The translations under genes were made by a program, and so were the position numbers. The notes under the pieces are model-generated. The model worked only from the letters and a program-made list of their open reading frames with translations. It ran no database searches and was not told where the DNA came from. A stretch of 32,000 nucleotides of DNA. Source: Nitrosococcus oceani ATCC 19707 (GTDB taxonomy: Bacteria > Pseudomonadota > Gammaproteobacteria > Nitrosococcales > Nitrosococcaceae). The stretch spans positions 1,650,001 through 1,682,000 of the forward strand of contig NC_007484.1 in NCBI RefSeq assembly GCF_000012805.1, in the 5' to 3' direction. Position 1 is the stretch's first letter, and every line of letters starts with the position of its first letter. Positions 1 through 32,000 of the stretch are shown in pieces.

Positions 1-1
1 G

Positions 2-157
2 GGATATCGCTTTGCGCTGGGGCCGGTACAGTATGCTGTTTTCCTGCGGGGGACAAATCTCTTAAACGAGAAAGCTCGGCGCCATACTTCCTTTTTAAAA
101 AATCAGGCTCCTTTACCAGGCCGTTCAGCCATGGTGGGAGTAAACGCGACTTTCTAA
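2..157 (+). CDS. 3' end of an unidentified CDS (partial, runs off the left edge); strand ambiguous
   Basis: Frame 2 is open from the window edge to TAA at 155-157 (...GYRFALGPVQYAVFLRGTNLL...VNATF*). No motif recognised. A minus-strand frame is also open from an ATG at 200-198 (inside the miniature element) to the window edge, so strand assignment is unresolved. Confidence 0.25.
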   Translation, partial: GYRFALGPVQYAVFLRGTNLLNEKARRHTSFLKNQAPLPGRSAMVGVNATF

Positions 158-185
158 CTTCTGTTGGCTTGCTTTTCTCAGCAAT

Positions 186-463
186 TTGGAGTTTCGCCAT
201 GAATTCGCGCTTCAACGGGCGCTTTGGGTTGGCCACGACTTAGCGCGCAAGACCCTCCATTGGGTATTACCCTCCACGGGCATCACTTCCCGGCCTTCCG
301 CCGGTAGGTCGCCCTCTTGGCAATGGGAAAATGTACCGCGAATTCATGGCGAAACGCGGGTAATGTTGGCCCTCGTGTTCGGCGTGCCGTTTCACTTCGC
401 CTGCCTGCAGCAGGCAGGCGAGCTCACTAGGGGGTTGCTGAACATCCATGTTTAGCTTCAATG
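186..463 (-). mobile_element. tnpB-less miniature derivative (copy 1) of the IS1341-type element at 19785-21240: left end fused to the right-end/omega-RNA region
   Basis: On the minus strand it begins CATTGAAGCTAAACATGGATGT...GAAGTGAAAC, matching 19785-19850 upstream of tnpB-2. It ends ...CTACCGGCGGAAGGCCGGGAAGTGATGCCCGTGGAGGGTAATACCCAA...GCGCGAATTCATGGCGAAACTCCAA, matching 21088-21240 (tnpB-2 3' end plus tail). There is no tnpB. Track ORFs 186..455(+) and 267..512(-) lie inside it. Confidence 0.8.
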
Positions 464-1527
464 TGTTTTTCTGGCATTTGCCGCCGCTTCTGTATGGCGC
501 GGGCAAATTCACGAAGTAACTGCTCGCTTTCCTCCCAGCCTATACAGGCATCGGTGATGCTTTGGCCATAGGTAAGAGGGGTGTTTGGGATGACGTCCTG
601 GCGTCCTGCTACGAGATGGCTTTCCAGCATAACCCCCATGATTCGCCTATCGCCCGCAGCAATTTGTCCCGCAATATCCCTGGCAACCAGAACTTGCTTC
701 TTGGGATTCTTGCTGCTGTTGCCATGGCTGCAATCAATCATGACTTGAGGCCGAAGGCCCGTTTGAATAAGATTATGGGCCGTCTCGTTGACGCTTGCTG
801 CATCGTAATTAGGTTTCTGCCCACCCCGTAAAATGAGATGGCAATCTGGATTTCCGGCAGTTGAAAAAATAGCCGAACGGCCAGCCAAGGTGAGGGAGAG
901 AAAATGATGGGGCTTTGAGGCCGAGACGATAGCGGACATGGCGGCACCTAAGCTGCCGTTGGTCGCATTCTTAAAGCCAACCGGACATGAGAGTCCCGAG
1001 GCGAGTTCCCGATGCACTTGACTTTCAGTTGTGCGAGCCCCGATTGCGCCCCAGGCAATTAGATCAGCGATATATTGTGGGCTAACGAGATCCAGGTATT
1101 CGGTGCCTGCCGGCACACCTGTTTCGGCCAGATCCAACAGCAGCCTGCGGGCCAAGCGCAAGCCTTCATTAATCTGAAAGCTGCCGTCCAAATGGGGATC
1201 GTTAATAAGCCCTTTCCAGCCTACTGTAGAGCGAGGTTTCTCAAAATAAACGCGCATGACGATGAGCAATTCATCGGCAAGCTCATCAATTAGTAGCTTG
1301 AGTCTTTTCCCATAATCCCGTGCAGCCTGGGGATCATGGATGGAGCAGGGGCCAGCGACCACCAGCAGGCGGTCATCTTTCCCGCCGAGCACTTCCTGAA
1401 TGGCTTGCCGGGTTCGATAGACTGTTTTTGATGCCTCGCTGGTAATGGGCAAGCCTTCATGGAGTTGGGCCGGGGGAATAACTTCTTGAATGTTCTTAAT
1501 GCGAAGATCTTCAGTAGGAAAGCTCAT
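427..1527 (-). CDS. 3-deoxy-7-phosphoheptulonate (DAHP) synthase, class I (AroG/F/H type)
   Basis: 366-aa ORF. The N-terminus MSFPTEDLRIKNIQEVIPP resembles E. coli AroG (MNYQNDDLRIKEIKELLPP). It also has FEKPRSTVGWKGLINDP and GLSCPVGFKN motifs. The last 11 codons and the stop (427-462) lie inside miniature element copy 1. Confidence 0.93.
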   Translation of the reverse strand: MSFPTEDLRIKNIQEVIPPAQLHEGLPITSEASKTVYRTRQAIQEVLGGKDDRLLVVAGPCSIHDPQAARDYGKRLKLLIDELADELLIVMRVYFEKPRSTVGWKGLINDPHLDGSFQINEGLRLARRLLLDLAETGVPAGTEYLDLVSPQYIADLIAWGAIGARTTESQVHRELASGLSCPVGFKNATNGSLGAAMSAIVSASKPHHFLSLTLAGRSAIFSTAGNPDCHLILRGGQKPNYDAASVNETAHNLIQTGLRPQVMIDCSHGNSSKNPKKQVLVARDIAGQIAAGDRRIMGVMLESHLVAGRQDVIPNTPLTYGQSITDACIGWEESEQLLREFARAIQKRRQMPEKHIEAKHGCSATP

Positions 1528-1609
1528 AGGTTAATTATTTCCGTTACGCTAACGCCCTATTTTACTTGCTGTTCAATTCGGGCACGATCATTTATGAATA
1601 TACGAAATG

Positions 1610-3076
1610 CTACTGAAACAGTTCAGCGTTGAGGGTAAGATGGACCCAGATGCTAGCTCCATAGCCTAAGGCAATAGCCCAGATCCATTTCAAATGGGCA
1701 AAAAAAGTATAAACTCCCCGGGCTTGGCCCATCACTGCTACTCCCGCTGCTGAACCGATGGAAAGCAATGAGCCCCCAACCCCAGCGGTCAGGGTTACTA
1801 ACAGCCATTGGCCGTGTCCCATGTCCGGCTCCATGGAGAGTACCGCAAACATGACCGGGATATTATCTACGATAGCAGAGAGTATGCCTACTAGAATATT
1901 GGCGGTGGTTGGTCCTAGATCCACGTACATGAATTGGGAACCTAGCGCCAGATAGCCAATGGCGCCCAATCCACCGACACAAAGAATAATGCCATAGAAG
2001 AACATCAGAGTATCCCATTCCGCCCGTTCTAATTGCTCAAATATGTTAAATGGCTTGGCAACGGGTTGGGGTTGCCCGCCGTTTTGCACTTTTTTACCAT
2101 CCCACTGTGTTAAAGGGCTGAGTGTGGCTTGATCGCGGCGCTTGAGGTAGTAACCAAAGAATTTAAGCAGCCCCAGTCCGGTCATCATGCCCAACACGGG
2201 CGGCAAGTGGAGGAAATTATGGAAGCTAACCGCCATGGTAATCGTGACGATAAACAGGCCGACGACGATCCAGGCGCCGTTTTTCAGCGCCACATGCTCA
2301 TCCAGGGCCGGCGGGCGCGCTTTAGGAACAGCAAAGGCCATAAACGCTGCGGGCACCAACCAATTAACCACAGAGGGCAGGAACAAGACAAAAAACTCTT
2401 GAAATTCCACTATACCCTTCTGCCATACCATAAGGGTTGTGATGTCGCCAAAAGGACTGAAGGCGCCTCCCGCATTGGCCGCCACTACCACATTGGTGCA
2501 AGCGACTACGACAAAGTGGTGATTGCTGCCTCCAACCGCCATGACCACCGTTGCCATCAATAGGGCTGTGGTAAGGTTATCGGCGATAGGGGAGATAAAA
2601 AAAGCAAGCAAGCCCGTCAGCCAGAAGATGGTGCGCAGGGAGAAGCCTTGTGAAACCAGCCAAGCACGCAGAACCTCGAATACTCTTCGCTCGGCCATGG
2701 TGTTAATATAGGTCATAGCCGCCAGCAAAAATAAAAAGAGTTCCACAAACTCCAGCAAGTTATGACGAAGGGCTTCCCCGGCTGCCCCAGGCGTTCCGTT
2801 TTGGACCTCCGCGGCTGCAACAAGCGCCCAGATAATGCCCGCAGCGACAATTACCGGTTTGGATTTTCGTAAGTGTAGCCGCTCCTCCAGGATTACTATC
2901 CCATAGGCCATTACGAAGATGAACAGCGCGCTATAGCCTGCCCAATGCTGGGTGAGATCGAGAGATTCAGATGCCTCGGCCGCGAAGCTCAACTCCGGCG
3001 CGATAAAGAGGGCCAACAGCATCCCAAGTGCTCGGCTCTTCTCCAGCAAGGCAATTTGAGAAAAGGCTCGGTGCAT
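1610..3076 (-). CDS. nhaD: NhaD-family Na+/H+ antiporter
   Basis: 488-aa polytopic membrane ORF with the NhaD-like N-terminal signature ...ILEERLHLRKSKPV... and many hydrophobic helices. Same direction as the downstream DAHP synthase gene. Confidence 0.75.
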   Translation of the reverse strand: MHRAFSQIALLEKSRALGMLLALFIAPELSFAAEASESLDLTQHWAGYSALFIFVMAYGIVILEERLHLRKSKPVIVAAGIIWALVAAAEVQNGTPGAAGEALRHNLLEFVELFLFLLAAMTYINTMAERRVFEVLRAWLVSQGFSLRTIFWLTGLLAFFISPIADNLTTALLMATVVMAVGGSNHHFVVVACTNVVVAANAGGAFSPFGDITTLMVWQKGIVEFQEFFVLFLPSVVNWLVPAAFMAFAVPKARPPALDEHVALKNGAWIVVGLFIVTITMAVSFHNFLHLPPVLGMMTGLGLLKFFGYYLKRRDQATLSPLTQWDGKKVQNGGQPQPVAKPFNIFEQLERAEWDTLMFFYGIILCVGGLGAIGYLALGSQFMYVDLGPTTANILVGILSAIVDNIPVMFAVLSMEPDMGHGQWLLVTLTAGVGGSLLSIGSAAGVAVMGQARGVYTFFAHLKWIWAIALGYGASIWVHLTLNAELFQ

Positions 3077-3265
3077 TACTTATCCTTGATTAATAAAAAA
3101 ATAATGGTCAATGATACCTTAAGTCAAAACAGCGGTAAGTACTTATGATTGAGAATAGGCACAAACGCCAACTTCCTAGAGGAAATTTGGCAAGTTGTTG
3201 GTTTCTTAAAGAATATTATTACCGCGAGTTATCTATATATATTTTTTGAGCAAGGTGGTTGAGCG

Positions 3266-5080
3266 ATGTCGTTTATTCATTATCGCATTATTCCCAAAAA
3301 TCCCCAGGCCCACCTGTTCCAGGTGACGCTTACTATTTTAGAGCCTGCTCCCGAAGGCCAGTGTTTGTCGCTACCGGCATGGATTCCTGGGAGCTATTTG
3401 ATCCGCGATTTTGCCAAGCACGTGGTCCAGCTTAGGGCCGAATCCCAAGGGCATCCCCTTCCCGTCGAAAAATTGAGCAAATCTCTCTGGCAATGCGCGC
3501 CGAGCGGGGGGCCAGTGACAATTAACTATGAGGTCTATGCCTGGGACAGCTCTGTGCGGGCCGCCCATCTGGACACCTTCCATGGTTTTTTCAACGGAAC
3601 CAGCGTTTTTCTGCGGGTAGAAGGGCAGGCTCATGAACCCTGCACCGTCACCCTTTTACCGCCAGAGGGGGAAACTTACCGCCACTGGCGGGTGGCTACC
3701 GCTTTACCTCGGGCTGGCGCCGAGCCGTATGGTTTTGGCGACTATCAGGCGGGGGACTATGAGGAACTGGTTGATCATCCCGTGGAAATGGGTGAGTTTA
3801 GCCTGGTTACCTTCGAGGCTTGCGGCGTTCCCCACGATATCGCCATCACCGGCCGTCATCGGGCTGATATGGAACGTCTGAGCCGGGATCTGAAGATCTT
3901 ATGCGAGCACCATATCCGCTTCTTCGGTGAACCAGCGCCTATGGATCGGTATGTCTTTTTGGTGACCGCCGTGGGCGAAGGATATGGGGGACTGGAACAT
4001 CGAGCTTCGTGTGCTTTGTTATGCAATCGGAGCGACTTGCCCCAAGCAGGAGAAACCGAAGTTGGGGAAGGTTACCGGAATTTTCTTGGCCTATGCAGTC
4101 ATGAATATTTCCATACCTGGAATATCAAGCGTATCAAGCCCGCCGCTTTTGTCCCTTACGATCTTCAGCAAGAGAATTACACCCGCCTGCTTTGGGCTTT
4201 TGAAGGGATTACCTCCTATTATGACGATCTGGGGCTGGTGCGCTCGGGGCTGATTAGCCAAGAGAGTTATTTGGAGTTGCTGGGACAGACCATCACCCGG
4301 GTGTTGCGAGGCTCGGGCCGGCTTAAGCAAAATCTAGCCGAATCCAGCTTTGATGCCTGGACGAAATTTTACCAGCAGGATGAAAATGCTCCCAATGCTA
4401 TCGTGAGTTACTATACCAAGGGTGCATTGGTAGCCCTGGCGCTGGATCTAACCCTGCGGTGGGAAACCCACGGCGAGTGTTCCTTGGATGGGGTGATGCG
4501 GGCATTATGGGAAAGTTATGGTAAGACGGGGGTAGGCGTGCCTGAAGACGGGGTAGAACGTCAGGTTGCCGAGGTTTCAGGATTGGATATAACGGATTTC
4601 TTTGAAGTAGCGCTGCGGCGGGCGGAGGATCTTCCCTTGCAAGCGCTGTTGGCCCAGGTAGGGATTTGCTATGCCCTGCGCGTCCCGGAATCCAGTGATG
4701 ATAAAGGCGGCAAGCCTGGCAAAGGGGGCACGCCTCGCGCTAGGCTAGGCATCCGCTTGGTTCCGAATGAAAAAGAGGCCAGGATCAGCCAAGTCTTCGA
4801 TGAGAGCGCGGCTCAATGGGCCGGGCTCTCAGCCGGGGATAGCCTCATTGCCGTAGATGGTATCAGGGTGACCGCCAGCAATTTGGAGAAAGTCATTAGC
4901 TCTTATCCAGGAGGAGCGAGAGTTATCATCCATGCTTTTCGGCGGGATGAATTGCGGGAGTTTGAGGCTGCTTTGCAACTGCCTCCCAAGGATACCTGCG
5001 TGCTGACTATTGATGAAGACGCCTCCCCAACCGCTGTAGTGGCCCGGGAGGCTTGGTTATTGGAGTTTCGCCATGACTGA
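3266..5080 (+). CDS. M61 family (glycyl aminopeptidase-like) zinc metallopeptidase with C-terminal PDZ domain
   Basis: 604-aa ORF with HExxH zinc motif HEYFHTWN. PDZ-like segment LGIRLVPNEKEARISQVFDESAAQWAGLSAGDSLIAVDG. RBS AAGGTGG lies upstream of the ATG. The last 6 codons and stop (5060-5080, LEFRHD*) are supplied by miniature element copy 2. Confidence 0.88.
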   Translation: MSFIHYRIIPKNPQAHLFQVTLTILEPAPEGQCLSLPAWIPGSYLIRDFAKHVVQLRAESQGHPLPVEKLSKSLWQCAPSGGPVTINYEVYAWDSSVRAAHLDTFHGFFNGTSVFLRVEGQAHEPCTVTLLPPEGETYRHWRVATALPRAGAEPYGFGDYQAGDYEELVDHPVEMGEFSLVTFEACGVPHDIAITGRHRADMERLSRDLKILCEHHIRFFGEPAPMDRYVFLVTAVGEGYGGLEHRASCALLCNRSDLPQAGETEVGEGYRNFLGLCSHEYFHTWNIKRIKPAAFVPYDLQQENYTRLLWAFEGITSYYDDLGLVRSGLISQESYLELLGQTITRVLRGSGRLKQNLAESSFDAWTKFYQQDENAPNAIVSYYTKGALVALALDLTLRWETHGECSLDGVMRALWESYGKTGVGVPEDGVERQVAEVSGLDITDFFEVALRRAEDLPLQALLAQVGICYALRVPESSDDKGGKPGKGGTPRARLGIRLVPNEKEARISQVFDESAAQWAGLSAGDSLIAVDGIRVTASNLEKVISSYPGGARVIIHAFRRDELREFEAALQLPPKDTCVLTIDEDASPTAVVAREAWLLEFRHD

Positions 5081-5362
5081 TGTCGATTTTGTTCCTACAA
5101 AACCTCATCCGCCTGGAGAATTCGCGCTTCAATGGGTGCCTTGGGCTGGCCACGACTTAGCGCGCAAGGCCCTCGGTTGGGTATCACCCTCCACGCGCAT
5201 CACTTCCCCTCCTACCGAGGGTAGGTCGCGCTCTTGGCAACAGGGAAAATATACCGCCAATTGTGGGCGAAACGCAAGTCATGTTGGCCCTCGCGCTCGA
5301 TGCGCCGTTTCACTTCGCACTCTCACTGGGGGGTCATTCAACATCCATGTTTAATTCCAATG
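5060..5362 (-). mobile_element. tnpB-less miniature derivative (copy 2) of the IS1341-type element
   Basis: Minus strand: CATTGGAATTAAACATGGATGTTGAATGACCCCCCAGTGAGAGTGCGAAGTGAAAC ... GGGGAAGTGATGCGCGTGGAGGGTGATACCCAACC ... GCGCGAATTC...GTCATGGCGAAACTCCAA. It is collinear with copy 1 and with the ends of the tnpB-2 element. It carries about 45 extra nt in the right-end tail relative to copy 1. Track ORF 5073..5354 lies inside it. Confidence 0.8.
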
Positions 5363-5402
5363 CTCAAGTATCCTAGCGACAGCCGCGGAAAAGGGGGTTA
5401 AG

Positions 5403-5987
5403 GTGAGCCCATGTAAAATACTACTAGTGGATGATGAGCGCTTCGTCCTTTCAATGCTGGCACAGGGATTACGTAACGTTGGTTATGAAGTGTTTGAAGC
5501 AGTCTCCGGTCAGGCGGCCATGCTTTTTGCCGAGGAGGTCAAGCCTACTATTGCGGTTGTGGATATTCGCATGCCGGAGATGTCAGGTATAGAAGTGGGC
5601 CACTGGTTCAGGAGGCAAGGGATTCCTTTCATTTTTCTCTCTGCCTACGATGATAATGAAACAGTAAAAATGGCTGCCAAAGCAGGCGCGTTAGGCTATC
5701 TTGTTAAGCCTATCGGAGTTCCTCAGTTATTACCCACCATCCATGCTGCCAGAGAACGCGCCGATGAAATTGGAAGGCTTAAGGAAACGGAATCCCAATT
5801 GAATGCGGCCCTAAGAGGGAGTCGGGAAATTAGTATCGCGGTAGGGCTATTAATGGAGCGTTACCACCTTACCGAGAAAGATGCCTTTGAGCGCCTGCGG
5901 ACCCATGCCAGAGTACAACGCTGCAAGTTACACGATTTAGCGCGAAATATTATAGGCGCCAGTGAGCAACTTAATTGTTTTAAGTAA
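5403..5987 (+). CDS. Response regulator with receiver and ANTAR RNA-binding output domains (PdtaR/AmiR-like)
   Basis: Receiver motifs ILLVDDE...VVDIRMPEMSG...LVKP. C-terminal ANTAR-like segment REISIAVGLLMERYHLTEKDAFERLRTHARVQRCKLHDLARNII. GTG start with AAGGGGG RBS. Confidence 0.88.
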   Translation: MSPCKILLVDDERFVLSMLAQGLRNVGYEVFEAVSGQAAMLFAEEVKPTIAVVDIRMPEMSGIEVGHWFRRQGIPFIFLSAYDDNETVKMAAKAGALGYLVKPIGVPQLLPTIHAARERADEIGRLKETESQLNAALRGSREISIAVGLLMERYHLTEKDAFERLRTHARVQRCKLHDLARNIIGASEQLNCFK

Positions 5988-5996
5988 GGTATAAAA

Positions 5997-7583
5997 TTGA
6001 GCAATTCTGGGGTAGACCAGAAGCGGGTTAAAGGCAAAGCTACGCTTAATTTAGTTGCCGATTGCGCGAAGGAAGTGTGCCGAAGTGAAGGATGGGTCGA
6101 TGGAGTGACGGCAGTGTTAGAGCGTATCGGCAAGGAATTTTCTCTGGGCCGTGCGTACGTAGCGGAATACCTGCTTACAGAATCCTCTGAATTACAGCTG
6201 TTCATTCATCAGGAGTGGCCAAAGTGTTACGGGAAGCTTGCTATTGGCAGCTCTAAGAAAAAGCAAGTTTTTTTGGGACGTAGAGAAGTTATCCACAAGT
6301 GGTGGCAGAGCTTGTCCCAGCAAAAAATACTGCCGATCAAGATAAATAATTTTCCATGGGAAGCGCGCCTCGAACTTGGCTCCGCAGAGGGAGGCACTTT
6401 GTTGGCTATTCTCCTTGTTGTGGAGGGGAAACCATGGGGCCTTTTGGGTTGTTATGAAAACTCAGAGCGTTGTTGGAATAAGCAAGAGATAATAGCATTA
6501 CAGCTCGTTGGAAAGATTCTGTCAGCTTCTATTGAACGGGGTAACAAGCTTAGACAGAGAATGGAAAGGCGGGAGAAACTCGCAAAATTAGTTGAAAAAA
6601 TTCCTGAGATTTTTTGGGCGCTGGAGAATAATAAACTAAAGCTATTATATGTTAGTCCTGCATTTGAGCGGATGTGGGGTTGTTCGCAAAAAGAACTTGC
6701 CAGCAACCCGGTAGGATTTCTAAAAAACACCCATCCTGAAGAGAGAAGCTGTAGCGAGGAAGGTATCTTTAGCTCGAATTTTTTGCAAAAACAAAGAGAA
6801 TCCTCGATTCATGAAGAGCAATTTCGCATCCTCACCCCGGATGGTAAAACCCGGTGGATTAATATGCGTAACTCAATTTTAATTGAGGGGAAGGAGAGCA
6901 CCGGACTGATGATGGGGTTGGCAACGGATGTTACTGAATACAAACAGCAGGAAATGCGTTGGTTGAGCCAGAGGGAGTCATTGATAGGGGAGGTACATCA
7001 TCGGATAAAAAATCATCTCCAGGGACTGATGGGTCTATTGGAGCAGCATATCCACCATGCTCCCGAGCTAGCTCAACCTATCCAATCGGCCATTAGCCAG
7101 ATTGCTGCAGTGTCTGCTATCCATGGTCTTCAGGCGAGCAATAAAGGTGGCCAGATAAAATTAGCAGAAACGGTGGAAGCGATTTGTCAGAATACCGCCC
7201 GGCTCGCTGATTGCAGTATCCATCTGGATGTTATTCAGTCAGCTGGCCTTGTTATCATCGTGGAGCAGGAAGCCGTTCCAGTGGCCCTTATCGTCAACGA
7301 ATTGGTACTAAACGCCTGCAAGCACAGGAATTCAAACAAGGGAGAGATCCAGGTGCGGGTAACCATGAATGCTCCCAGGAAAAGCGCTGAGCTGCTAATT
7401 CGCAATAACAAAGCCCATTTGCATAAAGAGTTTGATTTTAATTCAGGCCAAGGGCTTGGCACAGGGTTGGGATTGGTCAAATCGTTACTGCCTCCCGTGG
7501 GCGCAATGCTTACCATTAAAGAGCGCGAAGGTGGAGTTGAAGCCTGCTTTAAGCTAAGTTTACCCGTCCTTCGGTCTGCCTAA
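5997..7583 (+). CDS. Sensor histidine kinase, GAF + PAS + HisKA_2/HWE-type kinase core (PdtaS-like)
   Basis: 528 aa, soluble-looking. H-box EVHHRIKNHLQGLMGLL. ATPase G-box GQGLGTGLGLVKSL. PAS-like segment ...FWALENNKLKLLYVSPAFERMWG.... It starts 10 nt after the regulator stop. The TTG start is uncertain. Confidence 0.85.
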   Translation: MSNSGVDQKRVKGKATLNLVADCAKEVCRSEGWVDGVTAVLERIGKEFSLGRAYVAEYLLTESSELQLFIHQEWPKCYGKLAIGSSKKKQVFLGRREVIHKWWQSLSQQKILPIKINNFPWEARLELGSAEGGTLLAILLVVEGKPWGLLGCYENSERCWNKQEIIALQLVGKILSASIERGNKLRQRMERREKLAKLVEKIPEIFWALENNKLKLLYVSPAFERMWGCSQKELASNPVGFLKNTHPEERSCSEEGIFSSNFLQKQRESSIHEEQFRILTPDGKTRWINMRNSILIEGKESTGLMMGLATDVTEYKQQEMRWLSQRESLIGEVHHRIKNHLQGLMGLLEQHIHHAPELAQPIQSAISQIAAVSAIHGLQASNKGGQIKLAETVEAICQNTARLADCSIHLDVIQSAGLVIIVEQEAVPVALIVNELVLNACKHRNSNKGEIQVRVTMNAPRKSAELLIRNNKAHLHKEFDFNSGQGLGTGLGLVKSLLPPVGAMLTIKEREGGVEACFKLSLPVLRSA

Positions 7584-7585
7584 CA

Positions 7586-7900
7586 TTGGAGTTTGGCAAT
7601 GACTGGCTGCGGCTCGCTCTCTCTTCGCCTTGTTAAGCTGGCCAATTTGCGTTTCCTCGCAGCCCTCGGGCAAGCTGGGCCTGCCTGCCGCAATTAGAGG
7701 GGGCGTCATACTTCCCTGCCTTCCTGAATGTTTCTAGGTGTCGGTATTCAGCTTTGAGAGTATCCTTTAACACATCTTCCTAATAACTTGACACCGTTAA
7801 CTCCTTTGTCATACCGTATCCAGAATATGTTGGCCCTAGACCTCGGCAGCATGTCATAGAAATGACGATTCTATGTGTTTCCCCAGGGATATTACCCTGT
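7586..7900 (-). mobile_element. Degenerate third miniature copy of the same element family (boundaries approximate)
   Basis: It starts 3 nt after the kinase stop with TTGGAGTTTGGCAATGAC (compare TTGGAGTTTCGCCATGAC in copy 2). Further matches: CGCCTTG..GC...CAATTTGCGTTTCC to the reverse complement of 21170-21200, GTCATACTTCCCTGCCTTCC to 21097-21117, and AATATGTTGGCCCTAGACCTCGGC (about 7823) to the left-end motif GTAATGTTGGCCCTCGTGTTCGGC. Heavily diverged. Confidence 0.5.
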
Positions 7901-8200
7901 TGTGTATGCGCCTCTGTCCCAGCCCCCGATGGCGTATTGTTGCAAGTAGAGAAAATCTATAAGCCTGGATAGGATTAAATTTTTCAGATCCTGAAAAACA
8001 ATAATCTGTCGGCGTTAATTTTAAAAACGCCTGAGTTTCCGGAATGCTTTAGTCTATTAACAGACTGATTTGCCATGACTTGCGAAAATAACATCCTTTG
8101 CTATCTCTACGAAAAAAGCACCCCTTTACCAACATGAAGAAGCGACTGGCTATTTATGAAATTTGCCCGGTAGGGCGGTAGCGTGCTTAAGGCGTTGAAT

Positions 8201-9025
8201 ATGATTGATTTGCATTGCCATATTTTGCCTGGAATCGATGACGGGGCTTCTGATTTGGATACTTCCCTAGCCATGGCTCGCCTGGCGGTAGGAGAGGGAG
8301 TATCGACCATCGCGTGTACGCCCCATATCTATCCCGGGCTCTATGAAAATACAGTAGAGGGAATTCGGGCAGCCATAGAAAAGTTACGCTTGGCGCTGGC
8401 TGCCGAGGATATCCCGCTAGCATTGGTTATGGGCGCGGATATCCAAATTACCCCTGATCTGGGGAGAAAGCTGCAGACGGGTGAGGTGCCTACCCTAAAC
8501 GGTTCCCGCTATTTTCTCTTTGAGCCGCCTCACCATGTTTGCCCGCCAGGGTTCTCCGAACTAGCCTTCCGATTTTCCGCCATGGGTTATGTGCCCCTTA
8601 TCACCCATCCTGAGCGGCTGACTTGGATCGGCGATCACTATGAGGTGTTCGTTGACTTGGCGCTAAAAGGAGTTTGGATGCAGATAACCTCAGGCAGTCT
8701 TACCGGCCGTTTCGGGCGTAGCGCCCGCTATTGGGGAGAGCGTATGCTGGATGAGGGATTAGTGTATCTGCTTGCAACGGATGCCCATGGTTTGGAGCGC
8801 CGCCCGCCTTTGTTGAGCGAAGGGGCCATAGCTGCAGAGAAATGGGTCGGCGAGGAAGAGGCTAGGCGGCTGGTCAAGGGCCGGCCCCAAGCCATTCTTG
8901 CCGATGAGGCGCCTGATTCTGTTCCCCTTCCCCCCGCACTTAGGCCAGGAGTGGGTCCGGCGATTGGGACAAACCCGGCGGGAGTGGGACAACGGTTGTT
9001 CCGGTGGCTTGGGATTGGAGAATAA
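8201..9025 (+). CDS. PHP-family protein-tyrosine phosphatase (CpsB/YwqE type) of the capsule/EPS system
   Basis: MIDLHCHILPGIDDGA at the N-terminus and THPER motif. The track ORF begins at GTG 8183, but homologues start at the MIDLHCH methionine (8201). Confidence 0.88.
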   Translation: MIDLHCHILPGIDDGASDLDTSLAMARLAVGEGVSTIACTPHIYPGLYENTVEGIRAAIEKLRLALAAEDIPLALVMGADIQITPDLGRKLQTGEVPTLNGSRYFLFEPPHHVCPPGFSELAFRFSAMGYVPLITHPERLTWIGDHYEVFVDLALKGVWMQITSGSLTGRFGRSARYWGERMLDEGLVYLLATDAHGLERRPPLLSEGAIAAEKWVGEEEARRLVKGRPQAILADEAPDSVPLPPALRPGVGPAIGTNPAGVGQRLFRWLGIGE

Positions 9026-9107
9026 ATTTTACCTACTCTCTTCTACTATCTTCTCAAGGCGCTTAAAATTGGAATCTGCGACACTGCATACTTAAAGGGA
9101 AGGCCCA

Positions 9108-11369
9108 ATGAGCAACGAAGAGCAATCTCATCTTCCGGTTCCTAACCCTCAATCCGCCGGCGCGTTGGCCGATCGCCCCTCCTCCTCCATGGCCTTCCCG
9201 CAGTCGGGAGAATATCGCGGCCATCATGATGAGGATGAAATTAATCTGCTTGATTTATGGCAGATTTTAGTTCGCCGTAAGTGGACGGTGATTGTCTTTT
9301 TCCTCATTGTGACCACAGCAGGGATTACCGCTAGTTTTCTGATGACTCCTATTTATCGGGCTGGTGTTACTTTGCTTATCGACCGTGAGCCGCCAAAGGT
9401 GGTGGACTACCAGGAGATTGCGCCGGTTGAGTCGCCGGCCTCCCGGGAGGATTTCTACCAAACCCAATACGGACTTTTAAAAAGTCGTAGTCTAGCAAAG
9501 CAGGTTTTTGAGGAACTTGATTTGGCCCATCATCCGGTTTTTGCCGTGGAACAGAAACCCTCCTTTTGGAGCAGGCTTATGTCCAAGGAAGAGGAAACGG
9601 GGGGGCAGGAAAAAGAAAAGCTGATTGAACGGTTTCAAGAAGAAATTACCGTGGAACCCGTCAGAAATTCCCGGCTGGTAAAAATCTATTATGACAGTCC
9701 CGATCCGGAGCTATCCGCCCAGGTGGTCGAAACATTGGGCCAGGCGTTTATTACTGCTAATTTGGAACGCCGTTATGATGCTACCGCCTATGCCCGTGAT
9801 TTTCTAAAAGATCGACTCCTGCAAGTTAAAGCCCGGCTGGAGGAAACGGAGCAAAAATTGGTTGAGTATGCGAACAATCATGAGATCATCACTTTTGAGG
9901 AAGGCCAATCCCTTGCGGCGCAAAATTTAAAAGAAATAAGCGCCTCCCTTTCTGAAGCCCAGCAAGAGCGAGCCAAGGCTAAGGCGCTTTACCAGCAGAT
10001 GCAAAAAACCAAGGGCCAGGGCCTCTCCCAAGTGTTGCAAAGCTCCATGATACAGCAGCTTAAGGAAAGCCTGGTGCGACTAGAAGGGGAATATGGAGAA
10101 AATCTTCATATTTATAAACCGGACTATCCCAAGATGAAGCAGCTCCGCGACCAAATCGACAAGCTGGAGGGAAAAATCGACGGGGAGGTAAAAAATATCC
10201 GAACCGCCATCCAGTCAAACTATGAAGCGGCGGTAAGCTTGGAAAATTTATTGGCGAGCAAGGTGAAGGCGGCCAAAGAGGAAATCAAGGATCTGGCGCA
10301 ACGAAGCATTGAGTATCAGGTGCTTAAGCGGGAAACCGATACCAACCGCCAGCTCTACGAAGGGCTGCTGCAGCGTTATAAGGAAGTTGGCGTGGCTGGC
10401 GGCGTGGGACTCAACAATATCTCGGTCGTGGACCCGGCCAAAATTCCTTTGGAATTCCACACCCCCAACATTCCGCTCAATACCCTTGTGGCAATGCTGT
10501 TAGGGCTTTTTGGTGGCATCGGACTGGCATTTCTGTTTGAACATTTAGACGATACCTTGAAGCAATCGGAAGACATGGAGCGGGTGCTGGGATTATCTGT
10601 CTTGGGGCTTATCCCCGCCATTCCTAAGCCGGACAAAAGCCTTTCCGGGGAGGGAGGGCTAGCCTTAATAAGTATTGAGGATAAGCGATCGGCTTTTGCG
10701 GAAGCCTATCGTTCCGTGCGTACCGCCTTGCAGTTCTCCACCCCCGAGGGGGCGCCCAAGAGCCTGCTGGTGGTCAGTACCAGCAAGGGGGAGGGAAAGA
10801 GCACGACAGCGGCAAGCTTGGCCATTCACTTTGCCCAGGCCGGACAAAAGGTGCTCTTGGTGGATGGGGATTTGCGTAGCCCTTCCCTGCATCGGATTTT
10901 GGAAACCCCCAACGACACGGGGCTGACTCACTATTTGGCCGGGGAAGCCACGCCGGTGGACATCAGTCAGCCTACCACCATTCCTAACCTTTTTCTGATT
11001 ACCACGGGTCCTTTACCCCCCGACCCCGCCGGATTGTTGGGGAGCGCGAAGATGATGTCCTTGCTTTCCACGGCCAAGGAGAAATTTGATCATGTCATCG
11101 TGGATTCTCCACCGGTGCTAGGATTAGCGGATGCATTGATATTGGGTAATCTGGTGGATGGGACTTTGTTCGTCGTCGCTGCGGGACATACCCGGCGGGC
11201 GTTTGCGCAAGGGGCGATTAAGCGACTGGAAATGGGCCATACTCGGCTTCTGGGCGGGATATTAAACAAATTCGATAGCCGCAGCCATGGCTACGGCTAT
11301 CACGATTATTACTATTATCAGGGCGATTCCTCGCCTTCTTTACTTTCTTCGGATCAAAAGGTTGCTTAA
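9108..11369 (+). CDS. wzc: Polysaccharide co-polymerase / BY tyrosine autokinase (Wzc/GumC/EpsG-like)
   Basis: 753 aa. N-terminal TM followed by a long coiled-coil periplasmic region and a second TM. Walker A SKGEGKST, A' LLVDGDLR, B VIVDSPP. C-terminal tyrosine cluster HGYGYHDYYYYQGD. Confidence 0.92.
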   Translation: MSNEEQSHLPVPNPQSAGALADRPSSSMAFPQSGEYRGHHDEDEINLLDLWQILVRRKWTVIVFFLIVTTAGITASFLMTPIYRAGVTLLIDREPPKVVDYQEIAPVESPASREDFYQTQYGLLKSRSLAKQVFEELDLAHHPVFAVEQKPSFWSRLMSKEEETGGQEKEKLIERFQEEITVEPVRNSRLVKIYYDSPDPELSAQVVETLGQAFITANLERRYDATAYARDFLKDRLLQVKARLEETEQKLVEYANNHEIITFEEGQSLAAQNLKEISASLSEAQQERAKAKALYQQMQKTKGQGLSQVLQSSMIQQLKESLVRLEGEYGENLHIYKPDYPKMKQLRDQIDKLEGKIDGEVKNIRTAIQSNYEAAVSLENLLASKVKAAKEEIKDLAQRSIEYQVLKRETDTNRQLYEGLLQRYKEVGVAGGVGLNNISVVDPAKIPLEFHTPNIPLNTLVAMLLGLFGGIGLAFLFEHLDDTLKQSEDMERVLGLSVLGLIPAIPKPDKSLSGEGGLALISIEDKRSAFAEAYRSVRTALQFSTPEGAPKSLLVVSTSKGEGKSTTAASLAIHFAQAGQKVLLVDGDLRSPSLHRILETPNDTGLTHYLAGEATPVDISQPTTIPNLFLITTGPLPPDPAGLLGSAKMMSLLSTAKEKFDHVIVDSPPVLGLADALILGNLVDGTLFVVAAGHTRRAFAQGAIKRLEMGHTRLLGGILNKFDSRSHGYGYHDYYYYQGDSSPSLLSSDQKVA

Positions 11370-11378
11370 CGGTCTCCT

Positions 11379-12992
11379 ATGGCCGAGTCATCCAAAAAGC
11401 TGATAGGGTTACTGCTGGCCGCTTACCGGGATCCTCTCCGATATCAGCAACGGCTGAAAGGCTCCTTGCCGGAACCTTTTCAAAAAGTTTTACAACTCGC
11501 GGCGGGCAAAATGCCGGAGGAAATCCAGTCCTTGTGCGCGCGGTGGAACAGCAACCCAGAAGAGTTACGCAAAGCGGCCATCTTTTATGTGGAGCAGTCC
11601 TGCCTCCATGATGAGGAGAGTCCCTACCGGATCCTCGGCCTAAATCCGGGCGCCGATCGTCGCAAAATCCGCGCCCACTATCATCTTCTAATGGGGCTCC
11701 TTCATCCAGACCGGGCGGAGGCTAGCCAAAGCTGGAGAGATGCCTACGTGGTCCGGGTCAATGCAGCCTATCATAAGCTTCGCTGGTCGGATGGCCATCA
11801 AGCCCATGGCGGGGAGACCCAGGTTGCGAAAGCGAAAAACAAGAACAGGGCGCCCGTTCATTCCCGCCAGCGCGGACCAAAACAGAATTTTCTGCTCTAC
11901 TTGGTGCAGCGGTTTCCCAGAAGCATTCGTTATTTACCCCATTTCATTCTCGGGAGCGGAATGGTCATTACCCTCACATTAATGGCGAATCTTTATCTGC
12001 TTCACACCAGAGAGGATGGGGCGAAAGCACCCCTGCCGCCAGAGGAAAACGTCTCTTCCTTAAAAATAGCAAGCATGAAGCCGGAAGAATCTCCGACTCG
12101 CCCCGTACCGGAATCGCCCCCGTCCCGGTGGGAGGAGGAAGTAGCCCCATTCGCCCGCCAGGCAGATGAAGAAAAGGTGAAAGCCGATCTGAAGGAAAAC
12201 CAACCACTAAAAAAGCAGGGAGATGCAGGCCCTCCAGAAGCGCCCGATCCTTCCTTGGCGGCCCCCCAAGCCCGGATTGAGAAAAAGCCGCTATCGATCT
12301 TGTCCCGGGAGCAGGCGCCAACGGCAGCCCCATCCCCCCCCGACTCCCCATCGCTTGCTTCCGATAAAGCATTTTCCCCTGGGCCGGTGAAAACCGCCCG
12401 GCAAGCTCAACCGGAAGCGCCTCCTCCCTTGCCAGCAACGCTTCAGCCCTCCACGCCTCCCAGGGAGTCTCGGCCTGGGCCGTCCCTAAAGGAAAAAGAT
12501 TTTGCCGAGAAAAAGAAAAAAATGGCTTTCTCTGGGCTGCCCGGCGCAGCGCCTAATTCCGAAAGCCGTGAAGAGAGGGCAGGGAGGCCACACGAACCCG
12601 CGCCATTAGCGGCCTCTTCCGAGATTAAACGCCAGGCGCTAAATCGCCTTATAGAGCATTTTGTAACAGCTTATCAACAGGGTAATTTGGATAAGTTTCT
12701 CAGGCTATTTAGCGGCGACGCCAGCACCAATGATTATAGGGGCAAGGCGGCTCTCCGGCAGGACTATACCCGGTTTTTTTCTTCCACCCAGCGGCGGGAG
12801 TTGCGATTACAATCCCTCCAATGGCGGATTAAGGGCGACAGGGCCCAAGGAAAAGGACGCTATATCGTGCAGATTGCCAAAGCCAGCGGCACCTTTGAAG
12901 GCAAGGGGCAGATTCGTTTTCAAGTGCAAAACCAGCGGGGTGCCCCTCTGATTACGGGGCTTTTCAACACCGTGGATAGCGGACTTCAATAA
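11379..12992 (+). CDS. Membrane-anchored J-domain (DnaJ-like) protein with Pro-rich linker and NTF2/SnoaL-like C-terminal domain
   Basis: J domain YRILGLNPGADRRKIRAHYHLLMGLLHPDR with an intact HPD. One predicted TM (YLPHFILGSGMVITLTLMANLYLL). Long P/A/S-rich tract. C-terminal LIEHFVTAYQQGNLDKFLRLFSGDA... The stop overlaps the next start (TAATG at 12990-12994). Confidence 0.8.
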   Translation: MAESSKKLIGLLLAAYRDPLRYQQRLKGSLPEPFQKVLQLAAGKMPEEIQSLCARWNSNPEELRKAAIFYVEQSCLHDEESPYRILGLNPGADRRKIRAHYHLLMGLLHPDRAEASQSWRDAYVVRVNAAYHKLRWSDGHQAHGGETQVAKAKNKNRAPVHSRQRGPKQNFLLYLVQRFPRSIRYLPHFILGSGMVITLTLMANLYLLHTREDGAKAPLPPEENVSSLKIASMKPEESPTRPVPESPPSRWEEEVAPFARQADEEKVKADLKENQPLKKQGDAGPPEAPDPSLAAPQARIEKKPLSILSREQAPTAAPSPPDSPSLASDKAFSPGPVKTARQAQPEAPPPLPATLQPSTPPRESRPGPSLKEKDFAEKKKKMAFSGLPGAAPNSESREERAGRPHEPAPLAASSEIKRQALNRLIEHFVTAYQQGNLDKFLRLFSGDASTNDYRGKAALRQDYTRFFSSTQRRELRLQSLQWRIKGDRAQGKGRYIVQIAKASGTFEGKGQIRFQVQNQRGAPLITGLFNTVDSGLQ

Positions 12993-14326
12993 TGCACCTT
13001 CCTCAAACCGAGCACAGCCAATCGAATATGACTCTTTCCGGGCAAGCCGAGGCTGTGGAGCCCCGGGATAGGGATTATATCCTGCGAATAGCGCGGCTGA
13101 TCGGCTGGTTAGTCATCGGCGCCATACTCGTTTGGCGTATTGTCGTGATGGGCATGGCCGAATATTATGCACGGGAGGCCCCGGAAGAAGCCTTGGCATG
13201 GGACGCCCGGCACTCCCTTGCGTTGCGCAATCAAGGGGAACGCCTACTCGCGAGCGCGCCGGAGCGGGCCACTCAGCTATTGCAGGAATCCCTGTGGCAG
13301 AACCCCGCCGATGGGCGAACGTATGCTTTACTGGCCCTTCTTCGGGAAAGGGCGGGCAACGTGGATGCCGCCCGGCAGCTTATGGAGCGGGCTTCTTTGC
13401 TGGCCCCTCGGTTGTGGCCGGTACAGTTGGAGATCGCCGCTTTCTGGTTGCGGCAGCGGGAGTTGGAACGGGCGGTGCAAAGTTGGGATACCGCTTTACA
13501 GATGCAGCGTGCTCTTTCCAAGGAAATTTTTCCTGCCCTGCTTGGCATTGCCGAGTATCCCAGCCTACGCCCGGTTCTGCATCCCTTGGCCCAATCCGCT
13601 CCGGCCTGGTGGCCCGCCTTTTTTACCTACGCGGCAGTCAACACCGCCCAGCTTGAGACCTTGCGTGATTTATACCATGCTGCGGGAGAGACAACCGCTA
13701 CCACGGAAGAGCGGCGGGCATTTATTTCCCGGTTGCAACGGGAAGGCCACTGGCTGGAAGCCTATTTTACCTGGCTAAATGCCCTTGATGAGGCGGCCCT
13801 GCAAGGGCTGGGGAACCTTTTCAATGGCCATTTCGAACAACCCCTTTCAAACGGCGGGTTTGGGTGGCACTTTAAGCGGCCCCGGGGCGTGGAGATCAAT
13901 ACCGCCCCTACTTATGGAATGGAGGGTAAACGGGCCTTGCGGGTGGCGTTCCTAGGGCAGCGCGTTCGTTTTCAGCATTTATCCCAACCGCTTTTATTAC
14001 CGCCTGGCCACTATCAGATGGAGGGTAATGTTCGGTTGGATAATTTAGAGACCACCAAGGGCCTGCGATGGGTCGTGTCTTGTCTGACACCTGCTCAGCC
14101 GCGGCTGGCTGCTAGTGAGCATTTTGTGGGCGCCAGCCTCTGGCGCCGGTTTAACTTTTCTTTCGATGTGCCAAAGGAAGAGTGTGCGGCGCAGCTGTTG
14201 CGCCTGGAACTGGAGGGGCGCGCGCCTGCTGATTTCGAGGCGCGTGGGGTCGCTTGGTTCGATAGCCTAGCGATTGGGCGGATTACGGAATCAACTTTAG
14301 CGCGGAATTCCGCTCCTTCGGATTAG
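12992..14326 (+). CDS. Membrane-anchored TPR-repeat protein with beta-rich (carbohydrate-binding-like) C-terminal domain
   Basis: 444 aa. N-terminal TM (IGWLVIGAILVWRIVVMGMA). TPR-like helical repeats (...QNPADGRTYALLALLRERAGNVDAARQLMERA...). Translationally coupled to the J-domain gene. Function is inferred only from context. Confidence 0.7.
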   Translation: MHLPQTEHSQSNMTLSGQAEAVEPRDRDYILRIARLIGWLVIGAILVWRIVVMGMAEYYAREAPEEALAWDARHSLALRNQGERLLASAPERATQLLQESLWQNPADGRTYALLALLRERAGNVDAARQLMERASLLAPRLWPVQLEIAAFWLRQRELERAVQSWDTALQMQRALSKEIFPALLGIAEYPSLRPVLHPLAQSAPAWWPAFFTYAAVNTAQLETLRDLYHAAGETTATTEERRAFISRLQREGHWLEAYFTWLNALDEAALQGLGNLFNGHFEQPLSNGGFGWHFKRPRGVEINTAPTYGMEGKRALRVAFLGQRVRFQHLSQPLLLPPGHYQMEGNVRLDNLETTKGLRWVVSCLTPAQPRLAASEHFVGASLWRRFNFSFDVPKEECAAQLLRLELEGRAPADFEARGVAWFDSLAIGRITESTLARNSAPSD

Positions 14327-14344
14327 CAAAAATCCGCGTAAACT

Positions 14345-14362
14345 CCTGCCCCCTCGGGCGGG
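14345..14362 (+). repeat. Left-end subterminal hairpin of the IS605-family element
   Basis: CCTGCCC-CCTC-GGGCGGG: 7-bp stem (one G.U) with a tetraloop. The 3' arm is shared with the right-end hairpin. Confidence 0.55.
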
Positions 14363-14389
14363 GATACAAGCGGGAACTGCACAGCAGTT

Positions 14390-14803
14390 CTAGTCGGGTG
14401 TTTTCTGGCTTTGCACATAGGCTTTAAGTGTCTCGATAGTTGCCCCGCCCGCGCTACAAGCGAAATACGATCTCGACCACAGCGCGGCGCTCTTGCTCAA
14501 GTTCGGGAGGTGGGTATTCAACAAGCGCACGCGCCGGGATGAGGTGGACTTCAAGTTGTTGACCAACACGCTGATCGACAGCTTTGGCGGGTATTCCACG
14601 AGCAAATGGACGTGGTCTTCCTCGCCATCGAACTCAAGGATGCGGCAATCGAGTTTCTCGCAAGCTGACTCAAACGCCTCTCGTAGCTGCCCGAGTATAT
14701 AGCCATCGAAGACCTTGCCTCGGTACTTCGTTGTGAAAACGAGATGGACGACAAGCCGCGTAACGCTGTGTCGGCCTCGTCGATAATCTTCTTGCACACT
14801 CAC
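14390..14803 (-). CDS. tnpA: IS200/IS605 family Y1 (HUH) transposase TnpA
   Basis: HUH motif DHVHLLVEYPP. Catalytic Tyr region IETLKAYVQSQ. N-terminal YRRGRHSVTRLVVHLVFTTKYR. The track ORF runs to 14875, but homologues start near the in-frame GTG at 14803 or 14797. Confidence 0.9.
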   Translation of the reverse strand: MSVQEDYRRGRHSVTRLVVHLVFTTKYRGKVFDGYILGQLREAFESACEKLDCRILEFDGEEDHVHLLVEYPPKLSISVLVNNLKSTSSRRVRLLNTHLPNLSKSAALWSRSYFACSAGGATIETLKAYVQSQKTPD

Positions 14804-14847
14804 TTGATTTTCTTCGTTGCAGCCTTTAATCTGTAGGCATTGTAGCA

Positions 14848-16053
14848 ATGAACACTGATATGTTGAAAGCCACAAAGATACGCCTCTACCCTACGAGGGA
14901 GCAGGCGGAGTTTCTGAACCGCCAGTTCGGTAGCGTGCGGTTTTGCTATAACACCGGCCTTCGCATTATGTCTCACCGCTATAAGCGACACGGCCAATCC
15001 TTGAGCGCCAAGTATGACATCAAGAAATTGTTGCCTGTGGCCAAGAAGTCCCGTAAGTATGGATGGTTGAAGGAGGCGGATTCGGTTGCGCTCGCTCAAG
15101 CGTGTATCAATCTCGACAAGGCGTTTCAGCGTTTTTTCAAGGAAAAGAAAGGCTATCCCCGGTTCAAGCGCAAGCGTGGCAAGCAGTCGAGCTACCATTG
15201 CATGAGCGTGAGCTGCGGTGAAAGCTGGGTCAAGGTGCCGAAGCTCGGCCCCATCAAGGCTAGAGTTCATCGGTCCGTTGAGGGCAAATTGAAAAGCATC
15301 ACCCTGTCGCGCACCGTTACCGGCAAACACTACGCGTCTCTCCTGTATGAAACCGAGCAACCTGTCCCTGAGCCGATGACGGCTATCGACGCCACCAAGG
15401 TGCTCGGCTTGGACATGGGTCTCTCGCACCTGGCGATTGACTCCACTGGACGAAAAGTAGCCAATCCACGCTTTATCAAGCAGGTTCAGAAAAATCTCAA
15501 GCGCAAGCAACAGTCGCTGTCACGAAAGCAAAAAGGCAGTTCCAAACGAGCAAAAGCACGCCTACTGGTCGCTAAGGCTCACGAGCGGGTCGCTGATGCC
15601 CGCAGTGACTTCCAGCATAAACTGTCCCGGCAGATCGTTGACGACAACCAAGCGGTGATCGTCGAGACGCTGAAAGTCAACAACATGATGAAGAACGCCA
15701 AGCTCGCCAAGCATATCGGCGATGCCTCTTGGCACGCCTTGATCGCCAAGCTGGCATACAAGGCCAAGGAGCAGGGCAAACATCTGGTCAAGATCGACCC
15801 CTGGTTTGCCAGCTCAAAAACTTGCCATGTATGCCAGCACAAGATGGATGCCATGCCACTAAATATCCGGTCGTGGGCGTGCCCTACCTGCCACACGCGC
15901 CATGACCGCGACATCAACGCGGCGCTGAACATCCAACATCAAGGCATTTTGAAGTTGAAGGCGGAAGGGCTGTCCGTCTCTGCCCATCGAGGCTTGCGTA
16001 AATCCGGCATGCCGCCGGTGGCTGCCGTTGAAGTGGGAAGCTCCGTCCGATAG
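14848..16053 (+). CDS. tnpB: TnpB (IS605 OrfB) RNA-guided endonuclease, catalytic residues intact
   Basis: 401 aa. N-terminal KIRLYPTREQAEFLNRQFG. RuvC-I LGLDMGL, RuvC-II VIVETLKVNNM, Zn finger CHVCQH...CPTCH, RuvC-III HDRDINAALNI. Confidence 0.93.
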   Translation: MNTDMLKATKIRLYPTREQAEFLNRQFGSVRFCYNTGLRIMSHRYKRHGQSLSAKYDIKKLLPVAKKSRKYGWLKEADSVALAQACINLDKAFQRFFKEKKGYPRFKRKRGKQSSYHCMSVSCGESWVKVPKLGPIKARVHRSVEGKLKSITLSRTVTGKHYASLLYETEQPVPEPMTAIDATKVLGLDMGLSHLAIDSTGRKVANPRFIKQVQKNLKRKQQSLSRKQKGSSKRAKARLLVAKAHERVADARSDFQHKLSRQIVDDNQAVIVETLKVNNMMKNAKLAKHIGDASWHALIAKLAYKAKEQGKHLVKIDPWFASSKTCHVCQHKMDAMPLNIRSWACPTCHTRHDRDINAALNIQHQGILKLKAEGLSVSAHRGLRKSGMPPVAAVEVGSSVR

Positions 16054-16060
16054 GGCGGAG
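16041..16060 (+). repeat. Right-end subterminal hairpin of the IS605-family element
   Basis: CTCCGTCC-GATA-GGGCGGAG: 8-bp stem (one G.U) with a tetraloop, spanning the tnpB stop. Resembles the left-end hairpin. Confidence 0.55.
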
Positions 16061-16109
16061 AGCAGTCACCCAGAGCGCTATTAAGTTCTACTTAGAAAAG
16101 GAGAATTGT

Positions 16110-16649
16110 ATGAAAAGAAAAAGCTTTTTTATGGTCATCGTGGGGCTGGGAATTAGCTTATCGGCCCAGGCGGAACCTTCCTTTTTAACCTTGTCCCAGG
16201 TTGAGGGCATCGTGCTGGTCAATCAGGACAAGCAATTCGCACGGGCCCATAACGGCATGGTTCTAAGAGAAGGCGACCGGGTGGTAACCATGAAGGAATC
16301 CCAGGTAGCCCTGCGGTCCGAGCAGCATGATTGCGGCACATTTCTGCAGGAAAATAGCCTGCTGACCGTCCCTGGCAACTTGAATTGCGAAGCCCTCACC
16401 CATACGAAAACGGAGCGTTATGCTGCCTTGGGCGATGAGGTTACGGTTCCACCAGCTCCAGGGACGGGCAACGCGGCTCCTCAGGGAGGAGGTAGCACTG
16501 CTGCTGCTACTACGCCGGGGACTACCGGGGGCGCTACCGGTGGAGGGATAAGCGCCACTGCTTCCCTTATTGTAGGGGGAGTCGTGGTAGCCGCCGGGGG
16601 TGGTCTTGCAGCAGGTCTGGCAGCAACCTCGGAGGCGAGTCCCGATTAG
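16110..16649 (+). CDS. Secreted FecR-like beta-sandwich protein with Gly/Ala/Thr-rich tail and hydrophobic C-terminal segment
   Basis: Strong RBS AAAGGAG. Signal peptide MKRKSFFMVIVGLGISLSAQA. FecR-like core (VLVNQDKQFARAHNGMVLREGDRVVTMKESQVALRS). Low-complexity GGGSTAAATTPGTTGGATGGG tract followed by LIVGGVVVAAGGGLAAGLAA. Confidence 0.65.
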   Translation: MKRKSFFMVIVGLGISLSAQAEPSFLTLSQVEGIVLVNQDKQFARAHNGMVLREGDRVVTMKESQVALRSEQHDCGTFLQENSLLTVPGNLNCEALTHTKTERYAALGDEVTVPPAPGTGNAAPQGGGSTAAATTPGTTGGATGGGISATASLIVGGVVVAAGGGLAAGLAATSEASPD

Positions 16650-16669
16650 AGATCATCTCTATCCTAAAT

Positions 16670-16692
16670 CCTCCCCCTCATGAAGGGGGAGG
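16670..16692 (+). terminator. GC-rich hairpin downstream of the FecR-like gene (possible terminator or REP-like element)
   Basis: CCTCCCCC-TCATGAA-GGGGGAGG: 8-bp perfect stem followed by AAGGGGAAGGG. No U-tract. The motif resembles the hairpin repeats at 19347-19530. Confidence 0.3.
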
Positions 16693-16761
16693 AAGGGGAA
16701 GGGTTTGTTCCCGCCAAAAAGGAAGAAATAAAATTTTTTCCCCATTCATAAAATATGAGCC

Positions 16762-18267
16762 ATGAGTCCTAAGCTTTCTTCCCGTGGTTTAGAAGAAAAA
16801 CGCACCCTTTGGATCGTGCTGGCTATCGTGCTCCTGTTTGCCCCTTTGTTTCGGGCCGGGAACAGGCCACTACCCCTGATGATCCTGGAGTTGGCGGCCT
16901 TGGTGCTGCTCGCTCTATTTTGGATTCAGTGGAAAAAACAGCGGTCCATCAGCGTTGCCGAGACCGTCATGGTGGGGGGGATTTTGCTTATCCCCTTACT
17001 CCAGCTCATCCCTTTGCCCCCACAATTCTGGGCCGAGTTTCTCCCCGGGCGGGCCTTTTACGCCGACGGGCTTCGCCATGCCCTGGGGGAGCAATTTTTT
17101 TCCGGGCACTGGCGTCCCCTGGCCCTCATTCCCTCCTACGGAGAGGCCGCCTGGCTAGCCTTGCTTCCTCCGGTGGCGGTTTTTCTGGCCGTCCGGAGTT
17201 TGTCTTCTCAGCAGCTACAGAGGCTGATCTATTTATTTTTAGCCATGGCTACGTTCCAGGCCGTGCTGGGGTTAATTCAATACGGCGCGGGTCCAGAAAG
17301 CATCTTTCGTTTAGGCAATCAACATTATAGAGACAGCGCGGTAGGCACGTATGTCAGCCGCAATCACCTGGCGGGCCTGCTGGAAATGGCCTTGCCCCTT
17401 GCCCTGGCGCTCCTTATGGCGACGGTGGGGCAATCATCCCAACTTGCCTATCAGCGGGGGGGATGGCGCCAGCGCCTGCTAGCCTGGGGCAACCGGCGGG
17501 GCAATCGTTCCATGCTGTATGCCGCCATAGCCCTGGTGATTTTGCTGGGTATCATATTTACCCGTTCCCGGGCGGGTATTCTGTTGGCCATGGTGGGACT
17601 CTTTCTAAGTTTTCTGGCCTTTGCGGGAAAAATTGGCAATCGAAAAACCTACGGTACAGTGGGGGTGCTCGTCTTCGCGGGGTCGATACTAGCGATAGAA
17701 ATTGGGCTTGCCCCGGTCTTCAATCGTTTCGCGGCCTTGGATGAGCCCATGCAAGAGGGGCGTTGGGGGATTTTTTCCGGGACACTGGGCGCCATTGGCG
17801 AGTTTTTTCCTGTTGGAAGCGGCAGTGGAAGTTTCGCGGCAGTCTTCCAACGTTTTCAGCCGGCGGATTTCGTGGGTGGATTCGTTCACCGGGCGCACAA
17901 TGATTATCTGGAGTGGCTCCTGGTAGGCGGGTTACCGGTTGCCGTCCTTATTATCGCCGGCCTTTTGCTCTACTTTTGGCAGTGGTTCAAAGTCTGGCGT
18001 GGTAACCATGATTCCAGCTTCTCTTTTATTCAGATAGGAGCGGGGATAGGGCTGCTCCTGCTGCTGCTCCATACCCTGGTGGACTTTAATCTCCATATTC
18101 CCGCCAACGCTATTTTTTTTGCTTTTCTCCTGGGAATCTTTTTTCATCCGCCAAAAGCGCGGGAGCGCAGGCGGCAAAAAGAAACAATATTGTCAGTGGC
18201 AGAGGCCATGCCCTTGAAGCTGCGGGAAATACCACCGGAAAATCAGGTCAATCCTTTTGCTGGATGA
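16762..18267 (+). CDS. O-antigen ligase / Wzy_C family polytopic membrane protein
   Basis: 501 aa with about 10-12 TM helices. Signature loop HRAHNDYLEWLLVGGLP, typical of the O-antigen ligase family. Confidence 0.8.
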   Translation: MSPKLSSRGLEEKRTLWIVLAIVLLFAPLFRAGNRPLPLMILELAALVLLALFWIQWKKQRSISVAETVMVGGILLIPLLQLIPLPPQFWAEFLPGRAFYADGLRHALGEQFFSGHWRPLALIPSYGEAAWLALLPPVAVFLAVRSLSSQQLQRLIYLFLAMATFQAVLGLIQYGAGPESIFRLGNQHYRDSAVGTYVSRNHLAGLLEMALPLALALLMATVGQSSQLAYQRGGWRQRLLAWGNRRGNRSMLYAAIALVILLGIIFTRSRAGILLAMVGLFLSFLAFAGKIGNRKTYGTVGVLVFAGSILAIEIGLAPVFNRFAALDEPMQEGRWGIFSGTLGAIGEFFPVGSGSGSFAAVFQRFQPADFVGGFVHRAHNDYLEWLLVGGLPVAVLIIAGLLLYFWQWFKVWRGNHDSSFSFIQIGAGIGLLLLLLHTLVDFNLHIPANAIFFAFLLGIFFHPPKARERRRQKETILSVAEAMPLKLREIPPENQVNPFAG

Positions 18268-18280
18268 GTTTTAAGTTTAA

Positions 18281-19333
18281 ATGGCCGCCCATGATGCTTC
18301 CTATAAAAGGCTGTTTTCCCACCCCGAGATGGTAAGAGATCTGCTGCAAGGTTTTGTGCGGGAACCCTGGGTTCAGCAGCTGGATTTTTCTACCCTGGAG
18401 AAAGTCAGCGGCAGCTACGTGACGGATGATTTAAGGGAGCGGGAAGACGATATTATCTGGCGCCTCCGCCATCAGGAGGGTTGGATGTATATCTACCTGT
18501 TGCTGGAGTTCCAATCCACGGTAGACCCCTATATGGCGGTAAGAGTGCTGGCCTATGTGGGTTTACTCTATCAGGACCTGATTAAAGCTCGGTATATCGC
18601 GCCCAATCAGAAATTGCCGCCGGTCTTTCCATTGGTACTTTACAACGGTGGCCCGCGCTGGAGGGCGGCGACGGAGGTCGGTGACCTGATAACGCCGTTA
18701 GAGGGCGGGTTGGAACGTTACCGTCCTAGTCTACGCTATCTTTTAGTCGACGAAGGCGATTACCAGGACGAAGCGCTCGCGCCATTGAAAAACCTGGTTG
18801 CGAGTTTATTTCGCTTAGAGAACAGCCGGACCCCGGAGGAGCTCTTACAGGTTTTGCGGAACTTGCTACAATGGTTACAAAGCCCGGCGCAGAAGGGGCT
18901 GGAGCGTGATTTTACGCTCTGGCTGAAGCGGGTGTTATTACCGGCCCGTCTGCCCGGTGTGGAAATTCCTTCCGTTGCCAGCTTAGAGGAGATGAACAGC
19001 ATGTTAGCCGAACGCGTGGTGGAATGGACCCAGCAGTGGAAGCAAGAAGGTATTCAAGAGGGTATTCAGCAGGGTATTCAAGAGGGTATTCAGCAGGGTA
19101 TTCAAGAGGGCATTCAGCAGGGTATTCAAGAGGGCATTCAGCAGGGTATTCAAGAAGGTATTCAGCAAGGCGAAACCCAAGTTTTGCGCCGACTGCTTGC
19201 TCGCCGTTTTGGTCCTTTGCCCGAGTGGGTGGAAGCTCGTCTCCAAGCAGCGGATACCGCTGCCCTGGAAGAATGGGCCGAGCGGGTGTTGGAGGCAGCG
19301 ACTTTGGATGGGGTCTTTCAAGAAAAACCCTAA
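18281..19333 (+). CDS. Rpn-family (YhgA-like, PD-(D/E)XK) recombination-promoting nuclease / putative transposase with DUF4351-like C-terminal domain
   Basis: N-terminal HDASYKRLFSHPEMVRDLL...DIIWRL...YIYLLLEFQSTVDPYMAVRVLAY, typical of Rpn/YhgA nucleases. C-terminal ...LLARRFGPLPEWVEARLQAADTAALEEWAERVL. Contains 10 in-frame GIQE/GIQQ repeats. Confidence 0.85.
   Translation: MAAHDASYKRLFSHPEMVRDLLQGFVREPWVQQLDFSTLEKVSGSYVTDDLREREDDIIWRLRHQEGWMYIYLLLEFQSTVDPYMAVRVLAYVGLLYQDLIKARYIAPNQKLPPVFPLVLYNGGPRWRAATEVGDLITPLEGGLERYRPSLRYLLVDEGDYQDEALAPLKNLVASLFRLENSRTPEELLQVLRNLLQWLQSPAQKGLERDFTLWLKRVLLPARLPGVEIPSVASLEEMNSMLAERVVEWTQQWKQEGIQEGIQQGIQEGIQQGIQEGIQQGIQEGIQQGIQEGIQQGETQVLRRLLARRFGPLPEWVEARLQAADTAALEEWAERVLEAATLDGVFQEKP
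19049..19168 (+). repeat. In-frame tandem repeat, 10 x 12 bp (5 x 24 bp), GGTATTCAAGAG/GGTATTCAGCAG, encoding (GIQE-GIQQ)5
   Basis: Counted directly: units start at 19049, 19061, ... 19157. The paralogous fragment at 21883-21918 has only 3 units. Confidence 0.95.
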
Positions 19334-19346
19334 ACGCAGACCGCGG

Positions 19347-19530
19347 TGTCCCCTCTCCCCTTACCGGGTGAGAGAGAACGAGAGAGAAATCTAATGCCCC
19401 TCTCCCTCTTGCGGGGGAAGGCGAGGGAGAAAAATCTAGTCCCTTTCCCCTTGCAGGGTGGGAAAAGGCGAGGGAGAAGAATCTAATGTCCCTCTCCCCC
19501 TTGCAGGGGGAGAGGGTGAGGGTGAGGGGG
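19347..19530. repeat. Array A: four tandem ~45-49-bp hairpin repeats (CCCCTCTCCCC-TTGCA-GGGGGAGAGGG type) ending in a G-run tract
   Basis: Units start at about 19347, 19396, 19441 and 19488. Each has a C/T-rich arm, a short loop, a G/A-rich arm and an AATCTAAT linker. The last unit ends GGGGGAGAGGGTGAGGGTGAGGGGG (19506-19530). There are no unique spacers. Confidence 0.9.
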
Positions 19531-19784
19531 TTAAACAAAATTTGGTTCGAGCTAAAAAATATGTTGTCGAACGCAACTTTACGTTTTATTCCCTTGGGGA
19601 GGTAAACGAGGTTCTCCTCTTATCCCTGGGAAAGAGAATAATGGGGGTCGGTGCGGCACGCCTGGCGAGCCTGTGAAGAGAAAGAAAATCTCTTCCTTGT
19701 TTCAATCCCCGGAAAGTTTTAAATCTAAATTTAACCCTTAAAATCTTAAAATTTCCATTGAGGGATATCGATGTTAATCGAATA

Positions 19785-21240
19785 CATTGAAGGAATACAG
19801 GGATGTATGACGACCCCCCAGCGAGCGTGCGAAGTGAAACTTTGCTGCGAGCGCGAGGGCAAGGTAAAGTGACGTTTGCGGCGGGCAAAATTCGCGGTAT
19901 CATTAAGGGCGCGGCTAGACAGTGTTGGAAGCACTACCTAGCCACTTGCCACCGACCCAATGAGAAAAGCATTGAGGCCATGACCGAGCACGATTCTACC
20001 ACTGTTCAGCGGTCCTATACATTCCGCTTCTACCCCACGAGTGTCCAGCGCCAGCAACTGGCTATGGAATTCGGCCATGCCCGGTGGGTATGGAACACCT
20101 GTCTGACCTGGCGGGGCCGTCAATATAGGGTACATGACAAGCGCGTGACTGGCGTTGATTTTAGCCGCCAGCTCACGTTCCTCAAAGGGTTAGGCCCGTA
20201 CGCTTGGCTCAAGGAGGCCAGCGCCACCTGCCTGATCCAAAAGCTCAGGGACCAGGACACGGCCTTCAGGCATTTTTTTGCGGGGCGAGCGAAGTATCCC
20301 CGTTTCAAAAAAAGAACGCATACCCAAAGCATCCGCTATCAACTCGATCAACGTCAGGTAGCAGGCATGTATCGAGCGGGCGAGTTTCTTAAATTGCCCA
20401 AACTCGGGGCACTCAAGCTCAAGTGGTCCCGCAAGCCCCAGGGCATCCCCAAGATGGTGACGGTCACCCAGGATTGCGTCGGCCGTTATTGTGTTTCGTT
20501 CATGTGCGAGGAAACCCTCCAACCCCTACCGCGAAAGCCAAACGGTATCGGTGTTGATTTAGGGGTGTGCGATGTGGTGGTGACCTCCGAGGGCTGGAAG
20601 TCCGGTAATCCTCGGCACCTACGCACGCATACCCGGCAACTCAGAAAAACCCAGCGCAGGCTATCCCGCAAGCGTAAGAGCAGTGTTCGTTGGCATCGTC
20701 AGCGGATACGGGTTGCTAAAGCTCATGCCAGGGTGAGCAATACCCGCCAGGATTGGCTGCACAAGCTCACCACGGCGCTGATTCGCCAGGCGGGGTTCAT
20801 TGCCATGGAAACGCTCAACGTCAGGGGCATGATGGCCAATAGACGGCTATCCAAGGCGTTGGGCGATGTGGGGATGCATGAACTCAAGCGGCAAATGGAA
20901 TACAAGGCTAAGTGGTATGGCCGCGAGTTTAGGCAAGTAGACCGCTGGGCGCCCACCAGTAAAACGTGCTCGGTGTGTGGCGCAGTGCAAAAAGCCATGC
21001 CGCTCAAGGTCCGCGAGTGGACCTGCCCGGACTGCCAAACAGCCCATGACCGCGACATCAACGCGGCCAGAAATATTTTAATTTTAGCTACCGGCGGGAG
21101 GCCGGGAAGTCATGCGCGTGGAGGAGTATACCAACCGGCGGCGGCTTATGGCTGCTAAAGGACTCCATGGAAACGCGAATTGCAGCAAGGCGAGTGAGCT
21201 TGTCTGGAACAAGCGAACGAGACTTAGCCGCAAACTCCAA
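19785..21240 (+). mobile_element. tnpB-only IS200/IS605-family (IS1341-type) element; parent family of the miniature copies
   Basis: The left boundary is set where homology among the three copies begins (CATTGA/G motif). The right boundary is set where homology ends (AAACTCCAA, 21232-21240). The flanks reconstruct a hicB reading frame. No tnpA. Confidence 0.8.
19980..21158 (+). CDS. tnpB: TnpB (IS1341-type) RNA-guided endonuclease, catalytic residues intact
   Basis: Likely start MTEHDSTTVQRSYTFRFYPT (ATG 19980). The track ORF start at 19803 reads through the non-coding left end. RuvC-I IGVDLGV, RuvC-II IAMETLNVRGM, Zn finger CSVCG...CPDCQ, RuvC-III HDRDINAARNI. Confidence 0.92.
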   Translation: MTEHDSTTVQRSYTFRFYPTSVQRQQLAMEFGHARWVWNTCLTWRGRQYRVHDKRVTGVDFSRQLTFLKGLGPYAWLKEASATCLIQKLRDQDTAFRHFFAGRAKYPRFKKRTHTQSIRYQLDQRQVAGMYRAGEFLKLPKLGALKLKWSRKPQGIPKMVTVTQDCVGRYCVSFMCEETLQPLPRKPNGIGVDLGVCDVVVTSEGWKSGNPRHLRTHTRQLRKTQRRLSRKRKSSVRWHRQRIRVAKAHARVSNTRQDWLHKLTTALIRQAGFIAMETLNVRGMMANRRLSKALGDVGMHELKRQMEYKAKWYGREFRQVDRWAPTSKTCSVCGAVQKAMPLKVREWTCPDCQTAHDRDINAARNILILATGGRPGSHARGGVYQPAAAYGC

Positions 21241-21256
21241 GAGGAAGCTCTTAATA
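21088..21256 (+). ncRNA. Candidate TnpB omega-RNA (reRNA): scaffold 21088-21240 plus flank-derived guide from 21241
   Basis: This position (3' end of tnpB through the right end) is where TnpB omega-RNAs are known to be encoded. It is the only part of the tnpB region retained in the tnpB-less copies (core GGCCGGGAAGT(C/G)ATGC(G/C)CGTGGAGG). The 5' end and guide length are not determinable here. Confidence 0.5.
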
Positions 21257-21470
21257 GAGCCCACTATGAAATGATTGAAGACGATGAACCTTACTATGGA
21301 GAAATAAAGGAACTTCGAGGGATTTGGGCAACTGGAAAAACATTAGAGGAATGCCGACGTAATCTTAAAGATGCCATTGAGGGGTGGCTCTTATTAAGTA
21401 TTAGGAGGGGGTTACCGGTCCCAAAATTAGGCGACTATGAAATCAAGGAAGGCGAGGATGTCATGGCATA

Positions 21471-21687
21471 ATGCCCCGGCTAACTCCGGTTTCTTCTAAG
21501 GAGCTTATAAAGCGACTGAAGATTCTAGGATTTCAAGGGCTTTATACCGGCGGCAAGCACTTATACATGATCAAGGGTGAGCTGAGGCTGACCATACCGA
21601 ACCCACATAAAGATTAGTGCAGGTTTACTAAGAAGAATTCTTAGGCAAGCAAACATAAATCGTGACGACTGGCTGAAACTCAAGTAA
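21471..21687 (+). pseudogene. hicA: hicA-family toxin gene, frameshifted
   Basis: The ATG overlaps the hicB stop (TAATG, 21469-21473). It reads MPRLTPVSSKELIKRLKILGFQGLYTGGKHLYMIKGELRLTIPNPHKD* (stop 21615-21617). The expected C-terminus ISAGLLRRILRQANINRDDWLKLK* continues in the +1 frame (21613-21687). Confidence 0.7.
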
Positions 21688-21735
21688 ACGTGAAGGATGT
21701 GTACCCATGATGCGTTCCTCACCGCTTAGAGTTTA

Positions 21736-22083
21736 GAGCGTGATTTTACGCTCTGGCTGAAGCGGGTGTTACTACCGGCCCGTCTGCCCGGTGTGGAAAT
21801 TCCTTCCGTTGCCAGCTTAGAGGAGATGAACAGCATGTTAGCCGAACGCGTGGTGGAATGGACCCAGCAGTGGAAGCAAGAAGGTATTCAAGAGGGTATT
21901 AAAGAAGGCATTCAGCAAGGCGAAACCCAAGTTTTGCGCCGACTGCTTGCTCGCCGTTTTGGGTCTTTGCCCGAGTGGGTGGAAGCTCGTCTCCAAGCAG
22001 CGGATACCGCTGCCCTGGAAGAATGGGCCGAGCGGGTGTTGGAGGCAGCGACTTTGGATGAGGTCTTTCAAGAAAAACCCTAA
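21736..22083 (+). pseudogene. 3' fragment of an rpn paralogue (DUF4351-like C-terminal domain only); possibly still expressed as a small protein from 21835
   Basis: Aligns to 18902-19333 with 4 substitutions counted over about 310 non-repeat nt, and has 3 rather than 10 GIQ units. An in-frame TAG (21727-21729) lies just upstream. It retains the internal GAGGAG-N9-ATG (ATG 21835). Confidence 0.75.
21883..21918 (+). repeat. Short version (3 x 12 bp) of the GIQE/GIQQ tandem repeat
   Basis: GGTATTCAAGAG GGTATTAAAGAA GGCATTCAGCAA; compare 19049-19168. Confidence 0.9.
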
Positions 22084-22094
22084 CGTAGACCACA

Positions 22095-22231
22095 GTGTCC
22101 CCTCTCCCCTTGCAGGGGGTAAGCGCGAGAGAGAAATCTAATGCCCCTCTCCCTCTTGCAGGGGGTAAGCGCGAGAGAGAAATCTAATATCCCTCTCCCC
22201 CTTGCAGGGGGAGAGGGTAAGGGTGAGGGGG
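22095..22231. repeat. Array B: three tandem ~47-bp hairpin repeats of the same family as array A
   Basis: Units start at about 22095, 22143 and 22189. The first two are nearly identical (CCCCTCTCCC..TTGCAGGGGGTAAGCGCGAGAGAGAAATCTAAT). The last ends GGGGGAGAGGGTAAGGGTGAGGGGG (22207-22231). Confidence 0.9.
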
Positions 22232-22298
22232 TTTATGGATATAAAAGAAACGGATGAGAGATTAAGAAAATATCCTTTCTAACAGATCTGGAAGGACA

Positions 22299-23813
22299 AT
22301 GCCGATGCGCTTAGTACCGTTAGTATTAAAAGAAAGAATAATAGAACCAGAAGGAGAAAGGCCAAAAAATGGCAACTTTACTCCAGCGGTATATGAGGTA
22401 CTTTCATGCGAAAACAAGACACGGCCCTATCTAACGGGCGCCGTACTGCTAGCTGTGGACGTAGGCGCCGTGGGGGTGGCCTTTGCGGCCGCCGTGGCCC
22501 TGCGCTACAGCTTCGGGTCTGGTTTGAATTTCTCCACTTATTGGGAATTGTCGCCGCTTCTGCTGCTATTTTCGATCTTCTATGCTGGCGCCAAGCTCTA
22601 TTCCGGCACAATGTTTCCCCCGCCAGAAGAACTGCGGCGGCTCACCTATGCAACCAGCGCGGTGTTTCTGACGCTGGCTGTCTTCGCACTGCTGACCCAA
22701 ACCGGTATGCGGTACTCCCGGGGGGTATTTTTTCTGGCCTGGGGCTTGGCGCTGGTCGCGGTGCCGCTGGCCCGGGCGGCGATACGTGCCCTTTATGTCA
22801 GCCGTCCCTGGTGGGGTAGAGGGGTGTTGATTCTAGGGGCGGGATATACCTGCGCGCACCTGGTCCGCACGCTCCAGGAGAACCCTCAACTGGGATTGAA
22901 ACCCATAGCTCTGCTCGACGACGATCCGGTGAAACAGAAGCGTGAGCTGCATGGGGTTCCGGTCGTCGGTGCCTGCGCCTTGGCGCCGAAGCTTGCCCGA
23001 CGTCTACGCCTCAGCTACGCGGCTGTGGCCATGCCCGGTGTGTCACGCGCCCGGCTTGTAGAATTACTGGGACAGCACGGCTGGCCGTTCCGGCGCACGC
23101 TATTAATTCCCGACCTATTCGGCTTTTCCTCCCTGTGGGTTACCTCCCGTGACCTGGGCGGAATTCTGGGCCTGGAGCTGCGCGAACAGCTCCTGCTGCC
23201 AATCCCCATGCTGGTCAAACGGACCTTGGACTTGGTTCTCGCCCTGGTGGGTGGGCTGTTCATCCTGCCGCTCCTTGGGTTGATCGCTCTTGCCATCAAG
23301 CTAGATTCCAGGGGACCGGTGTTCTACCGCTCGGAGCGCATGGGCCGTGATGGCCACCGCTTCGTGGCACTCAAATTTCGTTCCATGCGCGGTGATGGTG
23401 AAGCGCTGTTGCGGGAATTATTACAGCGTGATCCGGAAAAGCGGAAAGAATACGAGCAGTATCACAAGCTCACCAGCGACCCCCGCGTAACGCCAGTGGG
23501 ACGCCTGCTCCGCGCCTGGAGCCTCGATGAACTCCCTCAGCTTTGGAATGTATTGAAGGGCGATATGAGCCTTGTTGGCCCGCGCGCCTATTTGGAGCGC
23601 GAGCGGCCAGACATGGGAGAAAAATCGAATCTCATCTTGAAGGTGAGACCCGGTATCACGGGCCTGTGGCAAGTCAGCGGCCGCAACGAGCGCACCTTCG
23701 GCGAGCGGGTGGATATGGACGTCTACTACGCCCGCAACTGGTCCGTTTGGCTCGACTTTTGGATTCTTGCCCGGACAGCCACGGCGGTTTTGCAGGGGAA
23801 GGGGGCGTACTGA
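22299..23813 (+). CDS. Polyprenyl-phosphate glycosylphosphotransferase (WbaP/EpsB-like priming sugar transferase)
   Basis: 504 aa. N-terminal TM helices followed by a Rossmann-like linker. C-terminal bacterial sugar transferase domain (...KFRSM...DELPQLWNVLKGDMSLVGPR...RPGITGLWQVSGRN...). The second ATG at 22305 has better RBS spacing. Confidence 0.9.
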   Translation: MPMRLVPLVLKERIIEPEGERPKNGNFTPAVYEVLSCENKTRPYLTGAVLLAVDVGAVGVAFAAAVALRYSFGSGLNFSTYWELSPLLLLFSIFYAGAKLYSGTMFPPPEELRRLTYATSAVFLTLAVFALLTQTGMRYSRGVFFLAWGLALVAVPLARAAIRALYVSRPWWGRGVLILGAGYTCAHLVRTLQENPQLGLKPIALLDDDPVKQKRELHGVPVVGACALAPKLARRLRLSYAAVAMPGVSRARLVELLGQHGWPFRRTLLIPDLFGFSSLWVTSRDLGGILGLELREQLLLPIPMLVKRTLDLVLALVGGLFILPLLGLIALAIKLDSRGPVFYRSERMGRDGHRFVALKFRSMRGDGEALLRELLQRDPEKRKEYEQYHKLTSDPRVTPVGRLLRAWSLDELPQLWNVLKGDMSLVGPRAYLERERPDMGEKSNLILKVRPGITGLWQVSGRNERTFGERVDMDVYYARNWSVWLDFWILARTATAVLQGKGAY

Positions 23814-23928
23814 GAGGATAAGCTGCAATAATTTCATTCAAAGAAATACATCGTCACCTAATGCATTTTTTTTATTAAAAAAACCTGCCTTTAAAACTTA
23901 AAACTTTTTGCTTAGGGGAAAATAATCC

Positions 23929-25149
23929 ATGAAAATTCTCATTCTTGGGGGGGACGGCTTTTGCGGTTGGCCCACTAGCCTGCATCTTTCCGCGCTTGGT
24001 CATGAGGTTGCCATCGTGGACAACTTGTCGCGCCGGTGTATCGATGTTGAGCTTGAGTGCGAATCCTTGACGCCGATCCGGCCCCTGGGCGAACGGTTGC
24101 GTGCTTGGAAAGAAATTTCCGGTAAGACCATCGCCTTCCACAACTTTGACGTGGCCGTGAACTATCAGCGCCTGCTGGATCTGCTCAGGGAATGGCAACC
24201 CCACGCCATTGTGCATTTTGCCGAGCAGCGAGCGGCGCCCTACTCGATGAAGAGCAGCCATCACAAACGCTACACCGTCAGCAACAACCTCAATGCCACC
24301 AACAACGTGCTTGCCGCCGTGGTTGAAAGTGGGCAGGACATCCACATTGCCCACTTGGGCACCATGGGCGTCTATGGTTATGGCACGGCCGGCATGAAAA
24401 TCCCGGAAGGTTACCTCCAGGTGAAAGTGGAAACCGACGAAGGCAAGCTGCTGGACAACGAAATTCTTTACCCGGCCAATCCTGGCAGCATCTATCATAT
24501 GACCAAAACCCAGGACCAGCTTCTGTTCTTCTTCTATAACAAGAACGACAAGGTCCGTATCACCGATCTCCACCAGGGCATCGTCTGGGGCACGCAAACC
24601 CAGGAAACCAGGCTGGATGAGCGCCTGATCAACCGTTTCGATTATGACGGCGATTATGGCACTGTTCTGAATCGTTTTTTAATGCAGGCGTCTATTGGTT
24701 ACCCTCTTACGGTGCATGGAACGGGCGGCCAGACCCGCGCCTTTATCCATATTCAGGATACCGTGCAGTGCATTCAGATCGCCTTGGAAAATCCCCCCGC
24801 TCCGGGTGACCGGGTGCAGATATTTAATCAGATGACCGAGACCCATCGTGTGCGTGATCTGGCCCAGATGCTCTCCGAGCGTACCGGCGTCAAGATTGAC
24901 TATCTGTCCAACCCCCGTAACGAAGCGGACGAAAACGACTTGCATGTCAAAAACGACCGCTTTCTCGCATTGGGTCTGGACCCGATCACGCTGAACGAAG
25001 GGCTCATGGAGGAGGTGACGGATATTGCCCGAAAATATGCTCACCGGTGCGACCAGAGCAAGATTCCTTGTACCTCGCTCTGGAAGCGGCCTAAGGAGAA
25101 AGCAAGTGAGTTGGTGCAGTTGCGGCATGTAGCCGGTAATCAGATGTAG
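23929..25149 (+). CDS. sqdB: UDP-sulfoquinovose synthase (SQD1/SqdB family)
   Basis: Collinear with remembered SQD1 motifs: ILGGDGFCGWPT, VDNLSRR, ESLTPI, VHFAEQRAAPYSM, HLGTMGVYG, TGGQTRAFIHIQDTVQCIQIALENP. Confidence 0.9.
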   Translation: MKILILGGDGFCGWPTSLHLSALGHEVAIVDNLSRRCIDVELECESLTPIRPLGERLRAWKEISGKTIAFHNFDVAVNYQRLLDLLREWQPHAIVHFAEQRAAPYSMKSSHHKRYTVSNNLNATNNVLAAVVESGQDIHIAHLGTMGVYGYGTAGMKIPEGYLQVKVETDEGKLLDNEILYPANPGSIYHMTKTQDQLLFFFYNKNDKVRITDLHQGIVWGTQTQETRLDERLINRFDYDGDYGTVLNRFLMQASIGYPLTVHGTGGQTRAFIHIQDTVQCIQIALENPPAPGDRVQIFNQMTETHRVRDLAQMLSERTGVKIDYLSNPRNEADENDLHVKNDRFLALGLDPITLNEGLMEEVTDIARKYAHRCDQSKIPCTSLWKRPKEKASELVQLRHVAGNQM

Positions 25150-25162
25150 AAAATTTCACTGA

Positions 25163-25906
25163 ATGAACATACATGAAAGATTTTTTCCAGAGGTTGGTGC
25201 TGGCGGTTTCAGCCGGGTGGATGGCACCATAGCATTCTACACGCGGATAAATGCTTTACTGCGCCCCGATATGACCGTGCTTGATTTTGGGGCGGGCCGT
25301 GGCCAAGGTCCTGTGGATGATCCCGTGCCCTACCGCAGGGAACTGCGCACCCTGAAGGGGAAATGTCGCAAAGTAATAGGCGCTGATGTGGATGAAGCGA
25401 TAAAAGAAAACCCTGCTATCGATGAAGGGCATGTGATAGCAATGGGCGCTCCATTACCGTTTAATGATCACTCCTTTGACTTGATTGTGAGCGATCATAC
25501 CTTTGAGCACCTCAGCGATCCAGCATCGGTGGCAGCGGAATTCGACCGGGTGCTTAAACCGGGCGGGTGGATCTGCGCCCGTACCCCCAACCGATGGGGG
25601 TATATTGGTTTGGGAGCCAACTTAGTACCCAACCGTTGGCATGTGGCTTTTTTACGCCGCTTGCAGCCCCATCGCCAGGAAATTGATGTCTTTCCCACGG
25701 TCTACCGGATGAATACCCAACGCGCGCTCAAACGTTATTTCCCTCTTGATGACTACGAGCACTGTCATTATGGTCAGTTTGCGGAGCCCGCATACTTTGG
25801 AAACTCGCGCCTGATGTGGGCGTTAATGCTCATAATATTTCGCTTCATGCCGGAGATTTTGGCCCCGACGTGGATGATTTTTTTGAAAAAAAAGCAGCCT
25901 TTTTAG
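25163..25906 (+). CDS. Class I SAM-dependent methyltransferase
   Basis: Motif I VLDFGAGRGQG and post-I/II segments ...FDLIVSDHTFEHL...VLKPGGWI. Confidence 0.8.
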   Translation: MNIHERFFPEVGAGGFSRVDGTIAFYTRINALLRPDMTVLDFGAGRGQGPVDDPVPYRRELRTLKGKCRKVIGADVDEAIKENPAIDEGHVIAMGAPLPFNDHSFDLIVSDHTFEHLSDPASVAAEFDRVLKPGGWICARTPNRWGYIGLGANLVPNRWHVAFLRRLQPHRQEIDVFPTVYRMNTQRALKRYFPLDDYEHCHYGQFAEPAYFGNSRLMWALMLIIFRFMPEILAPTWMIFLKKKQPF

Positions 25907-25978
25907 ATGGCTACCCGGAACCCTAGTTTCAACCTGCTTCGTGAGGAATGTCGCGCTAGGTATAATTGGGTAGCTACC

Positions 25979-27751
25979 ATGCGGGTACCCTCCCTAGGTA
26001 GTTTAAATCTGGTTACAGCCTTGGTATTGATAGGCGCGTTAGTATTTCTAAGCGCCTGCGCGGAACGTGGACAGCTAGCCCAGGCTCCAGGCAATACGCC
26101 GTTCTGGTTTGAGCCTCGGGCTAATCAGCAGCTTGACGAACAAGTTGCAAAGCTTTTAGCCAAGGAGGCGGCTGTTGTCGTATTGCGCGCGTCCTTGCAA
26201 GGCCCCATCGATCACTACGATTTGCCGGTGCTAGTCAATCGTCTGCGCCAAGCTGAATCATCGCTGCCTGTCCTCCTGTATACCTGGAATAGCCGTTATC
26301 TAGCGAAGGGTAATCGCAGCGGTAAAGAAATCATGAGATGGCTAGCCCAGGAATCCACCCTCCAAATGACCTCTCTTAAGGGTACTCCCATGCCTTCCTT
26401 TGGGGATGTCATGAATCCTGATTACCGGAGGCGCACCGTGGAGGCCATTGTTAAGGCTCTGGAGCAGAGTGGCGTGGATGGCATAGCCGTAGACCTGGCA
26501 GTTCGTACCCCGCGTTTCCGGCCAAAGCCGCTTGCTGAGCGGTGTGCCGCGCACCCGGAGTTCTGCGAGCAATACGCCCAGGGAATGGATACGCTTTTTG
26601 CCAGTCTTGACACAGCATTGGGGGAACGCCCGCTACTTTATAATGGCTTGTGGAATTTTGGCGAGGGAATGATCGATGATCAAATTGAATTACTGAAGCA
26701 TGCGGATGCCGCAATCGTGGAGTACTTTGGCATGAACCCACGGGAGAAAGCGCACTCCTTCAGTCAAGATATTTTACCTTACCTTGAAGTAATGCAGCAT
26801 TTAAAAGCAGAAAAGCAACTCTTCGTCTTTGGCCGGGGTCCGTGGACCTACACGAATTACCAGGAAGATTACCTCTGGCAGCGCTACCTCTACTGCGCTT
26901 TTCTTCTCGCTAAACAAAAAAATACCCTGTTTAAATACCATGCGAGCTTTCAGGTTCCAGCTCATGCAGGCCGATCAGGCGGCCTAGACGTTTACGCGGA
27001 TTGGCGGCTGGACCTTGGCGAGCCGGAAGGAGCGTACCAGCTTAAAAAGGGTTTATATATTCGCAAGTTTGAAAAGGGCATGGTAGTGGTTGCCCCCGAT
27101 GACGGTGAAGGGGGAACATTGACTCTAGATGCTTCTTTTTACACCCCTGAGGGCAAGCGGGTTCAGAGAGCGATTAATTTAAGTCCAGGGGAAGGCCAAC
27201 TCTTATTCAAGCAACGTTTGAATCGAAAATCCGCAAGCCATGTGATTGATGTGCAGTCTGCTGACTCGCCATTAAGTCACTGGCAAGGTGCCCAGCTAAT
27301 CCAGGATGGGGAGAGGGTCCCCTATGTACGGCTATCCAAGGTTAAGAAGACACTGGAAGGAGAACATGATTTGTTGCTGAATCCGGTCCGTTCCCTCCAC
27401 ATGCCCGCCACTGTGAACTTAAAAATCCGGCTTCGGGAGCCCGGCGCGCGCGTGTTACTGATTGCCGAGGTGGATGATCCAAAGCGCCGCACTCCGTGGG
27501 TTGTTATTGAATTAGCCCCGCCGAAGAAAGTACGCTTGAAGGAGAAAGGGAATCCGGTGTTGTTCCGCACGCCTACTTCAGAAAATGCGCGCTTTTGGCC
27601 TTACCTTCCGGGTCCCCCGTTAACTCCTGGGCAGTGGCAGGAGCTGAAAATTGAAGGAAATAAATTATCGTCACGATTTCGATTCCAACGTTGGAGTCAT
27701 ATTCGTTTTGTCGGCGCCGTCGATGTAATGTCGGTGTCCGTGTCAAATTAA
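25979..27751 (+). CDS. Large lipoprotein of unknown function in the EPS locus (possibly a TIM-barrel glycan hydrolase-like protein)
   Basis: The track ORF starts at 25907. The internal start MRVPSLGSLNLVTALVLIGALVFLSAC gives a signal peptide plus lipobox. No motif was recognised with confidence. Confidence 0.6.
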   Translation: MRVPSLGSLNLVTALVLIGALVFLSACAERGQLAQAPGNTPFWFEPRANQQLDEQVAKLLAKEAAVVVLRASLQGPIDHYDLPVLVNRLRQAESSLPVLLYTWNSRYLAKGNRSGKEIMRWLAQESTLQMTSLKGTPMPSFGDVMNPDYRRRTVEAIVKALEQSGVDGIAVDLAVRTPRFRPKPLAERCAAHPEFCEQYAQGMDTLFASLDTALGERPLLYNGLWNFGEGMIDDQIELLKHADAAIVEYFGMNPREKAHSFSQDILPYLEVMQHLKAEKQLFVFGRGPWTYTNYQEDYLWQRYLYCAFLLAKQKNTLFKYHASFQVPAHAGRSGGLDVYADWRLDLGEPEGAYQLKKGLYIRKFEKGMVVVAPDDGEGGTLTLDASFYTPEGKRVQRAINLSPGEGQLLFKQRLNRKSASHVIDVQSADSPLSHWQGAQLIQDGERVPYVRLSKVKKTLEGEHDLLLNPVRSLHMPATVNLKIRLREPGARVLLIAEVDDPKRRTPWVVIELAPPKKVRLKEKGNPVLFRTPTSENARFWPYLPGPPLTPGQWQELKIEGNKLSSRFRFQRWSHIRFVGAVDVMSVSVSN

Positions 27752-27790
27752 AATTTAGAACTAAATGCTGGATTCTGCACTTTTGGGGCT

Positions 27791-28093
27791 ATGAATTACC
27801 ATGCTCAATACCGCCGGCTGCGCTATGAATTGCGTTGTGCCATCTCACTTACGCCAGCTTTATATTTACCGCTGGCCAGGCGCAAGCGTACAGATGCTGA
27901 TGGCGCCACGGTAGTGGCACCGAATACTGATCTGGTGCTCGAAGGCTTTCCGCGGAGCGGCAATACTTTCGCCTATTTTGCATTCCAGATGAGTCAGCCT
28001 AGGCCCTTGAAATATATGTGCGCTATACCAGTTGGGCGGGCGCCATTTGTGCCGTGCAATTGGGTATTGATGGTTAAAGCCACACATGGTTGA
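27791..28093 (+). pseudogene. Probable remnant of a sulfotransferase-like gene (N-terminal about 70 aa recognisable, then frame decay and truncation)
   Basis: LVLEGFPRSGNTFAYFAFQMSQPRP resembles the 5'-PSB loop region of sulfotransferase-family proteins. The ORF is only 100 aa and its stop overlaps the flippase start (ATGGTTGA). After about 28010 an alternative frame (EIYVRYTSWAGAICAVQLGI) looks more protein-like. Confidence 0.35.
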
Positions 28094-29351
28094 GGTTGTT
28101 GCTCGCGCCGTAACACTACGGCATCGCCTATTACCTGCATTGCTTGCGGCAGGGGGAGTACTCCCTGCTGGGTTAGCACTGAACTATGCCTTGAACGTGG
28201 TGCTGGCGCGAGTACTGCCGATTGAGGGCTATGGCCTGTTTGCCTATGCGCAATCGCTGGCCAGCGTGCTCGCCCTGGCGGCGGCGCTGGGTTTTTCCTC
28301 CAGCATGATGCGCTTAGTGGCTGCCTATCGAGCGCAAGGGCGGGATGCTTTGCTGCTTGGTGCAGTCAAGGGCAGTTTCGCATTGGTTTGCCTTGCAGGG
28401 GTAGCGATTGCATTAGTTCTGCTTGCAATTGCCTGGCTGGCGCCGGCTCATCGAAGCGGACTGCTCTGGACGTCTTTGCTATTGTTGCCTTTGACTATCG
28501 ACGTTTGGCGGGAGAGCACCATGCGCGGTTTGCATCGCACGGTTGCGGCCATTCTTCCCAGGCAGGTTTTCTTGCCTTTGCTGACCCTGCTCGTTGTGTT
28601 AGCCCTGGGCCTGGAAGATACCGGTCTTATCCTAGCAACCTTCGCGGGGATACTGGTTGCATTGGAACTAGTCGGGCTGTTGCAGCTACGCAAAGCGCTC
28701 GGCTTTCTGAGCACGGTGCAGCCACGCTGGGCGATGCGCCAGTGGCTGCGTGTCTCCCTGCCAATGGGCTTAGCCGCATTAGCTAATTTGGGTATCAACC
28801 GTTGGGATGTGGTGGTGCTGGGTTTTATCGCAGGGCTGGATGTCGCTGGCCCCTATGCGGCGGCGGCCCGCACCGCCTTGCTGGCGAGCTTGGTGCTCCG
28901 CGTCGTCAACCTTGTGGTGGGTCCAATGCTCGCCGAGTTGTATCATAGGGGTGACCATCACCACTTCCGGCGCCTTCTGCTCCTGGGGGCAGGGGGGGCT
29001 ACGGTGCTTGGCTTGCCTCTTTATCTCGCTGCGCTCCTGTACCCAGAGCAGATCTTGAGTTTGTTCGGTCCGGGATACCAAGACGCCGCGCTGTTATTGC
29101 AGATTCTCGCTACGGCGCAGTTCGTGAATTTGGCGACAGGGCCGGTGGGTCTTGCTCTTACCATGGCCCGACATGAAATGAGCAATTTACGCGTGACTAT
29201 GCTTGCCGGCGTGGTATCCCTGATAGCCCTGCTGGTATTGGTGCCGTGGCAGGGAGCGGTTGGCGCGGCGGTGGCTACCGCGAGCGCGACGGTACTGCTT
29301 AACGTGGCAGCCGCTATCGTTGCTTGGCGGCATTTTAGGATCAGGCCATAG
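28086..29351 (+). CDS. wzx: Polysaccharide flippase (Wzx/MOP superfamily)
   Basis: 421 aa with about 12 TM helices. N-terminal ...VLARVLPIEGYGLFAYAQSLASVLALAAALGF, typical of polysaccharide biosynthesis (PST) transporters. Confidence 0.82.
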   Translation: MVEVVARAVTLRHRLLPALLAAGGVLPAGLALNYALNVVLARVLPIEGYGLFAYAQSLASVLALAAALGFSSSMMRLVAAYRAQGRDALLLGAVKGSFALVCLAGVAIALVLLAIAWLAPAHRSGLLWTSLLLLPLTIDVWRESTMRGLHRTVAAILPRQVFLPLLTLLVVLALGLEDTGLILATFAGILVALELVGLLQLRKALGFLSTVQPRWAMRQWLRVSLPMGLAALANLGINRWDVVVLGFIAGLDVAGPYAAAARTALLASLVLRVVNLVVGPMLAELYHRGDHHHFRRLLLLGAGGATVLGLPLYLAALLYPEQILSLFGPGYQDAALLLQILATAQFVNLATGPVGLALTMARHEMSNLRVTMLAGVVSLIALLVLVPWQGAVGAAVATASATVLLNVAAAIVAWRHFRIRP

Positions 29352-29360
29352 GAGTCTCAG

Positions 29361-30395
29361 ATGCGCTTTGCTTTCTTATTCTACGCCTCTCGTTCCGGTT
29401 CCACATTGCTTGCGCGTCTGATCTCGGAGCAGATCACAAATATTGTTGTGCTCCCAGAGTTTCGCGCCCCGGAGTGGTTATTAAGTCAAGGGGAAGCCAA
29501 GTTGCGTCGCATGTCATCCGCAGCCTTGTTCTCATTGATTAAGCTAGATCACCAGCGAGCAAATCTCGGACTTGCGGACAATGACTATCTTGGCATTTGC
29601 CAGGACATGGCCGGCGCCAATGCGCGGGTGATATTAGAAGCGATAAGCAGGGCCTATCTGGCGCGCCGTGGCCAGTCCTCTGATCCTGATGCTGTGTTAA
29701 TTAAGCTCGGATCGCTTATTAGCTTAATGCCTTCTATCCGCAAGACTTTCCCGAGCGCTATCTTCATTCATATTAAAAGAGATCCACGAGGTGTAGTCAA
29801 TTCGCAGATCAGGAGTGAGCGTCCCTATTTTCCAGGCGAAAAAATGGGGCGTGGTGACGCGTGGTTTGCAGCAAAATCATGGCATGACTATCAGCAAACA
29901 GTGGAACGTTATCGATCGTTGGGCATTCCTATTCACGATGTCTGTTACGAACGTTTAGTGATGGCGACCGATCAGGAATTAATGACCGTCGTATGCTCGC
30001 TCGGTTTATCGTCTCTTATGAAACAACCGTCCAATGGAATTGGATTGGAAGTAATAGGTCCAGAGTCATCCATTCATGAACTTGTACAGAAACCGCCCGT
30101 GGATAGGCGTGTCAGTGCATGGCGCGAAGAACTTCCGGCTATCAATGGGTGCGTCATCGAATATTTGACCCGACGATCCTTAATACAAGCGGGATACGAA
30201 CTTTATTTCACTCCCAAATTGCGATCTCACCAGGTTATAGCGGCCCTTGTTGTCGCGTATCCGATTCATGTATGGAAGATGCAACTATATTATCTAAGAC
30301 GGGTGCTGTATTACGCATGGCGTTGGCGGCGCCTGTTGGCAAGGATTCAATTGATGGTCCGCCGCTTGGTTGAGCGGGCGGAAACCGTTCGGTAG
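29361..30395 (+). CDS. Sulfotransferase family protein (Stf0-like)
   Basis: AGGAG RBS. 5'-PSB loop FYASRSGSTLLARL. 3'-PB-like IHIKRDPRGVVNSQ. Confidence 0.8.
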   Translation: MRFAFLFYASRSGSTLLARLISEQITNIVVLPEFRAPEWLLSQGEAKLRRMSSAALFSLIKLDHQRANLGLADNDYLGICQDMAGANARVILEAISRAYLARRGQSSDPDAVLIKLGSLISLMPSIRKTFPSAIFIHIKRDPRGVVNSQIRSERPYFPGEKMGRGDAWFAAKSWHDYQQTVERYRSLGIPIHDVCYERLVMATDQELMTVVCSLGLSSLMKQPSNGIGLEVIGPESSIHELVQKPPVDRRVSAWREELPAINGCVIEYLTRRSLIQAGYELYFTPKLRSHQVIAALVVAYPIHVWKMQLYYLRRVLYYAWRWRRLLARIQLMVRRLVERAETVR

Positions 30396-30404
30396 GGGTT
30401 GAGT

Positions 30405-31829
30405 ATGCCAGCACTATCTACACGCACAAATCTGCATGCCGGCATCTCCCTGAGAACTTTGTGGAGTGTATCGGTTTTTGTAGCAATCATTGTTCTTGTA
30501 TCGGTCGTCGGTACGACAACTTCATCGGGGCATTTTTTTCTGTGGACGGGTTATATGGTAACCCTGGCTGCAATCATGACGGCTTGGCGCCGGGGTGGTA
30601 TTTACTCACCTTATTATTGGTTTGTCCTGGCTGCCGCCTACCCTCTCCTTTCGCCATTTCTTATACAAGATCTATTGGGTTTTCCCTATTTTTCTTATTT
30701 TGCCAGAGATATGCAGGATGCACAGGCATTAGGTGTGCCTATATTGGTCGGCGCGTTGGCTTCCTTGTTTCTGGCCCTTACCGTTCGCGAAACGGGGCAT
30801 GGCAGTAGATTGGCAATAGAAGCCAACAAAGGGCGTCCAAGAATAGGGAAAAAATCAGCTTTTCTGTTGATTGTGCTATCCGCGCCATTAATTTTGTTTT
30901 TTGCTTGGCTTGCTGAGCCTGGCCAAATTGTTGGCCTGGCGGACTATCAGACATTGCGGGAGCAGCGTATTGGTGGCGCGCGATTTGCCGGCGGCGCGTG
31001 GCTTCTTTTCGAGATTGTGGCGTTGTCGGGGTACCTCAGACTCAGAAATGAAAAGGGTGCATCCAAACGTCTAGGCAGTTATATGTTTTGGACGACTACG
31101 TTGTTCTCGTTCATCTGGCTTTTTCTTCATGCGCGGAGGAGTGAGACACTGGGTTTTGCTATTTTGCTATTTTGCATGCTTAGACCACAGCTGCAGTATG
31201 CAAGCAGCCGCTGGCCGCAGTGGCTCAATCAGCGTGTCGTGATACTTCTGCTCATACTGGTAGGGTTTAGCTTGATCGGCTATTTTCGCGGGACGTTGGA
31301 TTGGTCTTCATTAAATCGGCCTGATTATGTCCAGGCTCCAGGCGGTTCCGGGAATAATCTATTAACGTATATTGCGGCCTATCATTTAAAAGCAAAGGAA
31401 TGGTTGAACATCTACCCTGGCGAAACCTACTGGTACTATATGGTGAATCTTCCTCCGGAGATGCTGGGTTTCTCACGAGCGCCAACCGCTTACGATTTAG
31501 TGGAAGAGCAGGTTAATCTCATGGGCGGCCAGTACTGGTTGATGGAGCCGGTAATGAATGCGGGTGGCATTGGAATTGCCGTATTTGCTGGAATGCTTGC
31601 ATGGTTGTTAAGTTGGAGTATCCGTGGATTATTGTTGTTTCAGTCGGGCAGATGTCGGCCACATAGATTTTTGCAATCCGCCATGTTTATTGCGCTGATA
31701 TTTCGTACCATGTGGTACGGCCCGGACGCAGCAATAAATGGCTTCATAATGGCATTGGTGGTGGGGATGGCGTTGAATTGGGCTTTTATCGCTGGGCAAC
31801 CGAAATACAGGGGGGTTCATGGGAAATAA
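30405..31829 (+). CDS. wzy: Oligosaccharide repeat-unit polymerase (Wzy-like) membrane protein
   Basis: About 474-aa polytopic membrane ORF with no soluble domain, in the position typical of wzy. The track start TTG 30399 is replaced here by ATG 30405. Confidence 0.6.
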   Translation: MPALSTRTNLHAGISLRTLWSVSVFVAIIVLVSVVGTTTSSGHFFLWTGYMVTLAAIMTAWRRGGIYSPYYWFVLAAAYPLLSPFLIQDLLGFPYFSYFARDMQDAQALGVPILVGALASLFLALTVRETGHGSRLAIEANKGRPRIGKKSAFLLIVLSAPLILFFAWLAEPGQIVGLADYQTLREQRIGGARFAGGAWLLFEIVALSGYLRLRNEKGASKRLGSYMFWTTTLFSFIWLFLHARRSETLGFAILLFCMLRPQLQYASSRWPQWLNQRVVILLLILVGFSLIGYFRGTLDWSSLNRPDYVQAPGGSGNNLLTYIAAYHLKAKEWLNIYPGETYWYYMVNLPPEMLGFSRAPTAYDLVEEQVNLMGGQYWLMEPVMNAGGIGIAVFAGMLAWLLSWSIRGLLLFQSGRCRPHRFLQSAMFIALIFRTMWYGPDAAINGFIMALVVGMALNWAFIAGQPKYRGVHGK

Positions 31830-32000
31830 AGGAAAAATATTGGTTACCGGCGGGCGCGGGTTTATCGGCGTCAATTTAATTCAGCCGCTTTTGCAGAGTC
31901 GTGATGTGCGAGTCCTGGATAATCTGCAGCGTGCCTCTCCTACAGGATGGCAAAATCAAGCAGCGGATTTTTTTCAGGGAGATGTTCTCGAGCCAGGCTC
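31819..32000 (+). CDS. NAD-dependent epimerase/dehydratase (5' part; runs off the right edge)
   Basis: MGNKGKILVTGGRGFIGVNLIQPLL... with a Rossmann GxxGxxG. The ATG overlaps the end of the preceding ORF. Not in the ORF track because there is no stop in the window. Confidence 0.75.
   Translation, partial: MGNKGKILVTGGRGFIGVNLIQPLLQSRDVRVLDNLQRASPTGWQNQAADFFQGDVLEPG

Follow-up and report, generated by a model that had tools for sequence, protein, structure and literature searches.

The hicB reading frame called in Nitrosococcus oceani ATCC 19707 begins inside the 3′ end of a tnpB gene, which raises the question of whether hicB was interrupted by a mobile element and what the site looked like before the insertion. 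The window analysed here comprises 32,000 nucleotides of contig NC_007484.1, and all positions refer to it. The first-pass annotation had proposed that a tnpB-only element of the IS1341 type lies in the first codons of hicB, and indeed removal of this element restores a canonical hicB. We are highly confident of the joint reading in which an IS200/IS605-family element of the IS1341 type occupies positions 19789–21240 within hicB, with these boundaries and with the guide listed in Table 1. The locus is a clean yet ordinary case of a familiar type of mobile element and falls within established TnpB/IS605 biology in a published, annotated genome. A literature search found no paper describing this N. 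oceani element.

Table 1. Features of the interrupted hicB locus and of the related copies in the window.
Feature	Position	Strand	Length	Details
Orphaned hicB 5′ end	19760..19788	+		RBS GAGGG 19760-19764, ATG 19771, codons 1-6 MLIEYI; direct reading and homologue N-terminus
Most likely TAM and TnpA target site CATT (consensus C-N-T-Y)	19785..19788	+		Directly 5′ of the left end
IS200/IS605-family element, IS1341 type (tnpB only)	19789..21240	+	1,452 bp	Ends by copy comparison; removal restores canonical hicB
Left end (LE)	19789..19979	+		LE copies in other loci by blastn
tnpB-2 CDS, apparently intact	19980..21158	+	392 aa	Pfam, homologue starts, catalytic residues, ISDra2 TnpB match
Predicted omega-RNA scaffold (tnpB 3′ end and right end)	21085..21240	+		Ends in transposon-encoded motif TCCAA 21236-21240
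Predicted omega-RNA guide, equal to the TnpB target in the restored site	21241..21260	+	16-20 nt	GAGGAAGCTCTTAATAGAGC; first bases past the conserved right end
Fusion ORF	21112..21471	+	119 aa	43 right-end codons in a frame other than that of tnpB, then hicB codons 7-82
hicB 3′ part	21241..21471	+		Codons 7-82 and stop; Pfam UPF0150 match starts at 21241
hicA toxin pseudogene	21471..21687	+		Frameshift at about 21612-21617
Mini copy 1 of the same element	186..459	-	274 bp	No ORF; LE and omega-RNA module; covariance-model match 186-310
Mini copy 2 of the same element	5060..5358	-	299 bp	No ORF; covariance-model match 5060-5227

The orphan ribosome binding site and start codon noticed earlier to the left of the element were confirmed by direct reading: six nucleotides separate GAGGG from the ATG, which is followed by TTA ATC GAA TAC ATT. 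As had also been proposed, the remainder of the HicB-like frame resumes at the first base past the right end, and it is here that the Pfam UPF0150 match begins in the unjoined ORF (residue 44, profile position 4 of 64). Joining 19788 to 21241 places the insertion point between hicB codon 6 (ATT) and codon 7 (GAG) and yields an 82-aa HicB with the N-terminus MLIEYIEEAL, which matches positions 1–64 of 64 of the PF21748 profile with 111.5 bits. Using the restored protein as query, 522 homologues were found at E ≤ 1e-5, and a length of 82 aa occurs in 83 of the 120 proteins listed. The N-terminus MLIEY, given in the first-pass annotation as typical of this antitoxin family, agrees with the homologue consensus MLIEY[IV]EEAL. 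The exact start MLIEYIEEAL is present in 21 homologues and an equivalent segment in all 119 of those listed (window excluded); no homologue without such a segment was found among them. Since the six orphan codons encode exactly the consensus N-terminus of the family, the agreement is far beyond chance.

The DNA of uninterrupted homologues leads to the same joint. Over the junction it reads GAATACATTGAGGAAGC, with ATGTTAACGGAATACATTGAGGAAGC in locus L088 and ATGTTAATAGAATATATTGAGGAAGC in L089 and L090, and the window reads alike when 19771–19788 is continued from 21241 onward. Joins at 19785, 19788 and 19791 had all been noted to be in frame, which is trivially true because they differ by multiples of three; only the join of 19788 to 21241 matches the homologues, and the fit of the homologue DNA to this joint shows that the 19785 and 19791 joins are wrong. 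The reconstructed N. oceani site thus runs from ...GAATACATT across the joint into GAGGAAGCT..., and the joined sequence is ATGTTAATCGAATACATTGAGGAAGCTCTTAATAGAGC. The search for an uninterrupted hicB suggested earlier was successful in part: homologous intact sites were found, but in other organisms (70–80% identical protein) and not in sister strains, the closest uninterrupted HicB among the matches listed being 80% identical. The exact empty site was not found in public data, and its junction 23-mer ATCGAATACATTGARGAAGCTCT had no match in metagenome contigs. With the 19788/21241 joint and CATT as the TAM, the intact allele is predicted to read ATTGAGGAAGCT.

The two mini copies and loci L003, L084, L085, L087, L091, L001 and L006 served as references for setting the ends of the element. 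The right end ...CTCCAA (21240) is common to 12 related copies, among them both mini copies, while the bases 3′ of it vary from copy to copy; at hicB it reads AAACTCCAA up to 21240 and continues with GAGGAAGCTCTTAAT from 21241. As GA at 19789–19790 equals GA at 21241–21242, the position of the boundary is ambiguous by 2 nt at this locus and is fixed only by the multi-copy comparison of right ends. A 2-bp target duplication of GA was considered and rejected, since GA follows the right end in only three of the 12 copies of the own clade. The hicB flanks join without duplicated bases into a canonical gene, and the element has neither a target-site duplication nor terminal inverted repeats. The LE is laid out as GAAGGA-hairpin-GACGACCCC, with a subterminal hairpin at 19792–19811 whose foot is the fourth base of the element. 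This small hairpin was not called by RNAalifold and was then tested explicitly; it is retained through compensatory changes, with 78.6% of cells paired compared with 18–40% in slid controls. At the right end the stem-loops belong to the covarying fold described below, so that both ends carry subterminal hairpins. The only ORF within 19789–21240 is tnpB; tnpA is absent from the element, and no tnpA with matching ends was found anywhere in the window. The sole Y1_Tnp gene of the window (14390..14875) is part of another element with unrelated ends. IS1341-type elements are mobilised by a Y1 TnpA acting in trans. A promoter and terminator scan of 19400–21900 gave nothing above shuffled expectation.

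The motif CATTGA/CATTGG, reported earlier to lie next to all three left ends, does adjoin the full copy (19785–19790) and the two mini copies, whose left ends are at 459 and 5358 on the minus strand. The proposal that the TAM lies within this motif holds for its CATT part most likely, whereas with GA or GG the element itself begins. Among 16 independent left flanks, CATT occurs seven times, CGTT and CATC twice each, and CCTT, CTTC, CACC, CGAT and GCAT once each; 14 of the 16 fit C-N-T-Y, the exceptions being L003 (GCAT) and L004 (CGAT). The empty-site reconstruction places the boundary after 19788, and with the foot of the LE hairpin at +4, a 3-nt 5′ extension remains within the element only if cleavage follows CATT. 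Judged from these flanks and the reconstructed site, CATT at 19785–19788 is probably the TAM. A literature search found no paper pairing a TnpB and its TAM with CATT or TTGAA.

TTGAA would be the TAM if the left boundary of the same element were 3 nt further to the right, between 19791 and 19792. The ancestral hicB would then have been one Glu codon longer (MLIEYIEEEAL, 83 aa), and the intact allele would be predicted to read ATTGAAGAGGAAGCT. TnpB-2 is a full-length relative of the TnpB of ISDra2, whose TAM is TTGAT (PMC8612924), and the 19791 join is likewise in frame. On Deinococcus plasmids, the left ends of ISDra2-like elements are TTGAC-GGAAGAGGGG and TTGAC-GGGTGAGGGG, which the window sequence TTGAA-GGAATACAGGG resembles in that TTGAA-GGAA corresponds to TTGAC-GGAA. 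TTGAA is also similar to the right-end motif TCCAA, and Meers 2023 (PMC10055086) reports a TAM and a TEM with only slight differences. Furthermore, all 16 copies have an invariant G at +1 and an invariant A at +3. However, the extra residue occurs in none of the 119 listed homologues and the extra GAA is absent from homologue DNA. The shifted boundary also leaves unexplained why C at −4 (15/16) and A at −3 (10/16) recur in independent flanks, and it would put cleavage at the foot of the LE hairpin with no 5′ extension in the element, whereas ISDra2-like ends have 4 nt. For these reasons we regard TTGAA as an unlikely TAM and keep to CATT below.

TnpB-2 contains PF12323 (HTH_OrfB_IS605), PF01385 (the RuvC-like OrfB_IS605 domain) and PF07282 (Cas12f1-like_TNB, a zinc ribbon), all above the Pfam cut-off. 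A start at 19803 was rejected; the true start is ATG 19980, a Met at the position where the homologues begin. Full-length matches to the ISDra2 TnpB structures 8H1J and 8BF8/8EXA were obtained, with E ~1e-71 for 8H1J/8EXA. Residues D193, E277 and D359, within the motifs GVDLG, AMETLN and HDRD, are invariant among relatives (alignment A2), and the three motifs align with their counterparts in the top PDB match, the designed TnpB-like nuclease 9yyg. By this alignment, the RuvC Asp-Glu-Asp triad of TnpB-2 is intact. A scan of genome contigs with TnpB-2 gave just two distant loci. In a scan of metagenomes with the TnpB alignment, all relatives were at most 52% identical and none was a close copy; these relatives contributed to the RNA model and to the statistics on the flanks. 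The plasmid-borne TnpBs of Azotobacter, Marinobacter and Methylophaga (~44% identical) are unrelated at their ends, and the covariance model did not match them.

The scaffold predicted from the tnpB 3′ end and the right end folds into 45 pairs, eight of them with compensatory changes (RNAalifold, four copies). With covariance model R1, 31 copies were found, including both mini copies, and every copy that is not cut by a contig end matches the full length of the model. Both-sided changes were seen in 43 of the 45 pairs, and 92.9% of cells were paired compared with 33–39% in slid controls; the covariation counts come from an alignment fitted to the model and are thereby biased towards the structure. 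An Rfam search of the window gave no family at the gathering threshold. Copies of the own clade end in ...CCAA and those of the sister clade in ...TCAAG. All three matches in the window stop at the element boundary defined by copy comparison (21240, 186 and 5060). Since the right boundary is also the end of a strongly covarying, structured RNA, the guide would start at 21241, in line with the first-pass annotation, which had placed it there; the conserved right end and the predicted RNA both stop at 21240. Following the established TnpB model, by which the guide was positioned (Karvelis 2021, PMC8612924), we infer that the tnpB 3′ end and right end are transcribed as omega-RNA and that its last 16–20 nt, from 21241 onward (GAGGAAGCTCTTAATA...), act as the guide.

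The boundary was also examined at the flanks of the mini copies. The M61 peptidase next to mini copy 2 belongs to homologues with a variable tail past the conserved AWL, so that AWLNAQVS and AWLSNAQVS are indistinguishable. At mini copy 1, which lies at the tail of a DAHP synthase gene, the open frame after the element matches only low-complexity sequences and no real homologues.

These features suggest the following course of events, modelled on published TnpB mechanisms (Karvelis 2021, PMC8612924; Meers 2023, PMC10055086). A non-autonomous tnpB-only element inserted 3′ of CATT, without target duplication, into the 82-aa hicB. TnpA, if supplied in trans, would excise the element and leave the scarless donor joint CATT-GAGGAAGC..., that is, an intact hicB. 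This joint would be cut by the TnpB–omega-RNA complex, and repair of the break templated by a sister copy would reinstate the element. The occupied site would be spared, because the right-end motif TCCAA and not the TAM precedes the guide-matching DNA.

The element resembles ISDra2 of Deinococcus radiodurans in the architecture and RuvC Asp-Glu-Asp residues of TnpB-2, in a predicted omega-RNA that overlaps the tnpB 3′ end and the right end and takes its guide from the flank, in insertion 3′ of a short motif without target duplication, and in an LE hairpin a few nucleotides from the cleavage site. Unlike ISDra2, it lacks tnpA and is thus a non-autonomous IS1341-type element; its right end is TCCAA instead of TTCAAG, and its flank motif is most likely CATT (C-N-T-Y) instead of TTGAT. 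With the ISGst/PATE-like set of Geobacillus stearothermophilus (Meers 2023, PMC10055086) it shares the combination of tnpB-only and ORF-less copies that keep the LE and an omega-RNA-bearing RE, as well as a conserved TAM/TEM and a donor joint without scar, for which uninterrupted homologous sites allow a reconstruction. The host, in contrast, is a gammaproteobacterial ammonia oxidiser, the end sequences and motifs are different, and the uninterrupted sites come from other organisms and not from sister strains. For one TnpB clade, the locus offers a naturally occurring "before and after" pair that is exact to the base, together with a guide (GAGGAAGCTCTTAATAGAGC) that can be tested directly and two candidate TAMs (CATT, TTGAA) for a compact uncharacterised nuclease. 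Otherwise the biology it illustrates is well established, and no new question arises from it.

As in HicAB type II toxin–antitoxin systems with a small UPF0150-like HicB (PF21748), hicB lies upstream of hicA and matches the whole profile; hicA follows directly, overlapping the hicB stop codon (TAATG). In contrast to such systems, both N. oceani genes are inactivated: the insertion sequence interrupts hicB, and a frameshift disrupts hicA. The truncated hicA ORF scores 23.4 bits, under the cut-off, and covers profile positions 1–42 of 58, while the frame-corrected protein (72 aa) matches PF07927 over positions 1–58 of 58 with 46.3 bits. As hicB is split and hicA frameshifted, the whole locus is, by this reading of both genes, now non-functional as a toxin–antitoxin pair. 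Gene callers reported ORFs of 107 and 119 aa at hicB. The long ORF from 21112 had already been described as a fusion, and it does start inside the tnpB 3′ end in another frame; the 107- and 119-aa "HicB" records of N. oceani are fusion artefacts of the insertion. The annotation is corrected accordingly, with hicA as a pseudogene.

Alternatively, the insertion may have rewired the antitoxin instead of killing it, with ATG 21112 or 21148 in the right end starting a HicB whose N-terminus has been exchanged. The fusion ORF is uninterrupted and keeps the hicB frame, the fusion protein is recorded in two to three N. oceani assemblies, and L003, a second copy in N. oceani, has this right-end ORF running in frame into a downstream antitoxin-like Phd/HTH_3 gene. 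Chance alone, however, would give two such in-frame cases with a probability of about 1 in 9, and the right-end ORF, which a 1-nt indel breaks in L084, is not conserved as coding sequence. Additionally, the six lost residues are highly conserved in the family, and with hicA already a pseudogene nothing selects for HicB activity now. A rewired HicB is therefore very unlikely. A broader proposal, distinctly unlikely on the sequences at hand, would be that TnpB-2 is active as a nuclease and recognises an unusual TAM, 5′-CATT (C-N-T-Y), that is not T-initial, and that the ORF-less mini copies give extra omega-RNAs in trans, or else that the right-end ORF keeps an antitoxin translated when the element lands in frame at its 5′ end. 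If true, the latter would explain why two N. oceani copies lie in frame at the starts of antitoxin-like genes.

That ATG 19771 belongs to another gene or arose by chance, HicB starting at the MIEDDE methionine or at 21112 as the gene-caller output of 107 and 119 aa would have it, is scarcely conceivable: every listed homologue carries an MLIEY-type segment, the orphan codons and the sequence from 21241 onward match the homologues at every residue and at almost every base, only the joined protein covers the full Pfam profile, and the fusion-ORF residues before 21241 are right-end sequence found in other copies of the element.

The hicB gene interrupted by the tnpB-2 element could be restored at the level of both protein and DNA. 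An orphan ribosome binding site and start codon lie to the left of the element, as the first-pass annotation had stated, and its reading of the long hicB ORF from 21112 as a fusion with the tnpB 3′ end was borne out: the UPF0150 (HicB-like) match in Pfam starts exactly at residue 44 of this ORF, i.e. at nt 21241 and profile position 4/64. Joining 19788 to 21241 yields MLIEYIEEALNRAHYEM..., a protein of 82 aa that covers profile positions 1–64/64 with 111.5 bits, compared with 102.1 bits over positions 4–64 for the fusion ORF. A search with the joined sequence returned 522 homologues. The length is 82 aa in 83 of the 120 listed, the N-terminal segment is present in all 119 listed from outside the window, and 21 of these 119 start exactly with MLIEYIEEAL. 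Uninterrupted hicB homologues were also found in other DNA, where the site reads ATGTTAACGGAATACATTGAGGAAGCACTG (locus L088) or ATGTTAATAGAATATATTGAGGAAGCC (L089 and L090); the joined window sequence is ATGTTAATCGAATACATT/GAGGAAGCTCTT. Three in-frame joins to 21241 had been proposed, of which only that from 19788 held. The join at 19785 loses Ile6 and that at 19791 adds a Glu found in none of the listed homologues. Restoration of protein and DNA at 19788/21241 places the element at 19789–21240 (1,452 bp) and indicates insertion without target duplication.

Features of the window referred to in the text
Feature	Position	Strand	Remarks
hicB orphan 5′ end	GAGGG 19760-19764, 6 nt, ATG 19771, then TTA ATC GAA TAC ATT	+	direct reading of 19500-21800
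Fusion ORF, 119 aa	21112..21471	+	start within tnpB 3′ end, frame different from tnpB
hicA (HicA_toxin ORF)	21471-21687 once frame-corrected	+	start overlaps hicB stop (TAATG)
Mini copies 1 and 2, without ORF	186-459 and 5060-5358	-	repeat and tblastn searches
Separate IS605-type element, Y1 tnpA	14390..14875	-	overlapping and divergent from tnpB-1
Separate IS605-type element, tnpB-1	14848..16053
Wzy_C ligase-like gene	16762..18267
Sugar transferase gene	22299..23813
ORF resembling NAD-dependent epimerase	23929..25149		sequence reading only

A junction ambiguity of 2 nt (GA at 19789–90 is identical to GA at 21241–42) was settled by comparing right ends among copies, including L003 and L091 from N. 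oceani AFC27 and L084–L087, L001, L006 and others from metagenomes. The right end of every own-clade copy finishes ...A(A/T)TCCAA, and the bases directly beyond vary (the three copies in the window have G, A and T), which fixes the right end at 21240. GA directly past the right end occurs in three of 12 own-clade copies (window 21241, L003 2868, L084 1534) and equals the two bases opening the left end. These are too few copies for a target duplication; a weak target preference or chance may account for it. The left end of every copy opens G-R-A-G, followed by a hairpin and GACGACCCC.

The first-pass annotation had located the target-adjacent motif (TAM) within CATTGA/CATTGG. In the restored hicB the cleavage site falls after CATT (19785–19788), and together with the conserved flanks this points to the CATT part as the probable TAM. 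Among 16 independent insertions, the four bases 5′ of the left end were CATT (seven), CGTT and CATC (two each) and CCTT, CTTC, CACC, CGAT and GCAT (one each), so that C is conserved at −4 in 15/16, T at −2 in 13/16 and T or C at −1 in 16/16. A TAM of TTGAA (19787–19791), which resembles both the TTGAT of ISDra2 and the right-end motif TCCAA, seems unlikely. It does not account for the conserved C and A, and it requires an ancestral MLIEYIEEEAL with an extra codon, whose absence from all listed homologues also supports CATT. In nearly all copies the foot of the left-end hairpin is base +4, with compensatory changes; TTGAA would place cleavage right at this foot, whereas cleavage after CATT would leave a 3-nt 5′ extension within the element. 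The extension is 4 nt in ISDra2-like elements (TTGAC/GGAA-hairpin). In IS608-type elements the DNA ‘guide’ sits just 5′ of the hairpin. In the searched literature, no TnpB was found paired with a CATT TAM.

The common omega-RNA fold of four close copies comprises 45 pairs, eight with compensatory changes. These copies served to build a covariance model, which, run on the window and the fetched loci, found 31 copies, including both mini copies, with full-length matches unless at a contig end. Own-clade copies end ...CCAA and sister-clade copies ...TCAAG, and the weakest matches vary. In the 31-copy alignment, itself fitted to the model, 92.9% of cells were paired versus 33–39% with slid partners, and 43/45 pairs change on both sides. 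No Rfam family matched the window at the gathering threshold. Under the TnpB model, the flank past the right end serves as guide and the donor joint as target (Karvelis et al., 2021, PMC8612924; Meers et al., 2023, PMC10055086). With the right end at 21240, the guide would run from 21241 onward, as the first-pass annotation had proposed, and the target would be the TAM followed by GAGGAAGC..., that is, intact hicB.

ORF 19803..21158 bears three TnpB domains in Pfam (HTH_OrfB_IS605, OrfB_IS605 and Cas12f1-like_TNB). In the alignment its relatives begin at an internal Met (19980), and the 191 nt upstream are therefore non-coding left end. The alignment of TnpB-2 with the ISDra2 TnpB structures 8H1J and 8BF8/8EXA spans the whole protein (E ~1e-71). 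The Asp-Glu-Asp residues D193, E277 and D359, invariant among 13 relatives, are retained, as is the CxxC...CxxC zinc ribbon, and from its sequence TnpB-2 looks functional. No cognate tnpA was seen: the window's Y1 tnpA belongs to the separate element (14390–16053), whose ends showed no similarity to those of the tnpB-2 element and whose tnpB-1 product is 36% identical to TnpB-2. Every defining sequence feature tested for IS1341-type/TnpB membership was present; on these features, the element belongs to the IS1341 type within IS200/IS605, carries a TnpB and an omega-RNA and is accompanied by PATE-like mini copies. This genome has been published before, and TnpB-2 already carries an annotation as RNA-guided endonuclease TnpB; new in detail only are the precise positions of both ends, the donor joint as reconstructed and the candidate TAM.

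The closest TnpB proteins are assigned by their sources to N. oceani ATCC 19707 or AFC27. Two to three N. oceani assemblies contain the TnpB-2 and fusion-ORF sequences, and thus the insertion is not private to one assembly. Both mini copies have retained the left end together with an omega-RNA-like module matched by the covariance model. Mini copy 1 (274 bp) replaces the 3′ tail of a DAHP synthase ORF (427..1527), and mini copy 2 (299 bp) the last five codons of an M61/PDZ peptidase ORF (3266..5080), right after a conserved AWL. A sister clade from soil and peat metagenomes (L020, L022, L024, L031, L034, L037–L040, L042, L043) shares the left-end layout and the omega-RNA fold. The right end of this clade, ...GTCAAG, resembles the ...GGTTCAAG of ISDra2, and in the five members with the left end read (L020, L024, L034, L039, L042) base +2 (A or G) co-varies with a base just 3′ of the hairpin.

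With only 48 codons, the hicA ORF is cut short at 21617, while the rest of HicA, its conserved C-terminal third (ISAGLLRRILRQANINRDDWLKLK), runs on in the next frame to 21687. The frame-corrected protein of 72 aa matches HicA_toxin positions 1–58/58 with 46.3 bits; for the ORF as truncated, the score is 23.4 bits and falls short of the cut-off. By its reading frame hicA is a pseudogene, and with hicB split both partners are disrupted. The two events may have occurred in either order: had the toxin been lost first, insertion into the antitoxin would have been harmless, and had the insertion come first, toxin loss would have been selected.

In both full-length N. oceani copies seen beside an antitoxin-like gene, an ORF that starts within the right end (M[AT]AKG..NANCSKAS..RLSRKLQ) runs in frame into this gene, namely hicB in the window (21112–21471) and a Phd/HTH_3 gene in L003 (copy 1416–2867), whose ATG lies 8 nt beyond the element, directly following a MazE-PIN pair. 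Since L084 has a frameshift in this ORF, the read-through is probably due to chance.

The last ~430 nt of an Rpn/YhgA-like gene (18281..19333) and the following 46-nt REP-like repeats recur as a direct repeat ~2.8 kb downstream (18902–19532 and 21736–22233, 80–97% identity). The hicB::IS-hicA cassette sits exactly between both copies, an arrangement suggestive of duplication or recombination around it. Neighbouring genes (16762–31829) resemble a polysaccharide or O-antigen cluster, into which the mobile DNA and the toxin-antitoxin DNA are wedged.

Follow-up and report, generated by a model that had tools for sequence, protein, structure and literature searches.

The ends of IS200/IS605 transposons are thought to be two independent hairpin modules, joined only by the TnpA dimer. 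A tnpB-only element in the chromosome of Nitrosococcus oceani ATCC 19707 raises the question of whether the two ends can also be held together by base pairing. In the window that we analysed, a stretch of 32,000 nt (NC_007484.1, positions 1,650,001 to 1,682,000), an initial annotation made from the letters alone had noticed that a left-end segment of this element, and of two miniature copies, is complementary to the terminal part of the right end. The coordinates and sequences that it gave for the three copies are correct throughout. It also proposed that compensatory changes between the copies mark a selected structure, and suggested three roles: synapsis of the ends in a single-stranded DNA intermediate, sequestering of the omega-RNA 3' scaffold, and coupling of the tnpB 5' UTR to omega-RNA maturation.

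The element and its miniature copies

Joining the flanks of the full-length copy (19771-19791 and 21241-21471) restores an intact 83-aa UPF0150/HicB-like ORF (Pfam E 9.6e-31), and hence the limits of the element were set as given in Table 1. Insertion took place 3' of the TAM without target duplication, and the junction is scarless, the flanks being joined after TTGAA and after TCCAA; across the family alignment, the TAM consensus is TTGAA(G/T). Terminal inverted repeats are absent, and subterminal hairpins lie on the same strand at both ends, the left-end loop, (T/G)GGA, being similar to that of the right-end hairpin, which contains TGGA. With its scarless insertion after a TAM and a hairpin at each end, the element behaves as a true member of the IS200/IS605 family, of the TnpB-only (IS1341-like) type. 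Its protein, whose closest homologues are Nitrosococcus TnpBs with 94% identity, matches the HTH_OrfB_IS605 (E 8.5e-13), OrfB_IS605 (RuvC; E 6.8e-24) and zinc-ribbon TNB (E 7.3e-25) domains. The element had been described as lacking tnpA. This is true of the element itself, and no tnpA was found inside any of about 40 family loci, but the window does carry a Y1 TnpA gene (14393-14875; Y1_Tnp E 1.5e-36), located in another element with different ends.

Table 1. Positions of the full-length element, its parts and the two miniature copies in the window.
Feature	Position	Strand	Basis or remark
Full-length TnpB-only IS200/IS605 element	19792-21240	+	Restored ORF and comparison with the two miniature copies
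TAM TTGAA, target motif adjoining the left end	19787-19791	+	HicB-like ORF restored exactly after TTGAA
Left-end subterminal hairpin ATACA-GGGA-TGTAT	19795-19808	+	Stem covaries in the family (UA, GC, CG, AU pairs)
H1, left-end arm GTTTGCGGC	19874-19882	+	Exact complement of 21227-21235; family covariation
H2, left-end arm AATTCGCG	19889-19896	+	Exact complement of 21174-21181
-10-like hexamer TATCAT, predicted tnpB/omega-RNA promoter	19898-19903	+	Directly 3' of H2
tnpB ORF, 392 aa	19980-21158	+	Pfam HTH_OrfB_IS605, OrfB_IS605, Cas12f1-like_TNB
Predicted omega-RNA core (GCGCGTGGAG ... GAAACGCGAA)	21114-21179	+	RNAalifold consensus
Predicted omega-RNA closing stem	21115-21119 with 21173-21177	+	RNAalifold consensus; U:G/U:A variation
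H2', right-end arm CGCGAATT	21174-21181	+	Complement of H2; 4-nt overlap with the omega-RNA closing stem
Right-end subterminal hairpin GCTTGT-CTGGA-ACAAGC	21198-21214	+	Between H2' and H1'; loop CTGGAA conserved
H1', right-end arm GCCGCAAAC	21227-21235	+	Complement of H1; family covariation
TEM TCCAA, final bases of the element	21236-21240	+	TCCAA, TCTAA or TCCGA conserved at the right-end boundary
Predicted omega-RNA guide, flanking hicB-like sequence	21241-21256	+	Position only, from known TnpB biology
Miniature copy 1, no ORF	186-456	-	Right-end arm 191-209, left-end arm 337-355, 19/19 paired
Miniature copy 2, no ORF	5060-5355	-	H1' 5065-5072 with H1 5266-5273; H2' 5119-5126 with H2 5255-5262, 7/8 paired

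In the two minus-strand miniature copies, the low-coordinate arm belongs to the right end and the high-coordinate arm to the left end. Copy 2 has the right-end hairpin between both right-end arms, and copy 1 is devoid of this hairpin. Palindrome-associated transposable elements (PATEs) are ORF-less derivatives of IS200/IS605 elements. Like them, the two copies in the window and four metagenomic loci (L113, L130, L148 and L165) keep both ends and contain no protein-coding gene. Unlike PATEs, the miniature copies described here retain the -10-like hexamer and the whole predicted omega-RNA, together with the end-to-end helix, a 19-bp stem in copy 1. The left end is retained through H1 in six independent miniature derivatives. 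A miniature element without H1 also exists (L185), which indicates that the pairing is not indispensable for persistence. As for the host context, the full-length copy lies in sense orientation inside a hicB-like gene and copy 1 in sense orientation inside a DAHP synthase gene, and thus an RNA with both arms probably exists; copy 2 is antisense to the neighbouring genes.

Covariation between the ends across the family

In 26 of the 47 family loci, the left end contains a stretch that is exactly the reverse complement of the last 9 nt preceding TCCAA, against 0.36 expected. Control searches of the same loci with the direct, reversed and complement sequences returned 4, 0 and 0 matches, respectively. 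For one copy, simple arithmetic predicts an exact 9-mer complement about 0.05 times when a left end of about 190 nt is compared with a right end of about 80 nt. The family comprises at least 12 different H1 sequences, each of them matched by its own right end, and non-cognate combinations of ends match in only 34 of 1584 pairs. Metagenomic pattern matches were mostly other TnpB families or chance coding sequence, and Nitrosococcus itself is absent from the genome contigs scanned for relatives.

Base pairs were counted on a gapless 37-nt construct (alignment A4) of 29 distinct sequences, in which the left-end arm had been located by the complement search itself, a dependence offset by the chance and control counts given above. 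A MAFFT alignment of the left-end and right-end junctions (A2) has a 4-column gap inside H1' and was left out of the counting. Paired cells amount to 98.9% in H1, compared with 69% after shuffling and 27-41% when the partners were slid. Moreover, eight of the nine H1 pairs show compensatory changes on both sides, and the covariation score (0.779 vs 0.215) was reached by none of 500 shuffles. Wobble pairs are absent from the 261 H1 cells, and one G:T pair occurs in L200. Mismatches are few, with one or two in L078, L079, L150 and the Spectribacter copies, and G:T is no commoner than A:C among them. The proposal that compensatory change marks a selected structure is therefore borne out well beyond the three copies on which it was based, as the two segments do not vary independently in the larger alignment and the pattern extends to the whole clade. 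Altogether, the alignments argue strongly that the complementarity between the ends is a selected base-paired structure, maintained clade-wide by repeated compensatory mutation.

With regard to H2, its TTCGCG/CGCGAA part is conserved in sequence, the bases beside it covary with the right end in relatives, and some T:G pairs are present. When the variable part of H2 was compared by Smith-Waterman alignment, cognate and non-cognate ends could not be told apart, because H2 extends beyond TTCGCG only in some subfamilies. Likewise, RNAduplex gave -40 to -90 kcal/mol for every combination of 380-nt left and 75-nt right ends, cognate or not, and this test is therefore uninformative for long G+C-rich sequences. 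H1 changes freely in sequence between elements whose TnpBs share 55-95% identity, which argues that the TnpB protein does not read it.

In about 40 loci of other TnpB clades, and likewise in the tnpA- and tnpB-carrying element of the window itself, pairing between the ends did not exceed the level of shuffles. Hence, the pairing is restricted to this TnpB clade and is not a general property of IS200/IS605 elements; an H2-like 13-mer in L035 and an 18-mer in L041 are possible exceptions in other clades. In agreement with the initial annotation, which knew of no such feature in IS200/IS605 ends or TnpB omega-RNAs, we found no description of pairing between the ends in the TnpB/IS605 literature searched.

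Architecture of the paired ends and overlap with the predicted omega-RNA

In the full-length element, H1 occupies nt 83-91 counted from the left boundary, and H1' nt 6-14 counted from the right boundary. Across the family, the left-end segment is situated 76-128 nt in from the left boundary, and its right-end counterpart is terminal and interrupted by a hairpin. The left-end strand consists of H1, in many cases with H2 behind it, and its pairing partners flank this right-end hairpin; cofolding of left and right segments from about 30 loci with unrelated helix sequences places the hairpin at a three-way junction that comprises 9 to about 30 bp. Neither H1' nor H2' had a local partner in these cofolds or in the RNAalifold consensus, and the left-end arm has none either, which rules out that the arms are halves of similar local hairpins at each end. 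Ends of the terminal-inverted-repeat type are also ruled out, given the internal left arm, the hairpin-split right arm and the number of arm sequences. In addition, a sequence-only alignment indicates that the left end is a folded single strand, in which the hairpin and a long-range internal stem covary: eight of ten pairs are compensatory, none of 500 shuffles reached the covariation score or the percentage of paired cells, and a single wobble pair was found. Junctions of the excised circle, running from right end to left end, fold as DNA into the predicted architecture (z = -5.9 in L008 and -2.8 in the window element), and the DNA fold of miniature copy 1 has a z of -4.5.

The right-end arms adjoin or overlap the predicted omega-RNA. 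RNAalifold recovers conserved, covarying stems from the 3' end of tnpB to TCCAA, in which wobble is in regular use (U:G in 17 of 24 sequences at one pair, G:U at others). These stems correspond to no Rfam family at threshold; a search at the gathering threshold and at E up to 10 returned only a weak match to RAGATH-18 (RF03064), in the core of miniature copy 1 (21.0 bits, E 0.21). The predicted RNA shares with RAGATH-18 and the IS607 TnpB reRNA (RF03064; PMC11061315) a core of the GUGGAG ... GAUGAAGC type and a 5-bp closing stem, but differs in that its score of only 21 bits is below the gathering score of 44.9 and in that its ends look like those of IS200/IS605 (Y1) and not IS607 elements. 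In the ISDra2 omega-RNA, stem 4 is a local hairpin and positions -5 to -3 form a pseudoknot with -103 to -105 (PMC10097598). By analogy, TCCAA, which is complementary to UGGAG of the core motif, is probably the pseudoknot strand, since TCCAA/UGGAG occupy the position of the ISDra2 pseudoknot. The helix described here would, like stem 4 and like the repeat:anti-repeat duplex of Cas12f, adjoin the pseudoknot strand and the guide on their 5' side (PMC10097598). Unlike in ISDra2, its partner strand comes from the left end, 1.3 kb upstream, and the right end has a separate local hairpin besides. The GCGCG of H2' is common to the closing stem, and therefore H2:H2' and the closing stem are mutually exclusive in one RNA. 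Neither this overlap nor the three-way junction bracketing the right-end hairpin had figured in the initial annotation.

A -10-like hexamer occupies the same position in close relatives (TATCAT, TATAAT, TAGAAT or TATATT, with T1, A2 and T6 kept), and miniature copy 1 has a weaker TACATT. Among 34 unique loci, a match of at least 5/6 to the -10 consensus is present within 75 nt 3' of H1 in 17, and in the 80 nt 5' of H1 in none. The distance from H1 is 10-53 nt in arc-less elements and miniature copies, and 182-225 nt in elements that carry an antisense RHH/arc gene, where the hexamer falls between arc and tnpB. These calls are consensus matches only, a weaker criterion than that of a separate consensus promoter scanner, which called no promoter for either the left end or the miniature copy examined. 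In arc-carrying relatives, the distance of H1 and H2 is fixed to the left boundary and not to tnpB. The arc-tnpB intergenic region of arc-carrying IS605 elements has been suggested to act as a bidirectional promoter (preprint, bioRxiv 10.64898/2026.09.24.754181). The left-end strand is thus upstream of the hexamer in every subfamily, and in arc-carrying relatives the antisense arc and the arc-tnpB intergenic region separate it from tnpB. On both grounds, a link between the tnpB 5' UTR and omega-RNA maturation is disfavoured.

Possible roles of the pairing

The left-end top strand becomes single-stranded during IS200/IS605 transposition. Of the three roles proposed at the outset, synapsis of the ends in this intermediate fits the evidence best, and our tentative reading, to which we give a probability of about 0.45, is that the complementarity forms a single-stranded DNA structure that joins both ends for peel-and-paste transposition by TnpA. 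In this structure, H1, and then H2 in most subfamilies, would anneal to H2' and H1' on either side of the hairpin. Annealing directly beside the right cleavage motif, TCCAA, would produce the three-way junction and tie the left-end domain (TAM, left-end hairpin and internal covarying stem) to the right end. On the donor strand, such a junction would draw the two sites cleaved by TnpA to each other over a distance of 1.3 kb; in the excised circle, the left-end hairpin and the point where right and left ends meet would both lie within a single compact fold. Excision and reinsertion of the element could then be carried out by a Y1 TnpA provided in trans.

That the paired molecule is DNA and is used by TnpA we infer from four observations. 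The left-end strand is upstream of every predicted promoter of the element, H1 and H2 stay with the left end when an antisense arc is inserted, pairing of H2' competes with the omega-RNA closing stem, and wobble is nearly absent, unlike in the RNA-only stems. Several points speak against this reading. The TnpA of the window belongs to an element with different ends, and pairing on both flanks of the hairpin might hinder the local DNA-guide/TEM contacts known from IS608 and ISGst. To our knowledge, elements of the IS608/ISDra2 type need about 40-60 nt per end and no pairing between the ends. The wobble argument rests on related, non-independent sequences, and the promoter calls are consensus matches at positions where the scanner found none. 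Finally, an RNA with both arms is probable, L185 lacks H1, and H1 is mismatched in several copies.

Two known systems resemble the proposed structure in part. In IS608 and ISGst, the TAM/TEM "DNA guide" contacts comprise 4-5 nt, are partly non-canonical and are local to one end, beside its own hairpin (Meers et al. preprint, 10.1101/2023.03.14.532601). Common to both are pairing of top-strand single-stranded DNA in end recognition, its detection by covariation, and right-end DNA that doubles as omega-RNA; here, unlike in IS608 and ISGst, 9 to about 30 Watson-Crick pairs run from left to right end, span the whole element and bracket the right-end hairpin. In IStrons, a group I intron extends from the left to the right boundary of the element, and its fold is exclusive with that of the omega-RNA (10.1101/2023.11.20.567912). 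The element studied here shares with IStrons a whole-element pairing that is mutually exclusive with the omega-RNA fold. Unlike an IStron, it contains no group I intron, its left end measures only about 110-170 nt, there is no terminal G, and the left-end strand is apparently not transcribed from the element's own promoter. Identity as a group I intron or IStron is ruled out, as neither the full-length element nor miniature copy 1 matched Intron_gpI at E up to 10.

If joining of the ends as DNA is correct, a Watson-Crick duplex between the ends would add a synapsis step at the nucleic-acid level to peel-and-paste transposition. The functional left end of the clade would be at least 100-170 nt long, which would explain why miniature derivatives keep that much of it. 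Moreover, the final 60-80 nt of the right end would be under three codes: that of the hairpin and TEM used by TnpA, that of the omega-RNA scaffold, and that of complementarity to the left end. This triple duty is relevant to the trimming of omega-RNAs for genome editing and to the building of mini-transposons in this clade.

Sequestering of the omega-RNA 3' scaffold, the second role proposed, is possible only in host read-through transcripts and not elsewhere. In a sense transcript from the host, the left-end segment would pair with H2' and H1', break the closing stem and sequester the guide-proximal scaffold, perhaps also making an RNase III-type duplex, so that host-driven transcripts would not be matured into active omega-RNA or would be processed differently. 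We consider such a switch unlikely. It agrees with the exclusion of the closing stem by the pairing, with the sense orientation of two copies in host genes, in which such RNAs are expected, and with the T:G pairs of H2; in addition, the 19-bp helix is the dominant feature when miniature copy 1 is folded as RNA (z = -3.4), and IStrons provide a precedent for mutually exclusive folds, intron splicing and omega-RNA, in the transcript of a TnpB-carrying transposon. However, the same elements that use wobble in RNA-only stems nearly avoid it in H1 and the left-end stems, the few mismatches show no preference for G:T over A:C, miniature copy 2 runs antisense to the genes beside it, and the switch would depend on a host context outside the element's control.

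We regard it as rather improbable that the complementarity is used between molecules and not within one DNA strand. In one version, itself quite improbable, a left-end transcript would be the natural anti-repeat (tracrRNA-like) half of a split omega-RNA, completing it in the TnpB ribonucleoprotein through H1:H1' and H2:H2'; in miniature elements both parts would form one closed RNA. The guide-proximal scaffold of ISDra2 is a local helix beside the pseudoknot (PMC10097598), sister families with the same core motif seem, by eye, to have local hairpins at the positions of H2' and H1', and both arms are without a local partner in this family. Against it, the left-end strand is upstream of every predicted promoter and, in many members, beyond the antisense arc, pairing of H2 disrupts the conserved closing stem, there is hardly any wobble, and H1 varies freely among TnpBs. 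If the partner were RNA, the guide RNA would be one that is split, or inhibits itself, in nature, bearing on the origins of tracrRNAs.

In the other version, which we hold to be very improbable, the unpaired H1' and H2a' of the omega-RNA would hybridise, within the TnpB ribonucleoprotein, to the left end in its single-stranded form, on the excised circle or the donor strand, and so couple target binding by TnpB to excision or reinsertion by TnpA. The ribonucleoprotein might even carry the circle to a TAM-flanked site and hand it to TnpA, as a primitive RNA-guided reinsertion. H1' is indeed unpaired in the omega-RNA and matches the left-end top strand through Watson-Crick pairs only, the very strand that transposition makes single-stranded; however, an intramolecular DNA-DNA duplex is simpler and would compete with the hybrid, and H2b' is taken up by the closing stem in RNA. 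Lastly, inverted repeats are common at the transposon ends of other IS families and the TTCGCG/CGCGAA part of H2 is conserved, but inverted sites for one protein, shared ancestry or chance complementarity are hardly credible, since the unrelated H1 sequences occur in close relatives without a transposase of their own and each fits its own right end, non-cognate ends rarely match, the placement is asymmetric (83-130 nt internal in the left end, terminal and hairpin-split in the right), slid and shuffled controls fail and other TnpB clades are without the feature; this free covariation and asymmetric placement rule out protein-bound inverted repeats. The helix is short, modular and highly variable, which makes disrupt-and-restore experiments simple.

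Complementarity between the two ends of the element family

We found that the left end of this TnpB-only IS200/IS605 family carries two segments, H1 and H2, that are complementary to two segments of the right end, H1' and H2'. The initial annotation placed these arms correctly in all three copies of the window. To collect related loci (L-numbers), one genome per species was scanned with a protein profile, and metagenomes with a DNA pattern for the omega-RNA core; further loci came from a few exact-protein look-ups. The family is typified by the target motif TTGAA(G/T) (TAM), a hairpin in the left end with (T/G)GGA as its loop and GACCCCGCC after it, and the core GCGCGTGGAG...GAAGCGCGAA plus the terminal motif TCCAA (TEM). 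H1' was taken as the 9 nt preceding TCCAA, a definition that makes no use of the left end; its exact reverse complement was found upstream in 26 of 47 loci versus 0.36 expected, and loci without it are mostly truncated contigs. Control searches in the 47 loci returned four matches for the direct sequence and none for the reversed or complemented one. Among the loci with a match, at least 12 different H1 helices occur (including ATCCGCGCC, GTCCGCCCC, GTCCGATCC, GTTTCGCCA, GTTTGCGGC, GTTTCACCG, GTTGCGCCA, GTCCAGCCA, ATCCATGAC, GTCGCGCCG and GTCGGTCCC), always 76-128 nt from the left boundary. Among 29 distinct sequences, 98.9% of the H1/H1' cells are paired, changes on both sides occur at 8 of the 9 pairs and one-sided (wobble) changes at none, and shuffle and slide controls both fail. 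The compensatory changes proposed earlier for the first helix are thus borne out.

When the left-end segment and the right-end tail are cofolded, ~30 loci show the same predicted architecture: the left-end strand binds the sequences on either side of the right-end hairpin, giving a three-way junction. This junction reaches ~30 bp in the ATCCGCGCC subfamily (left-end strands ATCCGCGCC, TTTTTCGG and CGGTTCGCGC; right-end partners GCGCGAACCG, CCGAAAAA, the hairpin flank and GGCGCGGAT). Among the cofolded loci H1 is universal and H2 occurs in most subfamilies, not all; bases adjoining the conserved TTCGCG of H2 covary. Miniature copy 1 has lost the right-end hairpin, so that both helices merge into a perfect 19-bp stem. 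Copy 2 retains a hairpin, but a different one; judged by eye, the changes in its stem seem to be compensated.

In ~40 loci of other TnpB clades, left-end/right-end complementarity does not exceed shuffles, with one H2-like 13-mer (L035) and one 18-mer (L041) as possible exceptions; hence, the pairing belongs specifically to this clade and does not stem from the method itself. The second IS605-type element of the window also lacks end complementarity, its longest exact complement (7 nt) being below the shuffle mean.

The element itself is an ordinary representative of a known kind. The searched IS605/TnpB literature describes hairpins at both ends, covarying local contacts of the guide with TAM/TEM and, in IStrons, an element-spanning intron RNA in conflict with the omega-RNA fold; a Watson-Crick duplex between left and right ends is not described there. 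The end-to-end pairing is a well-supported new feature, for which a mechanism can be proposed.

DNA or RNA as the pairing molecule

The left end has a fold of its own: in a sequence-only alignment, covariation is seen in its hairpin and in a long-range internal stem (CCGCCGG with CCGGCGG). The right end contains the predicted omega-RNA, in which RNAalifold recovered a covarying 5' hairpin, a closing stem CGCGU:(G/A)CGCG (17 sequences with U:G, 7 with U:A) and an inner stem that includes G:U pairs; the copy 1 core weakly resembles RAGATH-18. In ISDra2, positions -5..-3 of the scaffold pair with -103..-105 (PMC10097598); by analogy, TCCA(A) probably pairs with an invariant UGGAG as a pseudoknot, and as we read it, wobble would preserve this pairing in the TEM variants TCTAA and TCCGA. 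Because 4-5 nt of H2' also belong to the closing stem, end pairing and the omega-RNA fold are mutually exclusive in one molecule.

This conflict, together with promoter position, arc placement and wobble scarcity, favours a top-strand DNA structure. On the 3' side of H1, a -10-like hexamer (at least 5/6 matches, T1, A2 and T6 included) follows after 10-53 nt in elements lacking arc and in most miniature copies, and after 182-225 nt in arc-carrying elements; none of the 34 unique loci has such a hexamer within 80 nt 5' of H1. In close relatives of the window element the hexamer reads TATCAT, TATAAT, TAGAAT, TATATT or TACATT, keeping T1, A2 and T6. In many relatives a small antisense RHH/Arc gene is placed between H2 and tnpB, and H1/H2 remain with the left end. 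The reverse complement of H1-H2a encodes the Arc C-terminal PKNRRG and stop codon in L008, L014, L080, L121 and L188, and a variant tail, PKTRRG, in L130; in members with arc, coding thus constrains H1-H2a as well. A bidirectional promoter has been suggested for the arc-tnpB intergenic region of such IS605 elements (preprint, bioRxiv 10.64898/2026.09.24.754181). Wobble pairs are nearly absent from H1 (0/261 cells, plus one G:T in L200) and from the left-end hairpin and stem, whereas they do occur in the RNA-only stems of these loci; among the few H1/H2 mismatches, A:C is about as frequent as G:T. The modelled single-stranded DNA fold of the circle junction (right-end tail plus left end) agrees with the predicted one (z = -5.9 in L008, -2.8 in the window element): H2 closes the structure, the right-end hairpin forms a branch, and within H1 lie the joint of TCCAA and left end, the left-end hairpin and the left-end stem. 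Our tentative reading, with a probability of about 45%, is that this top-strand DNA structure would synapse both ends for TnpA. The window's Y1 TnpA belongs to an element with ends unrelated to this family.

On the other hand, the full-length copy and copy 1 lie in sense within host genes, making read-through RNAs with both arms likely. Moreover, the promoter evidence is at consensus level, and the wobble statistics are drawn from related sequences. Sister families seem, by eye, to have local hairpins at the H2'/H1' positions, and ISDra2 has a local helix adjoining its pseudoknot (PMC10097598), so a helix there might matter to TnpB. These points leave a small probability for other readings: a read-through 'anti-omega-RNA' switch seems unlikely, a split guide improbable, and an RNA-DNA tether more doubtful still.

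Insertion sites and variant copies

Joining 19771-19791 to 21241-21471 yields an unbroken 83-aa UPF0150/HicB-like protein (Pfam E 9.6e-31), which makes the full-length boundaries exact, directly 3' of TTGAA and with TCCAA at the end, the scarless architecture of the family. The encoded TnpB is 94% identical to a Nitrosococcus oceani TnpB.

Features of the window and of one related locus
Feature	Position	Strand	Remark
TnpB-only IS200/IS605 element, full length	19792-21240	+	target ORF restored
tnpB	19980-21158	+	392 aa; all three TnpB domains
H1	19874-19882	+	left end
H2	19889-19896	+	left end
H2'	21174-21181	+	right end
Hairpin	21198-21214	+	right end; in 45-nt insert between H2' and H1'
H1'	21227-21235	+	right end; then TCCAA
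Miniature copy 1	186-456	-	no ORF
Miniature copy 2	5060-5355	-	no ORF
Second, unrelated IS605-type element	14393-16053		tnpA+tnpB
Its Y1 tnpA	14393-14875	-	Pfam Y1_Tnp E 1.5e-36
Its tnpB	14848-16053		401 aa; divergent from tnpA, called 5' ends overlapping
YhgA-like/Transposase_31 (Rpn-type) gene	18281-19333		full, 350 aa; first copy
Same, fragment only	21766-22083		second copy
G+C-rich perfect palindromes (CCCTCTCCCCCTTGCAGGGGGAGAGGG)	19490-19516, 22191-22217		inside ~600-bp duplicated segments
Related palindrome copies	19376-19440, 22123-22187		inside ~600-bp duplicated segments
RHH/Arc-like gene, antisense	L008 1287-1451	-	similar in L005, L014, L080, L121, L130, L188, L201

The full-length element splits the UPF0150/HicB-like antitoxin gene after codon 7. 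Copy 1 sits at the extreme 3' end of a DAHP synthase gene (427-1527, minus) and supplies its last codons, as the stop codon (427-429) falls within the element's left end. The tnpB frame stays open for another 59 codons upstream, through H1/H2 (19803-19979). Database entries for close homologues (427 and 425 aa) seem to count these codons in, probably through a gene call that is too long.

Among the relatives, Spectribacter loci L015, L016, L020 and L052 have two neighbouring mismatches in their common H1 (GTGACACCC versus GGGTGGAAC) but a perfect 10-bp H2 (TGATTCGCGC), which may carry the pairing in this subfamily. In L164 (minus strand) the terminal module (hairpin 3' half, H1', TEM) is tandemly duplicated (...GGCGCGGATTTCAA ... 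GGCGCGGATTCCAA), reminiscent of the alternative right-end boundary selection reported for ISGst2. A miniature in L185 (2683-2849), without H1/H2 or a -10-like hexamer, has the left-end hairpin and GACCCCGCC joined straight to the omega-RNA, with CCGCC as the microhomology at the fusion point; its contig also carries a Y1 tnpA homologue, ~6.6 kb away. L034 has IS5-like DDE transposase ORFs between left-end hairpin and H1 (429-1300), apparently a nested insertion of ~870 bp; its sister copy L050 is intact.

Two copies of a ~600-bp segment (18902-19532 and 21736-22233; 94-97% identity) flank the full-length element and its hicB-like target; the segment holds the 3' part of the YhgA-like gene, with 12-nt tandem repeats. 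The CCCTCTCCCCCTTGCAGGGGGAGAGGG palindromes look like REP elements.
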